A DNA stretch of 64,000 nucleotides, from the NCBI GenBank assembly GCA_023419605.1, contig JAEZXR010000119.1, positions 1 through 64,000 on the forward strand, given 5' to 3'. The stretch comes from Bacillota bacterium. Lineage in GTDB: Bacteria; Bacillota; Clostridia; Acetivibrionales; JAEZXR01. Positions within the stretch are counted from its first letter, which is position 1, and the number at the start of each line of letters is the position of its first letter. The notes under the pieces are model-generated. The model was not told where the DNA came from and ran no database searches. It saw only the letters and a program-made list of their open reading frames with translations. A program made the translations under genes and the position numbers. Positions 1 through 64,000 of this stretch are shown in pieces.

Positions 1-28
1 AGCATATCTCCCGCCTCGTTGAAACGGA

Positions 29-105
29 CTGGTCGTAAGCAAAGCTTACTGCTCGTCCATGCAGCCTGGCTGGTCGCAAGCAAAGCTTGCTGCTCGCCCA
101 TGCAA
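29..105. repeat. Two tandem ~37-nt direct repeats, each with a short hairpin (GTAAGC-AAA-GCTTAC and GCAAGC-AAA-GCTTGC) followed by TGCTCGYCCATGCARCCTGG
   Basis: Direct reading: 29-65 and 69-105 are near-identical (about 5 mismatches); each holds a 6-bp palindromic stem with an AAA loop. Confidence 0.7.
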
Positions 106-172
106 CCTGGGTGTGTTGAAATTGCTCCGCAATTTCTTCCGTTGTTATAAAATATGTAAAGGAGTGTTTAGA

Positions 173-1618
173 ATGTTTTTTGATAGTTCAGTAATGTGGG
201 TGCCCATTTTGACTGTTGCCGTTATCTTTATTTTGATATTCAGCCTGTTCTCCATGTATAAGAAAGTACCCCAGGATAAAGCGCTGGTAGTTACCGGTAT
301 TAGAGGAAGAAGAGTTATCACCGGTGGCGGCGGTATTGTTATTCCCTTGTTGGAACGTACCGATATCATGTCACTGGAAAACATGCAGATTGATATTCGC
401 ATTGATGGCGCATTAACTTCCCAGGGTGTTGGTATCATCGCGGACGGTGTTGCCGTAGTAAAAATCAAATCCGATAAGGAATCCATACTTTCAGCGGCAG
501 AGCAGTTCAATACCTCAAAGGGCCTGGAGCATATGCTGAGTGTTATAGCAAGAACAACGCAGCAGGTACTGGAAGGAAAACTCCGAGAAATCGTATCGAA
601 GATGTCGGTGGAGGAAATTTACAGAGACCGGGAAACCTTTGCTTCTCACGTTCAAGGCGTGGCTGCAACGGAACTGCAGGGGATGGGACTAGAACTGAAA
701 GTGCTCACCATTAAAGATATTTCCGATAAAAACGGATACCTGGAAGCACTGGGTAAGCCAAGAATTGCAGAAGTAAAAAGAGACGCACAGATTGCCGAAG
801 CAAATGCGACAAAGGAAACCAAAATTAAGACGGCCCAGGCAAACCGGGAAGGTGAGGCTGCCCGGATTCAAGCAGAAACAGAAATAGCAGAATCAAACAG
901 AGACAAGGAATTAAAGGTTCAATCCTATTACAAGGACCAGCAGACTGCAAAGGCAGAAGCGGACCTTGCCTATGATATCAAGGCAAACGTGGTTAAAAAG
1001 GAAGTTGCCGAAACTTCCATGCAGGTTGAGATCGTAAAGAAACAGAAGGAAATCGAACTGGCAGAACAGGAAGCCTTGAGAAAAGAGAAGGAACTGGAAG
1101 CCACGGTGAAGAAGCAGGCAGATGCTGAAAACTACAGAGCGACCAAAAATGCAGATGCAACCCGGTACAAGGAAGTGGCAGAGGCAGAAGCACGGGCAAA
1201 GGCCATTGAAATCGAAGGTAAGGCGAGAGCAGAAGCGAAAAGAGCAGAAGGTATGGCTGAGGTTGAGATCATCAAAGCCAAAGGTGAGGCGGAAGCCCTT
1301 GCCATGGCGAAGAAAGCGGAAGCCTTCAAGATGTATAACGATGCTGCCGTTACCCAGATGATCATTGAAAAACTGCCGGAAATTGCAACCGCTGTTGCAC
1401 AGCCTCTGGCAAAAACCGAGAAGATCGTTATGATCGGCGATTCCGGAGCATCAAAAATTACAAAGGACATCACCAATGTAATGGCACAGCTGCCTGAAAC
1501 GGTAAAAAGCCTTACGGGAATTGACCTGACGCAGATTATAAGGAATTATGCGGAGGGTGGAAACGGTAACGGTAATGTTGTAAATGATGTTGCGAACAAA
1601 AAAGATGAAATCTATTAA
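173..1618 (+). CDS. floT: Flotillin-like SPFH/band-7 membrane scaffold protein (FloT/YuaG-like) with a long coiled-coil EA-rich region
   Basis: N-terminal TM helix followed by an SPFH-like domain, then a long Ala/Glu/Lys-rich coiled coil. RBS AAAGGAG at 158-164 and ATG at 173. The 59-172 extension in the ORF track has no RBS. Confidence 0.8.
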   Translation: MFFDSSVMWVPILTVAVIFILIFSLFSMYKKVPQDKALVVTGIRGRRVITGGGGIVIPLLERTDIMSLENMQIDIRIDGALTSQGVGIIADGVAVVKIKSDKESILSAAEQFNTSKGLEHMLSVIARTTQQVLEGKLREIVSKMSVEEIYRDRETFASHVQGVAATELQGMGLELKVLTIKDISDKNGYLEALGKPRIAEVKRDAQIAEANATKETKIKTAQANREGEAARIQAETEIAESNRDKELKVQSYYKDQQTAKAEADLAYDIKANVVKKEVAETSMQVEIVKKQKEIELAEQEALRKEKELEATVKKQADAENYRATKNADATRYKEVAEAEARAKAIEIEGKARAEAKRAEGMAEVEIIKAKGEAEALAMAKKAEAFKMYNDAAVTQMIIEKLPEIATAVAQPLAKTEKIVMIGDSGASKITKDITNVMAQLPETVKSLTGIDLTQIIRNYAEGGNGNGNVVNDVANKKDEIY

Positions 1619-1632
1619 TTGAATCGTGTAGA

Positions 1633-1670
1633 CAAAAAAAGTCCGGAAATTCAGGTTTCCGGACTTTTTT
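1633..1670 (+). terminator. Rho-independent terminator (AAAAAGTCCGGAAA..TTTCCGGACTTTTTT)
   Basis: Perfect GC-containing hairpin followed by a T-run, directly after the flotillin stop. Confidence 0.85.
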
Positions 1671-1892
1671 AGAGGATTTGGTAAATTATCTATTTGTTAT
1701 ACATGTTCGCAAACAGTAAGCGGGAAATGAGGAAAAATTATTTGCCCAAAATCAGGAATTATTGAAAAATAGCTATGTATTTCTAAAAATACCGCGTAAA
1801 CATACGGAAAATAGCTAAAGCAGACTTTATTTTCTGCCGAAATATGCTATAATAGTATATATATTCGTAACTTATGTTAAAAAAAGGGGGAA

Positions 1893-2315
1893 GTGGACGC
1901 GGTGGCAACAAAGAATAAAGTGGAAGTGAAAATTGGAGGAAGCGAGTATACTCTGGTAGGAACTGAAGCGGTAGAGTATTTGCAAAGAGTTGCACTTTAC
2001 ATTGATAAAAAAATGAATGAAATAACCCGGTTTAACAGTAAGCTCGGTACTTCCATGGCAGCCGTCCTCACCGCCGTAAATGTCGCTGATGATTTTTTCA
2101 AAAGCCGGGAAAATGAGCTGGCCATGAAAAACCAATATAGTCAGATGACAAAGGAATTGGAAAAACTGAGAGAAGAAGCGCGGAAGTTAAAGTCGGAAAA
2201 CAGATTTTTGGAAGATAGAAATTCCAGCCTTCAGTTGGAGCTTGCAAAACGGGAAAATGAACTGAACGAAATCAAAGATTATCAGGATATGAATGCAAGA
2301 CAAAAAATATCATAG
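1893..2315 (+). CDS. zapA: Cell division protein ZapA
   Basis: N-terminal VEVKIGGSEYTL and LQRVALYIDKKM motifs are typical of the ZapA N-domain, followed by a C-terminal coiled coil. GTG start after AAAAAGGGGGAAG. Confidence 0.7.
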   Translation: MDAVATKNKVEVKIGGSEYTLVGTEAVEYLQRVALYIDKKMNEITRFNSKLGTSMAAVLTAVNVADDFFKSRENELAMKNQYSQMTKELEKLREEARKLKSENRFLEDRNSSLQLELAKRENELNEIKDYQDMNARQKIS

Positions 2316-2411
2316 CCGGATCAATGAGTTCAGAAAATCAATTGTTCTTTTTTGTATAGCTTGTCAGTGCCCTGCCAAGCTGAGAGCAAGAACTTATAGA
2401 ATTTGTACATA

Positions 2412-2437
2412 CCAAAAGCGCCTAGGCGCTTTTTTTC
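2412..2437 (+). terminator. Rho-independent terminator (AAAAGCGCCTAGGCGCTTTTTTT)
   Basis: Palindromic GC stem plus T-run after zapA. Confidence 0.85.
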
Positions 2438-2495
2438 ATATATTCTACACATACTACGAGAGAGACACGCAGGAATGGAGAAAGTAGGTGATTGG

Positions 2496-3380
2496 ATGAA
2501 AGTGATCTTTGTTTTTATTGATGGTTTTGGCCTTGGAGAAAAGGATGCATCGAAAAATCCTATGGTGGCGGTGGAGACTCCAGGGCTGGATTATATATTC
2601 AGCAACTATAAAGTATTTCCCACTGATGCGACACTGGGCATCGAGGGTTTGCCGCAGAGTGCAACAGGGCAGACGGCAATATTCACCGGCGTTAACGGTT
2701 CGGCAGCCCTGGGGCGCCATCTGAGCGGACAGCCGACAGAAACGCTGATCACCATTATCAACCGGATCAGCTTGTTTAAAGCCTTGTTGGAAAGAGGCTT
2801 CACAGTCACGTATGCCAATGTGTACCGGGATCCTTACCTGAAAGAGATGCATAACCCTTCCAGCAGAAAGAACCGTCCATCCGTTACCTCCGTCATGGGA
2901 ATGTCGGTAGGCATGAAATTTAGAAATGTGAGGGACTATCAGGAAGGCAAGGGTGTATACCACGACATCACAGGGCAAATACTTATGGAAAGCGGATACG
3001 ATGTAAAGCCAATCACACCGCAGGAAGCGGCCGGAAGGCTGTATAACATCAGCAGGGACTATGATTTTACCCTTTATGAGCATTTTATGACGGACATCAT
3101 CGGCCATACGGGTGACATGGAACTGGCCATAAAGGAAATCGGGCTTTTGGATGCCTTTTTGGCGGAGTTGGTTCGTTTGGTGGATTTGAACCGGGATCTG
3201 ATTGTCATTACCAGCGACCACGGCAATATAGAAGATATATCCGTGAAAACCCATACCATGAACAAGGTTCCCACTGTTTTCATCGGAAAGCTGCCGGAAG
3301 GGGTGAAGCCCGAAATTAACTCGATCCTGGATATAATGCCCGCGGTAATGGAAATTATGAATAGAGCGAAGGGGAGCTAA
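2496..3380 (+). CDS. Alkaline-phosphatase-superfamily metalloenzyme (cofactor-independent phosphoglycerate mutase / ApgM-like)
   Basis: N-terminal VIFVFIDGFGLG metal-binding motif and C-terminal ITSDHGN motif are diagnostic of the AP-superfamily core. Preferred start is ATG 2496 rather than the longer 2403 ORF. Confidence 0.6.
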   Translation: MKVIFVFIDGFGLGEKDASKNPMVAVETPGLDYIFSNYKVFPTDATLGIEGLPQSATGQTAIFTGVNGSAALGRHLSGQPTETLITIINRISLFKALLERGFTVTYANVYRDPYLKEMHNPSSRKNRPSVTSVMGMSVGMKFRNVRDYQEGKGVYHDITGQILMESGYDVKPITPQEAAGRLYNISRDYDFTLYEHFMTDIIGHTGDMELAIKEIGLLDAFLAELVRLVDLNRDLIVITSDHGNIEDISVKTHTMNKVPTVFIGKLPEGVKPEINSILDIMPAVMEIMNRAKGS

Positions 3381-3403
3381 TTCCCGGCGAATCAAAGAGG
3401 AGA

Positions 3404-5932
3404 ATGAAAACGGAAATGAACAATAGAAGAGTAGAGCTGCTGGCTCCAGCAGGGAGCTGGGAAGCTTTCGTGGCAGCGGTGGAAAATGGGGCCGATGCTA
3501 TTTATATGGGTGGGAAGCTGTTCAATGCCCGGCAGTTTGCCGGCAACTTCGATAACGAGCAGCTGAAGAAAGCCCTGGATTATGCCCATTTGCGGGACGT
3601 TAAGATCTATTTGACCATGAACACACTGGTGAATGATGAGGAGATGGAGGAGGCTGTTAACCAGGTGGGAGAAGCCTACAAAGCAGGTATTGACGGGGTG
3701 ATTGTACAAGACCTGGGATTAGCTGCTTTGATTCGCAAGGTATTTCCCGACTTGGATCTCCATGCCAGCACCCAGATGACGCTATATAATGTACAAGGAG
3801 TTAAGGCGTTGGAAGAACTGGGATTCAAACGGGCTGTTCTTGCCAGGGAACTATCCTTGCAGGAAATCGGTGAAATCGCCCGGTCAACCGCCCTTGAAAT
3901 CGAGGTGTTCATCCACGGAGCCCTTTGTATCAGCTATTCTGGGCAATGCCTGATGAGCAGCTTCATTGGTGGAAGGAGCGGCAACCGGGGAAAATGTGCC
4001 CAGCCTTGCAGGATGAAATATGAGTTGATTAGTGACGGAAATGAGGCGAGGAGCGGGAAGGACTGCAGGTGTGGTGAAGCCGCCTATGTTATGAGCCCGA
4101 AAGATATATGTTCAATTAATGAACTAAAGGATTTGGTGGATGCCGGTGTCACCTCCTTAAAAATTGAAGGGCGCATGAAAACCCCGGAATATGTGGCCAC
4201 AGTGGTCCGGATCTATAGAAAATACCTTGACAGTATCCTGGCTGGAAAGTCGGACAAGCTGGAGGAAAAAGACCTGCGGGAGCTAACCCAGATTTTTAAC
4301 CGGGGAGGCTTTTCAAAGGGATATCTCCATGGAAAAACCGGCAGCGATATGATGAGCTATGAAAAGCCAAAAAACTGGGGAATTCATCTGGGAGAAGTAT
4401 TGTCCTACGACCGGAATACGAAAACTGTAAAAGTGAAGCTCCGGGAAAACATCGCTATTGGTGATGGAATTGAGGTGTGGAACGGAGCGGACGAAAGTCC
4501 GGGAACTATTGTAACCGAGATTAAGGTCAATGCAAAAAATGTCACGGAAGCCCGGCGTGGCGACATTGCCGTTTTAGGCAGTTTAAAAAGCCCGGTGTTC
4601 AACGGAAACAAGGTCTATAGAACATCGGAGAAGCGGCTGAATATCACGGCAAGAGAGAGCTTTGAAGGCAGAAGTGTACGGAAGTCCGGTATCGCAGGAA
4701 AGGTGACGGCAAAATGGGAAATGCCGCTGACTTTGACAGTTAAAGATAGCAGGGGAGATAATGTGGAAGCGACAGGGGAAATACTCCCGGAAAAGGCCTT
4801 GAATAAGCCGCTGACATCGGAGCGTCTGCAGGATCAAATCAGTAAAACAGGCTCCACTCCCTTTGCCTTTCAAGACCTGCAGATAGAATTGGACGAAGGA
4901 CTATCCGTGCCGGTGAGCGAGATTAACAATGTCCGGCGAAAGGCGTTGGAACAGCTGGAGGAGAAAAAAATCCGCTCTTTTGAAAGAAATATGTCGGAGG
5001 ACATGCGAAATACGCGGGAGAAGCTGTTGCATTTCCCGGGAAATAGTCGAAATCCCTCCGGTGAGACAAAAATTTCCCTGTTTCTGTATACTTATGCTGA
5101 AGAGTATCCACTGGAAGAATTGAAAGCAGACCGGGTTTACGTGCCTTTTTCTGCTCTTTTGGAAGAGGCTGCCCGGAAGAGGCTGGGGGAAGATATCGCC
5201 CGAAAAACAGGGGAAATTTTTCTGTGGATTCCCAACATAACGCGGGGAAATTATGACCGGCTGATAAAGACGAAATTGCCGGAAGCTGTGGAGATGGGAA
5301 TCGACGGTATTTTAGCGGGAAATCCATGGGTATTTACCCAATTGAAAAGCGTTCCTTCGATAAAAATAGCAGGCGATTATTCCCTTAATCTATACAATAG
5401 CTTTTCTCTCCAGCAAATGGCGGAGCTGGGCTTGCATGGGGCTGCCCTCTCGTTGGAACTGAACCTGGAGCAGATGGCGGAGATAAAAAATATGGATAGT
5501 TTCCAAAAGGAAGCCATCGTATACGGAAGAATTCCGGTCATGACCAGTGAATACTGCCCTGTAGGAAGTCTGGAAGGCGGACACAATTCGAAAAACCGCT
5601 GCAATAACGCTTGCCTGAGAGGCCTCTACCGTTTAAAGGACCGTAAGGGAATGGAATTCCCCATCCTCTGTGACCGTATCGATTGCAGAAGTACCCTGTT
5701 GAACACCAACGTGATCTATGCAGCGGATAGTTTGGATAAAATAAGGTCGGCAGGAGTTGACATAATGCGGATCAACATCTCGGACGAAAGTCCGGAGGAG
5801 GCCCGACAGCTGGTTAAAATGCATAGGGATGTGTTGGAGCACGGAACCGGTGCATTGAAGCGATATGGCAGGTTGACGGAGGAAATCAAGCGAAAAGGCT
5901 TTACGAAAGGACACTATTTTAGGGGAGTTTAA
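3404..5932 (+). CDS. Peptidase U32 family protein (collagenase-like PrtC) with C-terminal extension
   Basis: ELLAPAGSWEAFVAAVENGADAIY, HASTQMT and a Cys cluster (CISYSGQCLMSS..CAQPC) match the U32 signature. RBS AAAGAGGAG lies upstream. Confidence 0.85.
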   Translation: MKTEMNNRRVELLAPAGSWEAFVAAVENGADAIYMGGKLFNARQFAGNFDNEQLKKALDYAHLRDVKIYLTMNTLVNDEEMEEAVNQVGEAYKAGIDGVIVQDLGLAALIRKVFPDLDLHASTQMTLYNVQGVKALEELGFKRAVLARELSLQEIGEIARSTALEIEVFIHGALCISYSGQCLMSSFIGGRSGNRGKCAQPCRMKYELISDGNEARSGKDCRCGEAAYVMSPKDICSINELKDLVDAGVTSLKIEGRMKTPEYVATVVRIYRKYLDSILAGKSDKLEEKDLRELTQIFNRGGFSKGYLHGKTGSDMMSYEKPKNWGIHLGEVLSYDRNTKTVKVKLRENIAIGDGIEVWNGADESPGTIVTEIKVNAKNVTEARRGDIAVLGSLKSPVFNGNKVYRTSEKRLNITARESFEGRSVRKSGIAGKVTAKWEMPLTLTVKDSRGDNVEATGEILPEKALNKPLTSERLQDQISKTGSTPFAFQDLQIELDEGLSVPVSEINNVRRKALEQLEEKKIRSFERNMSEDMRNTREKLLHFPGNSRNPSGETKISLFLYTYAEEYPLEELKADRVYVPFSALLEEAARKRLGEDIARKTGEIFLWIPNITRGNYDRLIKTKLPEAVEMGIDGILAGNPWVFTQLKSVPSIKIAGDYSLNLYNSFSLQQMAELGLHGAALSLELNLEQMAEIKNMDSFQKEAIVYGRIPVMTSEYCPVGSLEGGHNSKNRCNNACLRGLYRLKDRKGMEFPILCDRIDCRSTLLNTNVIYAADSLDKIRSAGVDIMRINISDESPEEARQLVKMHRDVLEHGTGALKRYGRLTEEIKRKGFTKGHYFRGV

Positions 5933-5971
5933 GTAGTTGACAGTTGCTGGCTGACAGAGGATAATTGTCTT

Positions 5972-6041
5972 GAATTGAGAATTGAGAATTGAGAATTGAG
6001 AATTGAGAATTGAGAATTGAGAATTGAGAATTGAGAATTGA
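5972..6041. repeat. Perfect heptanucleotide microsatellite (GAATTGA)x10
   Basis: Direct reading: ten perfect head-to-tail copies, 12 bp upstream of the dut start codon. Confidence 0.95.
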
Positions 6042-6053
6042 GGCTAAGATTGT

Positions 6054-6554
6054 ATGAGTGATATTGAAGTTTTTATTGAGATATGCCGTGAGGGTGCGGT
6101 TCTGCCGGCCTATGCGCGGGCTGGGGATGCTGGCATGGATGTTTGTGCGGCGGAAGAGGTTGTGATTCGTCCGGGAGAGACGGTGATTATTCCTACAGGG
6201 CTGAAGCTGGCAATACCGGAGGGGTATGAGATCCAGGTCAGGCCCCGGAGCGGTATTTCCTATAAAACGCCGCTGCGGCTTTCAAATTCTCCGGGAACCA
6301 TTGACAGTGGATATCGGGATGAATTAGGGATTATTATGACCAATTCATCGGAGACCTGTGGACAAAATGAAGAGGAGATGCGCTCCATCGAGTCCAGGGG
6401 AAATCAAAAAGGAACTTATAAAATCCGAAAAGGTGATCGAATCGCCCAGATTGTTCTTCAGGTGGTTCCGAAAATGAAGCTGACGGTAGTAGAATCAGTG
6501 CGGGAAATAGGGAGCGACCGGGGCGGGGGCTTCGGCTCCACAGGAGTTCGATAA
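6054..6554 (+). CDS. dut: dUTP diphosphatase (dUTPase)
   Basis: Conserved dUTPase motifs: AGDAGMDV, RPRSG, GTIDSGYRDELGIIM, and a C-terminal GGFGSTG motif 5. Confidence 0.85.
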   Translation: MSDIEVFIEICREGAVLPAYARAGDAGMDVCAAEEVVIRPGETVIIPTGLKLAIPEGYEIQVRPRSGISYKTPLRLSNSPGTIDSGYRDELGIIMTNSSETCGQNEEEMRSIESRGNQKGTYKIRKGDRIAQIVLQVVPKMKLTVVESVREIGSDRGGGFGSTGVR

Positions 6555-6571
6555 TATTTTATTGATATAAT

Positions 6572-6620
6572 GCAGATAGGGCTGGATGAACTAAGTTCAT
6601 CCAGCCCTATCTGCATTATG
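6572..6620. terminator. Bidirectional terminator hairpin between convergent dut and glxK
   Basis: ATGCAGATAGGGCTGGATGAAC..GTTCATCCAGCCCTATCTGCAT is a long perfect inverted repeat. Confidence 0.7.
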
Positions 6621-7755
6621 AAATCTTCATGCCCACTTTCAAAAGCCGAAACAGGCGGTCGGCAGCATCCCGTATCAATTCTTCGGAACGGGATAAGGCC
6701 TCTTCCAAAGGCATGACTCCATTCACCGCAGGTATAATACTGTCAATTCCGTACATATAGACCTTTTGAGCATCCGGTCCCATGGAGCCTACAATGGCGG
6801 CAACGGGGACATTCTTCTCTTTGCTGCGTTTTGCCACTCCGACAGGAACCTTTCCGAAAATGGACTGACCGTCAATACGTCCTTCACCGGTAATCACCAG
6901 ATCGGCACCTTCCAGAAGCCGGTCAAATTGTACAAAATCCAGCACGGTATCAATTCCGGGTTTCAGAGTCGCACCGAAAAATCCCAGCAGTGTGGCGCCC
7001 AGCCCACCGGCAGCTCCGGCTCCGGCAGTATTTCCAATGTCAAACCCCACATGCTTCGCTAAAACCGCTGCATAGTTTTTCATACCGGCCTCCAGGATTT
7101 CCAGCTTTTTGGCATCGGCACCCTTTTGAGGACCAAAGGTGTAGGTGGCCCCCGCAGGTCCCGTCAATGGGCTGCTTACATCACAGATTACCGTAATGGA
7201 ACACTCCTGAATTCGCGGGTCCAACCCCTTTGTATCAATGGAGGAGACTCTGGAAAGAGCTTGCCCTCCAAATCCTACCTCTTCGCCGGCTTTATCAAGG
7301 AACTGTATTCCCAGGGCCTGGGCAGCACCCAACCCACCATCGTTGGTAGCACTTCCCCCGATACCGATAATAAGCTGTCGTATACCTTCATCCAGCGCGG
7401 CTTTTATCAGCTCTCCCGTACCATAGGTAGTGGTGACCAGGGGATCTCTCTCATTGCCGCTTAAAAGGGGAAGACCGGAAGCTTGGGCCATTTCGAGGAT
7501 GGCGGTTTTATTGTTTACAACACCATAACGGGCTTTGATTTTGCGTCCAAGGGGGTCTGTAACCTGTACGATCCTGTATTCACCTCCTGCAGCCAGCACA
7601 AGCGCTTCAACGGTTCCCTCGCCGCCGTCGGCGATGGGAACTTTAACGATTTCAAGCGATGGGAAATGCTCGTGGGCTACGGATTCAACATGTTGGATTA
7701 CTTCAAGGGAAGACAAGGTGCCTTTGAAGGAATCCGGCGCCAGTACTATTTTCAT
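6616..7755 (-). CDS. glxK: Glycerate kinase (GlxK/GarK family)
   Basis: MKIVLAPDSFKGTLSS start and ADGGEGT motifs. Start is placed at the MKIVLAP methionine, which has a strong RBS (GGAGGAG), not at the longer ORF start. Confidence 0.85.
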   Translation of the reverse strand: MKIVLAPDSFKGTLSSLEVIQHVESVAHEHFPSLEIVKVPIADGGEGTVEALVLAAGGEYRIVQVTDPLGRKIKARYGVVNNKTAILEMAQASGLPLLSGNERDPLVTTTYGTGELIKAALDEGIRQLIIGIGGSATNDGGLGAAQALGIQFLDKAGEEVGFGGQALSRVSSIDTKGLDPRIQECSITVICDVSSPLTGPAGATYTFGPQKGADAKKLEILEAGMKNYAAVLAKHVGFDIGNTAGAGAAGGLGATLLGFFGATLKPGIDTVLDFVQFDRLLEGADLVITGEGRIDGQSIFGKVPVGVAKRSKEKNVPVAAIVGSMGPDAQKVYMYGIDSIIPAVNGVMPLEEALSRSEELIRDAADRLFRLLKVGMKIS

Positions 7756-7916
7756 GGTAACTCCTCCTACATCAATAACCCTCTGCGACCCAACAAGCAA
7801 ATACAGAAGCAGAGGATGAATCCAGCTATTGCAGACGCGAAAAATCAAGGAAGAAACTAGAGTCGTATGCAGTATAAAACTATTATATACTTTATTCAGG
7901 TGATTTCAAACAGATG

Positions 7917-7952
7917 TATTGTCAACTTTGCATGAAGTTTTGGTTGACAATA
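7917..7952. promoter_or_regulatory. BirA operator-like inverted repeat (ATTGTCAAC-N15-GTTGACAAT) overlapping a TTGACA -35 element
   Basis: Perfect 9-bp inverted repeat with 15-bp spacer, matching the Firmicutes BirA box architecture (TGTNAAC..GTTNACA), upstream of bioY. Confidence 0.55.
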
Positions 7953-8119
7953 TCGCTTTTTTATTCTATGCTATAAATACATCCCTTTGATTCCGAATTT
8001 ATCCAGTAGGTAAACAGCCGCAAAGCCGTGCGGTTTACTTGCGGGGAAGTATAAAGTTAAGTGGTGTAGCCATAGAGGGTCTATGGGATCAAAATTAAAG
8101 TGATAGAATTCAATGGAAA

Positions 8120-8683
8120 GTGAGTGGTTGTGTGAAAATCAATGTGCGTGATATGACACTGGTAGCGTTGTTTGCTGCTTTGATGGTGGTAGGTGCTTAT
8201 TTGAAAATTCCCCTTCCGTGGGTATCCTTAACTTTTCAGCCCTTCTTCTGCGCCTTTGCAGGAATCCTGCTGGGAGCACGCCTGGGTTTTCTATCCCAGC
8301 TTGTTTATATTGCTATGGGATTGGTGGGATTGCCGGTGTTTACTCAAGGGGGAGGGCTGCTGTATGTGCTGAAGCCATCCTTTGGATATCTGATCGGTTT
8401 TGCTGCAGGAGCCTATATCATCGGTAAAATATCCGAAACCCTGGGAAGGGTTAATGTCGTAAACTCCGCAGCCGCTCTAATCAGTGGGCTGGTGGTAATT
8501 TATGCCATCGGCGTCCCTTACACCTACCTTATACTTAGGTTTTACATGCATAAACCTGACGTGGCCATTGTTGGAGCTACGCTAGTTCCTCTCTTTATCA
8601 AGGATTTGGTACTGTTTTTGCTGATTGCTGCGGTTTCTTCCAGTATTGTACCACGGGTCCGGCGTTCCGTAATAACGGGCTAA
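8120..8683 (+). CDS. bioY: Biotin transporter BioY (ECF transporter S component)
   Basis: About 185 aa with a 6-TM pattern; LVALFAALMVVGAYLKIPLP and GLPVFTQGGG motifs are typical of BioY. A BirA-like box lies upstream. Confidence 0.8.
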   Translation: MSGCVKINVRDMTLVALFAALMVVGAYLKIPLPWVSLTFQPFFCAFAGILLGARLGFLSQLVYIAMGLVGLPVFTQGGGLLYVLKPSFGYLIGFAAGAYIIGKISETLGRVNVVNSAAALISGLVVIYAIGVPYTYLILRFYMHKPDVAIVGATLVPLFIKDLVLFLLIAAVSSSIVPRVRRSVITG

Positions 8684-8698
8684 GAGGCAGCAATAACA

Positions 8699-8737
8699 GG
8701 AAACCCGAAATAAACGGAATTTGCCGCTTATTTCGGG
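8699..8737 (+). terminator. Rho-independent terminator after bioY
   Basis: AAACCCGAAATAAACGG..CTTATTTCGGGTTTTC hairpin plus T-run. Confidence 0.7.
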
Positions 8738-8883
8738 TTTTCACATGAATTCTCCGAGTCTGTTTTTCCATGAAAAAAGAGGCAGTCCGTGAGGGTTGAA
8801 ATCGAATTAACGGAGATATTATCAAGAGTACACGTGCCTTCAACCTGGTAAATGCAATTGGATGCACAGTTTATAGTTGTCAT
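8728..8883 (-). CDS. Small Cys-rich protein, DUF1540-like (MTTINCASNCIYQVEGTCTLDNISV)
   Basis: 51 aa. The C-x4-C ... C pattern with conserved Y and A/I/V residues resembles DUF1540 repeats. GGGAGG RBS sits 8 nt upstream of the internal ATG. Confidence 0.45.
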   Translation of the reverse strand: MTTINCASNCIYQVEGTCTLDNISVNSISTLTDCLFFHGKTDSENSCENPK

Positions 8884-8990
8884 AATATTACCTCCCGATT
8901 TTATTATTGCCACAAAACTTTAAAATATGAAATGAACAAATTAACAAAAAGGTAAGGAATCCTTCAAAAACAATTTGAAGGCATAAAAAC

Positions 8991-9027
8991 ATCCGCGCCC
9001 TGATTTTATTTAATCAGGGCGCGGGTT
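8991..9027. terminator. Hairpin terminator (CATCCGCGCCCTGATT..AATCAGGGCGCGGGTT)
   Basis: Long GC-rich inverted repeat flanked by T/A runs. Confidence 0.6.
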
Positions 9028-9407
9028 ATTTAAATAACTGCCTGTTACCGCGGATACAAGCAGTTAGTTCTAATACCTATATGTATGAGACAAGATCGGG
9101 AAAAATACTAGAGTGCACTTATGTTAATTGCTTTAATTGTTCAAAAATCGTGCATGATAAAGTTCTACGATGGTTGGACGGCTGTAAGAGGGTATTCTAT
9201 GGGGTTTCGCTGCATTGTGCATGGGTCATTTATATGAATGTACTTGTGTCCGGCGGACTTAAAATGCCAGCGGTTTGGACGCCATACAGAAAATAATATA
9301 TAAAATCCATCTTCCGGGAGATCTGTGGAAAACAGTATTCCTGTTTTTCACATTCTCCTTTACATCTGATATATAATATGTATACATGGAAAAAAAGGTG
9401 AATTGAT

Positions 9408-10175
9408 ATGGAAAGTAAAAATATGAACTTTATAGAAAGTCCCAATCTGCCTGTAAAACCTGTTACAGCAGCCATCGTTGACGGGAGGATTCCTTCTTTG
9501 ATGGAAACTACCCTTATGGATAGAGGTATGAAATTATTTAAAACGAAGCCTTTGCCCGGTATTTACAATGCCATAGCCTATCATCCCGATATCATGCTGC
9601 ACCATCTCGGAGGAAGAGATCTCCTGTATGCACCGGGAGTCGATGAGGAGTTTCTGGGAAGCCTGAGGAAAATGGGAATGTGCCTTATAGAAGGAAAGAC
9701 GGAATTAACTGCAAGATACCCTGGAAATATCGCGTATAATATCTGTCGAATCGGAAATACTGCAATTCATAATCTGAATTATACGGATCCCATCCTTCGA
9801 AGGGAACTGGAAAAAAGGGGTGTACAGATCGTTCACGTGAAGCAGGGGTATGCAAAGTGTTCCATTTCGGTAGTGGACAGTCATTCCATTATTACGGCAG
9901 ATGCCGGCATTGCAAAAGCGCTGGAAAAGTACGGAATTGAAGTGCTTTTCATTGAGCCGGAAGAAGGTATTCGTCTGCATGAATTGGAGTATGGATTTAT
10001 TGGAGGAAGTACGGGCTGTCTTGGCAGTAAAACCTGGGCAATAGCGGGAAACCTGAAGCATCTGAATGCAGTAAATCAAATCAGCGAGTTTCTGACGAGA
10101 AAAGGAAAGGATATTCTATGCCTGTATGACGGTCCTGTAATGGACATAGGAAGCATCGTTCCGTTGATGGAGTAA
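9408..10175 (+). CDS. Conserved hypothetical protein (255 aa)
   Basis: Clean ORF with an RBS (AAAGGTG) and no recognisable catalytic motifs. Contains HPDIMLHHLG and GFIGGSTGCLG segments. Confidence 0.65.
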   Translation: MESKNMNFIESPNLPVKPVTAAIVDGRIPSLMETTLMDRGMKLFKTKPLPGIYNAIAYHPDIMLHHLGGRDLLYAPGVDEEFLGSLRKMGMCLIEGKTELTARYPGNIAYNICRIGNTAIHNLNYTDPILRRELEKRGVQIVHVKQGYAKCSISVVDSHSIITADAGIAKALEKYGIEVLFIEPEEGIRLHELEYGFIGGSTGCLGSKTWAIAGNLKHLNAVNQISEFLTRKGKDILCLYDGPVMDIGSIVPLME

Positions 10176-10451
10176 CTTTGTATATTTCTTGAATCTCCTT
10201 TATAAAATAGTAACTCCCTTGATATCCCTCTGCATATAATGTAGCAGATTGCATACTTTGAACCTGGAAAAAGCTTCTCCGAAGCTGAAGTAAGGAGAGC
10301 CTAACAGAATAATGTACTGAAGGCTGCGATCAAAGTAATAGTTCGAAATAATTGAAGAAGTTGGGAAAAATGGAAAATATGTGGAAGAATTTGCATATGA
10401 CCTTTACTGCATACAACAATTTACGAAGACGCATACTACAGTTGAAGGGAT

Positions 10452-11366
10452 GTGAAGTTGATGCAGTTTCTTAGCATTGGGGTTAACGAATGTGCTGATG
10501 ACATATTGCAGCAAATAACAAATGAACTACAGCAACTCAATAGTAAAAAAATTAGTTATTCAATAGATGAAGTTAATTCCGGTGATTCGACTTCCATTAT
10601 CTGCAGCATAGAGGACGACAAAACGCAGGACAGAAAGTCGATTCAATGCTACGATGCACTAAGGATACATGTTTCCAATGCACTGGCAGATTTTATTATC
10701 AGGAAATACGAAGAGAAGTTAATTAGCAGAATCATCAACAGCAATTACTGCTATTTCAACTCCGTAGAGAAAAAGGAGATATTCAATCTCTCACTAAAAA
10801 TCATTCGAAATGAAGATAAAAACCTGGTTAACAGCTTATTCCAGATTCATCGGAGGAATGTCATCATCCGGAAGCTTATGGACTACTTTGAAGGATCAAA
10901 CAGCTTGATTCTGGACGGTTTTGTTAACTTCAGGCTCAAAGACTACATGAAAGATTTGGAAGAAGTTGTCGACAAAGCTGTAGATGATTTTTTAATGGAA
11001 AGGGAATACAGGGAATTTATAAGGCTTTTGAGATATTTTGTCGATATTCAGGAGCCGAAATTTGAAATGATTCATGTTTTAGTCGGATATGATAACAAAT
11101 ATATATTATTGGATGAGCACAAAAAGGAAATTACCAATGAGTGCATCCAGGACTTTGTAAATGAGATATCCGAGGGGGAGATCAATTACGATGATCTTTT
11201 AGTCAGCTCTCTTATCACGCTTGCCCCCAAAAAGGTGATTATACACAGCAACGGGCAGTTTCGAAACAAGGAACTGCTGGAGACCATCAAAAATGTATTC
11301 AATGGAAAAGTAGTTTTATGTACCCAGTGCGATATCTGTAGCGTAAATATGGTAAATAAAAGTTAG
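10452..11366 (+). CDS. ytxC: YtxC-like putative sporulation protein
   Basis: About 300 aa. Overall composition and the segment LILDGFVNFRLKDYMKDLEEVVDKAVDDFLMEREYREFIRLLRYFV recall the YtxC family; this rests on recall only. Confidence 0.45.
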   Translation: MKLMQFLSIGVNECADDILQQITNELQQLNSKKISYSIDEVNSGDSTSIICSIEDDKTQDRKSIQCYDALRIHVSNALADFIIRKYEEKLISRIINSNYCYFNSVEKKEIFNLSLKIIRNEDKNLVNSLFQIHRRNVIIRKLMDYFEGSNSLILDGFVNFRLKDYMKDLEEVVDKAVDDFLMEREYREFIRLLRYFVDIQEPKFEMIHVLVGYDNKYILLDEHKKEITNECIQDFVNEISEGEINYDDLLVSSLITLAPKKVIIHSNGQFRNKELLETIKNVFNGKVVLCTQCDICSVNMVNKS

Positions 11367-11398
11367 AGGAAGTAGGTCCAGACCTACTTCCTTTTTTC
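11367..11398 (+). terminator. Rho-independent terminator (GGAAGTAGGTC-CAG-ACCTACTTCC + T-run)
   Basis: Perfect 11-bp stem followed by TTTTTTCT. Confidence 0.8.
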
Positions 11399-11440
11399 TA
11401 CTTCTAGTACTAATTTACTACAAAATATTTACATATTTCT

Positions 11441-11469
11441 TATTGACTTTACTTTCTAAAATGATAAAA
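11441..11469 (+). promoter_or_regulatory. Sigma-A-type promoter (TTGACT-N17-TAAAAT)
   Basis: Consensus-like -35 and -10 elements with 17-bp spacing. Confidence 0.4.
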
Positions 11470-11616
11470 TATTATCAGGAAATAAAGTTCTCTAACAGGC
11501 TTTATTACTTGATTTGAACCTATACAAAAGATGAATTGCGAAATGAACGAATGATGGATTTATAAAAAGCTAAAGAGGAATAAGAAGAAAGAACAAAAGA
11601 AGAGATCCGGGTAAAA

Positions 11617-11645
11617 AAGAGAGTCACTGGCTCTCTTTTTTCTAT
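11617..11645 (+). terminator. Hairpin terminator (AGAGAGTCACTGGCTCTCTTTTTTC)
   Basis: Stem plus T-run about 170 nt downstream of the predicted promoter. Confidence 0.55.
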
Positions 11646-11705
11646 TGCCTTTTACCACTATGCCAGCAGAAGGTTTTATGGTAGAATAGGTGGTAGTTTA
11701 CATCG

Positions 11706-11833
11706 GTAACGAACTTCGCACCCTACTAAATCGGAGCCGAAAAACAAGCGGCAGTTATATACAATAGGATTGGCAACTGCTGATTTGTATAGGATGGTTT
11801 TCGGCGGAGTAAATTCGACTTTAAAGTTCGTTA
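11706..11833 (+). ncRNA. Structured 5'-leader element, copy 1 (TAACGAACTT..ATCGGAGCCGAAA..GCGGCAGTT..TTCGGCGGAGTAAATTC..AAGTTCGTTA)
   Basis: Closing stem TAACGAACTT/AAGTTCGTTA and internal helices GCCGAAAAC/GTTTTCGGC and GCAGTT/AACTGC. An extended -10 (TGGTAGAAT) lies just upstream. It is co-linear with the conserved blocks of a second copy at 34876-34949. Confidence 0.5.
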
Positions 11834-11855
11834 TCCGTAAGAAGGAGATACAAGC

Positions 11856-12695
11856 ATGAAGGTTTATGGTTTCATTGGTCCCAGTGGTACCGGCAAGAGC
11901 CATCGGGCTACCTGGGTCGCACGTGAAAGAGGGATTGACTTTATTATAGATGACGGTTTGCTGATCCGGGGAACCCGGATCGTGGCGGGAACTTCCGCTA
12001 AAAAGGAAAGTACGAAGATTGCATCCGTAAAGCGGGCTTTGTTTACCGATGCAAAGCATGCTGCGGATGTAAAACGGGCGCTGGAACTATATCAGGCTCC
12101 TTCTTTGCTGATCCTGGGAACCTCCGACGGCATGGTTGAGGCAATTGCAAAACGGCTGGAGCTTCCACAGATCAGCGAAAAAATCTATATTCATCAGGTA
12201 GCCAGCGAATTTGAAATCAAACAGGCCATCTCTACCCGAAGAGAGCAGGGAAAGCACGTTATTCCGGTGCCTACCTTCGAGATCAAAAAAGACTTTTCCG
12301 GGTACTTTCTGGACCCTCTCCAGATTTTTCGAAGAAAGGGCAAGGGAAGCTTTCAACTGGAAGGGGAAAAGTCCGTGGTTCGTCCTACCTTCAGCTACAT
12401 GGGGAAGTATACCATATCCGATTATACCATTTACCAGATTATCGATTACGTAACTTCCAAAATCGAAGGTGTGCATAAAATCTCCCGGTTCCGGGCGGAA
12501 AACCATCCTGACGGATTATATGTCGAGATGGATCTGGTGCTGGTCATGGGCTATCCTATAAAGCCGCTGCTGCGCAGTATTCAGCAAAAGTTGGCGGAAG
12601 AGGTGGAGAAGCTTACGGCGCTGAACATTAAAGCCATCAATCTGGTGGCAAAGAGTTTGGTGGTAGAAGGAAAGAAGGAGCTGGAAGGGGAGTAA
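11856..12695 (+). CDS. Uncharacterised P-loop NTPase (GPSGTGKSH) fused to an Asp23/alkaline-shock-like C-terminal domain
   Basis: Walker A at residues 8-15. The C-terminal segment VHKISRF..LYVEMDLVLVMGYPIKPLLRSIQQKLAEEVEKLTALNIKAINLVAKSL resembles Asp23/Gls24. RBS GAAGGAG. Confidence 0.7.
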   Translation: MKVYGFIGPSGTGKSHRATWVARERGIDFIIDDGLLIRGTRIVAGTSAKKESTKIASVKRALFTDAKHAADVKRALELYQAPSLLILGTSDGMVEAIAKRLELPQISEKIYIHQVASEFEIKQAISTRREQGKHVIPVPTFEIKKDFSGYFLDPLQIFRRKGKGSFQLEGEKSVVRPTFSYMGKYTISDYTIYQIIDYVTSKIEGVHKISRFRAENHPDGLYVEMDLVLVMGYPIKPLLRSIQQKLAEEVEKLTALNIKAINLVAKSLVVEGKKELEGE

Positions 12696-12774
12696 ATATT
12701 GTGAATTATAATTAATGTTATCACAAAATATAATTACTCTTGTAACGGTTATAATAAAATATTGTCATAAATTT

Positions 12775-12822
12775 CGGCCCTTATTGCATCTTGAAGTCAG
12801 GTGCAATAAGGGCTTTATGTTT
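12775..12822 (+). terminator. Hairpin terminator (GCCCTTATTGCA..TGCAATAAGGGC)
   Basis: 12-bp perfect inverted repeat followed by a T-rich tract. Confidence 0.65.
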
Positions 12823-13281
12823 TTGCCGCAGGACTATAGCCGGTAATCGGCACGTTTACGGATGCTGCCCAAAACAACCGGACTCGCAGCCGTACCGCCG
12901 GTACAGATAAAGGGAAATGGAAATAAGAACATTTCCGTCGCTTTCTTCTACCGGAAATATTATGGCGAGTAAATAAAAAGAGGAGGATCTGGACAGCCTT
13001 CAATATACCGCAGAAATAAGCATTGTACAGGTTATGGATTAGACCATGGATAAATTTTTATTTCCCAGGAGCAGACATATTTGCAAAATTTCCATAAATA
13101 GATAATAGAGATGGGAGATCACTTACAACAGCGAGGGACAATCGTCATACTTGCAGCAAAGGGAGTAATGGCTGAATGCATGTTTGGTTCTAAAGAAGGT
13201 ATGACGTGCAGCGGAAAAATTTTACCGGATGGTTGGGTAGGAGCACCCCCGTTGTTGAAAAGAAATCTATATAGCAGGGAA

Positions 13282-13968
13282 AGGATGTGTTTTATGAATA
13301 CAAATTCACCAGGTAAACTAGCGTTTTGGACTGCCTTTTTTGCCGCAGTTTTTAGCGTTATGTACTCAATTTTTCAAATATTATCAGCATTAGGTGTTCT
13401 CACAGGCTATGCCAGCCAGATATTAATCTTTGGTACATCGATTTTAATAGCTCCTTCCTTTGTAGCTATGATGGCGTGTGTACACCAGTCCGCCCCCGAT
13501 TCTAAAAAAGTTTGGAGCCAGATCGGGGTGCTTTTTTCCGTACTTTATGCAGTTTTCGTTATGATGACCTATATGACGGAATTGTTTGTAGTGATACCGC
13601 ACAGTATGCGCGGCGAAGCGGATAAAGTCGCCTTACTGGCCTTTAATCCCGAATCAATCATGTATGTCATTGATGGCCTGGGATATACCTTTATGTGTTT
13701 GGCAACACTGTTTACAGTACCGATATATATAAATACAGGAATTGAGAAGTGGATTAAACGAATGTCTATTATGAACGGGATATTAGGCATACCGATTTTT
13801 ATCGTTTATACTCACTTTCAGCCTGTGCTGTTGTTCTTTGTGGCTTTGTGGATGGTTACCGTACCGGGGATTTGTATTCTTTTGACTGTTCGATTTGGCA
13901 GTACAGTCTATAGGGGAAATAAAACAAATACCCATCATAGGAAGATTGTGAATATTAAAATTTCATGA
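13282..13968 (+). CDS. Hypothetical polytopic membrane protein
   Basis: Six or more hydrophobic helices. The start is uncertain: the ORF opens at 13111, but the hydrophobic core and a GGAAAGG RBS favour ATG near 13282. Confidence 0.55.
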   Translation, partial: RMCFMNTNSPGKLAFWTAFFAAVFSVMYSIFQILSALGVLTGYASQILIFGTSILIAPSFVAMMACVHQSAPDSKKVWSQIGVLFSVLYAVFVMMTYMTELFVVIPHSMRGEADKVALLAFNPESIMYVIDGLGYTFMCLATLFTVPIYINTGIEKWIKRMSIMNGILGIPIFIVYTHFQPVLLFFVALWMVTVPGICILLTVRFGSTVYRGNKTNTHHRKIVNIKIS

Positions 13969-14309
13969 ATATGATCAATCGATACATATAAATAGATGTA
14001 TATACGGATGATAAAGATCAGGAATCCAGAAATGAAGATTAGAACCTCATCCCCAGGAAAACACTGGGCTCAAGTGACGGAATACTGCTCACAGAGACAT
14101 AAGAAGCAAAATAAGGTAGAACCATAGGAAACGAAGACGAGTAATTCGGGTGGCGATGTTACAGGGTCCCCAAAAGGGTGTTATGCGAAGAATAAAATAG
14201 TAGCCACCCTTGGTGGGGTGTATTTTAATATACCTGTTTCTTACTACATATAGGCGACGACTAGGATGTATGGGAATTTCATACGCCACCTTGCTGAAGG
14301 AGATGTTAT

Positions 14310-15350
14310 ATGGATAAAGTTAACACTTTTGATGGATTTGCGAATAAGATACTTAAAACCTATCACATGGGAGAAGAAGAATTCTGGGCGGCTGTAATGG
14401 CCCCGTTCTTATCCGATAGCAATGTTTTGACAATGTGGAAGCACCGTAAGGTGGGTTTGGAGCTTTTAAACCTATTTAAGGATGTAGATGATGAAAGGAA
14501 GAAGTTTCTGGCCCAATATACGATTCCAACGGGACTCGACATAACAAAATGGAAAAGTCTGAGTAAGAAAGATGAATATTTTAAGGATGCCTATCCCGTT
14601 TACGCATTTTTAGTCATATGGATGGAGGAGAACGGATTAACCGAAAAGCTGGAAGCTTTTGGGGATATCCTTCGCGCTGTAGTCTATGGGATCGCGGGGT
14701 ATGGAATCCTGGATGTCATAGTGGACGAAAAGAATTTCTCCGCTATTGAGCTCCTTACTGCCCAAGCGCTTATTGCTGAATATGAGACAAAGATTCTTAC
14801 GACCTTTGGCGCAACGGAAATTAATCTCAACATTTTGCACCGGATTCGAGACCAGTTTCTAAAAGCTGAAATCAAAGAAAAATCCCTTCGTGAAAAGAGG
14901 AGTCCTTATGATAAGGATAAACCGATAGAATGCGGTTTTAAAGCCGCTCATCTTTTGACACCCTTCATGCTTAGCCTGGAGTGTTTGGGAAAGTCCTCTC
15001 TTATCGATGATTATTTTGAGGTTTTCTTTTTATTTGGTGCAGTGATTCAGATTATGGATGATCTGAAAGATTTGGAAGAAGACCTTTCCATTGGACATTT
15101 TTCTTATGTGACACTGGACTCGGATGCATTTTCCTTGTTCAAAAAGGGCCGAAAGCCAGGTGAAATTGCGAAAAGGCTTTTAGAAGACAAGCTGCGTCTG
15201 AAAGATATTTATACCACGTGCAAAAAGCTTATAGCGGATTCAAATACGATTTTAAGGAACCTGAAGGATCCATTTTTGCCAAGGATTGTATATGTTACAG
15301 AACTGAGACTGGATTCCTATTTTAGAAAGGAATTAAAATTGGATGTATAG
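14310..15350 (+). CDS. Isoprenoid-synthase-fold protein (polyprenyl synthetase/terpene synthase-like) with Asp-rich motif IQIMDDLKDLEED
   Basis: GAVIQIMDDLKD resembles the second DDxxD motif (GxxFQIxDDxxD) of trans-prenyl transferases. The first motif is degenerate (ILDVIVDE). All-helical composition. Confidence 0.5.
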   Translation: MDKVNTFDGFANKILKTYHMGEEEFWAAVMAPFLSDSNVLTMWKHRKVGLELLNLFKDVDDERKKFLAQYTIPTGLDITKWKSLSKKDEYFKDAYPVYAFLVIWMEENGLTEKLEAFGDILRAVVYGIAGYGILDVIVDEKNFSAIELLTAQALIAEYETKILTTFGATEINLNILHRIRDQFLKAEIKEKSLREKRSPYDKDKPIECGFKAAHLLTPFMLSLECLGKSSLIDDYFEVFFLFGAVIQIMDDLKDLEEDLSIGHFSYVTLDSDAFSLFKKGRKPGEIAKRLLEDKLRLKDIYTTCKKLIADSNTILRNLKDPFLPRIVYVTELRLDSYFRKELKLDV

Positions 15351-15459
15351 AGAATGAAGGGAAGCTATGCTGCTTAGGCTGTTAAATGCCAATATTCCCA
15401 ACATACAGGGATGCGTATCGCATTCCCTGTATGTTGAGACAGCCTCCAATTATAAAGTT

Positions 15460-17928
15460 CTAGATAAACAAATTCATGTCCGATTCTTCCGCACTACCCA
15501 GGAAGGAAGCCACACCGCCGATGGTGACACCCTCTATGAGTTCTTCCTTCTTAATCCCCATAATGTCCATGGACATATTGCAGGCGACAAAGCTGACACC
15601 ATTTTTTATTGCCTGGTCCATAAGTTCTTCCAAGGAGGCTACGTCCTTTTTGTTCATTAGATACCGTATCATTTTTGGCCCGATACCGGACATATTCATT
15701 TTCGATAAGGACAGCTTCCGTGACCCTTTGGGCATCATAAAGCCGAACATTCTGGAAATCAAGTCCTTCTTAACATTTGCAGGTTCCGCCTTTCTTAGTA
15801 TGTTCAGGCCCCAGAAGGTGAAAAACATCGTTACCTTTCTACCCATGGCAGCGGCTCCATTTGCGATAATAAAGGAAGCGATTGCCTTATCCAGATCGTT
15901 ACTGAATACGATCATGCATTTATCGTTCTTTTTCTGAGTCGTTGAAGCATCCGTGGATGGAAACTCTTTCTTTATGGTCGCCTTAAAGGCGTTATTCTCA
16001 AAGTTGGAATCCAGGAACCGGTTTCCGGTACTTTTACACCAGCTTTTTATATCTTCCGGGAAGGCTGGATCTGTAGCTTTAACTTCAAGCACTTCGCCAT
16101 AATTCATGGAATTTACTGTTTCATAAACCTTCATGATGGGTCCGGGGCACTGGAGGCCGCAGGCATCAAGCTCTATTTTTGTGTCCGGTGTGCATTTCCC
16201 GTCCTCGCAATCCGCCGGTTTGATTTCATCGTTCTTCATAATTTTATCATACTCGTAAATATCTTCGTTAGACTGCTTCTGGACAGCCATCTGATAGGTC
16301 TTATACCCTCCGTTCAGGTTTTTGACAGTATTGTAGCCCTTTTGTATCAATATCCTGCACGCCAGATAGCCTCTTAATCCAACCTGGCAGAAAATATAGA
16401 TTTCCTTCTCCCTGGGGATTTCATCCAAGCGGTCCCTGAGCTCATCCAGGGGAATATTCACGGCACCCTGAATGGTTCCCAGATCAAATTCCGCCGGTGT
16501 TCTGACGTCGATCAGCAGCCCTTCGTCCCTGGCGATGGTTCCTACTTCATCCCAATGGAAGATGCCGCAGGCTTTTTTGAGAATATTGGAAGCCGTATAA
16601 CCGGCAAGGTTTACCGGATCTTTTGCCGAGGAGTAGGGTGGGGCATAGGAAAGCTCCAGTTTTTCCAGATCCAATACGGTCATACCTGCTCTCATGGCTG
16701 TAGACAGTACATCCATTCTCTTGTCCACACCTTCGTATCCCACAATTTGCGCCCCCAAAAGCTTACCGTCCTTTTTTCCGAAAAGCAGCTTGATGGACAT
16801 GGGAATGGCTCCCGGGTAGTATCCTGCATGGGAGGCGGAATGGGTAAAGGACTTTTCATATTCGATCCCATTTCTCTTCAGAATTCTTTCATTGTTTCCG
16901 GTGACGGCAACCGTGATATCGAAAACCTTTACGATGGAGGTTCCCTGTGTGCCCTCAAATTTTTCCGTCAGGCCGCAGATGTTATTTGCTGCAATCCTCC
17001 CCTGCTTGTTTGCCGGTCCTGCAAGGGGGATCAGTGCTTCGCTTCCACTGACGAAATCCTTTACCTCCACAGCATCACCCACGGCATAGATGTCCTCGTT
17101 GGAGGTCTGCATGTATTCGTTCACATAGATTCCGCCGGTTTTTCCGATTTTCAGGCCTGCGTCAGCGGCCAGCCGTGTTTCAGGCTTTACCCCGATTCCC
17201 ATAATCACCATATCTGCTGTAAGGGATTTTCCGCTGGAGAGTTTTACACGAATGCAGGCATCATCCTCTTCAAAGGATTCCACTGCATCCTTCAGGTATA
17301 ATTCCACCTGGTTGGCTTTCATATGCTGGTGTACTAGGGATGCCATATCATAATCCAGAGGGCCGATGACATGGTCTGCCAGTTCGACAACCGTCACCTT
17401 CACGCCGCGCATATGCAGATTTTCGGCAACCTCAAGGCCGATAAATCCGGCACCCACGACGACAGCTCGCCTGGGATTCATTTTGTCAACATAATCCTTA
17501 ATTCGATCGGTGTCGGGAATGTTCCTCAGGGTGAAAATCCGATTTGAAGTAATGCCCGGAAGGTTCGGCTTGACGGGTTCTGCGCCGGGGGAAAGGACCA
17601 GTTTGTCATAAGTCTCCCGATAGACTTTGTTTTCCGCCCTATTTAAGACTTCAACGGTTTTTATCTCCGGCAGAATCTTTATGACTTCACTCTTTATCCG
17701 CACATCGACCCGGAATCTTTTCTTCATTGCTTCCGGTGTCTGAATCAGCAGCTTGTCTTTTTCCTTGATGACCTCACCGATATAATAGGGAAGACCGCAG
17801 TTTGCAAAAGAAATGTGTTCGCCTTTTTCGAATAAAATGATTTCCGCATTTTCGTCCAATCGGCGGAGTCTTGCCGCGCTGCTGGCTCCCCCGGCAACAC
17901 CACCCACAATTACAACTTTTATGCCCAT
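15460..17928 (-). CDS. Multidomain CoA-disulfide reductase/NADH oxidase-rhodanese-TusA-DsrE fusion (persulfide/sulfur-trafficking oxidoreductase)
   Basis: N-terminal FAD/NAD motifs (VVIVGGVAGGASSAARL, FANCGLPYY redox Cys, second GxGxxG VVVGAGFIGLE). Then a rhodanese segment (IFCQVGLRGY), a TusA CPGP motif (CGLQCPGPIMK) and a DsrE-like C-terminus. Confidence 0.85.
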   Translation of the reverse strand: MGIKVVIVGGVAGGASSAARLRRLDENAEIILFEKGEHISFANCGLPYYIGEVIKEKDKLLIQTPEAMKKRFRVDVRIKSEVIKILPEIKTVEVLNRAENKVYRETYDKLVLSPGAEPVKPNLPGITSNRIFTLRNIPDTDRIKDYVDKMNPRRAVVVGAGFIGLEVAENLHMRGVKVTVVELADHVIGPLDYDMASLVHQHMKANQVELYLKDAVESFEEDDACIRVKLSSGKSLTADMVIMGIGVKPETRLAADAGLKIGKTGGIYVNEYMQTSNEDIYAVGDAVEVKDFVSGSEALIPLAGPANKQGRIAANNICGLTEKFEGTQGTSIVKVFDITVAVTGNNERILKRNGIEYEKSFTHSASHAGYYPGAIPMSIKLLFGKKDGKLLGAQIVGYEGVDKRMDVLSTAMRAGMTVLDLEKLELSYAPPYSSAKDPVNLAGYTASNILKKACGIFHWDEVGTIARDEGLLIDVRTPAEFDLGTIQGAVNIPLDELRDRLDEIPREKEIYIFCQVGLRGYLACRILIQKGYNTVKNLNGGYKTYQMAVQKQSNEDIYEYDKIMKNDEIKPADCEDGKCTPDTKIELDACGLQCPGPIMKVYETVNSMNYGEVLEVKATDPAFPEDIKSWCKSTGNRFLDSNFENNAFKATIKKEFPSTDASTTQKKNDKCMIVFSNDLDKAIASFIIANGAAAMGRKVTMFFTFWGLNILRKAEPANVKKDLISRMFGFMMPKGSRKLSLSKMNMSGIGPKMIRYLMNKKDVASLEELMDQAIKNGVSFVACNMSMDIMGIKKEELIEGVTIGGVASFLGSAEESDMNLFI

Positions 17929-18276
17929 AAGCTGACCTCCTTAATTTATCATTATATCATTATATTGCAATTTTATGATTAAAGGTTGTGCCTGTCAATA
18001 TTAAAATTATGCTTATTATTTATAGTCCCTTCTGAGAGAGTTCATGCATTGGCATAGGATATTTTTAAAAAAATTTTACTCTCTTCCGTGTTCCTATCCT
18101 GCATATGAAAAATCAGGCAAATGAAAAAGGAAAAACAACTGCATGAACAATGAGAAGGATAAAAGCTCAATCGGCTCTTCAAGGATTGGGCTTTTTTTGT
18201 TTATAATTTGTATAGAATTGTGTACTATACTTTTATGAGGTAACGATAAAGAGCTTACAAAGAAAGGAGGAGGGAT

Positions 18277-18954
18277 ATGCGTGAAAAGATTCTAATCGCC
18301 GATGATGAGCCGGGAATTGTTGCTTTTGTAAAGCAGTACCTTGAAGGCCAGGGTTTTGAAGTGCTTGCTGCCGGTGACGGAAACCAGGCCTTGGAGCTGG
18401 CTGCGGAAAAACCCGACCTTATCCTGTTGGATATCATGATGCCTGGAATGGATGGGCTATCCGTGTGCCGTGCCATACGGGAAGTGGTAACCTGTCCCAT
18501 TTTGTTTCTTACGGCAAAGGTGGAAGAAGCGGACCGTGTCAGGGGTTTTTCAGCGGGAGCCGACGACTATATACTCAAACCTTTCAGTATCAAGGAATTG
18601 GGTGCACGCGTGGAAGCGCATTTGCGAAGGGAGAGGCGAAAACGCACACAGAGTTCCCGGATGTGCTTTGGGCGTTTATGGGTGGATTATGCCGGCCACC
18701 GGGTTGGCTTTGAAAACGAGGAAATTCCTCTGGCCCGAAAGGAATATGAAATCGTCGAGCTGTTATCGCTCCATGCCGGGCAGGTGTTTTCCCGCGAGCG
18801 CATCTACGAGCGCATATGGGGCTATGATGCGGAAGGCAGCGACAGTGCTGTCACCGAACACATAAAGCGCCTTCGTACCAAGCTTTCTCAGTATAATCAG
18901 GCGGACCGGATTGAAACGGTTTGGGGGGTGGGGTATCGATGGCAAAAAGGATGA
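18277..18954 (+). CDS. OmpR-family response regulator
   Basis: Receiver domain (ILIADDEP, DLILLDIMMPGMDG, LFLTAK) and winged-helix C-terminus (VWGVGYRW). RBS AAAGGAGGAGGG. Confidence 0.9.
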   Translation: MREKILIADDEPGIVAFVKQYLEGQGFEVLAAGDGNQALELAAEKPDLILLDIMMPGMDGLSVCRAIREVVTCPILFLTAKVEEADRVRGFSAGADDYILKPFSIKELGARVEAHLRRERRKRTQSSRMCFGRLWVDYAGHRVGFENEEIPLARKEYEIVELLSLHAGQVFSRERIYERIWGYDAEGSDSAVTEHIKRLRTKLSQYNQADRIETVWGVGYRWQKG

Positions 18955-20129
18955 GAAATGGTTTTTCGCTGAAAACCTGGTTGGTACTTGCTTTTGTAGC
19001 TTCGCTTCTGGTTGCGCTTCCCTTGACGATGCTATCGACGCAAGTGCTGGGAAGTATACAGGGAAAGTGGTTCCCCAGCGTGGAGCTAAAGGAAGGGGAG
19101 GTGCTGTCGCCGGCGGATGCACCCGTCATGATTCTTAAAAATGACGGATTCATACGGGGAAGAATTATAGGGGGCAATACGCCGGGCTATCATGCACTGA
19201 ATCTTCTGCAATCGGGGATGCCGATCCTGATTTTCGGCCTGTGCATAGTGGCGGCGGCTGCCTTGTTTTACCGCTTAAAACTGCAAAAGCCGCTTTATGT
19301 ATTGAAAAACGGAATGGAGCACATCGCCGGACAGGATTTGGATTTTACCATTGATTATGGAGGCGGAGATGAATTGGGGGCACTTTGCGAGGCTTTCGAT
19401 GCCATGCGCCGCGAACTGAACTCTGCCTTTAAAACCCTATGGAATATTCAGGAGCAGCAGAGAAGACTCACACAGGCTTTTGCCCATGACCTTCGTACGC
19501 CTCTGACGGTTCTGAAGGGAAACACGGATTTACTGGCTTTACAAGCGGAAAATAAAAGTTTGGACCCGGAGAAGGTGCTTCACACTACCAACAGGATGCA
19601 GGAAAGCATTGCACGGATGGAACGCTATCTTGAAGCGATGCGTGAAATGCGTCAAATGGAGGAGTGGAAAGTCTTACCTGTACCTGTGGATTTGCAGGAC
19701 TTTACCCAAAGGCTGCAGGCGTCCTTCCATGTACTGGCACAAGCGGCAGGAAAAAAACTTGCGGTGAACTGCCAGAGCGCAGAAGAAGTTTTGCTGGACG
19801 AAATGCTGGTGCTGCGTGTGTTGGACAATCTGGCATCCAATGCCTTGCGCCATGCCCGAAATGATGTTGTGGTGGACATCCGGGCTGTGGGCAGCCGCAT
19901 TGTCTTCCGTGTGGAGGATGATGGAAAGGGCTTTTCCCAAGAAGCACTCCATCATGCCTTTGATGCCTTTTACTCCGGTGACGCTGCACGGACCGGCCAG
20001 AACATGGGGCTGGGAATGACCATTGCTCGGGAGTTGATCCGGCATCACGGCGGAAACATCGACATCGGAAACAGGACAGACAGGGGTGAAATCCTGGGGG
20101 CCTTTGTTGAATGTACACTGTACAGGTAA
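18939..20129 (+). CDS. Sensor histidine kinase (2 TM helices, HAMP, HisKA H-box HDLRTPLT, HATPase)
   Basis: H-box, N-box (LDNLASNALRHA) and G-boxes (DDGKGF, GLGMTIA). The start overlaps the regulator stop, indicating translational coupling. Confidence 0.85.
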   Translation: MAKRMRNGFSLKTWLVLAFVASLLVALPLTMLSTQVLGSIQGKWFPSVELKEGEVLSPADAPVMILKNDGFIRGRIIGGNTPGYHALNLLQSGMPILIFGLCIVAAAALFYRLKLQKPLYVLKNGMEHIAGQDLDFTIDYGGGDELGALCEAFDAMRRELNSAFKTLWNIQEQQRRLTQAFAHDLRTPLTVLKGNTDLLALQAENKSLDPEKVLHTTNRMQESIARMERYLEAMREMRQMEEWKVLPVPVDLQDFTQRLQASFHVLAQAAGKKLAVNCQSAEEVLLDEMLVLRVLDNLASNALRHARNDVVVDIRAVGSRIVFRVEDDGKGFSQEALHHAFDAFYSGDAARTGQNMGLGMTIARELIRHHGGNIDIGNRTDRGEILGAFVECTLYR

Positions 20130-20211
20130 ACTTTGCACATTTATAAGTTTATAAAAAGTATAGATTTGGATGATAGAATCTCCCATGAAATGAATTATGG
20201 GAGGTTTTTTT

Positions 20212-20892
20212 GTGAAGAGAATCAAAACAGAAGGTTTATCCCGTATTTACGGGCAGGGAGATACAAAAGTAGCGGCACTGTGTGATGTGAATCTGAATAT
20301 CAACCCGGGTGAATTTACTGCCTTTATAGGTCCCAGCGGCAGTGGCAAATCAACGCTGCTGCACTTGCTGGGGGGGCTGGATCAGCCCAGCAGCGGGCGC
20401 ATATGGGTGGGAGACAGAGATTTATATGCCATGAGAGAAAAAGAGCGTGCAGTGTTTCGCCGACGGAATTTCGGATTTGTATTTCAATCCTTTAATCTGG
20501 TGCCGGTATTAACAGCGGAGGAGAATATTGTAATGCCCCTTTTATTGGACGGGCAGGCACCGGATCCGGCATGGTTCAAGGAACTGACATCCATGCTGGG
20601 TATCACCGACCGGCTAAAGCACCTTCCGGGGCAGTTGTCCGGAGGGCAGCAGCAGCGCGTAGCCATCGCAAGGGCTTTAGTCACACGTCCCCCCATCGTT
20701 TTTGCAGATGAGCCTACGGGGAATCTGGATACGGTCAATGGAAAGGAAGTGCTGAATTTATTGATTCAGTCTGTGGAAGCGGTAAAAGGCACACTGGTCA
20801 TGATTACCCATGACCCGAATATTGCACAGAAAGCACACCGGGTTATCGCCATTGTGGATGGAAAATTGCAGCAGGGGGGAATGCGTCAATGA
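20212..20892 (+). CDS. ABC transporter ATP-binding protein (MacB/FtsE-like)
   Basis: Walker A GPSGSGKST, Q-loop, signature LSGGQQQRVAIARAL, Walker B VFADEPT and H-loop ITHD. GTG start after GGGAGG. Confidence 0.85.
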   Translation: MKRIKTEGLSRIYGQGDTKVAALCDVNLNINPGEFTAFIGPSGSGKSTLLHLLGGLDQPSSGRIWVGDRDLYAMREKERAVFRRRNFGFVFQSFNLVPVLTAEENIVMPLLLDGQAPDPAWFKELTSMLGITDRLKHLPGQLSGGQQQRVAIARALVTRPPIVFADEPTGNLDTVNGKEVLNLLIQSVEAVKGTLVMITHDPNIAQKAHRVIAIVDGKLQQGGMRQ

Positions 20893-23360
20893 GGAACTAT
20901 CTGGGGACCGGTATACGGACCTTACAGCGTCAAAAGCTGTTGACTGTGCTGACACTCCTTGCAATTGTACTGTCGACGGCTTTGGTAGCTGTGCTGGGTA
21001 TTTTATCCGGCAGCATCCGGCAGGCTGAAGTCGCACAGGCGGAAAAGTTGGCAGGAAGACACCATGTTCAGTTTAATAATCTTACAGAGGAACAGGTTGA
21101 TCGGATCATGAAGGACCCAAGTATTGAGACAGTCGGTATCAGAAGAGGTATAGGTACGGCGAAACTGCCTGCAGGCAACAAGGATCTGTTTCTCATGGAA
21201 ATGGATGCTAGGGCCTTCCAATTAATGAATGTACCGTTGCTAAAGGGGGAATATCCGATGCAGCCCGGGGAGGTAGTGCTGGAACAACGAATACTGGAAA
21301 GTCTGGGGTTGCCGCTGGAGGTGGGACAGGTTATCACACTTGCTCTCCATCTCGAGAGCCCTGCGAATACAGGAACGGAAAGCACCGATAAAGAACTGAA
21401 GGTCACAGGCATTTTAGAGAATCATCCTGCGGGAGTTTTTACAGCCTGCGGCTTTATGGGCACGGGTACGGCACAGGCATGGCTGCCGGTGGAAGCAGTG
21501 CAGAAACATGCCGTTGTGCGTTTCAATGACGGTGTTAATCCTGTTGAGGCTGTAAAAAAACTGGCGGTTGAGATGGAAATAGGGGAGAAAAATATACATT
21601 TTAATGATTGGCTGGTTGCTGCATTGGGGTATGACAGTGAGAAAAAAAGTGAGGAAGGAATGGGCAGCCTATCCGTGACCATAGGAACGCTGGTACTGCT
21701 GGCAGCATTTCTTGTTATCTACAACATTTTTCAAGTGTCGGTGGTACAGCGGACGCAGCAATTTGGCATGCTGCGCGCTGTTGGGGCTTCACCCGGGCAG
21801 GTGCGCCGGCTGGTACTGTTTGAAGCCGCAATTTTGTGCGCCATAGGGATACCGCTGGGACTGCTGCTGGGTGCCGCCGCGTCCCGTTTTGTAGTGGGAA
21901 GTGTAAGCGCCGTTGTTAGTCCTGAACTGTTCCGGGTGGAGAATACCGCACAAGCGGCGAGGGTGATACACGACAATATGCGAATCCCTCTTTCCGCCTT
22001 GCTGGGTGCTTCAGCCATGGGACTTGCTACAACGCTCCTATCGGCGTTGTTCCCGGCAATTCTGGCTTCCCGTGTGCCCCCTACCGTCGCCATATCGGGA
22101 CTGATAGGCGGCGGTATTACCATGAAGCATCGTACCCCTGGAAAACAGGTTAAAAACATCCTGTGGCACAATGCGCGCCTGAATTTATCCAGAAACCGGG
22201 TGCGAACGTACCTTACGGTGCTTTCTCTTGCCATGGCGGTTGTAACCTTTGTGGCGTTGGGCTCCTTTGTCCAATCCTTTAACACCATGGAGCAATTGGC
22301 GAAGCAGATGGACAGCGATTATTCCATAACCGCCAGTGAATCTCCCATCATGCTGGAGGATGCTGCAAAGGGGATAAGTTTATCCGATGTGGAGGAACTG
22401 GAGGCGCTTCCGGGAGTAGAGCGTATACGTACTGCAAGGTATGGCTATGATGGAGAATATGTCCGGCTGCACCGGGAAGCTGCGGGACAAAATGGGGTGG
22501 ATGAAATATTTGCTTTCGATGAACAAACCTTGGCAGGAGTACTGGAGAAATTGGGAAGCAAGGCACCCAGCGTGGAGGAAATGAGGGAAAAATCCTGGGT
22601 ATTGGTAGAAAAATCCCGCAACTACGAGAATCTTGACCTGCCGGAACCGAAAATACCGAATCCCGGCGATGAAATCGAAATCTACGGACATCCCTTTACA
22701 GTGGCCGGTATTGTAGAGGATATGAATTTTATTCTTCCGCAGAGCGGCTTATGGGGAAGGAACATCCTGATACATGAGCAGCAATACCTTCCCTTGGCAG
22801 GACGTAACGACATGCAGAAGGTGGACGTATTTTTGCGGCCGGATGTATCCAAGGAGGATATTCAGCGGTTGAAAGAAGCTGCGGAACGCATGAAGTCGTA
22901 TATACCCACCCTTAGGGTAACTTCCTTTGAAGAGGCAAGGGACGAGATTGAGAAAGGAATTCGGGGTATCCGCAGCCTGGGGTATGGTTTGATTATTCTG
23001 GTTTCTCTTATCGGAGCACTGAATATTGTTAATACCACCGTAACCAGCCTGCGTACCCGAAGCAGGGAGCTGGGCACACTTCGCGCCATTGGAATGAGCA
23101 CAGAGCAGATGAGAGCCATGCTGCTGCTGGAGGGCCTGATGTACGGGCTGCGGGCGCTGCTCTTCGGTTTACCTGCCGGAATCGGGATGTCCGCGCTGGT
23201 GATGCTGGCCACCAAGGGGCTTGAAAACTGGCAGCCTCCGCTTGTACAACTTGTAATAGCGGCTGTTTGTGCACTGGTATTGTGTTTGCTGGCGACACTG
23301 CTTCCTGTCGGAAGGCTTACCAGAGTCAGCATTGTGGAAAGCCTTGGGAGGATTGATTGA
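20889..23360 (+). CDS. ABC transporter permease with duplicated FtsX domains (peptide-antibiotic exporter type)
   Basis: 823 aa; two blocks of 4 TM helices, each with an FtsX signature, separated by large extracytoplasmic domains. Translationally coupled to the ATPase (ATGA overlap). Confidence 0.85.
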   Translation: MRNYLGTGIRTLQRQKLLTVLTLLAIVLSTALVAVLGILSGSIRQAEVAQAEKLAGRHHVQFNNLTEEQVDRIMKDPSIETVGIRRGIGTAKLPAGNKDLFLMEMDARAFQLMNVPLLKGEYPMQPGEVVLEQRILESLGLPLEVGQVITLALHLESPANTGTESTDKELKVTGILENHPAGVFTACGFMGTGTAQAWLPVEAVQKHAVVRFNDGVNPVEAVKKLAVEMEIGEKNIHFNDWLVAALGYDSEKKSEEGMGSLSVTIGTLVLLAAFLVIYNIFQVSVVQRTQQFGMLRAVGASPGQVRRLVLFEAAILCAIGIPLGLLLGAAASRFVVGSVSAVVSPELFRVENTAQAARVIHDNMRIPLSALLGASAMGLATTLLSALFPAILASRVPPTVAISGLIGGGITMKHRTPGKQVKNILWHNARLNLSRNRVRTYLTVLSLAMAVVTFVALGSFVQSFNTMEQLAKQMDSDYSITASESPIMLEDAAKGISLSDVEELEALPGVERIRTARYGYDGEYVRLHREAAGQNGVDEIFAFDEQTLAGVLEKLGSKAPSVEEMREKSWVLVEKSRNYENLDLPEPKIPNPGDEIEIYGHPFTVAGIVEDMNFILPQSGLWGRNILIHEQQYLPLAGRNDMQKVDVFLRPDVSKEDIQRLKEAAERMKSYIPTLRVTSFEEARDEIEKGIRGIRSLGYGLIILVSLIGALNIVNTTVTSLRTRSRELGTLRAIGMSTEQMRAMLLLEGLMYGLRALLFGLPAGIGMSALVMLATKGLENWQPPLVQLVIAAVCALVLCLLATLLPVGRLTRVSIVESLGRID

Positions 23361-23849
23361 GTTGCAGCTTACTTTGAAGAGAAAGGAGGGACAAGGAAAC
23401 TGGGAGAAAGGATTGTTGTCGGAGGCATCGGAGCGATTTCAGACCTATAAAGCAAAGAGGGGATCTTTCCGATGATATATCTGAAAGACTTTCAACAGAT
23501 ACTCTATGGGGTTGCGTTGAAAGTCTTTTCTTATTTACATAAAATTACATAAATGGGATCGGCTTATGGGGTTTTGCAAGCTTCGCAGCAGTTTAAGTGC
23601 AAATTTGATAATGCAGGAATTAACTAAAAAATTTGCATGTGAATAGGCATTTTCTGTTAAAAATATACAGATTAGCATATGAAAATGCAGGATTAAACCT
23701 TAATTTATTCATAACGTATTGCACTTACGGTTTAATTGATGTATTATATTACATAAGGCAAAATGAAGTGAAAAATCTAACAAACATTACGGCATAGATT
23801 GAAGTAGAGATCAGGAAAGCAGTCAGAAAATTTGAAAAGGGGTATTACA

Positions 23850-25733
23850 ATGGATAAAAGTATTTTAAATAAGATGATCCTGCCGGAGGACTTAAAAGCA
23901 ATACTGGATCATGAGGTCAATGTCATTATTCCGGAAAACCGTCAACAGCTTCTAACCCTTTCCATGAATGGTGAAGAAAATACCTTTGTTGAGATAGCCT
24001 ACGATGTTCCCCTGCACGGGAGGGTCACCGAGGCCACTGTTGCCAAATGCAAGAACGGGTTGGTTGTCAATTATATGGACAAATACATGAGAAGGCGGGA
24101 CCCTGACTGTATGGTGATTGCAGATGACGGAGAAACGGATAAGCCACGGTATCGCGATGCCTACGGTGAGGATTTCAAGCCGCTGCGAAATATGACTTTT
24201 GACTGGCTGCGGGAGCAGCAGGAACTGATCATTCTGCCGTTTATGGCGGGTGGAAATGAACTGGGCTATCCTGCACTTCTGGTGGCACCTGCCAATGCGG
24301 GCTTTTTTGCAGCAGCGCTGGCAGACCTCCAGGGCTTCATTCCCAAAGACGAGGTTGAGTACGGATTTACCCCCAGAGCTGTGGTATATCTTGCGCCTAC
24401 TTTCCGGCATACCCATTTTAACGGAAGGCAGATCGTGGTCCACAATCGCCTGAAGGATATGCATGAAGTATTCTCCTATAACCTGTATCCGGGCCCCAGT
24501 GCAAAGAAGGGAATCTACAGCGTACTGCTGAATATTGGAGAGCAAGAGGGATGGGTAACCTTACACGCTTCTGCAGTAAAGGTTATTACCCCCTATGAAA
24601 ATGTTATTACCGTCATGCATGAAGGGGCCAGCGGCGGCGGTAAGAGCGAGATGCTGGAACAGATCCATAAGGAAATGGACGGCCGTATTGTTTTAGGCCG
24701 GCATACGCAGACGAGAGATAAATTATACCTGGAGCTGAAAGAAACCTGCGAGCTCCAGCCGGTAACGGATGACATGGCAATGTGCCATCCTTCCCTGCAA
24801 AATGGAGGTAAGAAGCTGGCTGTGGTCGATGCGGAGAAGGGGTGGTTCCTGCGAATCAACCACATAACACAGTATGGAACAGACCCGCATTATGAAAAGC
24901 TGTGCATTCACCCCAAGGAACCCTTGATCTTCCTGAACATGCAGGGAGAACCGGGCTCTACATGCCTGATCTGGGAACATACCATGGATGAACCCGGAAA
25001 GCCATGTCCGAATCCCAGGGTTATCATGCCAAGAAAATTTGTGCCTAATATTGTAGACGAGCCTGTAGAGATTGATGTGAGAAGCTTTGGTGTAAGGACT
25101 CCGCCCTGCACCAAGGAGAAACCCTCTTATGGAATTATGGGTATGTTTCACATTTTGCCGCCCAGCCTCGCATGGCTTTGGCGGTTGGCAGCCCCAAGAG
25201 GTTTTGCTAACCCCAGTGTAATCGATACGGAAGGGATGAGCAGCGAGGGCGTAGGCTCTTACTGGCCTTTTGCCACAGGGAAAAGAGTGGATCAAGCCAA
25301 CCTTCTGCTGGAGCAGGTTGTCAATACGCCAAGTACCCGGTATATATTGATCCCCAATCAGCATATCGGTGTGTACAAGGTCGGGTTCATGTCCGAGTGG
25401 GTTGCAAGAGAGTACCTGGCGAGACGCGGAAGTGCCAAATTCAGACCGGAGCAGATTACGGAATCCAGATGTCCGCTGCTGGGATATTCATTGGAAACCC
25501 TAAAGGTGGATGGGACCTATTTGCCCATAGGCTTCCTGCAGCCCAATATGCAGCCGGAAGTAGGAAATGAGGGATACGATGCAGGGGCGAAAATATTGTC
25601 CGACTTCTTTAAAAATGAATTGAAGCAATATTTAACTCCGGAATTAAACCCGCTGGGAAGAAAGATTATCGAATGCTGTTTACGGGACGGGAGTATAGAA
25701 GAATATCTTGAGTTGATTCCTATGAGATTGTAG
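23850..25733 (+). CDS. DUF4914-like protein with HPr-kinase/PEPCK-like P-loop (GASGGGKSE)
   Basis: 633 aa. The GASGGGKSE motif resembles the HprK and PEP-carboxykinase phosphate-binding loop. Recall-level match to Clostridial DUF4914 proteins. Own RBS (GAAAAGGGG) and a long AT-rich upstream region. Confidence 0.7.
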   Translation: MDKSILNKMILPEDLKAILDHEVNVIIPENRQQLLTLSMNGEENTFVEIAYDVPLHGRVTEATVAKCKNGLVVNYMDKYMRRRDPDCMVIADDGETDKPRYRDAYGEDFKPLRNMTFDWLREQQELIILPFMAGGNELGYPALLVAPANAGFFAAALADLQGFIPKDEVEYGFTPRAVVYLAPTFRHTHFNGRQIVVHNRLKDMHEVFSYNLYPGPSAKKGIYSVLLNIGEQEGWVTLHASAVKVITPYENVITVMHEGASGGGKSEMLEQIHKEMDGRIVLGRHTQTRDKLYLELKETCELQPVTDDMAMCHPSLQNGGKKLAVVDAEKGWFLRINHITQYGTDPHYEKLCIHPKEPLIFLNMQGEPGSTCLIWEHTMDEPGKPCPNPRVIMPRKFVPNIVDEPVEIDVRSFGVRTPPCTKEKPSYGIMGMFHILPPSLAWLWRLAAPRGFANPSVIDTEGMSSEGVGSYWPFATGKRVDQANLLLEQVVNTPSTRYILIPNQHIGVYKVGFMSEWVAREYLARRGSAKFRPEQITESRCPLLGYSLETLKVDGTYLPIGFLQPNMQPEVGNEGYDAGAKILSDFFKNELKQYLTPELNPLGRKIIECCLRDGSIEEYLELIPMRL

Positions 25734-25769
25734 GAGATTAAAGAGAATTTCTGGAAGGAATGAAAGTAT

Positions 25770-25838
25770 CGTAATCCTTGTCGGTTTTACAGAGGGGGCA
25801 GTATAAGGCCCTGTAAAGCCGGCAAGGATTTTTTAATG
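25770..25838 (+). terminator. Long hairpin terminator (AATCCTTGTCGG..CCGGCAAGGATTTTTT)
   Basis: 12-bp closing stem plus T-run after the DUF4914 gene. Confidence 0.6.
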
Positions 25839-26140
25839 GTAAGGAAATTGTGGTTTTTAATTTTCTTACCATGGGGAGTGCAGAGGGGATTCACCTCACC
25901 GGTTTAGGGGGATGCTCAGGAGCATTAGCTCTGTCGAAGGGGGAAGTAGTTCCCCCTTGCGAAGAACAAAGTGCGATAGCATTTCGTTCTGGGTTGTGGG
26001 AATAGAATTACAGATCGGAGAAGACTCTTTTACCGCATCCGGATTTATGATAGAATTTTCTTAGGCTTCTTTGTTACACTTCATATATTCTTATAGATGA
26101 AAGACATTAATGGCAAACTAAACCAGAGGGGCTATGCAAA

Positions 26141-26386
26141 ATGTTCATTGACCAGGATAAGAACCTGAACGCAGTACGGTTTATTGTGTTTTGCGGAATA
26201 ATGGCGATTATCCTAATGGCCGGAGCACTCTATGCGATCCATATTGAACAGAAGAATGAGCTTCGTTCCGCTCAGCCGGCAAGTACCACGGGACCCGGTA
26301 ATCCCGGAGGCCAGGATTCCCAAAACGAAAAACAGAAGGAGACGCAGCAGAGGGGACTTATAGCAGCGACACCCAAGATACCCTAA
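26141..26386 (+). CDS. Small single-pass membrane protein (81 aa), hypothetical
   Basis: One TM helix (FIVFCGIMAIILMAGALYAI) followed by a low-complexity tail. Weak RBS. Confidence 0.3.
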   Translation: MFIDQDKNLNAVRFIVFCGIMAIILMAGALYAIHIEQKNELRSAQPASTTGPGNPGGQDSQNEKQKETQQRGLIAATPKIP

Positions 26387-26435
26387 GAGTAGAGAGAAAG
26401 CAGCTTACCAGGATAATGCAGAAAATATTTCCAAT

Positions 26436-26482
26436 GAAGCAGGAAAGCCTGCCATTCCGTCGAATGGCAGGCTTTCCTGCTT
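26436..26482. terminator. Bidirectional terminator (GCAGGAAAGCCTGCCATTC..GAATGGCAGGCTTTCCTGC)
   Basis: 19-bp perfect inverted repeat between convergent genes. Confidence 0.75.
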
Positions 26483-26496
26483 TACTACAGTTTAAC

Positions 26497-26829
26497 TTAC
26501 AGCATTTTTCCTATGGTATCCAATAATTCATCCACTACGTCATTATCCCCGGACTGAACTCTTTCGATTACGCAACCTCGCATATGGCTTTCCAGAACAA
26601 GCTTGCTGATCGATTTCATGGCGGCTTGAACAGATGAAATCTGGTTTAGGATGTCGTCACAGTAAGCATCTTTTTCAATCATCCCTTTAATGCCGCGCAC
26701 CTGTCCTTCGACACGGTTAAGACGGACAATCAGGGAGTTTTTTAATTTATCCGGCCTGTTCTTTGTCCGTGGGCTTGACACACTGTGGCAGTCCATGGAG
26801 TGTTCACAGGTTATTTTTTCATCGTCCAT
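26497..26829 (-). CDS. csoR: CsoR/RcnR-family metal-sensing repressor (copper-sensitive operon repressor)
   Basis: LIVRLNRVEGQVRGIKGMIEKDAYCDDIL ... SHMRGC matches the CsoR signature (RxxRIEGQxRGIxxMxExxxYCxDxL..H..C), including the metal ligands. Confidence 0.8.
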   Translation of the reverse strand: MDDEKITCEHSMDCHSVSSPRTKNRPDKLKNSLIVRLNRVEGQVRGIKGMIEKDAYCDDILNQISSVQAAMKSISKLVLESHMRGCVIERVQSGDNDVVDELLDTIGKML

Positions 26830-26864
26830 ATTTCTTCCTCCAAGCGTTTGTAGGTGATCTTCTC

Positions 26865-27080
26865 TTATAAGCTTACCACAGAAACCACGTCATAGCCAGC
26901 TTCTTCCACGGCGTTTTTCAATTCCGAATCTGCCACATCCCTTCCCAGGGTCACAATGGCATTTTTACCTTTCAGGTCCACCGTTACTTCCGCAACTCCG
27001 TTTACTTCCCGCAGGGCTTCCTCTACGTGCTTTACGCAATGTCCACAGCTCATGCCTTCAATATTGATTTGTTTTTTCAT
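26865..27080 (-). CDS. copZ: Copper chaperone CopZ (HMA domain)
   Basis: 71 aa with a GMSCGHC metal-binding motif. GGAGG RBS; the start is MKKQ. Confidence 0.85.
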   Translation of the reverse strand: MKKQINIEGMSCGHCVKHVEEALREVNGVAEVTVDLKGKNAIVTLGRDVADSELKNAVEEAGYDVVSVVSL

Positions 27081-27133
27081 AAGAAATACCTCCATTTTTT
27101 ATCTCACATAAATTATAGCATACCCATTTCATA

Positions 27134-27805
27134 TTATTTCAGGTCAAAAGGCTTTAAAAATTTATCCACCTGTTCCGGTTTGCCGTTCTTGTCCTTCACC
27201 TCAACCTTTGCAAAAGCCCAGCCTTCTACCTTATCCGGTTTGACCCCCGCATCGATAAAGGGTTGGGGATTCAGCACAAATACGATGTCTTTATCGTTTT
27301 TAGCCATATCCTTTGCCCATTCAAACATGTTTCCATTACCCAGCGCGACCCCATAATGGTCCAGCTTTTCATGGTATCCGACGACATCGCGGTGAGTCTT
27401 AACCAATTGTTTAAAGGAATCCAAAGGTTTCGCTTCACCGGTATAGGTGAACTTATCCTGTCCGAATTCTGCCTGAATGACGATTTTGTCGCCTGCCACC
27501 ATGCCCTTGGGCAATTTGTTTACATCCAGCCCGGCAGAAACGAAGGGCTTAGCGTCAAATTCCAGCATTGCATCCGGTTTGCCGGCACTGCTGAAATCCT
27601 TACTCCAGAGGAATCGCTCTCCGGTAGGGGAGGTCAAAGCCCAGCCATTGTTTGTATCATCGGATTTGACTTTATCCGGAATAGTATTGAGGACGGCTTC
27701 AAAGGACGTAGACGCTACTTTGCCCACTACATCGGTGGACTGGCAGGCGGAAAATGTAAATGCTACCGCCAGGGAAAGGACTGCCAGAATTACTTTGCTT
27801 CTCAT
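27134..27805 (-). CDS. Lipoprotein of unknown function in the cop operon
   Basis: Signal peptide plus lipobox (LAVAFTFSAC), then a Lys/Asp-rich soluble domain. Lies between copA and copZ. Confidence 0.7.
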   Translation of the reverse strand: MRSKVILAVLSLAVAFTFSACQSTDVVGKVASTSFEAVLNTIPDKVKSDDTNNGWALTSPTGERFLWSKDFSSAGKPDAMLEFDAKPFVSAGLDVNKLPKGMVAGDKIVIQAEFGQDKFTYTGEAKPLDSFKQLVKTHRDVVGYHEKLDHYGVALGNGNMFEWAKDMAKNDKDIVFVLNPQPFIDAGVKPDKVEGWAFAKVEVKDKNGKPEQVDKFLKPFDLK

Positions 27806-27829
27806 TGTTTAAACCTCCGTAAATTTATA

Positions 27830-30295
27830 TTATTTGTAGGGCTTGAAACCTTTTAAACGCAGCGCATTGGTCAAAACGGATACTGAGCTTAAGGACATGG
27901 CAGCGGCTGCAAATATCGGATTCAGCTTGGGTCCGCCAAAGGCGTACAGCAGTCCGGCAGCAATGGGAATGCCTGCTACATTATAGCCGAAGGCCCAGAA
28001 GAGATTCTGCTTGATATTCCGTATGGTGCTCTTGCTGAGCTGGATCGCCGTAGGCACATCCATCAAATCGCTCCGCATCAGTACGATGTCGGCAGATTCC
28101 ATGGCCACGTCCGTACCGGAACCGATGGCGATTCCGATATCCGCTTGTGCAAGGGCAGGGGCATCGTTGATGCCGTCTCCCACCATAGCTACTTTCTTTC
28201 CTTCTGCTTGCAGTTTCTTCACTTCATTGGCCTTATCCTGGGGCAACACCTCTGCCAGGATACGGTCGATACCCACCTGTTTGGCGATGGCTTCGGCAGT
28301 CCGGCGGTTGTCTCCCGTGATCATGGCTACTTCGATTCCCATGGAATGGAGCTTTTTGATGGCGTTGGCACTGCTTTCCTTCACTACGTCGGCGACAGCA
28401 ATGATTCCGGCCAACTGGTCCTGTATCGCAATATACATGGGTGTTTTTCCTTCGGAAGCGAGCCGGTCCGACTCCTTTTCCAGGGGCTCCAGTGCTACGT
28501 TCCGGTCCAGCATAAGCTTGCGGTTCCCCAGAAGAATCGGGTTGTTATCGATCTGAACCTCAATTCCGTGACCCGGTATGGCGGTAAACTTCTCCACCTG
28601 AATGAGTTCCAGTGCTTCCTTTTCCGCCCCTCTTACGATGGCTTCACCCAAAGGATGCTCCGAGCCCTTTTCCGCAGAGGCTGCGATCAGAAGAAGCCGT
28701 TGACGGTCAACTCCATTTGCAGTGAGTATATCTGTCACTTCCGGTTTTCCTTCGGTGATGGTGCCTGTTTTATCAAATACAATGGTATTGATTTTGTGCG
28801 TGCTTTCCAAAGCTTCGCCGCCTTTGATCAGTATGCCGTATTCCGCGCCCTTGCCGGTACCTACCATGATGGCGGTGGGCGTAGCCAGACCCAGTGCACA
28901 GGGGCAGGCGATAACCAGAACTGCGATGAAGATGGTGAGGGAAAATACGGTGGATTCACCGCTCAAATACCATGCCAGTGCAGCAACCACTGCGATAGCG
29001 AAAACAATGGGGACAAAATATCCGGATACGATATCCGCCATCTGGGCGATAGGGGCTTTTGAACCCTGGGCATCTTCCACCAGCTTGATAATCTGCGCCA
29101 GCGCCGTATCACTTCCTACCTTTGTCGCCTTAAATTTGATGGAGCCGTTTTTATTGATGCTTGCTCCGATGACCTTCGCTCCGACACTTTTTTCTACAGG
29201 GATGCTTTCTCCCGTCAGCATGGATTCGTCCACGGAAGTGTGGCCCTCGATGACTTCGCCATCCACGGGGATTTTTTCGCCCGGTTTTACCAGAATTATG
29301 TCGCCGACTTCCACTTCCTCAATGGGGATCTCAATTTCCTTGCCGTCCTGAAGGATGGTAGCCGTTTTGGGGGCCAATCCCATTAACTTCTTTATAGCTT
29401 CGGAGGTCTTTCCTTTTGAAACAGCCTCCAGTGATTTTCCCAGGAGTATGAGGGTGATAATAACGCCTGCTGTTTCAAAGTACAAATCGTTGACATAGAT
29501 AAAGTCGCCGATGAAGATCCTGTAAGTGGAATACAAGCTGTATAACACGGCGGCGGAGGTTCCCATGGCAATGAGGGAATCCATGTTGGGGCTTCTTCGC
29601 CAAATGGCTTTGAAACCAATGGAATAGAATTTGTTTCCTGCGATGATTACGGGAGTTACCAGAGCAATCTCCACCAGAGCATAGAGCAGAGGGAACTGCA
29701 TCGGGTTCAGCCACTGGGGAATGGGCCACTTCAGCCACCAGATCATGGCACCCATGGCGACATACAGCAGGGGGACTGTGAATACCGCAGAAACGATGAA
29801 CTTGGTCCACAGCGTGCGTATCTCTTTCTCTTTTCTTATTTTATCCTCATCAACGGAAGCTTTGCTCTCAATCTCCAGCGCTTTATAACCGGCCTTTGAA
29901 ATGGCTTGCTTGATTTCGGAAATCCTCACTTTGGAAGGATCGTATTTTACTGTAGCTTTTTCGGTGGCAAAGTTCACGGATGCATGGGCGACCCCTTCCA
30001 TCTTGCCTACCACCTTTTCGATCCTGCTGGCACAGGCCGCGCAGGTCATACCCTGGATGGGCATGGTAATTTCCTTTTCGACCTTCTCTTCCACGGCCTC
30101 ATAACCGGCCTTGGCAACGGCTGTCTTAATATCGGCAACAGAAACCTTCGACTCATCAAAGGAAATATTTAATTTTTCCGTAGAGAAATTGACGCTGGCT
30201 TCCGTGACGCCTTCCAATTTCTTTACCGCTCTCTCCGCTGCCTTGGCGCAAGCCGCACAAGTCATGCCGAGGATTTTTATATTTTCAGTTTTCAT
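27830..30295 (-). CDS. copA: Copper-translocating P1B-type ATPase CopA with two N-terminal HMA domains
   Basis: Two GMTCAACA motifs, CPC ([11 protein letters not shown]), [18 protein letters not shown] and the 8-TM pattern. Confidence 0.92.
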
Positions 30296-30315
30296 TTTTT
30301 CACCTTCCTGCCAGA

Positions 30316-30347
30316 TTATTAGGGTATATACTATACCCCCCTACCCT
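30316..30347. promoter_or_regulatory. Candidate CsoR operator: GC-tract pseudo-palindrome GGGTATA-TAC-TATACCC(CCCC)TACCC
   Basis: Perfect 7-bp inverted repeat with a C7 tract, immediately upstream of the copA start. It resembles known CsoR operators (TACCC..GGGGTA type). Confidence 0.45.
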
Positions 30348-30478
30348 ATATGACACTTATGATACTCCTTCGATGTAGTTTTGTCAAGGGGGCTTTTTTA
30401 AATACGCAGGATATTGCCTTAGTCCCGTAAAATCGGGAAGCTTTTGCACCTTGTTGAAAATAACATATCAATTAATTA

Positions 30479-30495
30479 TGAAGATCTTATGGAGA
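30479..30495. promoter_or_regulatory. Inverted copy of the TTCATAAGATCTTCA box (TATGAAGATCTTATGGA)
   Basis: The reverse complement is TCCATAAGATCTTCATA, matching the box consensus at 14 of 17 positions. Confidence 0.35.
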
Positions 30496-30542
30496 TTTTT
30501 AAAAGTACAGAGTAAATATTTTAAAATAAATTATGGAGATTT

Positions 30543-30560
30543 CTTCATAAGATCTTCACA
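30543..30560 (+). promoter_or_regulatory. Box 1: CTTCATAAGATCTTCACA (11-bp-spaced direct repeat CTTCAYA, candidate OmpR-family regulator site)
   Basis: Identical 18-mer recurs at 32853-32870; a one-mismatch copy is at 32234-32251. Each lies 40-60 bp upstream of a gene start. Confidence 0.5.
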
Positions 30561-30606
30561 ATTTTACTGTAAAATTTATACAAACTGTTTTGAAGGGGCG
30601 TGTACA

Positions 30607-31404
30607 ATGTTTGATCAAAGGAATAATAACCCGCGAGCAGTCAAATATCTTGCTTTATGTGGAATTGTGGTGGTACTACTGGCTATTGTGGGCCTCTATG
30701 GCATGCGCACGAAAGGGCAGAAGGAGAACGGCACACTTCAACCGGTGAGTATTGCAGCAACGGGTAATGCGGAAACCGATACTTCCCAAAGGAAGGGACA
30801 GAATGACATACCGCAGACTCAGCCCATTCCGAAGGATATCAATGGCAGCATTCCATCGGCTGCAAATGAAGTGAAGCCGGCAGAGACGGAGAAACCGAAG
30901 CCGGAGGTGGAACCAACTCCCCAAAGTGTGGAAAAGAACACGGAGCCTCCCGCCAGTACTCCAAAGAACGAGGTTGGAACCGCGGAGGCAAAACTGCAAA
31001 CCGAACCGCCTAAAGTCCAGTCCACTGTAAAACCTATGGATATAGCAATTAAAGTTCCCAAAGCCGAGGTAACGGCCCAGGCAAAGTTCTACCCCTGTAA
31101 AATCGATAATATAACGATGGAAGTCATTGCTGTAAAGGCCAGCGACGGAAGCATCCGGACTGCGCTGAATACCTGCCAGGTTTGCTTTGATTCCGGTAAA
31201 GGGTATTATGTTCAGACCGGTGAATACCTGGTATGCCAAAATTGTAAAAATAAATTCCATATCGATCAGGTAGAGAAGGTGAAAGGCGGGTGTAACCCTG
31301 TGCCGGTTTTACAGGAGGATAAAACCGATCTCGGAGACTCTATCGCAATAGCAAAGGACTTTTTGGCGAGTCAAAAGGAATACTTTAAAAAGTGGAAGAA
31401 ATAA
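30607..31404 (+). CDS. Membrane-anchored protein with C-terminal Cys4 (CxxC..CxxC) domain, DUF2318-like; paralog A
   Basis: TM helix, Pro/Glu/Lys-rich linker, then a domain FYPCK..ALNTCQVCFDSGKGYYVQTGEYLVCQNCKNKFHIDQVEKVKGGCNPVPV. RBS GAAGGGG. Confidence 0.75.
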   Translation: MFDQRNNNPRAVKYLALCGIVVVLLAIVGLYGMRTKGQKENGTLQPVSIAATGNAETDTSQRKGQNDIPQTQPIPKDINGSIPSAANEVKPAETEKPKPEVEPTPQSVEKNTEPPASTPKNEVGTAEAKLQTEPPKVQSTVKPMDIAIKVPKAEVTAQAKFYPCKIDNITMEVIAVKASDGSIRTALNTCQVCFDSGKGYYVQTGEYLVCQNCKNKFHIDQVEKVKGGCNPVPVLQEDKTDLGDSIAIAKDFLASQKEYFKKWKK

Positions 31405-31425
31405 TAAAGTTTCGGGGGGAAGGGT

Positions 31426-32187
31426 ATGAAACGATTGTTAGTATTTATCTTGATTTGGGGCATGGTTATCCATTCCTTCATGATGCAGGTGGCAGCGCAG
31501 CCGTTGTCACAGAGTGAAATCAAGGTACTGTTTAATGGAAACCCGCTTGAGTTTGATGTTAAACCCAGTGTAAAGGATGGCAGGACATTGGTTCCCTTTA
31601 GGAAGATCCTGGAGGCCTTTGGCGCCGAAGTGAAATGGGATGCCGAACAGCAGGTGGTATCAGCTAAAAAAGGCTCCACGGAAATGTATTTGAAAATCGG
31701 AATTGACTATGCTTACGTAAACGGCTATGAGGTGAATCTGGATGTGGCGCCTGAAACGCTGGAAGGAAGGACCTTGGTTCCCTTGCGCTTCATCAGCGAA
31801 AGCCTGGGAGCAGAGGTTGGCTGGGATGAAGCCGCCGGAACTGTGGCGATTTTATACAATAGCACCGTATATAAATTGGGACAAGCAGGTACATATAAAG
31901 ACATAACGTTTTCCATTGAAAAAGTAGAGGCCCAGACGGGCAATGGAACGCTAAAGGTTTCGGGGAAAATAAATTCCATCCCGCAAAAGCTGGTTGTAGA
32001 GGTAGCGGATGATAACGGATATATACTCCCGGGTGAAATGAAGGTCATAAAGAAGGAAGGAGAGATGTATGCCGTAGAGACGGAAATATATTTACCTTCC
32101 TGTCATAATTTTGTGGGAAAATACCTATCGGTAAAAGTTCAAAACCAGGAACAAAAACTTATAAAAATCGCAGAATACGAGCTGTAA
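31426..32187 (+). CDS. Secreted protein with tandem copper-amine-oxidase N-terminal-type (stalk) domains
   Basis: Signal peptide, then two repeats of DGRTLVPFRKILEAFGAEVKWD / GRTLVPLRFISESLGAEVGWD typical of Cu_amine_oxidN1 domains. Confidence 0.7.
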   Translation: MKRLLVFILIWGMVIHSFMMQVAAQPLSQSEIKVLFNGNPLEFDVKPSVKDGRTLVPFRKILEAFGAEVKWDAEQQVVSAKKGSTEMYLKIGIDYAYVNGYEVNLDVAPETLEGRTLVPLRFISESLGAEVGWDEAAGTVAILYNSTVYKLGQAGTYKDITFSIEKVEAQTGNGTLKVSGKINSIPQKLVVEVADDNGYILPGEMKVIKKEGEMYAVETEIYLPSCHNFVGKYLSVKVQNQEQKLIKIAEYEL

Positions 32188-32233
32188 GAGATCAAAAGGA
32201 TTTTCATGATTCTAAGTAAAAATTTTCGTTTGC

Positions 32234-32251
32234 CTTCATAAAATCTTCACA
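32234..32251 (+). promoter_or_regulatory. Box 2: CTTCATAAAATCTTCACA
   Basis: One mismatch relative to boxes 1 and 3; lies 40 bp upstream of the 32291 start. Confidence 0.5.
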
Positions 32252-32290
32252 AGTACATGCTATCATGGAAACAAATCAATAGAGGGTGGT

Positions 32291-32809
32291 ATGAAAATGA
32301 GTAAAGGAAAGCAGCGTAGTAAAAATGGACAGCCGATGAATAAGAACAGCGTTATCCTTATTGGCATTATAGCCGTGTTGGTGGTTGGCTTTTTTGTGTT
32401 TAAAGCAGTGACAAAGGAGGAAAAGACTGTCGCATCCGCTGGAGGTGACCTGGTAATACCCAAGAGTGAAATTACCGAAACTGCAAAGTTCTACCCCTAT
32501 AAAGCAGGAAATACAGCCATGGAAGTAGTAGCGGTGAAAGCAAAGGATGGAACCATCCGGACTGCATTGAATACCTGCCAGGTGTGCAACAATTCCGGAA
32601 AGGGATATTATAAGCAGCAGGGAGAAGCCCTGGTCTGCCAGAATTGCGGAAATGTGTTTAAAATGGACCAGGTGGAGAAAATAAAAGGCGGCTGTAACCC
32701 GGTGCCTGTTACAACAGACGATAAAACCGACGACGGAGCAAACATTACCATCCCCAAAGCTTTCCTGGAGCAGAATAAAGATTTGTTCAAGACCTGGAAA
32801 CGTCAATGA
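32291..32809 (+). CDS. Membrane-anchored Cys4-domain protein, paralog B of 30607-31404
   Basis: The same domain, ALNTCQVCNNSGKGYYKQQGEALVCQNCGNVFKMDQVEKIKGGCNPVPV, is more than 60% identical to paralog A. It follows an N-terminal TM helix. Confidence 0.8.
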   Translation: MKMSKGKQRSKNGQPMNKNSVILIGIIAVLVVGFFVFKAVTKEEKTVASAGGDLVIPKSEITETAKFYPYKAGNTAMEVVAVKAKDGTIRTALNTCQVCNNSGKGYYKQQGEALVCQNCGNVFKMDQVEKIKGGCNPVPVTTDDKTDDGANITIPKAFLEQNKDLFKTWKRQ

Positions 32810-32822
32810 TAGGATGCCTGTA

Positions 32823-32852
32823 AGAACGAGCTATTAAGCCATAGCTCGTTTT
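32823..32852 (+). terminator. Hairpin terminator (AACGAGCTAT-TAAGCC-ATAGCTCGTT + TTTC)
   Basis: 10-bp perfect stem. Confidence 0.65.
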
Positions 32853-32870
32853 CTTCATAAGATCTTCACA
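32853..32870 (+). promoter_or_regulatory. Box 3: CTTCATAAGATCTTCACA
   Basis: Identical to box 1; lies 57 bp upstream of the 32927 start. Confidence 0.5.
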
Positions 32871-32926
32871 TTCTTCTGGTATTCTGTTTTCTATGAAAGA
32901 ACGACAAGTTGTGCAGGAGGTATGCA

Positions 32927-34771
32927 ATGGAGCAGAAAGTAGTACGCAAAGTCCTTCAGGTTGAAGGTATGACATGTGCGAGCTGCGAAATGAGAATTGA
33001 GAATGCTGTGAAAAAATTGGCGGGAGTACAAGAGGTCAAAGCAATCTTCAGCAGTTCCAATGTGTATATAACGTATGATGTAAATAGTACAGGGTTGGAT
33101 CAAATCATTGAAACTATCGAAAAACTGGACTATAAAGTGAAGCAGAACCGACCTGAAAGACAGGGTACGGTAGGCACTGGCGCCGGAAAACCGCCCGGGG
33201 ACAAATTAACCATGGACCAGCTGCTGGGAATCGGCATTATTCTGCTTGCATTATTTATGGTGATCCGTCATACGGTCGGCTTTAACTTTATACCGGAAGT
33301 GGATGCCTCCATGGGATACGGGATACTGTTCGTCATCGGATTGCTTACCTCCCTGCACTGTATTGCCATGTGTGGAGGAATTAACCTTTCCCAATGTATT
33401 TCCTACAATGGGGGCAGCCCTGAAGCAGGTAAATTCGGAAAGCTGACTCCTAGTTTGTTGTATAACTCCGGGAGAGTGGTATCCTATACGGTCATTGGCG
33501 GTATTGTAGGTGCCCTGGGCTCCGTCATCAGTTTTTCCGGAGCGGCCAAAGGAACTGTAGCCATCATCTCCGGTGTGTTTATGGTGATTATGGGACTGAA
33601 TATGCTGAATATATTCCCGTGGCTTAGAAAACTGAATCCGAGAATGCCCCGGATCTTCGGCAATAAAATACACAGTAACAATGGTCGGTACGGTCCGTTT
33701 TATGTTGGCCTTCTCAACGGCTTGATGCCTTGCGGTCCGCTGCAGGCCATGCAGATTTATGCTTTAGGCACGGGAAGCTTCGCGGCAGGTGCCTTATCCA
33801 TGTTCATGTTCAGCCTGGGTACAGTCCCCTTGATGTTTGGCTTTGGCGCCATCAGCTCGGTTTTAAGCAGAAAATTCACCCACAAGATGTTGAAGGTAAG
33901 TGCGGCATTGGTCATGGTACTGGGGTTCGTTATGGTAGGCAGGGGGCTGTCCTTGTCAGGTGTCAATATAGCCTTTGCTTCTCCGGCAGCGGGAGCATCG
34001 GGAAATGTAGCCCGGATCGAAGGAAATGTGCAAGTTGTCAGCACTCGGATTGAGTCGGGACGCTATTCTCCCATCGTCGTTCAAAAAGGAATTCCGGTCC
34101 GGTGGACGATACAGGCGGACAAAAACAACCTCAATGGCTGCAACAACAGAATTAATATTTTGGAGTATAATATAAGAGACAAGGCGTTGGTGCCGGGAGA
34201 GACTGTGATCGAATTTACGCCTGACAAAGAAGGGAATTTTGTTTACAGCTGCTGGATGGGGATGATCCGCAGCAGTATAAAGGTGGTGCCGGATATTAGC
34301 AGTGTTTCCAAAGGCGAACTCCAGGATTCAAAAGGACCCGCTCTTGCAGGTACAGAGAGTGATGGTGCCATACCTACGGAGGAAGCTGCGGTTGCAAAGG
34401 TCACAAATGGGATACAATATGTAAGTATCGATGTGAAGGATGACAGCTTTTCACCGGCCATTGTGGTGGTACAAAAAGGAGTAGAGGCTCGGTGGGTGGT
34501 CAATGGTGTAGAATTGAATGTACACAATAGTACGATGGTTTTCCCGGAATTAAATTCAAAAGTCGGTTTGAAGAAGGGAGAAAATCAACTGCAATTTACG
34601 CCGGACTACGATTTCTCCTTCCAGTGCGGCACCGGGCTGCTCAATGGCTATGTGAAAGTGGTAGAGGATATAAATAAAATTGATATGAATGCCATTAAGG
34701 CGGAAGTGAAGGGCTATGTACCGCCAAGAACAGGAAGCCTGGGCGGTGGAAGCGGCATGAGCTGCCATTAG
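32927..34771 (+). CDS. HMA-domain / DsbD_2-type (UreH-like) transmembrane domain / tandem cupredoxin-like domain fusion protein
   Basis: N-terminal GMTCASC HMA motif. TM core with Cys pairs SLHCIAMCGG and MPCGPLQAMQ. Two C-terminal beta-rich domains, each with a single Cys (YSCWMGM and FQCGTGL), look cupredoxin-like. Confidence 0.75.
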   Translation: MEQKVVRKVLQVEGMTCASCEMRIENAVKKLAGVQEVKAIFSSSNVYITYDVNSTGLDQIIETIEKLDYKVKQNRPERQGTVGTGAGKPPGDKLTMDQLLGIGIILLALFMVIRHTVGFNFIPEVDASMGYGILFVIGLLTSLHCIAMCGGINLSQCISYNGGSPEAGKFGKLTPSLLYNSGRVVSYTVIGGIVGALGSVISFSGAAKGTVAIISGVFMVIMGLNMLNIFPWLRKLNPRMPRIFGNKIHSNNGRYGPFYVGLLNGLMPCGPLQAMQIYALGTGSFAAGALSMFMFSLGTVPLMFGFGAISSVLSRKFTHKMLKVSAALVMVLGFVMVGRGLSLSGVNIAFASPAAGASGNVARIEGNVQVVSTRIESGRYSPIVVQKGIPVRWTIQADKNNLNGCNNRINILEYNIRDKALVPGETVIEFTPDKEGNFVYSCWMGMIRSSIKVVPDISSVSKGELQDSKGPALAGTESDGAIPTEEAAVAKVTNGIQYVSIDVKDDSFSPAIVVVQKGVEARWVVNGVELNVHNSTMVFPELNSKVGLKKGENQLQFTPDYDFSFQCGTGLLNGYVKVVEDINKIDMNAIKAEVKGYVPPRTGSLGGGSGMSCH

Positions 34772-34875
34772 TAAGGCGCTGTAAAATAACAGAAAGAAAC
34801 TCCTTGTGATTTGCGTTGGTGAAAGGGCTTTGTCCAAGAGCTTTTTCACCAACTTTTCATATGGTATACTATAGA

Positions 34876-34949
34876 TAACGAACTTTAAACCTTAATCCAT
34901 CGGAGCCGAAACTGCCGGCAGTTGAGATGGGGTTCGGCGGAGTAAATTC
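34876..34949 (+). ncRNA. Structured 5'-leader element, copy 2 (TAACGAACTT..ATCGGAGCCGAAAC..CCGGCAGTT..GGTTCGGCGGAGTAAATTC)
   Basis: Shares blocks TAACGAACTT, ATCGGAGCCGAAA, GGCAGTT and TTCGGCGGAGTAAATTC, in the same order, with copy 1. An extended -10 (TGGTATACT) ends about 6 nt upstream. Confidence 0.45.
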
Positions 34950-35040
34950 TAATGAATATCCTTTCTACGGTTATATATGGATAAGGGCAACGGTCTGTTT
35001 TAATACCTGTGTAAGCATGTGGATGTACGGAGGGTGGAAG

Positions 35041-35742
35041 ATGGCAAACAGCAGCAAGAGAATACTGGTGGTAGATGATGAGGTGAAGATTGTCGAAGTG
35101 GTGAAATCCTACCTGGAGAACAGTGGGTATTCCGTTTATGAAGCATATAACGGGAAGGATGCACTGGAACGCTTTGAAAAAGTCAGCCCTGCGCTGGTGA
35201 TATTGGACCTGATGCTTCCGGATATAACCGGCAAGGAGGTTTGCAGAGCCATACGGAAAAAGTCAGGGGTGCCTATCATCATGCTTACGGCAAAGACCGA
35301 GGAAGAGCATATTCTGGAGGGACTTACCCTGGGCGCGGATGATTATATCACAAAGCCTTTCAGTCCCAGACAACTGGTGGCGCGCGTGGAAGCCGTATTG
35401 AGAAGGTCGGGGGGGACTTCGGTCCCGCATTCGAATGTACTGTCCTTCGGTAATAATGAGCTGACCATCGACACTGTAAAGTTTGAAGTGAAAAAAGAGG
35501 GGGCCGTGGTGAATTTAACTCCCAATGAATACAAGATTCTGATGACCATGGCGAAATATCCGGACAAGACCTTTACGAGGGAAGAACTGGTATTTCTGGT
35601 GCTGGGGGAAGATTATGACGGTTATGACCGCACCATCGATACCCATATAAAAAATTTACGGCAAAAGATGGAAAACGATCCGAAGAACCCTAAGTATATT
35701 CTTACTATCTATGGGGTGGGATACCGGTTTGGTGGTGAATGA
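35041..35742 (+). CDS. OmpR-family response regulator
   Basis: ILVVDDE, LVILDLMLPD and IMLTAK motifs plus a winged-helix C-terminus (LTIYGVGYRF). RBS GGAGGGTGGAAG. Confidence 0.9.
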   Translation: MANSSKRILVVDDEVKIVEVVKSYLENSGYSVYEAYNGKDALERFEKVSPALVILDLMLPDITGKEVCRAIRKKSGVPIIMLTAKTEEEHILEGLTLGADDYITKPFSPRQLVARVEAVLRRSGGTSVPHSNVLSFGNNELTIDTVKFEVKKEGAVVNLTPNEYKILMTMAKYPDKTFTREELVFLVLGEDYDGYDRTIDTHIKNLRQKMENDPKNPKYILTIYGVGYRFGGE

Positions 35743-35743
35743 G

Positions 35744-37138
35744 ATGAAATCCAACCTGAGAACAAAGCTATCCTTAACGTATATGTTTGTAGCGCTGGTC
35801 TGTGTATTTTTAATCAGCATTCTCACCAATGTATTTTTGGATAAGTACTTCAAGGATTATGTCAAACGAAATCAGGAGAACAAGAATAAGGAAATCGTAG
35901 CATGGATCAACCAGCAATATAAACCCGGGAACAAGTGGGATGCAGAGGCAATAGAGAATATCGGCATTACCACCCTGGAGCAGGGAATGATTATCCGTGT
36001 AACGGATTCTACAGGCACGGTGATATGGGATGCCATGGTGCACAACAATGGTCTGTGCCAGCAGATGATCGCTCACATGGCCCAAAACATGAGCAGCCGG
36101 TATCCGAACTGGAAGGGAGGCTATATAGAGAACCAGTATCCTGTCCTGCACGACCTGCGGGAGGTAGGGGTAGTGGATATCGGCTATTATGGTCCGTATT
36201 ACTTCACTGACAGCGATCTGGCATTTATCACAGCACTAAACCAACTGTTAATCCTGGTCGGTGTATTTTCACTTCTTCTGGCGCTATTCATCGGTTCCTT
36301 CATGGCAAAAAGACTGAGTACTCCGATTTCAAGAGTAATCAATACCGCACAGATGATTTCCCGGGGATACTATGGAGACCGGCTGCGCGAAGAGTCCGAT
36401 ACGAAGGAAATTGCACAGCTTACGGGAACCATTAATAACCTTGCGGAAACCCTGGAGATACAGGAGACACTCCGGAAAAGGCTTACGGCGGATGTGGCCC
36501 ACGAGCTGAGGACACCCCTTGCGACGCTTCAGAGCCATATGGAGGCTATGATCGATGGAATCTGGAAGCCGGAACCCGAGCGGCTGAAAAGCTGCCATGA
36601 AGAAATACTGCGGATTAACCGGATGGTAGGGGATCTGGAAAAGCTGGCCAGATACGAAAGTGAAAATTTACTTCTGAATAAGACGGAATTTAGCATGACA
36701 GAGCTGGTGCAGCACATTATACAAAATTTTGAGACTGACTTTATGAATAAAGGGATTCAATTGCAGTTTTCGGGGGATGAGGGAATTGCATTTGCAGATC
36801 GGGATAAAATCAGTCAGGTTATTATAAACCTGTTGTCTAATGCCTTGAAATACACTTCTCAGGGAGGCTCGGTAGAGGTCGGCATCAAAAGTGCTCCGGA
36901 TCATATTGAGGTTTCCGTTAAGGATACAGGAAACGGAATTCCGCCCGAGGATTTGCCTCATATCTTTGAGCGCTTTTACCGTGCGGATAAATCAAGAAAC
37001 AGGCTGACAGGCGGTGCCGGCATTGGGCTTACCATTGCGAAGGCAATTGTGGAAGCCCACAGGGGGAGTATCCAGGTGAAAAGCAGGCCCGGTGAGGGAA
37101 CGGAATTTATTGTGACAATTCCGAAACAGGCAGGGTAG
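35744..37138 (+). CDS. Sensor histidine kinase (PhoR/ResE-like)
   Basis: Two TM helices, HAMP domain, H-box HELRTPLATL, N-box LLSNALKYT, G-boxes DTGNGIP and GGAGIGLTIA. The ATG lies 1 nt after the regulator stop. Confidence 0.85.
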   Translation: MKSNLRTKLSLTYMFVALVCVFLISILTNVFLDKYFKDYVKRNQENKNKEIVAWINQQYKPGNKWDAEAIENIGITTLEQGMIIRVTDSTGTVIWDAMVHNNGLCQQMIAHMAQNMSSRYPNWKGGYIENQYPVLHDLREVGVVDIGYYGPYYFTDSDLAFITALNQLLILVGVFSLLLALFIGSFMAKRLSTPISRVINTAQMISRGYYGDRLREESDTKEIAQLTGTINNLAETLEIQETLRKRLTADVAHELRTPLATLQSHMEAMIDGIWKPEPERLKSCHEEILRINRMVGDLEKLARYESENLLLNKTEFSMTELVQHIIQNFETDFMNKGIQLQFSGDEGIAFADRDKISQVIINLLSNALKYTSQGGSVEVGIKSAPDHIEVSVKDTGNGIPPEDLPHIFERFYRADKSRNRLTGGAGIGLTIAKAIVEAHRGSIQVKSRPGEGTEFIVTIPKQAG

Positions 37139-37207
37139 AGGCCTGATCTGAAATTGTTGCAACTGGACTCCAGGAATTTATTGATAAGAGCGTATGGAGG
37201 GATTCCA

Positions 37208-38167
37208 ATGAAAATAGTGGTTTTGGATGGTTTTGCGTTAAATCCGGGAGACCTTACCTGGGAGAAGCTGGAGGGTATGGGGGAGCTCACTGTATATGAC
37301 CGGACCCCGGCGGAAAAAATCCTGGAACGAATCGGGGAGGCCGAAATTATTTATACCAATAAGACTCCCCTGACAAGGGAAATTCTTGAAAAGGCGGCCA
37401 ATATAAAGTTCATTGGGATACTGGCTACGGGTTACAATGTTGTTGATGTTGCTGCCGCGAAGGACAAAAGCATCGTCGTTACCAATATTCCTGCTTATGG
37501 TACGGCGGCGGTAGCGCAGTTTACCTTCGCACTGCTTTTAGAGCTGTGCCATCATGTCTGGGCGCATAATGAGGAAGTAAAAAAAGGTGCATGGACCCGT
37601 AGTCCGGATTTTTGTTTTTGGATTTATCCTCAAACTGAGCTTGCAGGGAAAACCATGGGGATTATTGGGTTTGGAAAGATCGGTCAGGCCGTGGGTAAAA
37701 TCGCGCAAGCCTTCGGAATGAGGATTCTGGCTTATGCCCGACACCCGGAGCCTGCCTTGGAGAACGATAGGATGCGATATGCCGGTCTGGAAGAGCTGCT
37801 GGAGAAATCCGACGTGATAAGCCTTCACTGCCCGCTCTCCGAGAGTACGCAAGGCATTATCAATCGAGAGACCTTGTCGAAAATGAAGGCGGGTGTATTG
37901 CTGCTGAATACCTCCAGGGGGCCTTTGATCGTCGAGGAGGATCTGGCAGAAGCCTTGAATTCCGGAAGGGTTGCAGGGGCGGCAGTAGATGTTCTGGCAG
38001 TGGAACCGGCTAAAATGGAAAATCCCTTGCTAACGGCAAAAAATTGCATTATCACACCGCATATCGCATGGGCGCCCAGGGAGTCCAGAGAGCGGCTGCT
38101 AGCGATTGCAGCAGATAATCTGGCACAGTTTTTGAAGGGGAATCCGGTAAATGTGGTGAATAGATGA
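37208..38167 (+). CDS. D-isomer-specific 2-hydroxyacid dehydrogenase (glycerate dehydrogenase/HprA-like)
   Basis: NAD-binding motif GIIGFGKIGQAV and catalytic Arg/Glu/His arrangement (..NTSRG..E..L.....ITPHIAW). Confidence 0.85.
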   Translation: MKIVVLDGFALNPGDLTWEKLEGMGELTVYDRTPAEKILERIGEAEIIYTNKTPLTREILEKAANIKFIGILATGYNVVDVAAAKDKSIVVTNIPAYGTAAVAQFTFALLLELCHHVWAHNEEVKKGAWTRSPDFCFWIYPQTELAGKTMGIIGFGKIGQAVGKIAQAFGMRILAYARHPEPALENDRMRYAGLEELLEKSDVISLHCPLSESTQGIINRETLSKMKAGVLLLNTSRGPLIVEEDLAEALNSGRVAGAAVDVLAVEPAKMENPLLTAKNCIITPHIAWAPRESRERLLAIAADNLAQFLKGNPVNVVNR

Positions 38168-38239
38168 TCGTGTTAATCTGCAAAAAGCACATAAAACGCA
38201 TATTGACAGGGTTTGCGTTATATGCTAAAATCAGATCAA

Positions 38240-38376
38240 TAAAGGGGAGTAGCTTATAAGCTATAAAGTCAACAAACGGCGCGCTGAACTGCGTCTGGCT
38301 TTATACTCCATACGGAAAGCAAGACCTTTAACGAGATCCAATTCATTTGGATTTACGTTAAAGGTCTTTTTATTTT
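38240..38376 (+). ncRNA. Mn(2+) riboswitch (yybP-ykoY family) with terminator-type expression platform
   Basis: Hallmark AAAGGGGAGTAGC 5' block and CTCCATACGGAAAGCAAGACCTTTAACGAGA 3' block. A terminator hairpin (AAGACCTTTAAC..GTTAAAGGTCTTTTTATTTT) follows. Upstream of a TerC/YkoY-family gene, the classic context. Confidence 0.7.
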
Positions 38377-38411
38377 CCCTGAAAACTATATTATTATCGG
38401 AGGTATATTGA

Positions 38412-39251
38412 GTGTCGACAAAAAAAGCATTATCGTGGTTGGGATTCTGGGTAGGGCTGGCACTGCTGTTTAATGCAGGGGTCTATTTCTTTATGGGACC
38501 ACAGAAGGCCCTGGAATTTTTAGGCGGCTACATCATCGAACAAAGCTTAAGCTTGGATAACCTGTTCTTGTTTCTCTTGATATTCGGGAGCTTTGGTATT
38601 CCGGCGCAATATCAAAGGCGGGTACTGAACTACGGAATCATAGGTGCTATCGTTCTCCGTCTGATTTTTGTGGTTCTGGGTGTTTCCATCGTAAACAGAT
38701 TCCATTGGATTCTGTACATATTTGGATTTATACTGATTCTCAGCGGTATCAAGATGATGCTTAAAAATGAAGAGCATCAAAACTTTAAGGACAATAAGCT
38801 GTTAAAGCTGCTGGGCAAGATCGTGCCGGTTTCCGATGAACTGGCGGGTGAAAAGTTTTTCGTACGTAAAAACAAAGTCCTGTATGCAACGCCCCTGTTT
38901 GCCATTCTGGTACTGGTAGAAGGTTCTGACCTGATTTTTGCCATCGATTCCATCCCTGCCATTTTTTCCATAACCACCGACCCTCTTATCGTGTATTGCT
39001 CCAATATTTTTGCCATTATGGGTCTGCGGAATTTATACTTCCTGATTGAAAAGCTTCATAGCTCCTTTGAATATGTAAAGTATGGAGTTGCTTTAATTCT
39101 TACCTTTACAGGAATAAAGCTCTCGCTTTTGATGTTCCACATAGAAATCCCCATTGTTTTGAGTATCCTTGTGATATTCTCTCTGCTGGCATTAAGCATG
39201 CTGGTATCCGTAGTGATGAAAAATAGTTCGAAAGTGAAAGTGACAGAGTAA
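38412..39251 (+). CDS. TerC-family integral membrane protein (YkoY/Alx-like, putative Mn/metal exporter)
   Basis: Polytopic membrane protein; EQSLSLDNLFLFLLIF and LVEGSDLIFAIDSIPA motifs are typical of TerC. GTG start with GGAGG RBS. Confidence 0.85.
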   Translation: MSTKKALSWLGFWVGLALLFNAGVYFFMGPQKALEFLGGYIIEQSLSLDNLFLFLLIFGSFGIPAQYQRRVLNYGIIGAIVLRLIFVVLGVSIVNRFHWILYIFGFILILSGIKMMLKNEEHQNFKDNKLLKLLGKIVPVSDELAGEKFFVRKNKVLYATPLFAILVLVEGSDLIFAIDSIPAIFSITTDPLIVYCSNIFAIMGLRNLYFLIEKLHSSFEYVKYGVALILTFTGIKLSLLMFHIEIPIVLSILVIFSLLALSMLVSVVMKNSSKVKVTE

Positions 39252-39374
39252 TAAACGGTTTACACCATAAAAGATAAGAGCTTGCCGTCTGAAAGTTGAC
39301 AGCAAGCTCTTATCTTTTAACAAACATTTCAAGGCAAGCTATTCCCGTAGCATCGGAAAAATTATTGCACCGGT

Positions 39375-39959
39375 CTATGCAGCAATGGGAAGATCCTTCA
39401 TTAAACAAGCCGTAATGACGGCCAGAGAAACGGAGCTGCATACGGCCAGTGTGTAGCTTTTATCCGTTGCATAGGACATGGGTCCCTTCAAATACTGCTC
39501 ATACATTTCCTCGATATAGCCGCAGATGGATGAGTAATCAGGGTTAATGGGAACCTGGGGCAAGGGATTTACCATTTTAGGAGCGCCTGAATTTCTTATC
39601 CAATAGCTGGATAGGTGCATTTCATACACATAGTGATTGAATTCACTGCCCGTATAGTGTGGAGAGTGGACAAAACAGAAAAAATCCGAAAGAAAGTGCA
39701 TGATGATCCCCAGCTTTTGAGAGAACTCCTTTGTACACTTTGGAAATGCACTCATTTCATAATTTACTAATTCCTTTATTTCACCTTTGATAAAATCCAT
39801 GGCGCTTTTCTTGATATGGGGAATTCTGAAAAGACTTGGAGAAATGTCCGGTTTGATGTTTCCATACCGGAAGGCCATGGGATCTAATCTTACAGAAACC
39901 TCCTTTTCAATCGCTTGTAAAGTGGTTCTGGCTATGTTCAAATGGTTAAAAATATTCAC
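39375..39959 (-). CDS. Hypothetical protein (194 aa), His-rich; possibly a zinc-dependent phospholipase C-like fold
   Basis: Clean ORF with several conserved-looking His residues (FNHLNIA, FLSDFFCFVHSPHY). Assignment is tentative. Confidence 0.45.
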   Translation of the reverse strand: MNIFNHLNIARTTLQAIEKEVSVRLDPMAFRYGNIKPDISPSLFRIPHIKKSAMDFIKGEIKELVNYEMSAFPKCTKEFSQKLGIIMHFLSDFFCFVHSPHYTGSEFNHYVYEMHLSSYWIRNSGAPKMVNPLPQVPINPDYSSICGYIEEMYEQYLKGPMSYATDKSYTLAVCSSVSLAVITACLMKDLPIAA

Positions 39960-40283
39960 ATGCTCACATCCTCATAGAGAATTGTCTTTCTATGTCCATT
40001 ATAGAAAAGGATTACTAAGGGGAAATTATAAGTTTGTAAAATTTCCTTTAAGTTTTAACCTTCAAAAAACGAAGCTTCGGAATATAGATAACCGGTTTTG
40101 GCCCTGAATTTATCCAGTGGAAAAGTGGCCCCAAAACCCGGGTATTTTTACCACTGGAAGTTATAAGGTTTAAAAGTTGGTTATCTGCAAAAAATGGGTA
40201 TACTAGTCTCGAAGCATTGAATGGCACATGGTCATAGGATGAGAAAAGGAATTGCTTATGCTTAAAATAAGGAGACGAAAAAA

Positions 40284-41642
40284 GTGGCAGATACACCGAC
40301 CATAAAACGTGGCTTTAACCGTAAACATTTGATTGTAATGGCCCTGGGCAATATCATTGGTTCGGGAATTTTCCTGGCCAGCGGAACCGCCATATCGCTG
40401 GCGGGACCGGCAGCAGTGCTGGCTTATGTGATTGGTGGAATCATCATGGTGATGGAAGTGATGTTCATTGCGGAAATGTCCATCATTAATCCTGCACCGG
40501 GTTCTTTCCGGGTCCATGCCACGGAAATTTTCGGTCCCGGGCTGGGCTTTGTGAACGGTTGGATGTTCTGGTGCAGCGGCGTGCTGGGCATGGCGGGAGA
40601 AGTGACGGCAGCTGCCATCTATATTTCCTTCTGGCTTCCAACTGTTCCTCCCTGGGTTTTTTGCCTGCTTTTTGCCATTATCATGACCGTTATAAATTTT
40701 CTGGATGTGCGGGGTCTCAGCCGTTTCGAGGCATGGCTGGCTTCGGTGAAAATTATTACCCTGGCAGCTTTTGTGCTTTTTGGAACACTGGCGGTGCTGC
40801 ACATCATCCCTGTTGAACTTCAGGGAAAGGCCGCAGGCTTTTCTTCTGCCGGTGCTTTCATGCCCCATGGTATAAAGGGAATTATGGCTTCCATGCTTAT
40901 GGTGCTGTTTTCTTTTACAGGTACCGGTATTATCGGACTGACCATTGCAGATGCCGAGGACCCGGAGAAAGAGGTTCCTCCAGCCATAAACTCTATTTGC
41001 TTCGCGGTGATATCCCTTTATGTACTGACCATCCTTTTAATTGTATTGCTGGTACCCTGGAATACGCTTTCCTCTGATCAGAGTCCTTTTGTAACCATAT
41101 TGAACAATTTGAGAATCCCTTTCGGAGCGACGGTAATCACCTTTATCGTCCTTACAGCGTCCCTTTCCGGATTGAATTCAGCCATGTACAGTGCCTCGCG
41201 GATGCTTTTTTCTCTTAGCAGGGATAAGCAGGCGCCGGGCATTTTTCTGAAGACCAATAAAAACGGAGTTCCCGTTTACGCGGTTGGTGTTGGAAGTGCG
41301 GTACTTGTTTTAACAGCGGTAGTATCCTACCTGCTTCCGCAGAATCTGTTCATCATATTGACTGGAGCCAGCGGTTTTCTAGCAATGTTTAACTGGCTGA
41401 CCATTTCTGTTACCCACTATTTCTACCGGAAAAAGGTTTTGAGGGAAAAACCGGAGAAGTTGAAATACAAGGTTCCCGCCTATCCTTTTATTACCATCCT
41501 GGCAATTGTTCTTATCGCGGGCATTATAGCCACCTCCTATCTTTATCCCGGACAAATTGCCAGTCTCATTACAGGAATCGCGATTATTGCAGTATTAATT
41601 CCTGCCTATTGGGTTTTCCGCAAGGTGAAGGCTTTAAAATGA
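40284..41642 (+). CDS. Amino acid permease (APC superfamily)
   Basis: 12-TM architecture with an N-terminal LGNIIGSGIFLASG signature. GTG start after AAGGAGACG. Confidence 0.85.
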   Translation: MADTPTIKRGFNRKHLIVMALGNIIGSGIFLASGTAISLAGPAAVLAYVIGGIIMVMEVMFIAEMSIINPAPGSFRVHATEIFGPGLGFVNGWMFWCSGVLGMAGEVTAAAIYISFWLPTVPPWVFCLLFAIIMTVINFLDVRGLSRFEAWLASVKIITLAAFVLFGTLAVLHIIPVELQGKAAGFSSAGAFMPHGIKGIMASMLMVLFSFTGTGIIGLTIADAEDPEKEVPPAINSICFAVISLYVLTILLIVLLVPWNTLSSDQSPFVTILNNLRIPFGATVITFIVLTASLSGLNSAMYSASRMLFSLSRDKQAPGIFLKTNKNGVPVYAVGVGSAVLVLTAVVSYLLPQNLFIILTGASGFLAMFNWLTISVTHYFYRKKVLREKPEKLKYKVPAYPFITILAIVLIAGIIATSYLYPGQIASLITGIAIIAVLIPAYWVFRKVKALK

Positions 41643-41896
41643 AAGCTTCCGGCAACCGCCGGATAGTTTATGCGAATGAAATTTCTGTTATTGACAAATT
41701 ACAATACAAAATAACGTTTTAAGGTCATGAAAAAATAAGAATTTAATGGACAAATTTTTATGAAACCCCTTTACTTATTGCAAAAAATGGTATATTATAA
41801 GACATATATAGAAAAAATTCATTTTTTTGTAAGTATTGTAACTATTTTCGTATTGTATGGAGAATAATGTTTGAAGTATTTGTGGGGTGATAATCA

Positions 41897-44800
41897 TTGG
41901 ACCAGATCATAGTTCATATCATTCACGGCGACATATTTAACGAATTCGATATTGAAAAGCTCCATAAAGATGCAATATCGATTGGAAGCCACGAATCCGA
42001 TGATATCTTTATTCAGTCGGATGTACTAAAGGCCAAGCACATTGTCATAGAAAAGAGATTAGACTCCTGGATCATTCTGGTTCCCCTCTTCCGCGGTCTA
42101 ATCTATAAAGACAAAAAGATTGATAAAAAGTTTCTTGAGGATGGAGATACGTTTACTATTCCGAATTCAGGGGATGAGAACATCTCCATTATCATCCTGG
42201 ATAAGCAGGAGTTTACCGCCAGTAACAAATCCGCCCGGTTCACTCTGAAGGATATAAATGAAATATCCATAGGAAAAAGTGAAAACAATCACATTGTATA
42301 TCGCAACAAACAGGTATCGGATCATCATGCAACAATCAAGATTACAGCAGATGGAGAGTTTCACGCTATCGCCAAAGAGGGCAACATTATGCACGTCAAC
42401 GGCCGGAGGGTGGAAGAAAAGCTTTTGAATCCCGGCGATGTGATCCATATCTGGCGATATAAGATCATATTTGATAAGACGTACATAACGGTATTTAATC
42501 TTGGGGGCAATACGGTTTCGGTCAATCATTTAAGAGAAGTACTATCCATGGAATCAACCTATCCGTTCTTCCAGCGATCGCCCCGGTTGGAGCCGCTGCT
42601 GCCGGATGAAGAGATTTCGATTCCAGACCCCCCGGGTAAGAGCAATAAGCCCAATACCGATTTCTCTTTCTGGCTTCAATTGTTTTTACCGCCGATGGTA
42701 ACGGTGCTTGCAGCTTTCGCATATCCCAGATCCATAGTTTTTACACTTCCCATGGTAGGGTCTACCTTAACGATTTCTTTGACGAACTATGTTTCCCAAT
42801 TAAGAAATTATAAAAAACGTGAAAAAAAGCGTACCGAGAAGTACATGGCTATTATCGATCGAATTGATTCGGATTTGAATCGAATTAAAACCGAGCAAAA
42901 GGATATACTTTTACGAACGCATCCAAGTTTGGATGAAAGCATGCAAATGGCGGTGGAGAAATCCAGAAGGCTTTGGGAAAGGGCCCAGGATGATATTGAT
43001 TTTCTTGACACCCGACTGGGGATCGGAAAAGCTTCTCTGTGTGTTGAAATAAAATACGAGGATTCGGAGATTAATCTGGATGAAGACCCGTTAAAGGATC
43101 AACCGAAGAATTTATATGATAAATACAGTATTCTTGATGAGATCCCTGTGACAGTTCCTCTGTATGAAGCCTGCACAGTAGGGATCGTAGGCATACGAAG
43201 CAGTATTATCAGTATTGTAGGAAGTATTATTTTACAAATTGCTTCCCGTCACTCTTATGATGAGGTGAAGATCGTTACGGTTTTCCCCAATGAGGAACAG
43301 GAGGAATGGAACTGGATAAAATGGCTGCCCCATGTCTGGGATGAGAGCAGAAAAAAAAGGTACATTTCCTGTGAGGCTGCTTCAACCCATGAAATGCTCA
43401 CTACCTTTAATGATATCTTAAAAAAGCGTGAAAACATCTTGCTCCAAGCCAATGAAGACAAGATTGAGAAGTTTCTTCCCCATTATGTTATCATTCTGGC
43501 GGACAGGGAAATGACTGAAAACGAAGCCATTATGAAGATCCTGATTGAAAACAAGAGTGTACTGGGCGTGTCCACCATTTTTGCCTTTGACAGAATGGAA
43601 TATCTGCCGAAGAATTGCCGATACATCCTGGAAGTAGGGGAGGCTGCCGGTACTCTTTATGAAAAAAAGAAATCCTCAAAAAAGCTGTCCTTCACCCCGG
43701 ACGTACTATCCAGGGACCAGACCGAAGCCTTTGCAAGGACCATGGCGCCCATAAGGCTCAGACAAATCGGTGCTGCGCTGGATATACCGAACAGCGTACC
43801 CTTTCTTGACCTTTTCGATGTTAACACCGTTGAAGGTTTGAATGTTATTACAAAATGGTCCAATAGCGAAACCTTCAAATCGCTTGCGGTTCCCCTGGGA
43901 ATTCGCGATGGCGGTGAAAAGCTGCTGCTGGACCTCCATGAAAAGTATCATGGACCTCATGGACTCATTGCGGGAACAACCGGTTCCGGGAAAAGTGAAT
44001 TGATGCAGAGTTTGATTCTTTCTTTGGCGATTAATTTTCATCCCCACGATGTTGTATTCGTCTTAATTGATTATAAGGGTGGAGGAATGGCCAATTTATT
44101 CGAGGGGATGCCGCATTTGGTAGGAACCATTACAAACCTCGACGGAAACCAGATTACCCGATCCCTTATTTCTATAAAAAGTGAAATAAAAAAAAGACAG
44201 GGACTTCTGGGGGAATACAAGGTCAATCATATCGATGGATATCAGGCACTTTACAAGCAAGGAAAAGCCTCCAAGCCGCTGCCGCATTTATTTATAATCA
44301 TCGATGAATTTGCTGAATTAAAATCGGAACAGCCGGAATTTATGAGGGAGCTGGTAAGCGCGGCGAGGGTCGGAAGAAGCTTGGGTGTACACCTTATTCT
44401 GGCCACACAAAAGCCTTCCGGCGTAGTGGATGATCAGATTTGGAGTAATGCGAGATTCCGATTGTGCTTGAAGGTACAGGGAAGAGAGGACAGCAACGAG
44501 GTATTGAAGCGGCCGGATGCAGCAAATATCAAGCAGCCTGGAAGAGCCTATTTGCAGGTTGGAAATAATGAGATGTTTGAGCTTTTCCAGTCCGCCTGGA
44601 GCGGTGCGGAGTATTCCCCCAATGAAAATGGCAGCCAACGTGAAAAAACCTTGCTGAGGGTGGACCTGGAAGGGAAAAGAAAGCCTTTGTTTGGCTTTGA
44701 GAAGAAAACCAGGGAAAAAAGTGGAGTTACACAGATTGATGCTGTTATAAAGGAAATTATCAATACCGCCGCAAGAGAAAACATTCCAAAACTGGATGGC

Positions 44801-46483
44801 CCATGGCTGCCACCTTTGCCGGAGACGGTATACCTGGGGGACCTGTTGGGGAAGGATTTGAAAAAGTGGGATGGCTGCACCTGGGAAGCAGAGGACAAAT
44901 GGATTTGCCCTGTTATTGGGTTGGCAGACAGCCCTCATGAGCAAAAACAGTTCCCGGTTGCCATTGATTTGGGCAAGGAAGGGCATTTGCTGATATATGG
45001 GGCTCCCGGTACGGGAAAGACAACTCTTTTAAATTCATTAATTACTTCTTTGGTACTTACCTATTCACCGAATGATTTGAACCTGTACATTTTAGACTTC
45101 GGCGGCAGGACCTTCGGTATTTTCTCGGATTTGCCCCACGTCGGCGGAGTTGTCATGGGCGATGAGGATGAAAAGCTGAGTAAGCTGATGAAGCTGCTGA
45201 AAAAGGAAATTGAAAAGAGAAAACGGCTTTTTTCCGACGTGGGTGTGAGCAGTTTGTCCTCCTATAGACAGGCTGTAGGGAATAAAATGCCTGCAATCCT
45301 GCTGGTACTGGATAATTATTCGGCCCTGGCGGAATTATATCCCGATGTAGAGGAGTCCTTTGTACAACTGTCGAGAGAAGCGGGAAACTATGGGATTCAC
45401 CTGGTCATAACGGCCAATAGTACGTCGGCCATACGTTATAAGGTATCCCAGAACTTTAAACTGGCCATTGCACTTCAAATGACGGATAAGGGCGATTACA
45501 ACAGTATTATCGGTAAAACAAACGGACTTGAGCCATCCCCGGTGAATGGAAGAGGGCTTGTAAAGGCAGGCATTCCTGTTGAATTCCAGACTGCACTGCC
45601 TGTAGCCGGTGATAATGAAGCGGAAAGATCCGCAGAGATGAAGAGCTTGTTTGAGAAAGTCCGTGTTTCGTGGAAGGGGAGAAAAGCGAAAAGCATTCCG
45701 ATACTTCCGGACGTACTCAGATACAAGGATATGCTTGAATATGATGAGCTTAAGTCTGAGATACAGGCGGATAAAAATCTTATTCCTTTGGGTTTGACAA
45801 CGGAGGATTTGGACCCTGTATTTGTTGATCTCAGCGAGACGGGCTGTGTCATGGTGACAGGACAGATTCAAAGCGGAAGAACGAATGTTTTAAAATCCTT
45901 CATTTCATCCTTAAAGGAAAGGGAGGGATTAAAGAGCTGCTATATTATTGATTCCAACAATACCGGATTATATCAGTACAGGTCTGTTTTAGAGCCGAGA
46001 GCCTACATAACGGATGGAAGCGTATTATCTTCAGTGATGGAGGAGATTGTGGAAGAACTGGATTCAAGGAAGAATGACCTCATAAGCAGAAGAAGGGATT
46101 CGGAAACGGAATTCGATGAAAAGAAATATTTGGAAAGCTTGCCGCAAATCATTTTATTTATTGATGAATACAGTGATTTTATCAATATGGCGGATGAAGA
46201 TACCAAGAGCAGCATAGAAAAAATACTGAAAAAATATAAAGGTTTAAAATTCTGTATGGTTATCAGCGGTCTATCGGATGAAATATCTGCAAATAGTTAT
46301 GACTCCTTTACAAAAGCGATGATAGAACAGCAAAACGGGTTAGTGATTGGGGGTAGTTTCGATCAGCAAAGGGTTTTCAATTCCAGAATGCCTTATGCGG
46401 AACAGAGCAGGATTTTAGAAATCGGCGAGGCTTACTATATCACGAAAGGAAAAACCAGCAAAATCAAGCTGCCATTGGTGTAA
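41897..46483 (+). CDS. essC: Type VII secretion system FtsK/SpoIIIE-family ATPase EssC (YukBA-like) with N-terminal FHA domains
   Basis: 1528 aa. Two FHA-like segments at the N-terminus, 2 TM helices, then three P-loop ATPase domains (GxxGxGKSE; the second reads GTTGSGKSE with D-box IIIDEFAEL). Confidence 0.88.
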   Translation: MDQIIVHIIHGDIFNEFDIEKLHKDAISIGSHESDDIFIQSDVLKAKHIVIEKRLDSWIILVPLFRGLIYKDKKIDKKFLEDGDTFTIPNSGDENISIIILDKQEFTASNKSARFTLKDINEISIGKSENNHIVYRNKQVSDHHATIKITADGEFHAIAKEGNIMHVNGRRVEEKLLNPGDVIHIWRYKIIFDKTYITVFNLGGNTVSVNHLREVLSMESTYPFFQRSPRLEPLLPDEEISIPDPPGKSNKPNTDFSFWLQLFLPPMVTVLAAFAYPRSIVFTLPMVGSTLTISLTNYVSQLRNYKKREKKRTEKYMAIIDRIDSDLNRIKTEQKDILLRTHPSLDESMQMAVEKSRRLWERAQDDIDFLDTRLGIGKASLCVEIKYEDSEINLDEDPLKDQPKNLYDKYSILDEIPVTVPLYEACTVGIVGIRSSIISIVGSIILQIASRHSYDEVKIVTVFPNEEQEEWNWIKWLPHVWDESRKKRYISCEAASTHEMLTTFNDILKKRENILLQANEDKIEKFLPHYVIILADREMTENEAIMKILIENKSVLGVSTIFAFDRMEYLPKNCRYILEVGEAAGTLYEKKKSSKKLSFTPDVLSRDQTEAFARTMAPIRLRQIGAALDIPNSVPFLDLFDVNTVEGLNVITKWSNSETFKSLAVPLGIRDGGEKLLLDLHEKYHGPHGLIAGTTGSGKSELMQSLILSLAINFHPHDVVFVLIDYKGGGMANLFEGMPHLVGTITNLDGNQITRSLISIKSEIKKRQGLLGEYKVNHIDGYQALYKQGKASKPLPHLFIIIDEFAELKSEQPEFMRELVSAARVGRSLGVHLILATQKPSGVVDDQIWSNARFRLCLKVQGREDSNEVLKRPDAANIKQPGRAYLQVGNNEMFELFQSAWSGAEYSPNENGSQREKTLLRVDLEGKRKPLFGFEKKTREKSGVTQIDAVIKEIINTAARENIPKLDGPWLPPLPETVYLGDLLGKDLKKWDGCTWEAEDKWICPVIGLADSPHEQKQFPVAIDLGKEGHLLIYGAPGTGKTTLLNSLITSLVLTYSPNDLNLYILDFGGRTFGIFSDLPHVGGVVMGDEDEKLSKLMKLLKKEIEKRKRLFSDVGVSSLSSYRQAVGNKMPAILLVLDNYSALAELYPDVEESFVQLSREAGNYGIHLVITANSTSAIRYKVSQNFKLAIALQMTDKGDYNSIIGKTNGLEPSPVNGRGLVKAGIPVEFQTALPVAGDNEAERSAEMKSLFEKVRVSWKGRKAKSIPILPDVLRYKDMLEYDELKSEIQADKNLIPLGLTTEDLDPVFVDLSETGCVMVTGQIQSGRTNVLKSFISSLKEREGLKSCYIIDSNNTGLYQYRSVLEPRAYITDGSVLSSVMEEIVEELDSRKNDLISRRRDSETEFDEKKYLESLPQIILFIDEYSDFINMADEDTKSSIEKILKKYKGLKFCMVISGLSDEISANSYDSFTKAMIEQQNGLVIGGSFDQQRVFNSRMPYAEQSRILEIGEAYYITKGKTSKIKLPLV

Positions 46484-46568
46484 AAACATAAAATCGGCAG
46501 AAGCAGCAAGTCATTTATATAATTATAGCTGCTTCATAAAAATATCTACATATTCAATGATGGAGGGC

Positions 46569-46814
46569 ATGAAAATTATGGATATGGTTATCGTAACCAT
46601 CAAATCACAGGAAGGGAAGCAGCTGATGGATATAGAAGTTCCGTTTGATATTACGGCTGAAGAACTGGCCGCCTCACTGGCAAACTATATGCAGGTGAAA
46701 GAGATAAAAGGTTTGAGGGCAGAGCCGCTAAAAAGAGTGCTCATGAATCATGAGACACTTAAGGAGGCCGGCGTGTGGGAAGGAAGCCATATAATCATTG
46801 AGGGTGCCCATTAG
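46569..46814 (+). CDS. esaB: EsaB/YukD-like small ubiquitin-fold T7SS protein
   Basis: About 80 aa directly after essC; beta-grasp-like pattern (VIVTIKSQEGKQLMDIEVPFDITAEEL). RBS GGAGGG. Confidence 0.6.
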   Translation: MKIMDMVIVTIKSQEGKQLMDIEVPFDITAEELAASLANYMQVKEIKGLRAEPLKRVLMNHETLKEAGVWEGSHIIIEGAH

Positions 46815-46900
46815 AGGCAGCAAACCAAAAAGTCATAAATTTCCGGTTAATTCTAGATACCCGGATCGAATAAAAACAAAAAATGAAAGGGTGGTACATA

Positions 46901-47197
46901 ATGGCAATCGGTACTATAAGGATTACTCCCGAGCAAATAAGGGATGAGGCTACAAAGTTGAAAGGTCTTTCAGACCAGCATGATGGAGTTTTTAAACAAA
47001 TGACAAACTTGATTAATGCACTGAGCAGTCAATGGGAAGGTGCTGCCATTGAAGCATTTTTGCAGTCCTTTACCAATGCGAAGACGGAACTGGAGAAATT
47101 CAGAAAATCTATTGACGTGTTCGAAAAGGACATGAGAGAGTCTGCAAGAATACTGGAAGAAACAGACAAGGCGCTGGGTACACAGTTAAAAAGGTAG
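46901..47197 (+). CDS. esxA: WXG100-family protein (EsxA-like secreted T7SS substrate)
   Basis: 98 aa helical hairpin with WXG (SSQWEGAAIEAF) near the centre. RBS AAAGGGTGG. Confidence 0.8.
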   Translation: MAIGTIRITPEQIRDEATKLKGLSDQHDGVFKQMTNLINALSSQWEGAAIEAFLQSFTNAKTELEKFRKSIDVFEKDMRESARILEETDKALGTQLKR

Positions 47198-47270
47198 TTT
47201 GCTTGTGGCAATGGCTGCACACCTGTGTGTAGCCATTGCGAACCTTATTAAGTTTTGAAAGGTGGATGCT

Positions 47271-47567
47271 ATGACACGCATTAAAGTGAATGCAACTGAA
47301 TTTAAGGCAGTAGCAAAGAAATTCAATTCCGCCGCTGAACGCTGCTCCAAGATTCAGGAAAAATTAAAAACTGCGTCCGATGATTTATTGGGGCATTGGA
47401 GCGGCAAGAGCAAGGAGGCCTTTTCGACCGAGTATAACACGCTGTATAAAAATATGTATAATTACAAAGACGTGTTGGAGTGCATAGCAAAGGATTTGGA
47501 TACTATTGCGGTACGTTTTGAAGAAGCCGACAAGAGTTTGAAAGATGGCATGGAAAAGACTACGTAG
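47271..47567 (+). CDS. WXG100-like protein (second Esx-type partner)
   Basis: 98 aa helical protein with HWSGKSKEAF (WxG) at mid-sequence. Confidence 0.65.
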   Translation: MTRIKVNATEFKAVAKKFNSAAERCSKIQEKLKTASDDLLGHWSGKSKEAFSTEYNTLYKNMYNYKDVLECIAKDLDTIAVRFEEADKSLKDGMEKTT

Positions 47568-47600
47568 AACAAATTGTGTGATATAGGGTGGAGGATGAGA

Positions 47601-49211
47601 ATGAGTACGGCGTCCTTGAGCATAAATAGCCCGATCATCGGTATTTCCTTCGAAAGAATGAATGCAGCAAAGAAAAGAATATCCAGAGCCCGGGAAGAGG
47701 CACAGACAGAGAGGGACAGTGTATCCAGGGCCATCAGCAGCCTGCAGGTGGAAGATGGAAGGCTCAGGCAGCGAGCAGAGGCATTAAACAGCCTGCGAAG
47801 CAGAATGAATCGACAGATATCCGACCAGCAGCGAATGGAAGTGCATCTGGATCATGTAGTGCAAAGGTTCAAGGAGACAGATAACCTGTGTGCCCAGCGG
47901 ATAAAAACGGGTGGTTATGCAGTCAGAAAATCTGTGGGTCTGGGATCTGGCGGCGGGATATTCGGTAATGTCATAGGAGGACTGGTGTCTGTGGTTTCCA
48001 AGGGGATCACGGCGTGGAAAGATACCAATAAGCTGATTGCAGATGGAATCAAGTATGTTTTCCGCAATGAAATAGCGGCGGCAAAATATGCAGCAAAAGC
48101 TATAGGAGATTTCTATGAGAAGCATAAGGTAGTCATAAACAACATCGCTGCCATTGCCTTGGAAGCAGGCGCGATAGCCCTTACCGTGGCAGGAGTTGCA
48201 GCCCTTTCATTAACCGGTGTCGGATTGGTAGTGGCAGTTGGGATTGCAGCAGCCGGTATTGCCTACAGTGCAAGCAATATTGTAGATTCAGGCGTTAAGC
48301 TGTATAATTATTGTACAACAGGAGAAGAAGTGGGCTTTAATCCGCTGGAAAAAGGATTTCAGGCGGCACTTGGAGACGAACTTGGAACTAAGGCTTATAA
48401 TATTACCGGTATAGGAATAGCCGTTGCAGATATTATTTTAGGAGCAGGACTCATAAAGGCAGGAAGACAGGCGATAAAAGCTGCAAAGGCTGGTGAACTT
48501 CTTGATGAAGCGGGGGATATAGCTAAGACAATCGGGAAAGCTGAAGCGGCTGAACTTGCTAAACAAAAAGGCTCCAGATTTAGCCGGTATGTAATGCCTG
48601 AGGTGCGTTCTTTTGAAGATAATATCGATTCGGTGCTAAAAAAGTTAGACGTTGATAAAGAATACTTTAATAGCTTAAGGATGGAAAGAACAGAATTACT
48701 ATCGGAGATGGAAAGAAAGGTAGTACGAGATGTAAGGAATGCCGTTCCACCGATTGAAGAAGGGGTGCTAGTCCAAAAGGTTATTCCTCAGAGTGCCATT
48801 GAAGCCTATCAAAATGGTAGCCAGGCTTGGGCAAAGTCGATAAGGGGTTGTGTAACAAAAGCTGAAGATACAATGGCTTTGGATAACTATAAATCTATTT
48901 TTGATAACTTAAGACTGGACTATCCGGGAACCCGGTTTGGGGAACTGGATGATGCTTGCGGTGTATTAAGATTTCCTGCAAAAGATGGCGGTTGGTTCAA
49001 GACACCGTTTAATCCGGATATGGGCGGGAGCGCGATGGCTTCACAACCGTTTACAGGGAATGGATTTACAAAAAGTATAGAGAAGATAGTTCCGGAATTT
49101 GAAATGGTTGAGCAGGCCATTCCCAGGGGAACGGAGCTCTATAAAGTCACAAAAGATGGAGTAGAGGAGTTTATGGGAGTTTATAATGGAGTAAAATTTA
49201 TATTGCCATAA
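47601..49211 (+). CDS. T7SS-associated polymorphic toxin 1: conserved N-terminal helical domain + glycine-zipper membrane segments + TTGEE pre-toxin motif + unique C-terminal domain
   Basis: The first ~300 aa are about 70% identical to the ORF at 52892, then diverge completely. RBS GGGTGGAGG. Sits downstream of essC and esx genes. Confidence 0.7.
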   Translation: MSTASLSINSPIIGISFERMNAAKKRISRAREEAQTERDSVSRAISSLQVEDGRLRQRAEALNSLRSRMNRQISDQQRMEVHLDHVVQRFKETDNLCAQRIKTGGYAVRKSVGLGSGGGIFGNVIGGLVSVVSKGITAWKDTNKLIADGIKYVFRNEIAAAKYAAKAIGDFYEKHKVVINNIAAIALEAGAIALTVAGVAALSLTGVGLVVAVGIAAAGIAYSASNIVDSGVKLYNYCTTGEEVGFNPLEKGFQAALGDELGTKAYNITGIGIAVADIILGAGLIKAGRQAIKAAKAGELLDEAGDIAKTIGKAEAAELAKQKGSRFSRYVMPEVRSFEDNIDSVLKKLDVDKEYFNSLRMERTELLSEMERKVVRDVRNAVPPIEEGVLVQKVIPQSAIEAYQNGSQAWAKSIRGCVTKAEDTMALDNYKSIFDNLRLDYPGTRFGELDDACGVLRFPAKDGGWFKTPFNPDMGGSAMASQPFTGNGFTKSIEKIVPEFEMVEQAIPRGTELYKVTKDGVEEFMGVYNGVKFILP

Positions 49212-49225
49212 TAGGAGGTAATCAG

Positions 49226-49630
49226 ATGAAAGAAGGTAGCTATGCAGTTTACAAAGGAAAGATTTATGAGGCTGACCTGTCAACAGATCCAAAGGAAAAG
49301 GGGCTGATCATGCTGATCTCATATGATGAATCGGACTTAAACAATGGTTTCGTCAGGGATAGGATATTTGGCATAATTAAAAATGTTAGAAGGGATGAAT
49401 TAACTACCGCATATTATCTTCAAACCTATGCTAAAGTTCAAGGCGTTAGTGTTAAAGTCACCGAGATACAGGGAGATAACATCTACATATATTCGAACGA
49501 TTACAATACTTTTCAGAAGTTGGGTATGGAGCAGTACGAGCCCCTTGTATACCATAAATGGATAAAGAAGGATGCTGTTGAGACAATGTGGGAGGAAAAG
49601 AAGCCGATTTGGGGTTTCATGAATGCATAG
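49226..49630 (+). CDS. Candidate immunity protein for toxin 1 (134 aa)
   Basis: Starts 15 nt after the toxin stop and has an AGGAGG RBS. Small acidic cytoplasmic protein; the call rests on position only. Confidence 0.45.
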   Translation: MKEGSYAVYKGKIYEADLSTDPKEKGLIMLISYDESDLNNGFVRDRIFGIIKNVRRDELTTAYYLQTYAKVQGVSVKVTEIQGDNIYIYSNDYNTFQKLGMEQYEPLVYHKWIKKDAVETMWEEKKPIWGFMNA

Positions 49631-49642
49631 AGAAGGTGCTGC

Positions 49643-49969
49643 ATGGTTCAACAATATGAAAATGAATTTTCTATAGGCTCAAAGGATGGAGAAATATTAT
49701 TTTACGAAGATAAAAGCTGCAAGATTAATTTTACAGTGATTGATTTCAGAGATTCCGTATTATGGATTGCCGTTGAAAAAACAGTGGAAAAAGCAAGCGA
49801 TGAAGAACGAAAGCTTTCAAAAGAGCAAAAATTCGAATTCTACAGGCGCTTGGCTTCCTACTTCAAATTACATGGCTTTAATAGCGGGATCTGTGTGGAT
49901 GACTTTAAAGAGGTCATTCAGGAGGATATGGAAAATATAGATTGTACCAGGGACATATTGGAACTATGA
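49643..49969 (+). CDS. Small hypothetical protein (108 aa), possible immunity or orphan module
   Basis: Tightly packed after the previous gene; no recognisable motifs. Confidence 0.4.
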   Translation: MVQQYENEFSIGSKDGEILFYEDKSCKINFTVIDFRDSVLWIAVEKTVEKASDEERKLSKEQKFEFYRRLASYFKLHGFNSGICVDDFKEVIQEDMENIDCTRDILEL

Positions 49970-49987
49970 TCATTAGCTGGAGGGAAT

Positions 49988-50539
49988 ATGGTAAAAGTAA
50001 CAACGGAACTGTGTGAAGACCAGATAGAAATGGGCTGGAAATATATAAGCTTTTCCAGGGAGAAAGAAAAATTAGTATTCTTAGTCGAGCCAATGATGAA
50101 TAAGGAAGATATCGCTTATATACCTGGTGATAATGCATGGAAAGAAAGCGCGCCCTATTGGGCCAAGGACAAAAAGGAAGAAATATTGCGTACAATAAAG
50201 TCGGTACCATGGAATCGCAGGATACAGTGGATAGAGGATGAGGATACGCTAATTACAGCGGTTCCGAGAGAAAAAAGTCCGTTATTGAAGGGCACCCTGG
50301 AAACAACGGAGGCAGGACAGGAGTTTTTGAAGTTGAATTTATTTGATCCCGGATCGGAAATACCCTTTGAACAGGTTCATGAGTTGTGGCGCGTTCTGGA
50401 GAAAAGATTTGCGGAGCAAGTCCGGGGTGAAGTTACAATTTACGCCAGTACAATCGTTGAAGGTAGTGTTTTTGAAGGCGTTTCGCTGCCTGTGTTGATG
50501 GAAAATAAAAACGCAGTTTTAACGATAGTAGGAAATTGA
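49988..50539 (+). CDS. Hypothetical protein (183 aa)
   Basis: Clean ORF with a GGAGGG RBS and acidic composition. Confidence 0.45.
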   Translation: MVKVTTELCEDQIEMGWKYISFSREKEKLVFLVEPMMNKEDIAYIPGDNAWKESAPYWAKDKKEEILRTIKSVPWNRRIQWIEDEDTLITAVPREKSPLLKGTLETTEAGQEFLKLNLFDPGSEIPFEQVHELWRVLEKRFAEQVRGEVTIYASTIVEGSVFEGVSLPVLMENKNAVLTIVGN

Positions 50540-50787
50540 GAACAGGGAAGTCGGTTATTTTATTTATTTCTTGTAAACCCGTAGTATCACGTTGTTAATA
50601 GTAAGAGTTACTGCTTTATTTCTTATGCTGTTAATTTTGCGATTTTAGCAGTTGTCAGAAGAGATGAAGGCAATAGCTTTATTTTATGATTCCATTTTTT
50701 AAAATATTTTCAATATAAAGGCTGTGAAGATGAACATTATTATTTTATATAAATGCAGTTCCAAAAAATGTAAAGGGGATGATAAAA

Positions 50788-51153
50788 GTGAACCGTTACC
50801 AGATAAAGTCCAGTATCAACGGAGCGAATAATGCCATTGGGCATATTCGGCAAGCAATCAATCATGCCGGGCAGGAAAGCGGTTTTTTGCGTGACGCCTC
50901 CGTGGAAATCCAGAATGGATATAAGGGTGCGTCAAGTGCCGGCATCAGTGAGAAAATCACAAGCTACAGCAGAGAAACAAGCAATCAATCCAATGAGATG
51001 TCCAACGAAATACGAAGCATACAGTCTATTGTCAGTGATCTTCAATATCTTGACAGACAGTTGGAAGAACAGGAAAGAAGGGAAAGAGAAGCACGGGAAA
51101 GAGCTGCAAGAGAAGCCAGAGAAAAAGCGGGAGGACTAAGCTATGGACGCTGA
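50788..51153 (+). CDS. Small helical protein with C-terminal RERE repeat (possible T7SS Lap-like accessory)
   Basis: GTG start 9 nt after GGGGA. About 120 aa helical protein ending in EEQERREREARERAAREAREKAGG. Overlaps the following TPR gene. Confidence 0.45.
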   Translation: MNRYQIKSSINGANNAIGHIRQAINHAGQESGFLRDASVEIQNGYKGASSAGISEKITSYSRETSNQSNEMSNEIRSIQSIVSDLQYLDRQLEEQERREREARERAAREAREKAGGLSYGR

Positions 51154-52498
51154 GGTGAAAAAACTAAGTGCAGAGGAATTAAATAAAATGGGACTGGTTT
51201 TGATGCAGGCCGAGCAAGTGGAGGAAGCATTAAAATACTTTAACAGAGCTCTTGAAGCGGATTCGGAATATTTACAATCCTATTATAATAAAGCAATGCT
51301 CTATTTAGTTACGGAAGAGTATGATGAAGCCCTGGCGTGCTATGATGAAATTTTGTGCAAAGATCCAAAACAAGGGGAAGCGTGCTATCATAAAGCCAAT
51401 CTGTTATTTTTCTACAAGGAAAATAGCAAGGAAGCGGTGGAGTTATATAACAAAGCCATTTGTCTAGGTGAAAAAAATGAAGACATTTACTATAACCTGG
51501 GATTATGCATGGAAGCTTCCGCTCTGAATGAAGAGGCACTTAAATGGGTTGAAAGAGCAAGCAGAATCAATGAAAAGCGAACCGATATTTTGTTAAAGAA
51601 ATCAGAATTGCTGACTTCATTGAAAAGATATGAAGAAGCCATCGAGTGCTATGATCAAGTGCTGATGATTGAATCGGATAACGAAGAGGCTTTCCATTTT
51701 AAGGCCATCCTTCTGGGAGAGACGAAGCGGACGGAGGAAGCTTTTACGGTATTGGATAAAGCTGCGGAAATCATTGGGGACAAGGCGATATTCGAATATG
51801 ACAGAGCCTTGCTTTATGAAAACCAGGGTCAATATGAAGAAGCTTTATCCGCCGTAGATAAGGGATTGGAGCTCGATGACCGCAATACCCTGCTGATCGT
51901 AAAGAAGGGATCACTGCTTGCCATGGCCGGCAATTATGAAGGAGCCAAGAACGTGTTCGATAAGGTTTCAGAAATAGAGCCGGAAAATGTCGAGGGAGAG
52001 TTCAATAAGGCAAGTATACATATTTTGTTGAAGGAATTTGAAGAAGCGGACAAGCTATTTGAAGCCATCCTCCAAAAGTGTCCGGATGAAAATCCCTATA
52101 AAATTAATTCCTATTATTACAAAGGCCTTGTGCTTCAAGGGGCGGGCAAATCCCAAGAGGCTAAAAAAGCCTATGAAACGGCGCTAACGAACTATAGTGT
52201 CCTTTCTCTTACTTACACGCACGATGCACAGCTTATGCTTCTGAAGGCAAATACCCTCAGGGACCTGCAGAGGTATCAGGAGGCGGAAGAGCTGTATGAA
52301 TATGTCATTGACCTGAATAAAGATATGGCGGAAGCGCATCTCATGCGGGCAAAAAATTATATTTACCTTGGGAAATTGAAGGAAGGGAAAAAGGAAATTG
52401 ATCTTGCATTGGCCATAAATCCGGCCTATAAGGGTATTGTTGAAATTGATGAAGAGTTAAAAAGGGTTTTTAACAGCCATGAATTTGGGAAGGTGTAA
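51143..52498 (+). CDS. Tetratricopeptide-repeat (TPR) protein
   Basis: About 12 tandem 34-aa repeats with W/LG/Y/A/F/A/P spacing (e.g. AMLYLVTEEYDEALACYDEIL). RBS GGGAGGA. Confidence 0.8.
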   Translation: MDAEVKKLSAEELNKMGLVLMQAEQVEEALKYFNRALEADSEYLQSYYNKAMLYLVTEEYDEALACYDEILCKDPKQGEACYHKANLLFFYKENSKEAVELYNKAICLGEKNEDIYYNLGLCMEASALNEEALKWVERASRINEKRTDILLKKSELLTSLKRYEEAIECYDQVLMIESDNEEAFHFKAILLGETKRTEEAFTVLDKAAEIIGDKAIFEYDRALLYENQGQYEEALSAVDKGLELDDRNTLLIVKKGSLLAMAGNYEGAKNVFDKVSEIEPENVEGEFNKASIHILLKEFEEADKLFEAILQKCPDENPYKINSYYYKGLVLQGAGKSQEAKKAYETALTNYSVLSLTYTHDAQLMLLKANTLRDLQRYQEAEELYEYVIDLNKDMAEAHLMRAKNYIYLGKLKEGKKEIDLALAINPAYKGIVEIDEELKRVFNSHEFGKV

Positions 52499-52791
52499 TG
52501 ATGGATAAGATTGAGATCGATATTTCAAAAATACGGGACACCGTGACATTGTACAGGAGTTGCAGGACTGAATTGGAGGAAATGCTTAAGGACCTGAATG
52601 CCAGCATTGAGAAGTTAAAAGCCAATTGGGAGGGGGAGGCTCAGAAGAGTTTTTTTGAAAATCATTTCCCGACATTTTCCGATAGCGTAGCGAAGCACAT
52701 AAGGATGATCGCTTTTCTTGAAGGAGAGCTCCAGTCCACGGCAAATGACTTCCAGGACCTGGACAGAGAGCTACGGTCAAAGCTCCTTTAA
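52498..52791 (+). CDS. WXG100-like small helical protein (NWEGEA motif)
   Basis: 97 aa; WxG lies between two helices. The start overlaps the TPR stop (TAATG). Confidence 0.6.
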   Translation: MMDKIEIDISKIRDTVTLYRSCRTELEEMLKDLNASIEKLKANWEGEAQKSFFENHFPTFSDSVAKHIRMIAFLEGELQSTANDFQDLDRELRSKLL

Positions 52792-52891
52792 AAATGTTTA
52801 TTGGCATAGTTAATGAAATAAGGCTATTAAAGCTTTTTAAGCAGTATGGAGGATGCCAGGTAGCCTGGCATGTAATGGGTGGGGGATGAGA

Positions 52892-54412
52892 ATGAGTGGA
52901 GCAGCTTTAAGCATGAACAGTTCAATCATAGGTATATCCTTCGACAGAATGAATGCAGCAAAGAAAAAAATATACAGAGCACAAGAAGAAGCACAAGGGG
53001 AGCGGGACAGCCTGTCAAGGGCCATCAGCAGTCTGCAGGTAGAGGATGGCAGGCTCAGGCAGAGAGCAGAAGCACTAAACAGGCTGCGCAGCAGGATAAA
53101 TAACCGAATGGCTGAACTGCAAAGAATGGGAAACCATGTAGAATATGCAGTGCAAAGATTCAAGGAAGTGGATAACCAACGGGCGCAGAAGATAAAGACA
53201 GGAGGCTGTGAAGTCAGAAAAGCTGTGGGTATTCCCAAGGAAAGTGGAATATTCGGCAATATCGTCAGCGGCTTGGTTTCTATTGTTGATAGGGGAGCAA
53301 GGGCATGGTACAATACAAATAAGGCAGTGATCGATGGGGCCAAGTTTGTCTTTGGCAAGGGATGGGAAGCTATAAAATATGGTGCAAAAGCGGTAGGAGA
53401 TTTCTATGAGGATCATAAGGTGCTGATCAACAACATCGCTACCATTGCACTGGAAGCAGCATCGATCGCGCTGACAGTGGCAGCCGTTACCGCTCTTTCG
53501 GTAACGGGTGTGGGATTGGTGGTGGCTGTGGGGATTGCAGCAGCCGGGATCGCATACAGTGCCAGCAACATCATCGATTCAGGCGTTAAAATCTATAATT
53601 ATTGTACAACCGGTGAGGAGAAAGGCTTTAACCCGCTGCAAAAGGGATTCCAGGCAGTGCTGGGCGACGAGCTGGGTGAGAAGGTATATAATTATGCCGG
53701 TATCGCTGTGGCTGTGGCAGATGTGGGCGCCGGGGCTGTCAGCATGCTAAAGGCGGCCAAGCAGGCAAAGACTGCCTTTAGCCTTACAAAATCGGTGAAA
53801 GAAGCGGGCAATGTTCTAAAAGAGTTCGGGCAAAAAGGGGTACAGCAACTGAAGAATACGGCAAAGGAGATGATCGAGAGCGGGAGCCAGCTGTTTAAAA
53901 AGTCTGAAAGTTTGGTAGATGCGGCTACAGGGACCAGGTTCTCCGATAAAATGCTGGATTTTGGCAAGGTTGATATGCCTGTGGTGAAGGAGACCCCGGT
54001 ACAAAGTAACTTTAAGGCTGTCATGAATGGGTCGGATACGGGAGTAAGTAAGGTTAACAGCAAAATAGAGATTGTTGATAAAAATAATAAAACTTTCAAA
54101 ATAAATGATTGGAGTGACTACCCTGACGATTATGTTCCTTTGCCAGATAAAAATAAAACTTGGGAGTTACTTGAGGGAGATGCCTATAACGATGCAAGAA
54201 AAGCAGCCAATAATGCAAATGCTAAAATTACTAAGCAAAATCCTGACATCAGAGCAAACGAACTTGAGATTCATGAGGTAGAACCTGTTAAATTTGGGGG
54301 AAGTCCGACTGACCTTGCTAATAAAGTAGGCATTCAAGGAAAGGCACATAGAAAATATGTTACCCCTTGGTGGAATAGAATCAGGGATGCTGTCAAAGAG
54401 GAACTGAAATAA
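52892..54412 (+). CDS. T7SS-associated polymorphic toxin 2: same N-terminal module as toxin 1, C-terminal HNH/beta-beta-alpha-Me-type nuclease domain
   Basis: N-terminal 300 aa are paralogous to 47601-49211. The C-terminus LEIHEVEPVKFGGSPTDLANKVGIQGKAHRKYVTPWWN fits the H..E..P...GG.....N.......H pattern of an HNH-like nuclease. Confidence 0.72.
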   Translation: MSGAALSMNSSIIGISFDRMNAAKKKIYRAQEEAQGERDSLSRAISSLQVEDGRLRQRAEALNRLRSRINNRMAELQRMGNHVEYAVQRFKEVDNQRAQKIKTGGCEVRKAVGIPKESGIFGNIVSGLVSIVDRGARAWYNTNKAVIDGAKFVFGKGWEAIKYGAKAVGDFYEDHKVLINNIATIALEAASIALTVAAVTALSVTGVGLVVAVGIAAAGIAYSASNIIDSGVKIYNYCTTGEEKGFNPLQKGFQAVLGDELGEKVYNYAGIAVAVADVGAGAVSMLKAAKQAKTAFSLTKSVKEAGNVLKEFGQKGVQQLKNTAKEMIESGSQLFKKSESLVDAATGTRFSDKMLDFGKVDMPVVKETPVQSNFKAVMNGSDTGVSKVNSKIEIVDKNNKTFKINDWSDYPDDYVPLPDKNKTWELLEGDAYNDARKAANNANAKITKQNPDIRANELEIHEVEPVKFGGSPTDLANKVGIQGKAHRKYVTPWWNRIRDAVKEELK

Positions 54413-54431
54413 AAAGGAAGGATGTAGATGC

Positions 54432-54851
54432 ATGGATTATAAAAGTAATAAATACTTTAAAGATCTTGATTTTGGTAATCATCATCCTATTACAATTGAA
54501 GATTTGAACGAAGTCGAAGATGCTGTGGGGATTAGTTTCCCACAGCAGTACAGAGAATTTATGCTATTTTCTAATGGTGCAGTTGGTGAAATTGGTAACA
54601 GCTATTTAACCATATGGGAACTTGAAGATGTTCAGGATTTTTATGAAGATTGCTGTGAAGGTGATTTGGCTAATATAGTTCTATTTTCATCTGATGGTGC
54701 AAAGGTCGGCTATGGGTTTGATAAAAGCAAAAGTGGAACTATTGTTTCAGTACCGTTAGATTCACTTGAAATGGACTATGTAGAATTTTGTGCCAATACA
54801 TTTGAGGAATTTATGGAATATTTATATAATTATAACTGGGATGAAGAATAG
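54432..54851 (+). CDS. SUKH/SMI1-KNR4 family immunity protein
   Basis: ISFPQQYREFMLFSNG motif (FP..Y..FL..NG) and about 140 aa size; lies directly after the toxin with an AAAGGAAGG RBS. Confidence 0.75.
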   Translation: MDYKSNKYFKDLDFGNHHPITIEDLNEVEDAVGISFPQQYREFMLFSNGAVGEIGNSYLTIWELEDVQDFYEDCCEGDLANIVLFSSDGAKVGYGFDKSKSGTIVSVPLDSLEMDYVEFCANTFEEFMEYLYNYNWDEE

Positions 54852-54888
54852 CTTTAGAAATTATCAACCGAAGGGTGAAGGTGCTAAT

Positions 54889-55137
54889 ATGAGTAGTGAA
54901 AAACAGCATAACGCATACGATGAAGCAAAAAAAAATTGTAACATTGCAAATAGGCAATTAAGAAAAAATGACCTAACTTTAAAAGGATTGCAAATACACG
55001 AAATCGAGCCTATAAAGCTTGGGGGCAGTCCTACTGATACATCAAATAAAGCTTTTCTTCCTCGTGATAAACACGCAAAGGTAGTTGTATGGTGGAACAA
55101 AAAGATAAGAGAAGTTAGGAAAAGTATGGGGGAATAA
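54889..55137 (+). CDS. Orphan HNH-like toxin C-terminal cassette (82 aa)
   Basis: NAYDEAKKNCNIANRQLRKNDLTLKGLQIHEIEPIKLGGSPTDTSNKAFLPRDKHAKVVVWWN is homologous to the last ~85 aa of toxin 2. Own RBS AAGGGTGAAGG. The longer ORF from 54790 overlaps the upstream immunity gene. Confidence 0.5.
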   Translation: MSSEKQHNAYDEAKKNCNIANRQLRKNDLTLKGLQIHEIEPIKLGGSPTDTSNKAFLPRDKHAKVVVWWNKKIREVRKSMGE

Positions 55138-55139
55138 GA

Positions 55140-55553
55140 GTGGATAATAAGTACGGTAATCTGTTAGACAAAATTGAGTTGAATCTTCCCTGCTCCATGG
55201 AAGCTATTAAAGAAGTAGAAAAAAATCTTGGATTTACTTTTCCAAAGGATTACTTGGACTTTCTTCTAACAAGTAACGGGGGCGAAGGCTGGGTGGGAGA
55301 AGATTCGTATCTGTCACTATGGAAAGTAGATGAAATTGTGGCTTTAAATGAAGCATATGAGGTAAGTGAGTTTGCTCCAGGCCTTATACTATTTGGCTCA
55401 GATGGAGGGTTAGATGCCTATGGGTTTGATATAAGGGATGAGAGTACGGCAATAGTTGAAATACCATTTATAGGTATGGATTTAAGGGAAGTAAAGAATT
55501 GTGGAAACACTTTTGTGGAGTTCTTAGAGTATTTATTACACAGAGGTTTTTAA
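55140..55553 (+). CDS. SUKH/SMI1-KNR4 family immunity protein
   Basis: FTFPKDYLDFLLTSNGGEG motif; 137 aa. Confidence 0.75.
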   Translation: MDNKYGNLLDKIELNLPCSMEAIKEVEKNLGFTFPKDYLDFLLTSNGGEGWVGEDSYLSLWKVDEIVALNEAYEVSEFAPGLILFGSDGGLDAYGFDIRDESTAIVEIPFIGMDLREVKNCGNTFVEFLEYLLHRGF

Positions 55554-55556
55554 TCC

Positions 55557-55979
55557 GTGTGGGAAAAACTATTGTCGGATATTAGAAAAGTCGAGGAAAA
55601 ATACGGGGATTCCCTTAATACTCCAGCGTCAAACGAGCAAATCGAGCTTTTAAAAAAAATAGTTAAGGAAAAGTTTGGTCACGTTTTACCTGAGCAATAT
55701 GTCAATTTTTTAAAAACGGTTAATGGGCTTGAATTTAACGGGTTTATATTCTATGGAGTTGATAGTTCATTGCTTGAGGTTCAAAATAATCAAACAGCTT
55801 ATGGATATGTTGATACAAATGAAATTTGGTACGAAAATGAACATCAAAAGCAATATATGTTTTTTGGAGAAAGTAATATAAGCGGGGATTGCTTTGATTT
55901 ATCAAACGGAGTTTATGTTGAACTTGATAACCCATTAGGGACATTAATGTATACATTTAATGATTTTAACTCTATATAG
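55557..55979 (+). CDS. SUKH-superfamily immunity protein (third copy)
   Basis: HVLPEQYVNFLKTVNGLEFNG motif; 140 aa; GTG start 3 nt after the previous stop. Confidence 0.65.
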   Translation: MWEKLLSDIRKVEEKYGDSLNTPASNEQIELLKKIVKEKFGHVLPEQYVNFLKTVNGLEFNGFIFYGVDSSLLEVQNNQTAYGYVDTNEIWYENEHQKQYMFFGESNISGDCFDLSNGVYVELDNPLGTLMYTFNDFNSI

Positions 55980-56470
55980 GGAAAGGCACTTAAAGACAGT
56001 CTTCTTTGATAAAGTGCAACCAAGAAAGTAAATATATCAGACAAAGTCTTAATGGAGATATTCTCCATTGAGACTTTGTTTATTACTCCCATTGGCAAAA
56101 CGTTCAAAGCCGAAAATTCCCTTTATTAAATAGATAACAGGGATTTCTTTTAAATAATTACAAACTATTACAAAAAATGGTATTTAACAATAATTTTCAC
56201 AAAAAACTGGTCCATAAAAAACATTATTTATCGAAATTTGTCCAAAATAGCTTGACATAAATGCAAGTTTTTGGTAATGTATTTATAAGGACAAATGTTG
56301 ATGAAATCTCAGAAGCACTTGCTAACTGTAGTTTTAGTTAACAGTGTTCTATTCAAAAAAGCAGTAATGAATCTTTATTTATCTATGACCCGGAGGGTCT
56401 TCAAATATAAATGTCACCACACCGAATAGTTCTAAAGTGAATGATTGTTTTGATCAGGGAGTGGAATGTC

Positions 56471-57553
56471 ATGCATATCAAAAAAGTATTTCTTATAATA
56501 GCAGCCTGTGTGCTGATACTGTTATTATGTGTAAATGTATTTCAATTTGTATTTTGGAGTGGAAAAGCCAAACAACTGGAGGCCTCTTATACGGAACAGA
56601 TAGGAGAACTGGAGGAAAGGCTCGGAAGTATTGGACCCATGGCTCAGGCGTGGACTGTAGCCAAACAGGTAACACCGGGCCAAAAAATCACACAGGAAGA
56701 TCTGAAACCCATTCAAGTGTTGAAAAAATCTATGGAAGATGCATACATAACAAATCCAAAAGAAATCCTCGGTAAATTCTATAAAATATCTATTCTTCCG
56801 GGAACGCCTATCACAAAAGGTCTGGTTATGGAAGAAAAAATCAAAAACTCATTGAGACAGTATGATGTTGTAGCCAATACGATTCCCATCGGGCTGAAGG
56901 CCGGAGATTATATTGATTTCAGGTATCTGATGCCCAAAGGCGAAGATTATATAGCGATGACGCACAAACGGGTGGAAGCGGTACATACAAAAACCGTAAC
57001 TCTTCACCTGTCGGAAGAAGAAATCCATGTTTATCAAAGCATGCTGGTAGACTACTTTTTAAAGGAAGGCAGCTTGCTTTATATGACAAAATATCTAGAA
57101 CCGGGTGTTCAGGAAGCAGCAGAAACCTACTATCCAGTCGATGAAAATATTTTAAACGTAATGTTGATCGATCCAAATGTAATTGATAAGCTTGAGGCTG
57201 CTGTCATTAAAGGCAGCAGGGATATATTAAACACGACAGATAAAAGTATTGAAGATCTCATCAGAAGCAAGATAAGCACCGGCCGGGCATCGATTCAGGG
57301 AAGTGTAGATGCTGCAAACGCTGTATATTGGGATAGATTGGAAAAGGCAAATAAAGAGAAGGATTTACAGCAAGGGGAAGTTACAAGTGTACCACCCCAG
57401 CAGCAACCGCAAGCAGAGGCAAAACAATCTCAAACTCCTGTGACGGGCAATCCATCGGCCAACACTTCAGCACCACCGGCAAAGACGGAACCACAGGAGA
57501 ATGGAAATACAAATAATGGGAAACTGATTATGCAGGAAGGGATCGTAGAATGA
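56471..57553 (+). CDS. CpaB/RcpC-like Flp-pilus assembly protein (N-terminal TM helix, SAF-like domain, Gln/Pro-rich C-terminal tail)
   Basis: TM helix, then a segment VAKQVTPGQKITQEDLKPIQV..ILGKFYKISILPGTPITKGLV typical of the SAF domain of CpaB. Low-complexity PPQQQPQAEAKQSQTP tail. Confidence 0.6.
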   Translation: MHIKKVFLIIAACVLILLLCVNVFQFVFWSGKAKQLEASYTEQIGELEERLGSIGPMAQAWTVAKQVTPGQKITQEDLKPIQVLKKSMEDAYITNPKEILGKFYKISILPGTPITKGLVMEEKIKNSLRQYDVVANTIPIGLKAGDYIDFRYLMPKGEDYIAMTHKRVEAVHTKTVTLHLSEEEIHVYQSMLVDYFLKEGSLLYMTKYLEPGVQEAAETYYPVDENILNVMLIDPNVIDKLEAAVIKGSRDILNTTDKSIEDLIRSKISTGRASIQGSVDAANAVYWDRLEKANKEKDLQQGEVTSVPPQQQPQAEAKQSQTPVTGNPSANTSAPPAKTEPQENGNTNNGKLIMQEGIVE

Positions 57554-58125
57554 TTGTAGTATGTCTGGGCCATGTTGATAAAAGACCGATATTGTATTCA
57601 CTGATGAAGCTTCTGCAATCCTTTGGAGATGTTGCAGTTGTGACGCGAAACAGACAGTTGCAGCGTTTGCTGGAGAGCAAGAGCTCTTCAGGGTATTTCA
57701 ATAATATTTTTGTAGCGATTTCGGACGCGGTGCCGGAAGCGGCGATCTTAGAAGCAGGATGCGCGCCGGGGGATTTTGACCATATAATTTATGACAGCAT
57801 CGATGTGCTGCCCGATCGCTATGATCTCTGTATTCATAGCAAAAGCTTTGGATTGATGGAGTACGAAAGTGAAGTTCTCGGATATAAAAGCGATATTGTA
57901 CAATACAATTTTGTCTATGATGGCAAGACGGAGAAGGGATGTATTAATATTCCCGTTGCATTCCCCTTAATAAAAAGCGTGGAGGAGTTTGAGGCAAGAA
58001 AGCTTTTAATTCCTATACAATGTGACGTAATGCAGAAAAGTTTGTCAAGTTTAACGGCACCACAGCTTAAGATTACTGAAAAGGATGCATTGAAAATCCT
58101 CAAGAGGAAGTGGAATGAGAAATGA
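57550..58125 (+). CDS. Hypothetical protein (191 aa) within the Tad-like operon
   Basis: Translationally coupled (ATGA overlaps) on both sides; no motif recognised. Confidence 0.5.
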   Translation: MIVVCLGHVDKRPILYSLMKLLQSFGDVAVVTRNRQLQRLLESKSSSGYFNNIFVAISDAVPEAAILEAGCAPGDFDHIIYDSIDVLPDRYDLCIHSKSFGLMEYESEVLGYKSDIVQYNFVYDGKTEKGCINIPVAFPLIKSVEEFEARKLLIPIQCDVMQKSLSSLTAPQLKITEKDALKILKRKWNEK

Positions 58126-58901
58126 AGATAGCAGTAATGTCACCTTCAAGGGACCAGGGAATTACAACGGTCAGCGTTTTGTTGGGCTTAACCCTGGCAC
58201 AGACCCAAGGGCAAAGCGTGTGCCTTACACATTCCGGAATTGACAGTTTTTCTTTAGATTCCTATTTGGGCATATCAAAATACAATGATAAAACAAAGTC
58301 CATCACCCAGATCATTCGACTGCTAGAGACCCATGCAATATCCGGTAACGATATCGCTGACTATTGTACGAAGATTGAAAATAATTTTGAGCTGCTGAAT
58401 ACGGCAGCTCCCGATGTAAACGGAGAGGAAAGCGCAAAGTTGTTAAAATTTGTGATTCCGAACCTGAATCATGATATTGTTATAACGGATGTAAAGACAG
58501 AGCTATGGGAGGAGACAACCCAGCAAACCCTGCAAACGGCAGATGTAATAATCATCGTTTTGTCTCAGAATATACAAACGGTGAAAAAACTTGAAGCGTG
58601 GAAAGCATCGGAATATTATGCTGCCATACATGGAAAGCCGACGATGTACATTATAAATAAATTTGACGGGTATGTATCCTCTTTTCGTGATTTTACGAAG
58701 CTAGCAGGCTTGAAGCACATACAATGCTGTAAAATATCATACTCCCCCTATATAAAAAAGACAGCGAACCTGGGGAAATTACATACTTTATTGCCCTATA
58801 TTATTGAAAGAGATGTGAGGGTATGTGAGCTTAATAATGACCTTAAGGAGTGTATGCAAGTAATTATGGCGCACATGGGTAAGCGGTGCAATTGGAGGTA
58901 A
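58122..58901 (+). CDS. Degenerate ParA/MinD-fold protein (TadZ/CpaE-like, Walker A not conserved)
   Basis: Begins MKIAVMSPSRDQGITTVSVLLG where ParA-type proteins carry KGGVGKTT. Size and position upstream of the CpaF-like ATPase match TadZ/CpaE. Confidence 0.5.
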   Translation: MKIAVMSPSRDQGITTVSVLLGLTLAQTQGQSVCLTHSGIDSFSLDSYLGISKYNDKTKSITQIIRLLETHAISGNDIADYCTKIENNFELLNTAAPDVNGEESAKLLKFVIPNLNHDIVITDVKTELWEETTQQTLQTADVIIIVLSQNIQTVKKLEAWKASEYYAAIHGKPTMYIINKFDGYVSSFRDFTKLAGLKHIQCCKISYSPYIKKTANLGKLHTLLPYIIERDVRVCELNNDLKECMQVIMAHMGKRCNWR

Positions 58902-58907
58902 GTTCAC

Positions 58908-60746
58908 ATGACAAACATAGTACTCACCATCATCACCCTGCTGGGAGGCGGGACTGCGCTGTACTTGCTCTACATCAAAGCCAAAAAGGAGCGGCCGGAT
59001 TATAAACCCTCAAATACTTTCACCATGGAAAAACTGTTGGACATTGTAAGGAACAGTCTCCTGGACCTGGTGAAGGATGAGAGCTTTGAAGGCCTGGAAG
59101 ATGAAGAGGAGTTTGAGAGTATATACAAACGTAAAGCAAGGATACAGGAAGCGATACGTAATTGTGTGCATGGCATTGACTCCGCGAAAATAATTGTTCA
59201 GGATTTGATCAGAAACATTATAGCGGAGAAGCTTCCGGATGAAGCCTCTGTACTTCAGTTAATTGATTTTAATTCCCATGATCTGGAGCCGCGAATAAAA
59301 TTTGAGATCCTCATGTACTTCTTTAAAAAGTATTATGGCAAGGATGCTTTGGCCGAATTAATCGAAAAATATTATCTGGACCGAGAGCGGTATGAGATTG
59401 AGGAAAAGCTGGAACCAAGCTATTTAATTACGGAAGACGACATCAATGATATTTACGCAAAGGAATCTATTGAATTGAATTACAGTGTAATGATCGATAT
59501 CGTAACGGTGTTGATATACCAGCGGTACAAAGGGTTTGGCATTGTGGATACCATCAGGGAAATGAATATAAACGGATTTAACTGTGGTACTTCCGGGTCC
59601 ATATTAAGCAACGTGGGTTCCGTGGAAATGGATGTCCCAAGAGCGCCGAGATCCGTATGGTTGTATTTCAGAGGGAAATATATTCATTTAAAATTTTTAA
59701 ACTTTGGGACAGAAGAAGAATTAAGAAGAGTGGTGCAGCTGCTTTGCAGGTACAACAATCCCGGACCCTTAACGGAAAAGCGGGGATATCTTGTAAATAC
59801 AATGTATGATAAATCCCGTGTTCTGGCCTTACGGCCACCGGCTTCCGAATATTGGGCGGTTTTTGTCCGGAAGTTTTCACTGTCGGATCAATCTACGGAA
59901 GCACTTATAAATAAGCCTTATACAAAGAATGCCTACCTTGCCGTTAATCTTTTGATCTATTTGATGAAGTGCGAAGTTACCTGTGCTGTCACCGGCAGGC
60001 AGGGTTCGGGAAAGACCACACTCATGGCGTCACTGGTTAAATTTATAGACCCGCGGTATACGATACGTGTTTTGGAAATGGCCCCGGAGCTCTACCTCAG
60101 GGAATTATACCCGGAAAGAAACATACTTTCCGTCCAGGAGACGGACTATGTATCGGCTACTGCTTTACAGGATGCTTTGAAAAAATCCGATGCAGCCGTA
60201 TCCATGGTGGGGGAGGTAGCTACAGACTCCATTGCAGCGCGTATGATACAGCTGGGCCAGGTGGCCTCATTGTTTACCATATTCTCACATCATGGAAAAA
60301 CACCCAAGGATCTGGTTTACTCCTTAAGGAACTCTCTGGTCAATGCAGGCGGGTTTACCAATATGCTGACAGCAGAGCAGCAGGTGGTGGATGTAGTGAA
60401 AGTGGACGTGCATTTGGATTATACGCCGGATGGGAAACGGTACATAGAAAGGATTTCTGAAATTATTCGACTGGATGAAGCCATACCGTATCCCAGGTAT
60501 GATGAGAATGATCCCGTAAATTCAATCAATGCCATCACGAAGGAATATTATACCCGGCAAACGGACCGGCAAACCTTCATTACCAGAGATATCCTTACCT
60601 ATGATGTGAAAACACATACCTATCATACTGCAGAATGGTTTTCAGAAAAGTTGACAGATTATATGCTGCACAATATATCGGAGCAGAATGCCAGCGATTT
60701 TAAGGAGTTTATTGTGAACCACTGGAAGGGAGTTGAGAATTTATGA
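58908..60746 (+). CDS. CpaF/TadA-type secretion ATPase (GspE/VirB11 superfamily) with ~230-aa N-terminal extension
   Basis: Walker A VTGRQGSGKTTLMASL, Asp box, Walker B and His box of T2SS/T4P-type ATPases in the C-terminal 380 aa. GGAGG RBS. Confidence 0.85.
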   Translation: MTNIVLTIITLLGGGTALYLLYIKAKKERPDYKPSNTFTMEKLLDIVRNSLLDLVKDESFEGLEDEEEFESIYKRKARIQEAIRNCVHGIDSAKIIVQDLIRNIIAEKLPDEASVLQLIDFNSHDLEPRIKFEILMYFFKKYYGKDALAELIEKYYLDRERYEIEEKLEPSYLITEDDINDIYAKESIELNYSVMIDIVTVLIYQRYKGFGIVDTIREMNINGFNCGTSGSILSNVGSVEMDVPRAPRSVWLYFRGKYIHLKFLNFGTEEELRRVVQLLCRYNNPGPLTEKRGYLVNTMYDKSRVLALRPPASEYWAVFVRKFSLSDQSTEALINKPYTKNAYLAVNLLIYLMKCEVTCAVTGRQGSGKTTLMASLVKFIDPRYTIRVLEMAPELYLRELYPERNILSVQETDYVSATALQDALKKSDAAVSMVGEVATDSIAARMIQLGQVASLFTIFSHHGKTPKDLVYSLRNSLVNAGGFTNMLTAEQQVVDVVKVDVHLDYTPDGKRYIERISEIIRLDEAIPYPRYDENDPVNSINAITKEYYTRQTDRQTFITRDILTYDVKTHTYHTAEWFSEKLTDYMLHNISEQNASDFKEFIVNHWKGVENL

Positions 60747-62749
60747 TGATGTTCATCATGGTAGCAGTTATTGCGACCCTTTTCTTGGCTTCCGGCATGA
60801 TTCTCCTGTTTGGCAATACCAAAGGAAACCGCAAAAAGACCGTATCCAAAAAGAACACCAAAAAGCCGAATTCGCTTATTTCTACGGCTACGTACAATAA
60901 GGCTTATGACATGCTCAATAATACCTTCTTAACCCGAAGCGGATTACGAAAACTCTTCGACAGATTGGCTGAGCTATCCATTTACAACGCAGAAGATTTA
61001 AAAATCATAGCCGTCAGGTTTTATGTGCTGTCAGTGGCCGCATCCATTACAACAGTGGTAGTAGGCGCTTTTACATTCAAGGATTTATTTTCTACTTTAT
61101 TATGCGTTGCTTTTGCCTTTGTAGTAAAGAACACCCTCATCGACAAGCAGGTGGACGGCATACACTTTAAACTGTTGAAACAACTGGCGGTGGCTATAAG
61201 CTCCCTGCGGCAAAATTATCTACGGTATAACTCCATACCGGATGCCGTGTCCGAAACCGAAGCCGGACCTTTGGTCAAACGGGCTTTTGAGGAAATCCAT
61301 CTGATTTTGACTTCGGAGAATGATGAAATAAGGCTGCAAGAGTTTTACGCGTCGACTCCCTTTAAACTTCTTCAAACCCTGGCAGGTGTATGTTTTAAGT
61401 TGAATTCCAGCGGGGATGTGCAGTTGTATGACGGTACATCCAACTTTATCCAGGCCATGACCATGATGAGCTCGGAAATAAATCTTGAAATAAGGCGGAT
61501 CTCCTTGCAAAGGGCAAGATTTGGTTTCCTGGAAATATTGCCGCTGGCACCCATCGCCGCTGTGGGAGTGATAGAAAGGTTCTTTAGCGGTGTAATCCCG
61601 GGAACTTCCATCATATACCACGGAGTCATGGGATACCTGACGAGAATCTTAATCGTATTGAGCGCTATGGTGGGCTACACGGTGATTGTAAAAATAAACA
61701 GTGCTGTAACCATAAAAGCGGATGATCGTTCGGAATGGATAAAGAAGCTGTTGACTCGAACTGAATTCAAGCAATTTATTCAGGATATTTTGCCGAAGAA
61801 ATCAAAAAAAATAACGCAGAAAACAAAATTAATAAAAAGTGCCTTGAGCAGAATCGATATTTACCATTTGTATGCAAGAAAAGTGATCTATGCCTCCATT
61901 GCACTGGTGGCTTCCATAATAGCAGCTTTCTTCATCGTCAATCTGAGCAGAGATTTTATCTATCGAAATGTAGCGGAATTATCACTGATCGGAGGGGAAA
62001 ATCTGACGCAAAAGGATATTGAAACCAGAAGAAAAATGGATGCTATTTATCTATCGGGACAAAAGCTGAGTGAAAAGCAGACCACTCAGTTTGTAGAATC
62101 CTATCTGCCGAAGCTGCAGGAATATGATAAGCAGGCACAGGTAAGAAGGCTGCGCATGAAGTATGATGCATACTACGGGACTCATTTCCAGTGGTGGATG
62201 CTGCTGGCCTGCTACCTCATATCGATAGGTGCCTGGTTTATGCCGGAAATGACGTTAAAGGCAAGACGATGGTTTATACGCACAGAGGCAGAGGAAGACG
62301 TTTTACAGCTTCAAACCATCATTGCAATACTGATGAACACAACCTGTGACACGCTGGACATCCTCTACTGGATGGAACGGCAGAGCAGAGTACATAAGCA
62401 TGCCTTGCTGGCCGCCTACCATGAGTATCCCTCCAATCCGGAGCTTTCACTGAACCGGCTGAAGGCAAAGGCTTCTCTCCCGGAGTTTAAGCGAATGATC
62501 GACAAGCTGATTCTGACCATTCATCAGATTTCTGTTGCAGAAGCATTCAGTGATCTAATTACCGAAAGGGATCACATATTACGCATCAGAGAAATTGCAC
62601 AGGTTACATCCATTAACAAGAAAAGGCAGGCCGTGAGCCCTTTGTCAATGCTTCCCTTAGGAATTACAGCCTTTGGTTACATATTATTGCCCTTAGGAAT
62701 TTTGGGCTTTCAAGAATTCACAAATGCATTATCCAATTTTGGCCACTAG
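60743..62749 (+). CDS. TadB/TadC-like polytopic membrane platform protein (duplicated T2SS-F-type domains, 668 aa)
   Basis: Two blocks of 3 TM helices separated by cytoplasmic helical regions. The start overlaps the ATPase stop (ATGA). Confidence 0.65.
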   Translation: MMMFIMVAVIATLFLASGMILLFGNTKGNRKKTVSKKNTKKPNSLISTATYNKAYDMLNNTFLTRSGLRKLFDRLAELSIYNAEDLKIIAVRFYVLSVAASITTVVVGAFTFKDLFSTLLCVAFAFVVKNTLIDKQVDGIHFKLLKQLAVAISSLRQNYLRYNSIPDAVSETEAGPLVKRAFEEIHLILTSENDEIRLQEFYASTPFKLLQTLAGVCFKLNSSGDVQLYDGTSNFIQAMTMMSSEINLEIRRISLQRARFGFLEILPLAPIAAVGVIERFFSGVIPGTSIIYHGVMGYLTRILIVLSAMVGYTVIVKINSAVTIKADDRSEWIKKLLTRTEFKQFIQDILPKKSKKITQKTKLIKSALSRIDIYHLYARKVIYASIALVASIIAAFFIVNLSRDFIYRNVAELSLIGGENLTQKDIETRRKMDAIYLSGQKLSEKQTTQFVESYLPKLQEYDKQAQVRRLRMKYDAYYGTHFQWWMLLACYLISIGAWFMPEMTLKARRWFIRTEAEEDVLQLQTIIAILMNTTCDTLDILYWMERQSRVHKHALLAAYHEYPSNPELSLNRLKAKASLPEFKRMIDKLILTIHQISVAEAFSDLITERDHILRIREIAQVTSINKKRQAVSPLSMLPLGITAFGYILLPLGILGFQEFTNALSNFGH

Positions 62750-62797
62750 CTACATAAGAATCAACCGGTAGAAAGTTACGGAAGGGAGGGGAACTGC

Positions 62798-62893
62798 ATG
62801 AACAGTTACTTTATAGGGGCGATTGTTGCGTTTGGTGCTGCGATTGGAGCAGGAGTCCTATTTATGATACTTAGAAAAAGAGCAGGGGGGTGA
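62798..62893 (+). CDS. Unannotated 31-aa hydrophobic peptide (MNSYFIGAIVAFGAAIGAGVLFMILRKRAGG)
   Basis: Below the ORF-track size cut-off. Strong RBS GAAGGGAGGGG 7 nt upstream of the ATG. Single glycine-zipper TM helix (GxxxGxxxG) with a basic C-terminus. Confidence 0.4.
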   Translation: MNSYFIGAIVAFGAAIGAGVLFMILRKRAGG

Positions 62894-62996
62894 GATATAG
62901 ATTCATCACAACCGGAAAGGAGAGGGACGAAAAAACTATTTATGTGGGTAAATAATAAACAATTAAAATAAAGAAAAGGAATGGAGTGAGGAAACA

Positions 62997-63563
62997 ATGG
63001 AAGGTGAATTAGGTTCGGGCGCGAGGATTGCCATTGCGCTGATTGTTGTGGGCGTAATCATAGGGATTATATTCGTAATATTGGGTTTCACAAGAGGTGC
63101 TACCAACCAGGGTGTTGGAACGGTACAAAATGCAATGGACCAGATGCAGAGTTCAACCTTTGATGATTATGACCAGCAGATCATGAGTGGGACGCAGGTA
63201 AGTTCAGCCATCAAATTGTTTGAGGGGAGGCCCATTGGTGTTATCGTTATTACAGCATTGTCAAAATCTTCGTTATATGGTATAAATTATGGTGCTCGAT
63301 TTCAAGATACAAGTGCTACCAACAATCATATTAGCTTTACCTCCACTTTTGATGGCGCTGGATTGGCAAAAGCAAATACAGCAGATTCATTCTACACCGA
63401 AAATCTTTTTGTCAGTGGTGGATCAATGGCTTTTAATATGAATACAATGGATACGAAAAAGTCAGGAACCCCTGAGTTTATTCGGCCCACAGCTAAATTT
63501 AAGGCTGAACTTATAAAGGATACCTCCGGCACTATAACCGGAGTATGCTTCACTCAGCAGTAA
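62997..63563 (+). CDS. Membrane-anchored secreted protein (188 aa), paralog of the next gene; possible pilin/pseudopilin-like subunit
   Basis: N-terminal MEGELGSGARIAIALIVVGVIIGIIFVILG helix, then FDDYDQQIMSGTQVSSAIKLFEG, a motif shared with the 63641 ORF. RBS GGAGTGAGG. Confidence 0.55.
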   Translation: MEGELGSGARIAIALIVVGVIIGIIFVILGFTRGATNQGVGTVQNAMDQMQSSTFDDYDQQIMSGTQVSSAIKLFEGRPIGVIVITALSKSSLYGINYGARFQDTSATNNHISFTSTFDGAGLAKANTADSFYTENLFVSGGSMAFNMNTMDTKKSGTPEFIRPTAKFKAELIKDTSGTITGVCFTQQ

Positions 63564-63640
63564 CCGTGTATTGTTCGTGTAGAGGAGATTCTCCAGACTC
63601 TCCTCTATAGCATAGAATACATAAAAGGGAGGCAATCGCC

Positions 63641-64000
63641 ATGGAATCGGAAGCGGTCAGCAGTGTAAAAATTGCCATACACCTAATGGTGATCAGCACG
63701 TTGATCTTTACCATCCTCTTGACGGTGAATATAGCAAAACCCTATATCTTTGATATGATCCTTGGGGTTGTAAATGTGACGGAGGAAGAGAAGGCAAAAC
63801 AGTTCGATGATTACGATCAAAAATGGGTGTCCGGGACTAAAGTGCTGCGTGTGTTGAAATTATATGAAAATACCGGATTTGGCGTTGTATACGGGACAAA
63901 AAAGACCCAATCCTCCGGGAATTACGCCGTGAACTTTGGAGGCGTATTCAAGGAGTCGGATACCTATGCTCAGGGTTATCGGATATTGAACTTCACAGCC
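63641..64000 (+). CDS. Membrane-anchored paralog (partial, continues beyond the window end)
   Basis: MESEAVSSVKIAIHLMVISTLIFTILL helix, then FDDYDQKWVSGTKVLRVLKLYEN. RBS AAAGGGAGG. Confidence 0.5.
   Translation, partial: MESEAVSSVKIAIHLMVISTLIFTILLTVNIAKPYIFDMILGVVNVTEEEKAKQFDDYDQKWVSGTKVLRVLKLYENTGFGVVYGTKKTQSSGNYAVNFGGVFKESDTYAQGYRILNFTA

Follow-up and report, generated by a model that had tools for sequence, protein, structure and literature searches.

A direct-repeat box at four copper-related promoters of a Clostridia bacterium, a probable target of the adjacent BaeR-like two-component system

Introduction

In the pho box, two 7 bp direct repeats with a 4 bp spacer stand in for the −35 element some 10 bp before the −10 element, and PhoB acts as an activator. 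The regulon of BaeSR contains RND/MFS efflux pumps and spy. The CusR box, by contrast with direct-repeat sites, is palindromic. For BaeR, the published consensus is TCTNCANAA, with the core CTNCA (PMC3799227). The copper-responsive OmpR-type pair CopRS of Corynebacterium glutamicum is encoded beside a copper ATPase, and its site, verified by EMSA, is TGAAGATTTnnTGAAGATTT (PMC3140484). In Pseudomonas aeruginosa, the copper-sensing two-component system DsbRS activates an adjacent DsbD-type gene (bioRxiv 10.1101/2020.08.17.255257). In gut Firmicutes, proteins of the HMA/DsbD_2, DUF2318/FtrD-like and CopA families belong to a CsoR meta-regulon (PMC4938975).

Here, we describe a repeated 18 bp box in a locus of a Clostridia bacterium that encodes members of these protein families next to an OmpR/PhoB-family regulator and its kinase. 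We consider it likely that the explanation as a whole holds, namely that the regulator binds the boxes and activates four copper-defence promoters, the kinase probably sensing copper or a soft metal. The mechanism is an ordinary one, here in a two-component system for which no published description was found.

Materials and methods

The window is the whole stretch of DNA that was analysed (64,000 nucleotides). Copies of the 18-mer were searched for with up to three mismatches, and chance expectation was taken from dinucleotide-preserving shuffles. The comparison set consisted of 80 orthologous loci from other Clostridia (1.37 Mb), and a weight matrix for the box was built from orthologous loci. 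Protein families were assigned using Pfam and NCBIfam, and the model of the sensor domain was compared with solved structures using Foldseek. The features of the window are given in Table 1.

Table 1. Genes, boxes, promoter elements and terminators in the window
Feature	Position	Strand	Details
Second OmpR-type regulator	18277-18954		
copA operon	26497..30295	−	Pfam and NCBIfam
CsoR	26829-26497	−	
CopZ-like HMA protein	27095-26865	−	
Lipoprotein-like protein	27805-27134	−	223 aa
P1B-type copper ATPase	30295-27830	−	
CsoR-type operator candidate	~30318-30352		At proximal copA promoter; sequence reading
Proximal copA sigma-70 promoter	30387-30359		Promoter scan, 11 of 12
P4 extended −10, TGaTATGTT	30462..30470	−	Read from minus strand
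Box 4, CTCCATAAGATCTTCATA	30477-30494	−	25.3 bits
Box 1, CTTCATAAGATCTTCACA	30543-30560	+	26.9 bits
P1 −10 hexamer, TAAAAT	30570..30575	+	Read from sequence; without TG extension
FtrD-like (PF10080) gene	30607..31404	+	Pfam E 5.7e-26; gene call same in L201
Cu_amine_oxidN1-domain secreted protein	31426..32187	+	253 aa; Pfam E 2e-40
Box 2, CTTCATAAAATCTTCACA	32234-32251	+	31.4 bits
P2 extended −10, TGcTATCAT	32258..32266	+	Read from sequence
Second FtrD-like (PF10080) protein	32291..32809	+	172 aa; Pfam E 6.6e-29
Intrinsic terminator hairpin, 3' of second FtrD-like gene	32823..32852	+	12 bp stem, −14.7 kcal/mol, z-score −3.4
Box 3, CTTCATAAGATCTTCACA	32853-32870	+	
P3 extended −10, TGgTATTCT	32877..32885	+	Read from sequence
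HMA-DsbD_2-cupredoxin fusion	32927..34771	+	614 aa; Pfam HMA 1.4e-15, DsbD_2 5.5e-50, Cupredoxin_1 1.2e-07
Strong intrinsic terminator between fusion and regulator genes	34815..34853	+	17-pair stem, then T-run
OmpR/PhoB-family response regulator	35041..35742	+	233 aa; Pfam Response_reg + Trans_reg_C
Sensor histidine kinase	35744..37138	+	464 aa; Pfam HAMP, HisKA, HATPase

Results

Box copies and promoter geometry

The four boxes cluster in a stretch of 2.4 kb, and no fifth copy was found in the 64 kb at up to three mismatches. The two exact 18-mers reported in the initial annotation (boxes 1 and 3) were confirmed by sequence match, as was the copy with one mismatch (box 2), which is identical to the cross-genome consensus. 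The inverted, degenerate copy also exists (box 4, with two mismatches to CTTCATAAGATCTTCACA), but its coordinates are 30477-30494, where 30479 had been given. The repeats had been judged unlikely to arise by chance, and the shuffles agree: the mean expectation was 0.07 matches versus four observed, and none of 100 shuffles reached four. With the weight matrix the four boxes score 25-31 bits, box 2 being the top site of the window, and no site of at least 25 bits occurred in 200 shuffles. When the −10 element is included, boxes 2 and 4 score 40.0 and 36.1 bits, respectively.

In box 1 the direct half-sites (T)CTTCATA and (T)CTTCACA follow each other at a spacing of 11 bp, and the layout CTTCATA-AGAT-CTTCACA keeps this period in all four copies, in agreement with the spacing first noted; two equivalent half-sites are also present in the consensus from 104 promoters. 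The window boxes have the direct repeats of an OmpR/PhoB-type site (10-11 bp centre to centre). The −10 hexamer, of the pattern TAnnnT, begins at the tenth base past the end of each box (a 9 bp gap) and is of the extended TGn type at three of the four promoters (P2, P3 and P4). At all four sites the box overlaps or replaces the −35 element at a fixed distance and orientation to the −10 element, and the sequence in place of a −35 hexamer, ATAAGA, agrees with TTGACA in only three of six bases. Boxes 1, 2 and 3 end 46, 39 and 56 bp before their start codons (ATG at 30607, 32291 and 32927, respectively), which fits the 40-60 bp stated for the direct copies. The box-marked promoters number four and not three as annotated: the inverted copy belongs to a fourth promoter, which has its own extended −10 element; box 4 is divergent from box 1 and directed toward the copA operon.

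The layout (7+4+7), the 11 bp period, the position relative to the −10 element and the lack of a −35 consensus are those of the pho box, whereas the half-site differs (CTTCAYA here, CTGTCAT in the pho box), the regulator falls short of the PhoB equivalog cut-off (206.6 bits versus 296.2) and the regulon is unrelated to phosphate. The description of the box as typical of OmpR/PhoB sites is borne out by the direct repeats, their period and the replaced −35 element.

Conservation in related loci

In the 80 loci, 113 boxes fit the consensus T-CTNCAYAAWA-TCTNCAYA. TAnnnT is found at exactly the 9 bp offset in 105 of them, with TG as well in 65, and the repeats invariably run in the direction of transcription. 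The box and the −10 element alone are conserved, with next to no information at the positions around them. The downstream open reading frame encodes an HMA-DsbD_2 protein in 56 cases, an FtrD-like protein in 23 and the regulator in six (other or none, 28), and most of the loci have a box upstream of the orthologous HMA-DsbD_2-cupredoxin gene, at the position of box 3. In many related loci copA lies inside box-driven operons, and in other genomes small Met/His-rich proteins are box-driven. The sister contig L203 differs in its four boxes only at positions 9 and 17, which are degenerate in the consensus: box 1 is unchanged, and the counterpart of box 4, CTCCATAAAATCTTCACA, differs at these two tolerated positions. 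The P3 −10 hexamer in L203 is TATCAT.

A winged-helix regulator and its partner kinase are genomically linked to the sites. An orthologous regulator (at least 50% identity) and kinase pair was found no more than 10 kb away in 49 of the 80 loci, and in 42 of these 49 it is tied to a box, either its own (six loci) or by lying directly after a gene of a box-driven operon (36 loci), usually as the final cistrons of that operon. In the closer relatives L204 and L205 a box precedes the regulator gene. The best weight-matrix site at the regulator gene in the window scores 7.5 bits and is wrongly spaced, so there is no direct autoregulation signal in the window. At the level of whole loci, the association of box and pair is not significant (Fisher p = 0.08, 80 loci) because boxes are still present in 22 of the 31 loci without a pair within 10 kb; in these 22 genomes the pair could be encoded elsewhere. 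Of the nine loci with neither box nor pair, four have csoR beside the genes.

Regulator and binding specificity

The regulator has a predicted phospho-acceptor, Asp56, and its recognition helix DRTIDTHIKNLRQKME is identical at 13 of 16 residues to that of Escherichia coli BaeR (DRTIDSHIKNLRRKLE; PDB entry 4b09), the closest solved match to its DNA-binding domain. The half-sites TCTTCATAA and TCTTCACAA both match the BaeR consensus in sequence. The locus thus shares with the BaeSR system of E. coli and Salmonella a near-identical recognition helix and, with the BaeR box (TCTNCANAA; TTTTTCTCCATDATTGGC), the same CTNCA-core half-site, and among NCBIfam profiles BaeS fits the kinase best. The scores are nevertheless far below the curated equivalog cut-offs: 211.1 bits versus a cut-off of 380 for BaeR (NF007982) and, for the kinase, 270.3 versus 500 (BaeS_SmeS) and 245.5 versus 603 (BaeS PRK10549). 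The host here is Gram-positive, no solved sensor domain is related in sequence to that of the kinase, and the genes encode copper-handling membrane proteins, not efflux pumps and spy.

The regulator falls under every curated NCBIfam cut-off. The heavy-metal systems CusRS and CopRS (TIGR01386, TIGR01387) have a similar architecture and the same presumed signal, but the family scores of CusRS/CopRS/CzcRS are not reached by the kinase (227.5 versus 292.55 bits) or the regulator (145 versus 279.2 bits). The reverse complement of the C. glutamicum CopR site is a direct repeat with the ATCTTCA core and the 11 bp period of the box, on the other strand. In that actinobacterium it is a single site, far upstream of one of two target promoters (−266 to −285), and CopR targets a multicopper oxidase and CopB; the likeness described is between the DNA sites. 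The box also contains TTCAT-N6-TTCAC, as in CreBC, and on the unrelated contig L106 a CreD gene and a divergent gene for an OmpR-type regulator flank the identical 18-mer. That regulator is only 36% identical to the one studied here, which scores 195.5 bits on the CreB profile versus a cut-off of 273, and there is no creD in this locus. The half-site class TTCAY-N6-TTCAC is common to CreB, BaeR and CopR-type regulators, and for this reason the binding regulator is not identifiable from sequence alone. Most likely, as judged from the sequences compared, the box is bound by the BaeR-like regulator encoded at 35041-35742 in its phosphorylated form. The proposal in the initial annotation that the box marks the regulon of the adjacent OmpR pair gains support of the same kind from the pho-box-like position, the conservation, the synteny and the BaeR-like helix and half-site.

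Kinase and inducing signal

The kinase, the start codon of which is fixed by the 100% identical P0001, has two transmembrane helices and an extracytoplasmic sensor domain of ~135 residues, followed by HAMP, HisKA and HATPase domains. A conserved motif in the sensor domain, WDAxxHNNGLCxQMxxHMxxNMSSRYPNW, places His, Cys and Met on one helix. No sequence match of this domain to any solved sensor was found. The top Foldseek match of its structure model (pLDDT 88) is the Ag-bound CusS sensor (PDB entry 5ku5), which is a weak match (E 3.5e-3, TM 0.42, 13% identity). The conserved His/Cys/Met helix in the PAS/PDC-like domain could bind the metal, and the kinase probably responds to copper or a different soft metal outside the cytoplasm. 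HMA domains, CopA, CopZ and CsoR give the regulon and its neighbourhood a copper theme, and the inducing signal is probably copper.

Target genes and the copA operon

The first FtrD-like protein (265 aa) is membrane-anchored and Cys-rich with a long Pro/Glu/Lys/Thr-rich linker. The Cu_amine_oxidN1 gene is probably co-transcribed with it from P1, since the gap between them is only 21 bp. The two FtrD-like proteins are paralogous (tblastn), with ~62% identity across the C-terminal domain. The U-tract of the terminator behind the second extends into box 3. In the fusion protein a DsbD_2 membrane domain is combined with an HMA domain on the cytoplasmic side and cupredoxin-like domains at the C-terminus. 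With DsbRS the locus shares a presumed copper-sensing pair and an adjacent DsbD-type gene, and the DsbRS sensor domain has a critical Cys; DsbRS differs in its motif (TAA-N7-TTAAT), its targets (true dsbDEG genes) and its host, a proteobacterium.

The ATPase encoded by copA is of the copper type and passes TIGR01511 (645 bits versus a cut-off of 397). No terminator or unusually stable structure was found between P4 and the proximal copA promoter, and the copA operon is a probable target of read-through from P4. On reading of the sequence, no G/C-tract CsoR operator was found in P1, P2 or P3, the only candidate being at the proximal promoter of copA. It appears to be copA alone that is under both controls, the box of the two-component system and CsoR. 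The CsoR regulon of Firmicutes has the same target families, and CsoR and an operator candidate at copA are present in the window, but here the FtrD-like and HMA-DsbD_2 genes have the two-component-system box and no CsoR operator.

Discussion

In the mechanism that we propose, the regulator would sit as a head-to-tail dimer on the two direct half-sites TCTNCAYA(A) with their 11 bp spacing. The box would occupy roughly −40 to −22, the −35 position, ending 9 bp before a −10 element that is usually extended (TGnTAnnnT), and the bound regulator would recruit RNA polymerase in the manner of PhoB at pho boxes. P1 would serve the first FtrD-like and the Cu_amine_oxidN1 genes, P2 the second FtrD-like gene and P3 the HMA-DsbD_2-cupredoxin gene. 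From P4, which diverges from P1, transcription would read into the copA-lipoprotein-copZ-csoR operon, which would also have a CsoR-controlled promoter, and the cell would have the two-component system as its sensor for the outside together with CsoR as its sensor for the inside.

We are evenly divided as to whether this is a widespread, uncharacterized two-component system with which Clostridia detect copper or silver outside the cell, and which switches on an extracytoplasmic copper-handling module and provides a second, distal copA promoter. If so, it would have a sensor domain without a sequence relative among solved structures and with a conserved H-x4-C-x2-M-x2-HM-x3-M helix. The module would consist of FtrD-like Cys4 proteins and the HMA-DsbD_2-cupredoxin fusion, with DUF6803 in other genomes, and the CsoR-controlled copA would be the one gene at which the inputs from outside and inside copper come together.

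The boxes might be bound by another OmpR-family regulator, either the second one in the window or one with its gene elsewhere, with the adjacency of regulator 35041 being coincidental or a matter of cross-talk. The initial annotation had taken the latter for the sole OmpR-type regulator nearby, which is incorrect: a second one (40% identity) is encoded with its own kinase 12 kb upstream. The boxes in the 22 loci without a nearby pair and the use of the identical 18-mer by a CreB-type system in another bacterium would also fit. The second regulator, however, has a different recognition helix (SDSAVTEHIKRLRTKL) and belongs to the usual self-contained module of kinase and ABC ATPase/FtsX transporter, and the best box near it scores 0.6 bits. 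Synteny of the regulator 35041 ortholog in 49 of 80 loci points the same way, chance placement within 10 kb of one pair among the dozens of two-component systems that a bacterial genome typically encodes being by estimate very unlikely, as does the match of its helix to BaeR, the consensus of which is the half-site. Binding by another regulator is very improbable. Regulator 35041 might instead act as a repressor or roadblock, with induction by its release and not by recruitment. Extended −10 promoters can function without a −35 element, TGn is present in 65 of the 113 promoters, and the box covers the −35 region. Set against this are the spacing and orientation to the −10 element, exact in 105 of 113, and the constant direction of the repeats; geometry fixed to the base pair fits polymerase contact, which requires it, and simple occlusion does not. 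ATAAGA is also a poor −35 hexamer (3/6), and the relatives with the same architecture, PhoB, BaeR and C. glutamicum CopR, are activators (PMC3140484 for CopR). We infer activation, and repression seems to us very improbable.

A signal other than copper is unlikely but has to be taken seriously; candidates are a different soft metal (Ag, Hg, Cd or Zn) and general envelope stress or thiol/disulfide stress of the kind associated with BaeSR or CpxAR. The nearest named profile relatives, BaeS and BaeR, are envelope-stress sensors and homologues carry the JGI label BaeS; the DsbD_2 domain suggests thiol-disulfide chemistry, the HMA domains also score, below cut-off, on mercury and zinc/cadmium models, and the fold match of the sensor is a generic PAS/PDC one. 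Copper is favoured by a gene set that is copper-themed in many genomes (TIGR01511 ATPase, CopZ, CsoR), by the CsoR meta-regulon with the same families elsewhere, by the box-driven Met/His-rich small proteins and by the conserved His/Cys/Met helix of the sensor. The paralogy of the two FtrD-like genes would fit a reading of the 18-mers as non-regulatory remnants of a gene duplication or as a small repeat element, to which we assign almost no probability: the flanks of the copies are mutually unrelated, the identical boxes 1 and 3 precede non-paralogous genes, and the conservation of the box and −10 element alone over 80 diverged loci in our view already refutes this reading.

Gene map and copies of the box

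The map of the region, with coordinates collected in the table, draws on Pfam, NCBIfam and gene calls made independently on identical contigs. The exact 18-mer CTTCATAAGATCTTCACA occurs twice (boxes 1 and 3), together with one copy carrying a single mismatch (box 2) and an inverted copy carrying two (box 4). The repeated box reported in the initial annotation stands, with the inverted copy starting at 30477 rather than 30479. Further copies with three or fewer mismatches were found nowhere else in the 64 kb window. Chance had been considered an improbable source of the repeats, and the counts agree: shuffled sequence averages 0.07 matches and never reached four. Against a weight matrix derived from other genomes, boxes 1–4 score 25–31 bits, and no site of at least 25 bits was present in 200 shuffled windows. 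An origin as relics of duplication or of a mobile repeat was rejected because the flanks are unrelated.

Features of the region (positions in the window)
Feature	Position	Strand	Detail
Box-like site	2434-2451	+	TTTCATATATTCTACACA
Metalloenzyme-superfamily ORF	2496-3380
Second OmpR-type regulator	18277-18954
Second two-component system	18277-23360	+	regulator, kinase, ABC ATPase, 823-aa FtsX-type permease
csoR	26497-26829	-
copZ-like HMA gene	26865-27095	-
223-aa lipoprotein-like gene	27134-27805	-	no Pfam family
copA	27830-30295	-	copper-type P1B ATPase
G/C-tract inverted repeat	about 30318-30352	-	probable CsoR operator
Proximal copA promoter	30387-30359	-	TTGACA-17-TATCAT
Box 4 (inverted)	30477-30494	-	ATTAAT-TGaTATGTT downstream, extended -10
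Lone inverted half-site	30532-30539	-	TCTCCATA
Box 1	30543-30560	+	-10 TAAAAT
FtrD-like gene	30607-31404	+	PF10080, Cys-rich membrane protein
Cu_amine_oxidN1-domain gene	31426-32187	+
Box 2	32234-32251	+	extended -10 TGcTATCAT
Second FtrD-like paralog	32291-32809	+
Box 3	32853-32870	+	extended -10 TGgTATTCT
HMA-DsbD_2-cupredoxin fusion gene	32927-34771	+
Strong terminator	34815-34853	+
Rejected regulator-gene box	34844-34861
Insertion in regulator-gene leader	34870-34975	+	106 bp
Response regulator gene	35041-35742	+	OmpR family
Histidine kinase gene	35744-37138	+	start taken from the 100% identical protein P0001
Strong promoter	38203-38231
yybP-ykoY-like stretch	38232-38389	+
TerC-family gene	38412-39251
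FHA + FtsK/SpoIIIE ATPase gene	41897-46483	+	1528 aa

Two weaker elements were also recorded. The box-like site at 2434 (19.6 bits; sites of at least 19 bits average 0.02 per shuffled window) directly follows a terminator, some 45 bp ahead of the Metalloenzyme-superfamily ORF, and lacks a canonically spaced -10. The lone inverted half-site (12.3 bits, equal to the half-sites of box 4) meets box 1 head-to-head, giving TATGGAGA-tt-TCTTCATA, and is kept in the sister contig. The 223-aa lipoprotein-like protein, which has neither a Pfam nor an NCBIfam family, has its gene directly behind copA in over 20 related loci (39–84% identity) and is a candidate copper-associated protein.

Promoter architecture

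Each plus-strand box is separated by exactly 9 bp from a -10-like hexamer, and the distances from box end to start codon (46, 39 and 56 bp) accord with the 40–60 bp given in the initial annotation. At the -35 position stands ATAAGA, a poor fit to TTGACA. Three promoters had been proposed; these are retained as P1–P3, and the number becomes four because the inverted copy has the same box/-10 geometry on the minus strand. This fourth promoter, P4, faces copA. For P1–P4 in turn, transcription is predicted to begin near 30582 (+), 32273 (+), 32892 (+) and 30455 (-). Just ahead of box 3, the second FtrD-like unit ends in a 12-bp hairpin (-14.7 kcal/mol, z -3.4). Folding of the stretch between P4 and the near-consensus proximal copA promoter gave no terminator or unusually stable structure (no more stable than shuffles), and an Rfam scan of 26000–38500 returned zero RNA families at the promoters or in the leaders. 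Downstream of the proximal promoter lies the G/C-tract inverted repeat, GGGTATA-tac-TATACCC plus TAGGGGGGTATAG, whose core TAGGGGGGTATAGTAT is kept upstream of copA in a related locus (L002); judged by its sequence, this repeat is the likely operator of CsoR, whose gene is in the same cluster.

Conservation of the box

Species-representative genomes were scanned with the fusion protein, which yielded 80 loci, nearly all from Clostridia/Bacillota (44–70% identity). Across these loci (1.37 Mb), 113 sites match CTYCATAAWATCTHCAYA with at most two mismatches. The ORF 3′ of the box is the fusion gene at 56 sites, an FtrD-like gene at 23 and the regulator gene at six; at most of the remaining 28 the next gene encodes a small Met/His- or Cys-rich membrane protein or, just past the kinase gene, a DUF6803 protein. 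TAnnnT starts at the tenth base past the box at 105 of the 113 sites, and 65 sites also have the TG of an extended -10. Only the box, this TG and the -10 carry information; the flanks are uninformative. Read in this way, the conserved pattern is the phylogenetic footprint of a promoter with a putative activator site in place of the -35. The sister contig (L203; kinase 95% identical) retains all four boxes, and the sole changes inside them affect positions 9 and 17, where the consensus is degenerate.

The DUF6803 gene, absent from the window, encodes a membrane protein of about 160 aa; it is box-driven in seven other genomes (L008 16958, L015 17448, L016 8034, L019 15069, L023 10836, L027 18688 and L040 16843) and directly follows the kinase gene in several.

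Probable assignment of the box to the adjacent regulator

In 49 of the 80 loci, the fusion gene has orthologues of the regulator (53–76% identity) and the kinase no more than 10 kb away. Six of these pairs have their own box, 36 are on the same strand directly 3′ of a box-driven operon gene, and seven show neither arrangement. Two closer relatives (kinase 77 and 73% identical) carry a box upstream of the regulator gene. Compared locus by locus, presence of the regulator showed no significant association with presence of a box (p = 0.08), since as many as 22 loci with boxes had no orthologous pair in the 10 kb covered. Among solved structures, E. coli BaeR is the most similar to the DNA-binding domain; the recognition helix DRTIDTHIKNLRQKME is near that of BaeR (DRTIDSHIKNLRRKLE) and differs from the WalR and MtrA helices. 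The published BaeR consensus, TCTNCANAA, has the conserved core CTNCA (PMC3799227), and in the window the half-sites read TCTTCATAA and TCTTCACAA. CopR of C. glutamicum, a copper-responsive regulator, has an EMSA-verified site, TGAAGATTTnnTGAAGATTT (PMC3140484), whose opposite strand shows the ATCTTCA core and 11-bp period of the window box.

Other regulators were weighed as binders. The adjacent regulator had been described as the only OmpR-type regulator nearby, which is incorrect: a second is encoded at 18277. It is unlikely to bind the box because its recognition helix differs and it belongs to a self-contained kinase/ABC-transporter (FtsX) module. The half-site class is also common to CreB, whose cre/blr tag is TTCAC-N6-TTCAC (PMC13214185). 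On an unrelated, higher-GC gut metagenome contig (L106, 5400-5417) the identical 18-mer lies between a CreD-family gene and a divergent OmpR-type regulator gene (36% identical), where it is evidently a cre tag. A metagenome scan with the exact 18-mer gave at least 120 stretches with one match each. Among the matches listed, 89 of 120 lack a -10 at the right spacing, most repeat a small set of unrelated contexts found in abundant species, and only about ten are genuine loci of the HMA-DsbD_2, FtrD-like or regulator-pair kind. At collection scale the 18-mer by itself thus lacks diagnostic value, and the regulon could not be defined from this search.

The second two-component system resembles peptide-antibiotic sensing/detoxification modules in layout.

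In the window, an extended -10 promoter of its own precedes the regulator gene, upstream of which a weight-matrix scan found no credible box. The best site there was rejected, scoring 7.5 bits and lying only 3 bp from the -10. Immediately past this -10 begins the 106-bp insertion, which is missing from the sister contig; it had no unusual structure by folding against shuffles (z -0.08) and no Rfam match.

Sensor kinase and signal

Regulator and kinase reached none of the curated NCBIfam cut-offs; the nearest, BaeS/BaeR and heavy-metal families, all fell short, and by these thresholds the pair differs from BaeSR, CusRS and PhoBR. The extracytoplasmic domain (~135 aa) of the 464-aa kinase carries the conserved motif WDAxxHNNGLCxQMxxHMxxNMSSRYPNW, in which the Cys is invariant and conservation of the His and Met residues is 90% or higher. 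A sequence search of this domain against solved structures gave no match. Its model is confident (pLDDT 88) and has a PAS/PDC-like fold; the best solved match, a weak one, is the silver-bound CusS sensor (E 3.5e-3, TM 0.42). We consider copper or silver the probable signal, mainly because of the regulon content (HMA domains, copper ATPase, CopZ and CsoR); envelope or thiol stress, or other soft metals, are the alternative. The DsbD_2/DUF2318 families fall within the CsoR meta-regulon of gut Firmicutes (PMC4938975), and csoR adjoins these genes in four of the nine related loci that have neither box nor regulator pair.

Proposed mechanism

From the anatomy of the cis-element, its conservation and the protein similarities we infer four steps. 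The kinase would detect metal outside the membrane and phosphorylate the regulator, a dimer of which would occupy the two direct half-sites (about -40 to -22) and recruit RNA polymerase to the extended -10 promoters P1–P4. More of the extracytoplasmic Cys-rich and cupredoxin-bearing membrane proteins would be made, and the distal P4 would also lift expression of the CsoR-gated copA operon. The regulon prediction is well supported, and a response-regulator dimer on direct repeats at -35 is a conventional, textbook mechanism: the box would work as a pho box does, and in sequence is a BaeR/CreB/CopR-type site. Literature searches found no description of the pair or the box.

The operator offered for testing is T-CTNCAYAAWA-TCTNCAYA, 9 bp before an extended -10. 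It gives a predicted, defined regulon to a two-component system common among anaerobic Clostridia (6,943 kinase homologues at E ≤ 1e-30, including Caldicoprobacter, Clostridium thermosuccinogenes and Ruminiclostridium). It would tie to metal stress, and help to annotate, several families of unknown function, namely FtrD-like/DUF2318, the HMA-DsbD_2-cupredoxin fusions, DUF6803 and the 223-aa lipoprotein. The placing of the same effector genes under CsoR in some genomes and under a two-component system in others would be a clean case of regulatory rewiring.

Other loci in the window

TerC genes are a classic partner of the yybP-ykoY manganese riboswitch; the stretch from a strong promoter to the TerC-family gene matches this riboswitch weakly (21 bits, below the gathering score of 45; E 0.018). 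Further downstream is a type VII secretion locus, in which YukD-like and WXG100 genes, as called on the identical contig L201, come after the FHA + FtsK/SpoIIIE ATPase gene.

Follow-up and report, generated by a model that had tools for sequence, protein, structure and literature searches.

Two large open reading frames lie downstream of an essC gene in a 64,000-nucleotide stretch of DNA from a clostridial Bacillota bacterium (contig JAEZXR010000119.1; the whole stretch is called the window here). They begin alike and end differently, which raises the question of what these proteins are and how their common N-terminus relates to type VII secretion (T7SS). Both frames exist as the first-pass annotation described, with translations identical to the sequences it quoted: tox1 at 47601-49211 and tox2 at 52892-54412, each with a GGAGG-type ribosome-binding site just 5' of its ATG. 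As one joint explanation, we consider it probable that they are three-part polymorphic antibacterial toxins, that they are exported by a non-canonical T7SS of Clostridia belonging to the EssC, YukD and WXG100 variant group of Garrett et al. 2024, and that their N-terminal head is an ESAT-6/WXG100-like "address label" for such systems, of a kind not catalogued before. They are a real, rare version of a known T7SS polymorphic-toxin design and not a new kind of system.

Profile search identified the product of essC/tsxC (41897..46483, + strand) as an FtsK-type T7SS ATPase of 1528 aa, with an N-terminal FHA domain (PF00498), three PF01580 matches and a TIGR03928 score of 1460 bits (cut-off 778). 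This EssC is 62% identical to its Anaerobacterium chartisolvens homologue and 38% identical over its full length to TsfC of Clostridium acetobutylicum. A yukD/esaB-like gene follows (TsxB, ubiquitin fold; 46557..46814, +, its true start possibly at 46578; PF08817 28.1 bits, cut-off 27), whose product is 64% identical to that of a 78-aa gene of A. chartisolvens. WXGa (46883..47197, +; PF06013, E 3e-14) is a core EsxA/TsxA-type WXG100 protein orthologous to the TsfA-position WXG100 proteins of the C. acetobutylicum locus L007 (27%, E 3e-11) and of L009 (32%). WXGb lies directly 5' of tox1 (47262..47567, +; PF06013, E 4e-16; 17 bits on TIGR04197, below the cut-off of 26), and the second-type WXGc lies 5' of tox2 (52498..52791, +; PF06013, E 9e-14). 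The TIGR03928 and PF06013 matches thus bear out the earlier placement of the toxin genes downstream of essC, each with a WXG100 gene before it. The order EssC-YukD-WXGa-WXGb-tox1 is common to the window and a second locus, L004. Neither EsaA, EssA and EssB nor TsfF, TsfJ and TsfV were found within the 64 kb, and with the first three absent the evidence falls short of a canonical T7SSb. The earlier attribution to T7SSb was therefore too specific, with T7SSf and T7SSj-like settings also occurring in the family, but type VII secretion in general stands. A Tad-like cluster lies beside the toxin region, and its linkage to the window's EssC clade is conserved.

The two proteins share an N-terminal stretch given as the first ~280-320 aa and are unrelated thereafter. 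BLASTP aligned them with 212/320 identities (66%, E 5e-135) and detected no similarity beyond about residue 320, as the first reading had it; DNA homology runs from 15 nt before the ATG to about codon 277 (74% over 850 nt). Many identical residues are encoded by different codons, which marks them as old paralogues under purifying selection and not the product of a recent duplication. The shared ~300 aa had been taken for one module. The stretch is there, but it consists of a head module and a hydrophobic middle module that shuffle independently of each other, and residues 1 to ~140 are the sole part conserved across the wider family. In tox1, the head, a WXG100-like helical hairpin (residues 1-112; 47601..47936, +), is followed by a Gly-rich linker or amphipathic segment defined from family alignments (113-140; 47937..48020, +), a middle module defined by hydropathy and shared with tox2 (141-290; 48021..48470, +), and a C-terminal tip unrelated to tox2 and presumed to be the toxin domain (321-536; 48561..49211, +). 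The tox2 head (1-112; 52892..53227, +) is a paralogue 72% identical to that of tox1 with the same motifs, and its hydrophobic middle module (141-290; 53312..53761, +) was delimited by hydropathy and comparison with tox1. Its tip (54032..54412, +) is a presumed toxin with neighbouring SUKH immunity genes and an orphan copy. Ahead of this tip, the pre-toxin junction motif DFGKVDMPVVKETPVQ (53957..54004, +) is likely a recombination joint; it recurs in relatives, preceding the unrelated tips of P0004-P0007 despite the different middle module there.

For the N-terminal module alone, AF2 predicted a hairpin over residues ~1-112 (pLDDT 85-95), with helices at 17-47 and 53-112 of tox1 joined by the turn SLQVEDG. 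In the linker, AF2 confidence is low and family-wide conservation stops at a conserved A-W. The family signature is IGIS...LQV...IDYxxRRFxEVDxxCAxRIK. The Trp of WxG is lost, the turn reads LQVxD[G/S] with a conserved Leu (L48), and helix 2 carries an export-arm-like FxxxD motif in the family-wide form RFxE(V/T)D (RFKETD in tox1, with F90 and D94); F90, D94 and A98 are invariant among 32 diverse members. Residues ~1-112 matched no Pfam or NCBIfam model, those for LXG and WXG100 included, and the head went undetected by PF06013, TIGR03930 and PF25547. Profile-profile comparison shows the head to be a remote, divergent helical hairpin of the WXG100 superfamily: hhalign against neighbouring WXG100 proteins gave 87-88% probability and a score of 37, compared with 10 ± 2 (maximum 16) for 100 column shuffles and 17 for the reversed alignment. 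The match spans 93 columns end to end, placing the turn on WxG and RFxExD on the FxxxD of the WXG100 proteins. Ranked by probability and target-normalised TM-score, B. anthracis EsxB and HP0062 are among the best structural matches; the Foldseek E-values do not reach significance (>0.3), since any helical hairpin will match. An earlier suggestion of a WXG-related hairpin followed by a PT-TG domain thus holds for the hairpin, on the AF2 model and the hhalign score above its shuffles, and fails for PT-TG, with no match to PF14449.

It is quite unlikely that the head is instead a very divergent LXG domain missed by HMMs, which would make these ordinary T7SSb LXG toxins. PF04740 was silent at E<=1 for the two window proteins and at E<=1e-3 for the family (0/57 members), in agreement with the first-pass view that the head is not canonical LXG. 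The logic is admittedly the same (N-terminal helical domain, upstream small helical partners, middle domain, toxin, immunity), helical-hairpin-based folds underlie both LXG and WXG100 proteins, L48 at the turn is comparable to Leu41 of TelA (PMC10801868), and the window EssC passes the Firmicutes EssC model. However, what folds confidently here is one hairpin of ~95 aa, as against ~220 aa and nine helices in two subdomains for the LXG domain of TelA (PMC10801868); the profile that matches from end to end is that of WXG100 proteins of ~100 aa, the partners are true PF06013 proteins and not Lap families, and EsaA, EssA and EssB are missing from the window.

If the head is a WXG100-like hairpin, it would pair with the adjacent WXGb and/or WXGc to give an Esx-like helical bundle recognised by EssC, comparable to EsxA/EsxB, PE/PPE and LXG/Lap. 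WXGb, a candidate cognate partner or targeting factor, has an FxxxD motif near its C-terminus (FEEAD) and is 31% identical (E 2e-17) to the WXG100 directly 5' of the C. acetobutylicum family member. WXGc also carries an FxxxD motif (FQDLD) and is 70% identical to the WXG100 5' of P0007 (L001) and 35% identical to its L007 and L010 counterparts. Pairwise comparison detected no similarity between WXGb and WXGc while the two heads are 72% identical, so simple one-to-one cognate pairing is not obviously right. The FxxxD motif of Lap1 resembles the T7SSa YxxxD/E export motif, and its mutation in LapD1 abolishes TelD secretion (PMC10801868).

Both middle modules contain GVGLVVAVGIAAAGIAYSASNI at residues 206-227 and, at 235-255, the NYCTTGEE.GFNPL.KGFQA block, both of which had been pointed out at first. 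Residues 177-228 form a ~50-aa small-xxx-small stretch whose Kyte-Doolittle means over 19 residues reach 2.3, from its sequence a probable transmembrane hairpin, and a weaker third hydrophobic segment lies at 267-289. The module is recognisable in C. acetobutylicum P0061, while P0002-P0007 have others in its place; the family has at least five middle-module classes, one of which stands behind a different head in an A. chartisolvens AHH toxin (47% over 113 aa). A hydrophobic module directly follows the head in 29/41 full-length members; the 12/41 without a strongly hydrophobic segment indicate that a membrane module is not obligatory. This exchangeable module may insert into the target cell membrane and carry the tip across, a role proposed for the LXG middle domain, which provides a precedent for such a hydrophobic module (PMC12478183).

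The variable tip would be the toxic part. In relatives, many of which have a nuclease tip, the same head precedes six different Pfam toxin domains: Endonuclease_NS_2 (Endonuclea_NS_2), LHH, WHH, EndoU, Colicin-DNase and NTP_transf_2 (nucleotidyltransferase), with YezG, SUKH and Imm74 among the immunity genes. A survey for the head on other C-termini near essC thus found fusions, and family members at T7SS loci; together with the SUKH genes and orphan tip after tox2, these support the initial reading of a trafficking head fused to variable toxin tips. The window's own tips have no Pfam or PDB match. That of tox1 has one homologue only among 5.8 billion proteins, and that of tox2 contains a motif, L.IHE.EP.K.GGSPTD..NK...H, that is HNH-like by eye only. 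A 134-aa candidate tox1 immunity protein (49226..49630, +) starts 15 nt after the tox1 stop; it had no match itself in the Pfam search, and its counterpart in syntenic L004 has the precomputed annotation PF27768 (UCP033725). Two tightly packed ORFs on the same strand (108 and 183 aa; 49643..50539, +), with no family matches in profile search, may be further or orphan immunity genes, and this block is wholly missing from L013. Following tox2 are its candidate cognate, SUKH/SMI1-KNR4 immunity protein 1 (54432..54851, +; PF09346, E 6e-16), an orphan tip (54970..55137, +) and two further SUKH genes (55140-55553 and 55557-55979, +; PF09346, E 6e-18 and 1e-7). The orphan tip, a C-terminal module that has been displaced, is homologous to the final ~50 aa of tox2 (tblastn 48% identity, E 3e-10; 31 invariant alignment positions). 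The region 55140..55979 is AT-rich (GC 0.35). The downstream immunity gene would neutralise the tip: SUKH for tox2 and the 134-aa protein for tox1.

Could the glycine-zipper-like module itself be the weapon, depolarising membranes or forming pores like TelE or TspA, with the C-termini accessory in receptor binding or regulation? A long small-xxx-small hydrophobic stretch is conserved in tox1, tox2 and P0061, no enzymatic domain can be recognised in P0061 or in either window tip, and TelE toxicity needs its glycine zipper (PMC10434224). We nonetheless regard this as unlikely, given that many relatives with the same head have bona fide nuclease tips and that relatives swap or lose the middle module. 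Moreover, the orphan cassette duplicates tip and immunity gene but not the hydrophobic module, and the window immunity genes belong to the soluble SUKH type, which typically accompanies nuclease toxins (Zhang et al. 2012, PMC3482391); protection against depolarising toxins comes instead from membrane proteins (DUF443; PMC12478183).

Two conserved accessory genes stand ahead of WXGc and tox2. The small helical p124 (50779..51153, +), with a charged E/R-rich tail, is a conserved accessory of the second cassette with orthologues in C. acetobutylicum (L007 p108, E 3e-6) and L013 (35%, E 2e-12). The 451-aa TPR protein (51143..52498, +; TPR_2, E 8e-44), another conserved accessory, is 51% identical to a protein of 444 aa encoded at the T7SSf locus of C. 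acetobutylicum and scores sub-threshold against LcrH/SycD chaperones (86 bits, cut-off 105). It is a candidate chaperone or adaptor that might keep the middle module soluble in the producer. The TPR protein and two WXG100 types accompany the head family, and the order TPR-WXGc-toxin occurs in the window, L001 and L010. L013 keeps WXGb, although the toxin is absent there, with p124, TPR and WXGc; both toxin and immunity blocks are missing as variable islands.

L013 also bears on whether tox1 and tox2 are membrane-anchored structural or regulatory parts, belonging to the T7SS or to the Tad-like apparatus next to it, rather than secreted toxins. Their predicted transmembrane segments and their position between the essC/WXG100 genes and the Tad-like cluster, to which the EssC clade is conservedly linked, would fit such a role. 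Yet in L013 the same set of EssC, WXG100, TPR and Tad-like genes occurs without either toxin, so tox1 and tox2 are dispensable cargo. The hypervariable C-termini, relatives with nucleases, immunity genes, orphan copies and prophage-borne copies further make this reading highly improbable.

The head is rare, being common to 53 cluster representatives at 50% identity among 1.84 billion proteins (E down to 1e-72). Formally, its supposed confinement to genomes with T7SSb-specific genes did not hold. At the C. acetobutylicum T7SSf locus the order is TsfF-J-V-B-C-A, WXG100 and P0061, and on a metagenome contig (L009) a family toxin adjoins a T7SSf set; further settings are T7SSj-like, orphans away from any T7SS gene, and one prophage. 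For the members at L002, L005 and L011, genes for WXG100, TPR and EssC proteins are all missing within 10 kb.

The head family was probably already noticed by Garrett, Higginson & Palmer (2024, Microlife, PMC11217815), whose covered passages give WP_010963371.1 and WP_077893465.1 as predicted Clostridium T7SSf substrates. P0061 (AAK78029.1), a remote family member from C. acetobutylicum ATCC 824, comes straight after TsfC, TsfA and another WXG100, with several small genes following; locus position and description, and not the accession, match it to the predicted substrate of those passages. The same passages list predicted substrates only, and define no head domain, WXG100 relationship, motif or modularity. 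Like the window, the T7SSf locus has WXGa, WXGb and WXGc types, a p124-like gene and a TPR protein; unlike it, the window has YukD after EssC, and gene order differs.

The helix-turn-helix hairpin of T7SSa Esx, PE/PPE and EspB proteins, with an export motif just after the hairpin (YxxxD/E), resembles the window head. Each such substrate is secreted in a heterodimer whose other member bears WxG. However, phylum and machinery differ, the window motif is FxxxD, and its hairpin heads a large toxin. Glycine-zipper or transmembrane helices inside a secreted effector are also found in TelE/TspA and in T6SS prePAAR effectors (with Eag chaperones), all of which need a cytoplasmic chaperone for their hydrophobic segments. 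The prePAAR comparison is an analogy only, and in TelE/TspA it is the membrane segment that makes up the toxic C-terminal domain, whereas in the window that segment is internal with a separate tip after it. LXG toxins (TelA/B/C, YxiD and EsaD-type, with Lap targeting factors and DUF4176 chaperones) share with the window a helical targeting head, upstream helical partners, an optional hydrophobic or amphipathic middle of proposed translocation function, a variable toxin, downstream immunity and orphan cassettes (PMC10801868, PMC12478183). The window head is half as long, a single hairpin without a PF04740 match; its FxxxD is on the toxin itself and not only on Lap, its partners are genuine WXG100 proteins, and its accessory is a TPR protein instead of DUF4176. 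WxG, LxG and LDxD heads serve as T7SS trafficking domains on HNH, LHH, WHH and similar toxins with SUKH immunity (Zhang, de Souza, Anantharaman, Iyer & Aravind 2012, PMC3482391). The WXG-headed toxins match the window family in design and toxin/immunity repertoire, while the window head, without the Trp, forms its own tight family and is followed by a transmembrane-like module.

Both open reading frames that the first-pass annotation had proposed as paralogous toxins, tox1 (47601-49211, + strand, 536 aa) and tox2 (52892-54412, + strand, 506 aa), are genuine: their translations match the quoted sequences, and a GGAGG-type ribosome-binding site lies ahead of each. BLASTP recovered the shared N-terminus: the first 320 residues are 66% identical (E 5e-135), after which similarity ends. 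The hydrophobic segment and NYCTTGEE block were found in tox1 and tox2 alike. At the DNA level the genes are 74% identical over 850 nt, starting 15 nt before the ATG and fading at about codon 277. Because at least one third of the identical residues are encoded by different codons, we regard tox1 and tox2 as old paralogues under purifying selection rather than as products of a recent duplication. Close relatives combine a conserved N-terminal region with unrelated C-termini, as polymorphic toxins do, and the proposed architecture of a trafficking head with variable tips is borne out. The ~300 aa previously read as one module are common to both toxins but in fact comprise two, a head (residues 1-112, conserved to ~140) and a middle module (residues 141-290).

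A profile of head residues 1-140 retrieved 53 relatives from a library of 1.84 billion representative proteins, 33 of them at E<=1e-10; a word-indexed search retrieved seven from 5.8 billion proteins. We take the profile search as the better estimate of taxonomic spread; a scan of genome contigs matched one MAG, a result that says little about spread because its peptide patterns were very specific. Alignments restrict family-wide conservation to residues 1 to ~140, where the head is marked by the signature IGIS(F/Y)..M, LQVxD(G/S)RLR and IDYxxRRFxEVDxxCAxRIK, with F90, D94 and A98 invariant across 32 diverse sequences. Public names of members can mislead: for example, that of Clostridium acetobutylicum is a 'putative nucleic acid-binding Zn-ribbon protein', and another is an 'EndoU domain-containing protein [Candidatus Pelagibacter ubique]' on a 1.9-kb MAG contig, which is probably a binning contaminant.

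As had been suspected, the head does not belong to the LXG family. PF04740 matched neither toxin at E<=1 and none of 57 family members at E<=1e-3, and no LXG-type NCBIfam model matched tox1 or tox2. The WXG100 model PF06013 and the WXG100_2 and T7SS_signal models also gave no match in the two toxins (E<=1) or in the 57 members. The suggested pre-toxin TG-like domain fell away, as PT-TG (PF14449) matched no window protein and none of the 57 members; in some relatives the middle module seems, by eye, to contain a TG. Scanning both toxins, the isolated tips and the middle module against Pfam and NCBIfam returned nothing relevant, and PDB sequence searches with both proteins and with the head profile gave no meaningful match.

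The other alternative raised, a WXG-related hairpin, fared better. AlphaFold2 predicts the head as a helical hairpin (helix 17-47, turn 48-52, helix 53-112), with residues 15-105 at pLDDT 85-95; everything after it, beginning with a Gly-rich segment, is of low confidence. The predicted fold corresponds to the ~100-aa helix-turn-helix hairpin of WXG100 proteins and, as a single hairpin in the model, differs from the two-subdomain, ~200-aa LXG architecture. In the TelA-LapA3-LapA4 structure, the LXG domain of TelA has nine helices in ~220 aa and is split into two subdomains that bind one Lap apiece (PMC10801868). Aligned with hhalign, the head profile matched the WXG100 proteins of the window and related loci end to end over 93 columns (87-88% probability, E 3-4e-6). 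The score was 37; shuffling the columns 100 times gave 10.3 +/- 1.9 (maximum 16.3), and reversing the alignment gave 16.6. In this register the head turn lies over WxG, and RFxExD over the FxxxD close to the C-terminus of WXG100. The turn itself reads SLQVEDG in tox1 and LQVxD(G/S) across the family. There is no Trp, so that the W-x-G motif is lacking; as regards an LxG turn, L48 is conserved, but Gly is neither at +2 nor conserved family-wide. Foldseek searches of the PDB with the full-length and head-only models gave E-values above 0.3 throughout; B. anthracis EsxB (TMt ~0.8) and H. pylori HP0062 were among the matches top-ranked by probability and target-normalised TM-score, also at non-significant E-values. 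Many unrelated coiled coils matched too (Vipp1, ESCRT-III, seryl-tRNA synthetase arms), and since any helical hairpin matches, this comparison is consistent with WXG100 but does not discriminate for it. Our conclusion is that the head belongs to the WXG100 superfamily as a remote member lacking the Trp, and that it is no LXG domain. An FxxxD motif on Lap1 proteins is required for export and resembles the YxxxD/E signal of T7SSa (PMC10801868); the head's conserved FxxxD falls in the same motif class and, by analogy, may serve in export.

The genes around the toxins, from essC to the SUKH immunity genes, all lie on the + strand and are closely packed. EssC, the T7SS ATPase (41897-46483; TIGR03928, 1460 bits; an FHA and three FtsK domains), is followed by YukD (46557-46814, PF08817), the WXG100 genes WXGa (46883-47197) and WXGb (47262-47567), both PF06013, and tox1. 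Three small ORFs without family matches (49226-50539) separate tox1 from p124, a small helical protein (50779-51153), a 451-aa TPR protein (51143-52498), a third WXG100 gene, WXGc (52498-52791, PF06013), and tox2, after which three SUKH immunity genes surround an orphan copy of the tox2 tip (54432-55979). WXG100 genes thus stand before each toxin as had been stated, WXGb ahead of tox1 and WXGc ahead of tox2. They are PF06013/TIGR03930 WXG100 proteins rather than Lap1-Lap4 targeting factors, WXGb scoring 17.3 bits on TIGR04197 against a cut-off of 26. Upstream in the window is a gene of the YtxC sporulation family, and a promoter and terminator scan gave signal no better than shuffles. The closest named EssC is that of Anaerobacterium chartisolvens (Clostridia, Oscillospiraceae; 62%), followed by that of Acetivibrio thermocellus (47%).

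Comparison with a related, toxin-less MAG locus, L013, whose EssC is 68% identical to the window's, delimits the toxin blocks. L013 retains EssC, YukD, WXGa, WXGb, a p124-like gene, the TPR gene, WXGc and the downstream cluster, and both toxin and immunity blocks are absent (L013:14581-17914 versus window 47568-50778 and 52792-56440). The missing blocks, of ~3.2 kb and ~3.6 kb, sit exactly after WXGb and after WXGc. Because L013 keeps the surrounding genes without them, the blocks are variable insertion/deletion islands.

Relatives with the same head carry Endonuclea_NS_2, LHH, WHH, EndoU, Colicin-DNase or NTP_transf_2 tips, with SUKH, YezG-like or Imm74 genes downstream. The tox1 and tox2 tips showed no known toxin domain and no detectable relatives of known function in Pfam, PDB and word-indexed searches, and a tox2-tip profile had no meaningful match in the PDB. 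The word-indexed search found one 134-aa homologue of the tox1 tip, a sole match that says nothing about what the tip does. An HNH assignment of the tox2 tip came from a motif seen by eye, and we do not claim it. The genes after tox2 follow the polymorphic-toxin pattern of immunity genes and an orphan tip (54970-55137), in an AT-rich region (GC 0.35). The orphan ORF (54790-55137) is without a head domain, shares 48% identity with the final ~50 aa of tox2 (homology at 54970-55122) and has a SUKH gene of its own behind it (55140-55553); it is a classic displaced tip-and-immunity cassette. For tox1, the immunity gene is a candidate by position.

The region between head and tip adds a further tier of variation. 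The ~150 aa after the head differ among subgroups and form at least five middle-module classes, a lower bound since single-linkage clustering merged many classes because the clustered segment overlapped the conserved linker. A hydrophobic middle module occurs in 29 of 41 full-length members. One middle module is common to the members P0028, P0040, P0023 and P0024 and recurs (47% over 113 aa) in an AHH-nuclease toxin of A. chartisolvens (L012:16612-17769), which adjoins the closest named essC and has a different, unrelated N-terminal head; the shared module holds an 'LGTG...D.RD' region. Middle modules therefore differ by subgroup and move between heads, from which it follows that head, middle and tip shuffle independently. 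A junction motif, DFGKV..P.V.ETPVQ, lies just before the tip of tox2 (residues 356-371, window 53957-54004) and also in P0004-P0007 despite their different middle modules and tips, making it a candidate recombination joint or processing site.

The modular architecture, the remote WXG100 homology, the invariant FxxxD, the constant company of EssC, WXG100 and TPR genes, and the toxin and immunity domains of relatives together allow a mechanism to be proposed. The head would pair with WXGb, WXGc or both in an Esx-like bundle that EssC recognises. These two WXG100 proteins are dissimilar though the heads are 72% identical, which suggests that several partners share one complex, in analogy to LXG with its two Laps, rather than one-to-one pairing. 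The hydrophobic middle module would then insert into the target membrane and help the tip across. Cytoplasm-acting LXG toxins have a comparable 'middle domain' that requires a DUF4176 chaperone (PMC12478183), a role that the TPR protein may take here; the best non-generic resemblance of this protein, below threshold, is to LcrH/SycD translocator chaperones. Finally, the tips would kill and the products of downstream genes would protect. p124, whose orthologues stand beside the TPR gene in the window (50779-51153), L013 (15622-16014) and C. acetobutylicum (L007:13673-13999), may be a fourth small partner; its C-terminus is a run of alternating E/R, with a perfect (ER)n repeat in L013.

Family members occur in several genomic settings. 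One Logan assembly (L004) has a locus almost identical to the window's, L001 has the order TPR-WXGc-toxin-SUKH, and L009 is a second T7SSf-type locus flanking another family member. In L010 a TPR-WXGc-toxin cassette is accompanied by a kinase-TPR protein and a large Ig-repeat protein, a setting reminiscent of T7SSj. L002 and L005 hold orphan toxin/immunity pairs with no T7SS gene nearby. L011:1-17209 is a prophage in which P0018 (10001-11584; head match E 1e-27) sits between tail genes and a lysis/integrase module; the 10 kb around it contain no T7SS gene.

A Tad-pilus-like set accompanies the system in the window (56441-63563), A. chartisolvens (L012:926-9804), L013 (17914-24298), L001 (11546-13070) and L004 (13277-20382). 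It encodes a 370-aa CpaB/SAF-like protein, a protein of 191 aa, a divergent ParA/MinD-like protein of 259 aa, a 612-aa TadA-family ATPase, a 668-aa polytopic membrane protein and a 188-aa pilin-like protein. It stays next to this EssC clade in each of three layouts: the window has it downstream of the toxins, L013 immediately behind WXGc, and A. chartisolvens upstream of essC. It may act as a functional partner or belong to the T7SS machinery, perhaps as its missing membrane components; T7SSg and T7SSh, as outlined by Garrett et al. 2024 (PMC11217815), also have an unexplained T7SS-Tad adjacency. Near the T7SS/Tad-like genes, L001 (3991-11334) and L013 (1-3712) additionally encode a giant (>2200 aa), glycine-rich PF12810 ALK_LTK_GRD protein that is absent from the window.

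The first-pass annotation had suggested a T7SSb module. EssC, EsxA-type WXG100 proteins and EsaB/YukD are all in the window (TIGR03928, PF06013, PF08817), but a Pfam search of every sizeable ORF in the 64 kb found no EsaA, EssA or EssB family. The alternative is T7SSf, for which the window holds an FHA-bearing TsfC, TsfA and TsfB, its EssC being 38% identical over its full length to TsfC of C. acetobutylicum. Against this, tblastn with proteins of the C. acetobutylicum locus and of L009 (E<=1e-3) matched no TsfF (PP2C), TsfJ (DUF6382+FHA) or TsfV (TadZ-ARD AAA ATPase) in the window, and a Pfam scan found no such families; these genes could lie elsewhere in the genome. Because the 64 kb contain neither TsfF/J/V nor EsaA/EssA/EssB, the window's system is not assignable to T7SSb or T7SSf on these data.

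Orthology links the window to a locus of C. acetobutylicum. The family member there, P0061 (AAK78029.1, ATCC 824), lies in the order PP2C (TsfF), DUF6382-FHA (TsfJ), TadZ-ARD/AAA_31 (TsfV), YukD (TsfB), EssC (TsfC), WXG100 (TsfA), a second WXG100 and then P0061 directly. Garrett, Higginson & Palmer 2024 (PMC11217815) described this neighbourhood as the T7SSf locus and predicted one of its C. acetobutylicum proteins to be a substrate, accompanied by several candidate immunity genes; by position, P0061 resembles that protein. The WXG100 at the TsfA position is orthologous to WXGa, the toxin-adjacent WXG100 corresponds to WXGb (31%), the third to WXGc (35%) and p108 to p124, and the TPR proteins are 51% identical, above EssC at 38%. 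We give only a slim chance to the idea that the window encodes an undescribed T7SS subtype, comprising FHA-EssC, YukD, three WXG100 types, TPR and the Tad-like five-gene set, whose substrates would combine a WXG100-like head, a TPR chaperone and an internal transmembrane hairpin as a self-contained device. If true, such a device would export cytoplasm-acting toxins from the producer and bring them through the membrane of the target cell, offering a tractable model for the unsolved entry of T7SS toxins into Gram-positive prey.

T7SS toxin discovery in Bacillota relies almost wholly on LXG (and WXG100) HMMs, and because the head is invisible to both, toxins of this family are annotated as hypothetical proteins. 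Its definition would provide a search handle for substrates of the newly recognised non-canonical Clostridia T7SS variants, including that of industrial C. acetobutylicum. The conserved TPR protein and two WXG100 types are candidate targeting or chaperone factors, and the compact head/membrane-module/tip toxins could be used to study type VII effector recognition and the membrane crossing of nuclease tips. The general picture of polymorphic toxins is unchanged: WxG-, LxG- and LDxD-headed T7SS toxins date back to Zhang et al. 2012 (PMC3482391), and 2024 brought the description of non-canonical T7SS variants with their predicted substrates (Garrett et al., PMC11217815). The novelty lies in defining a head family that HMMs miss, in its motif and its link to WXG100, in a modularity of three tiers with a transmembrane-like module inside, and in the TPR, WXGb and WXGc genes conserved alongside. 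Set beside known systems, the head falls outside both LXG and Pfam WXG100 as their models define them, yet appears to work like both.

Follow-up and report, generated by a model that had tools for sequence, protein, structure and literature searches.

The window analyzed in this work is a stretch of DNA of 64,000 nucleotides, in which a run of five open reading frames (ORFs), namely a toxin gene (toxin 2), a first SUKH gene (SUKH1), an 82 amino acid (aa) ORF related to the C-terminal tip of the toxin, and two further SUKH genes (SUKH2 and SUKH3), forms the subject of this report. An earlier sequence-only reading of this DNA had described all five of these ORFs, and they were confirmed in the ORF list; the C-terminal peptide that it gave for toxin 2 is exact. 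The features of the locus, which is a bacterial warfare system of ordinary type but has a few unusual details, are summarized in Table 1. The type VII secretion region contains Pfam matches to FtsK_SpoIIIE (E 3.4e-72), FHA, YukD, and WXG100, and the locus as a whole encodes an EssC-like ATPase, YukD, and three WXG100 proteins. One of the WXG100 genes (47262–47567) lies 5' of toxin 1 and is a paralogue of the WXG100-like gene preceding toxin 2, whose product, judged by its position, is likely the export partner of toxin 2. A scan of positions 52400–56500 for promoters and terminators found nothing above chance.

Table 1. Features of the toxin 2 locus, in positions of the window.
Feature	Position	Strand	Characteristics	Source
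Type VII secretion context	41897..47567	+	EssC-like FHA/FtsK ATPase, YukD, two WXG100 genes	Pfam
WXG100-like small protein	52498..52791	+	Directly 5' of toxin 2	Pfam WXG100, E 9e-14 and E 4.4e-16
Toxin 2	52892..54412	+	506 aa from ATG 52892; frame open from ATG 52853 (519 aa)	ORF list
Toxin 2 constant N-terminal delivery region	52892..54049	+		Sister-strain alleles L063, L064
Left recombination junction	54050..54061	+	L064 homology stops at 54049; L004/L005/L009 homology starts at 54059–54062	
Mobile cassette	54062..55536	+	Tip, SUKH1, cut-down tip, SUKH2; 1.48 kb	blastn
Toxin tip domain	54068..54409	+	Residues 406–519 of 519-aa ORF; ββα-Me/HNH-like fold	
SUKH1	54432..54851	+	SMI1_KNR4	Pfam E 5.9e-16; PDB 3D5P E 7.7e-12
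82-aa cut-down tip	54889..55137	+	Helix and ββα core; H37, N53, H62 intact	
SUKH2	55140..55553	+	SMI1_KNR4	Pfam E 6e-18
Right recombination junction	55537..55557	+	Cassette homology stops at 55535–55536; L064 homology restarts at 55558	
SUKH3	55557..55979	+	YrhA family	NCBIfam NF038335, E 7.6e-42

Gene callers on identical metagenome contigs call toxin 2 as a protein of 506 aa, and because they take this start an exact look-up of the 519-aa form returned no match. The N-terminal 328 aa of toxin 2 share 66% identity with toxin 1, while the C-termini of the two proteins are unrelated. At the nucleotide level, the N-terminal region is 93–96% identical to two sister-strain alleles (L063 and L064), up to positions 54033 and 54049, and its homologues carry different C-termini (viz. 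EndoU, Endonuclease_NS_2, NTP_transf_2, or WHH plus colicin-DNase). A PDB search with this region found no relative, and EssC, YukD, and WXG100 are the only components recognized near it. The arrangement resembles that of the LXG toxins of type VIIb secretion systems and their WXG100-like Lap partners, in that the toxin genes lie 3' of EssC/YukD/WXG100, with a WXG100-like gene ahead of each, and a constant N-terminus is joined to variable C-terminal toxins. It differs from them in that neither toxin 1 nor toxin 2 has a Pfam match to the LXG domain (PF04740), in the presence of a Gly/Ala-rich hydrophobic segment, and in the rarity of the family, which comprises 16 clusters. Toxin 2 is a polymorphic antibacterial toxin, and its gene context suggests that it probably leaves the cell through the neighboring type VII secretion system.

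The tip of toxin 2 had been read as an HNH-type nuclease, and both its predicted fold and its conserved residues agree with this. Its AlphaFold2 (AF2) model (pLDDT 95.7) shows the layout of a ββα-Me core, a β-hairpin followed by an α-helix, with a His ending the first strand, a structural Asn, and a metal-ligand residue on the helix; the candidate catalytic residues are H474, N490, and H499 in the numbering of the 519-aa form. In tip numbering, H69/E70, N85/K86, and H94 are invariant in an alignment of 19 homologues, and the best PDB profile match, sub-threshold at E 0.38, is to the DNase of pyocin AP41, whose HNH residues align with H69, N85, and H94. The spacing H-x7-GG-x6-N-x8-H is also that of the DNase domains of colicins E9/E7 and pyocins AP41/S2, which, as is predicted for toxin 2, are protein toxins held in check by an immunity protein encoded alongside them. 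The tip family consists of 952 clusters in all of which the domain is C-terminal, its carriers include RHS, TcdB, and LysM proteins, and its signature is [EQ]IHE.xP[VI]KFGGSPTD..NK(7-8)H(6-7)WW, in which Glu replaces the second His of the usual HH dyad.

No nuclease model, however, matched the tip or the 82-aa ORF in Pfam at E up to 10 or in NCBIfam at E up to 1, and Pfam and NCBIfam scans of nine large members of the tip family found no nuclease family. Searches of the tip against the PDB gave nothing meaningful with phmmer and no significant match with Foldseek (best E 1.1). The nuclease assignment is thus based on fold and motif and not on any nuclease HMM, the absence of which is one half of what the sequence-only reading had set down as refuting it. 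The tip differs from the named Pfam clades, being matched by none of HNH, WHH, LHH, AHH, GH-E, SHH, GHH, EHHH, and DUF1994/DH-NNK.

Two specific identities for the tip were considered and rejected. Tox-REHH (Rehh/RehhI) is a recently recognized and previously unannotated family of divergent HNH DNase toxins, found on T6SS, T7SS, and RHS scaffolds and at times with SUKH immunity, whose active site has a conserved R, H-E, H, and H, with three metal-binding His and long insertions (bioRxiv 10.64898/2026.09.22.753552). Judged against this published description, the tip lacks a conserved Arg 6 residues ahead of HE, and just two of its His, spaced 25 residues apart, are invariant. The DH-NNK (DUF1994) family has a DH dyad on strand 1, and its helix bears two Asn and one Lys (PMC3113570); the tip has an [IV]H-E dyad, a His on the helix, and N-K ahead of strand 2, and there is no Pfam match.

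Based upon fold and motif, the tip of toxin 2 is probably a DNA-cutting ββα-metal (HNH-type) nuclease, and its relatives constitute a large, widespread, and un-named family of HNH-like toxins that is missed by current domain libraries. It is quite unlikely that the ββα scaffold serves instead an RNase or a non-enzymatic toxic binder. The missing HMM match, a dyad of HE and not HH or DH, and the fact that SUKH proteins neutralize deaminases and other toxins too (PMC3482391) would be compatible with such a role, but ~950 clusters show no variation at the three HNH catalytic positions, the fold agrees with metal-dependent DNases, and the relatives that have lost the first His form a clade of their own, which is non-toxin-like and lacks a second immunity gene.

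The three proteins encoded alongside had been proposed to belong to the SUKH group, and all of them score above the Pfam gathering thresholds for SMI1_KNR4 (PF09346) and SUKH_6 (PF14568). The motif FP..Y..FL..NG, which had been ascribed to each of them, is present in SUKH1 and SUKH2 in the form FP..Y..F[ML]...NG, but SUKH3 has LP instead of FP. SUKH1 starts 19 nt 3' of toxin 2, and among more than 45 loci from different phyla nearly every one has a SUKH gene directly 3' of the tip. Toxin and immunity types co-occur without any crossed pairing: a SUKH1-type gene follows all 15 tips of the toxin 2 type and none of the 26 of the 82-aa (orphan) type, and a SUKH2-type gene follows every one of the 26 tips of the orphan-like clade. 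The Shine-Dalgarno sequence (SD) of SUKH2 sits in the last codons of the 82-aa ORF and a gap of 2 nt separates the two genes, an arrangement that points to translational coupling. The toxin 2 tip is predicted to have SUKH1 as its cognate immunity protein, and the 82-aa cut-down tip to have SUKH2.

The tip, SUKH1, the 82-aa ORF, and SUKH2 align as a single collinear blastn HSP (80–86% nucleotide identity) with sequences from three other Bacillota, namely an Anaerosolibacter MAG (L004), Firmicutes ADurb.Bin419 (L005), and Pseudobacteroides cellulosolvens (L009). In the last of these the cassette sits at the end of an RHS protein, and the delivery gene is absent in two of the three collinear genomes. 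The four cassette genes travel together between genomes and delivery scaffolds (a type VII substrate here, RHS elsewhere). The GC content of the cassette is ~35%, compared with 42–50% upstream, and all four genes are maintained by selection, with dN/dS values of 0.06–0.36 at dS of 0.4–1.3. Divergence between sister strains falls 3–4-fold, from 2.8–4.3% in the flanks to 0.9% in the cassette, which could reflect constraint instead of recent spread.

Other sister strains carry different tips and immunity genes between flanks that are 93–96% identical: at the same locus, L064 has a classical HNH tip with an orthologue of SUKH3, and L063 an unrelated tip with an Imm49-like gene. Recombination-driven cassette switching, which had been suggested for this locus, is therefore seen in the alternative alleles of one slot, but it proceeds by whole-cassette replacement. 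SUKH3 (142.7 bits against NF038335, cut-off 55) shares only 26% identity with SUKH1 and is orthologous (92.5% nucleotide identity) to the sole SUKH gene that follows the HNH-tip allele of L064. Relative to that gene it has a premature TAG and lacks the last 10 aa; it has a 303-bp deletion in L002 and a frameshift in L003. SUKH3 thus appears to be an immunity gene left behind when its classical-HNH tip was displaced, now redundant and decaying, and this orthology points to SUKH3, and not to the 82-aa ORF, as the relic of the previous allele.

The 82-aa ORF shares 43% identity over 76 aa with residues 441–515 of toxin 2 (E 5e-15; far above chance) and matches the tip-family HMM with an E of 4.6e-31. 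It covers HMM positions 64–146 only; it has no delivery region, and the first ~35 residues of the tip domain, a stretch that nearly all full tips possess, are missing. Of its five AF2 models, three reach a pLDDT of only 71–75. Its description as a toxin-domain-only gene with its own ribosome-binding site holds, since a purine-rich SD (GAAGGGTGAAGGTG), kept in three other genomes, is found 5' of its ATG and an immunity gene comes next. Four cassettes, separated by dS of 0.46–1.2, all keep the open frame, the ATG, the SD, and the catalytic residues, with dN/dS of 0.10–0.23 indicating purifying selection. That the ORF is a dead relic (pseudogene), open by chance, is extremely improbable in view of this conservation and of the single synonymous change that distinguishes it in sister strains, whereas the adjacent SUKH3 broke; the features that such a reading would explain are the missing ~35 N-terminal residues and the lack of a Pfam family match.

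We also consider it very unlikely that toxin 2 once ended in the 82-aa tip, which insertion of the present tip and SUKH1 then displaced downstream and which is kept as a silent spare, able to recombine with toxin 2 again through shared sequence, along the lines of the cassette switching suggested by the sequence-only reading. The toxin-immunity-tip-immunity order is indeed the classical orphan layout (PMC7790226; PMC3482391), the ORF and the toxin 2 tip share homology, and tip switching does happen at this locus. However, DNA alignment and a repeat search revealed no recombination junction or homology tract between the ORF and toxin 2, including at the boundary of their homology where a junction had been sought, and the repeat search found no repeat family linking them. 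They share ~55–60% nucleotide identity, and this only within the toxin domain; no exact match between the ORF and toxin 1 or toxin 2 exceeds 9 nt, and the ORF has no pre-toxin handle of the kind seen in classical orphans. The ORF is a diverged homologue of the tip, as had been noted, but not a copy made from toxin 2 at this locus: it falls in a different tip subclade, one partnered by SUKH2-type genes, and it arrived in the 1.48-kb cassette. The tip-SUKH1-orphan-SUKH2 block, with an orphan of 82–83 aa, is collinear in three other genera, and the ORF is therefore older than its arrival at this locus. Moreover, the alternative alleles L063 and L064 hold no orphan remnants, and a dN/dS of 0.1–0.2 would be unexpected in a silent spare. 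In pattern-limited searches, all relatives at ≥70% identity have the 82–83-aa form, and full-length relatives are only distant (41–53% identity).

Comparison with Enterococcus faecalis orphans OG1RF_11111/11113/11123 leads to a similar distinction. In both cases a toxin-domain gene that lacks an N-terminal delivery region precedes an immunity gene of its own, and the two lie 3' of a full-length toxin-immunity pair (PMC7790226). The OG1RF orphans share >75% nucleotide identity with the full-length gene in a 5' tract (PMC7790226), but the 82-aa ORF has no such recombinogenic tract homologous to a full-length toxin and is instead a stable part of a four-gene cassette, under purifying selection.

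Short relatives of the 82-aa ORF form a monophyletic family of mini-tips of 60–70 aa (at least 869 clusters, without annotation), in which the first His is replaced by F/Y/W/L. These are found in Planctomycetota, Proteobacteria, Acidobacteriota, Verrucomicrobiota, and others, and are translationally coupled to SUKH genes or, in L045, fused to SUKH. The 82-aa ORF could by analogy be a non-toxin accessory working with SUKH (e.g., a decoy or immunity-binding partner). It occupies the same position as the mini-tips, directly after the first SUKH gene, shares with them ILGG/KLGG-like and L.R..H..V features, and is under purifying selection without a delivery domain, and the size, monophyly, SUKH coupling, and His-less character of the mini-tip family make such a role conceivable. 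We nevertheless regard it as unlikely, since the ORF retains H37, K43, N53, H62, and the preceding helix, groups with the catalytic tips and apart from the mini-tips in a neighbor-joining (NJ) tree, and, unlike the mini-tips, has its own coupled SUKH gene on the 3' side, which a live nuclease would need. A broader proposal, which we put forward tentatively and hold to be rather doubtful, is that the cut-down tip gene is not debris but functions in HNH-SUKH cassettes generally and is kept in them by selection, in a His-containing 82-aa form with SUKH2 in Bacillota and a His-less 60–70-aa form elsewhere, and so an undescribed third partner in toxin-immunity systems. If this is true, the cut-down tip might mimic the toxin and serve to bind the immunity protein or to hand it over.

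The locus shares its main traits with the polymorphic toxin systems of the HNH/EndoVII fold that are associated with SUKH proteins, viz. a C-terminal ββα-metal tip on varied scaffolds (T7SS-type, RHS), a SUKH immunity gene directly after it, and, further downstream, additional cassettes and immunity genes (Zhang, Iyer & Aravind 2011, PMC3113570; Zhang et al. 2012, PMC3482391). The overall explanation that we favor, and consider likely, is that toxin 2 is a type VII-exported toxin whose nuclease tip belongs to a selected four-gene cassette, which displaced an HNH tip and left SUKH3. Toxin 2 would leave the cell via the adjacent secretion system, its last ~115 residues would act as a compact ββα-metal nuclease, and SUKH1 would block this tip inside the toxin-making cell. 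The cassette would have entered by recombination between the left and right junctions (Table 1), replacing a classical HNH tip and leaving SUKH3 behind, and the 82-aa protein may be made and act within the cell as a nuclease restrained by SUKH2, the two forming an addiction-like pair that keeps the cassette.

The locus provides a base-resolved example of polymorphic toxin tip exchange, with three alleles in one slot of one species, both junctions mapped to ~10–20 nt, and the orphaned SUKH3 seen at three stages of decay. A large HNH-like family with a strict SUKH partner matters for the annotation of toxins and immunity proteins in genomes and metagenomes. The 82-aa gene, which is conserved and moves with its cassette, indicates that "orphan" toxins are not all spare parts, and its His-less relatives suggest an unrecognized accessory function in toxin-immunity systems.

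The 82-aa ORF that lies between two SUKH/SMI1-KNR4 genes downstream of toxin 2 (the orphan) is, on sequence evidence, one member of a mobile four-gene cassette, which consists of the toxin 2 tip (the last ~115 residues), SUKH1, the orphan and SUKH2. The region 54059/54062-55536 is recovered as a single collinear blastn match (80–86% nt identity) in three other genomes; in one of these (L009) the cassette is located at the end of a >2114-aa protein with RHS repeats, and in the other two it has no attached delivery region. All five ORFs of the array described in the sequence-only reading are present, as both the ORF list and the sequence indicate, and the three assigned there to SUKH score above the Pfam gathering scores for both families listed. 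The gaps toxin 2/SUKH1/orphan/SUKH2/SUKH3 are 19, 37, 2 and 3 nt, and the five genes look co-transcribed because a terminator scan found no terminator-like site between them. A promoter-like site (TTGAGG-17-TATAAT, 10/12) is present at 54802-54830 inside the 3' end of SUKH1, ~60 nt 5' of the orphan ATG; the region contains no more of these sites than expected by chance.

Coordinates of features in the window (no prefix) and in compared loci of other contigs or genomes (L numbers)
Feature	Coordinates	Strand	Remarks
Toxin 1	47574-49211		Precedes toxin 2
Toxin 2	52853/52892-54412	+	ORF list
SUKH1	54432-54851	+	ORF list; Pfam SMI1_KNR4, SUKH_6
82-aa ORF (orphan)	54889-55137	+	ORF list
SUKH2	55140-55553	+	ORF list; Pfam SMI1_KNR4, SUKH_6
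SUKH3	55557-55979	+	ORF list; Pfam SMI1_KNR4, SUKH_6; YrhA-family
Tad/Flp-pilus-like cluster	56441 onward		
CpaF-like ATPase	58908-60746		In Tad/Flp-pilus-like cluster
Cassette match	L004		Anaerosolibacter MAG
Cassette match	L005		Firmicutes bacterium ADurb.Bin419
Cassette match	L009		Pseudobacteroides cellulosolvens
Mini-tip	L021:6690-6905		
Mini-tip	L023:6445-6663		
Mini-tip	L027:6729-6923		
Mini-tip	L029:6699-6884		
Mini-tip	L034:6728-6913		
Mini-tip	L035:6724-6900		
Mini-tip	L042:578-781		
Mini-tip	L051:1107-1295		
Mini-tip	L059:7001-7198		
Mini-tip	L061:2066-2260		
Mini-tip	L066:5001-5198		
Mini-tip	L067:5001-5204		

As had been proposed, the orphan is homologous to the tip (last 75 residues of toxin 2, 43% identity, E 5e-15), and the domain's first ~35 residues (F.I.DWS.YP...P) are absent from it. 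It is 82–83 aa long in 4/4 cassette copies, which share the ATG and retain an SD of the GAGG type as well as the H/N/H residues, and the SUKH2 SD sits within the final orphan codons. Its pairwise dN/dS (0.10–0.23 at dS 0.46–1.2) is in the same range as that of the tip (0.06–0.18) and the SUKH genes (0.11–0.36). Its closest full-length relatives are only 41–53% identical. The presumed recombination handle joining the orphan to toxin 2 was not found; DNA alignment and repeat search revealed no nucleotide tract that the orphan has in common with toxin 1 or toxin 2, and exact matches do not exceed 9 nt.

The sequence-only reading of the tip as an HNH-type nuclease agrees with its fold and motif, although the tip matches no Pfam or NCBIfam model. 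In alignment A2, built from eighteen close homologues, residues H69, E70, P73, K75, G77, P80, N85, K86, H94, W101 and W102 are invariant. When 1.84 billion representatives were searched with a profile, 952 proteins with this domain were identified (E up to 1e-3), in which it is always C-terminal; the carriers reach 3006 aa and include RHS, TcdB/SpvB and LysM proteins. The best PDB profile match, pyocin AP41 DNase, is not significant (E 0.38), and in it EIHEIEPVKFGGSPTDLANK...H of the tip aligns to the HNH motif. In the AlphaFold2 model (pLDDT 95.7) a β-hairpin and helix bear exactly the HNH-aligned residues, and the top Foldseek matches, also not significant, are Rhs2-CT, pyocin S2 DNase and colicin E9 DNase. 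Based upon this alignment, the model and the Foldseek matches, we concluded that the tip belongs to the His-Me finger superfamily, as a clade that has no name yet. DH-NNK and the newly described Tox-REHH (compared by description) differ from the tip in their motifs and were ruled out as its identity on that ground.

SUKH1, which matches the Smi1/Knr4 structure 3D5P in a PDB search, is 38% identical to SUKH2 and only 26% to SUKH3. In a survey of 43 genome loci, 7 metagenome loci and several look-ups, a SUKH gene directly follows the tip in nearly every locus. When each tip and its next SUKH were compared with the window proteins, the scored pairs were tip2-type with SUKH1-type (15), orphan-like with SUKH2-type (26) and ambiguous with SUKH2-type (10), and none was orphan-like with SUKH1-type. 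By these counts, the toxin 2 tip is probably partnered by SUKH1 and the 82-aa protein by SUKH2.

In loci of this toxin family from Planctomycetota, Proteobacteria, Gemmatimonadota, Acidobacteriota and Verrucomicrobiota, SUKH is directly followed by a translationally coupled 57–75-aa gene, often with an ATGA overlap. These mini-tips are reduced copies of the ββα core, with F, Y, W or L where the first His would be (motif EIFEIQPVILGGSPTDP.NK..LTR..HI.AV.YWN). They form one clade of at least 869 clusters, all unannotated ("hypothetical") and without a Pfam domain, retain 45–73% amino-acid identity despite saturated synonymous sites, and accompany SUKH also in loci whose toxin is truncated or missing. 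In L045 (202-840) SUKH domain and mini-tip occupy one frame with no stop between (213-aa stop-to-stop ORF), a fusion that speaks for the two being linked physically or functionally. The orphan falls outside the mini-tip clade, yet it occupies the mini-tip position and may, though less probably, have an accessory role.

The history of the locus is recorded in sister-strain contigs (L001, L002, L003, L063 and L064). L001 does not differ from the window; L002 and L003, from strains 96–97% identical, carry the same cassette, with one synonymous change in the orphan and with SUKH3 disrupted, in L002 through a 303-bp deletion and in L003 through a frameshift. In the window, too, SUKH3 is already shortened, by a premature TAG that removes the last 10 residues. 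L064, whose flanks match the window (93% nt as far as 54049 and 92.5% from 55558 onward), has an HNH tip of the classical type on its toxin 2 (QVHHKLPLDDGGTNAMDNLILIKNEPYHK; sub-threshold Pfam HNH hit, E 8.5e-4) followed by a single SUKH gene, the SUKH3 orthologue. In L063 the tip is unrelated and comes with an Imm49-like gene, and homology to the window resumes at 56148. This third toxin 2 allele (L063:7143-8475) has a ~170-aa tip with a weak HamA-like Pfam match (E 0.003), followed by the 267-aa Imm49-like gene, another uncharacterised toxin-immunity pair. The allele series places the cassette junctions at 54050-54061 (left) and 55537-55557 (right). The cassette took the place of an L064-type tip, leaving the immunity gene of that tip, SUKH3, behind. 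Cassette switching, as suggested earlier, is upheld by the other tip/immunity alleles of sister strains, but the whole cassette was exchanged, rather than the orphan recombining with toxin 2. Between strains the cassette diverges by 0.9%, versus 2.8–4.3% for its flanks (toxin N-terminus, TPR gene and Tad genes; Fisher p about 1e-8), and the 54-57 kb stretch has a lowered GC of about 35%; both observations fit a recent horizontal arrival.

EssC-like FHA/FtsK ATPase, YukD and WXG100 genes lie upstream of the toxin genes, and a WXG100-like gene precedes each toxin. The first 328 residues of toxins 1 and 2 are 66% identical, followed by complete divergence; this common region shows no LXG by Pfam and no PDB relative. 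Its 16 database relatives carry C-terminal EndoU, Endonuclease_NS_2, NTP_transf_2 or WHH+colicin-DNase domains, and it is therefore the delivery part of a family of polymorphic toxins; from context, export would be by the type VII system. The family is rare (16 clusters), and the region (52892-53870 and 47601-48560) includes an extended hydrophobic segment rich in Gly/Ala (…IALEAASIALTVAAVTALSVTGVGLVVAVGIAAAGIAYSA…). The type VII-like locus (40284-57553) also encodes a TPR protein (51143-52498) and a 124-aa coiled-coil ORF, with no EssA/EssB/EsaA-type membrane component recognised among its scanned ORFs; it is flanked by an amino-acid permease gene and the Tad/Flp-pilus-like cluster. Toxin 1 has no Pfam, NCBIfam or PDB match over its C-terminal ~220 aa, and downstream of it are three small ORFs (134, 108 and 183 aa, in that order; region 47574-50539), the first with PF27768 UCP033725 on record, which are candidate immunity or accessory genes.

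The architecture of this locus is already known from polymorphic toxins that have SUKH immunity proteins (PMC3113570, PMC3482391) and from the orphan modules of type VII loci (PMC7790226). New in it are an unrecognised HNH-like tip family, a travelling orphan evidently under selection and without a recombination handle, and a replacement event resolved in full. Most likely, exported toxin 2 would degrade the DNA of target cells through its ββα-Me tip and SUKH1 would shield the producer and its kin, with SUKH3 redundant. The 82-aa protein is most simply viewed as a stand-alone nuclease restrained by translationally coupled SUKH2, and the two may constitute an addiction-like pair that holds the cassette and SUKH2 immunity in place.
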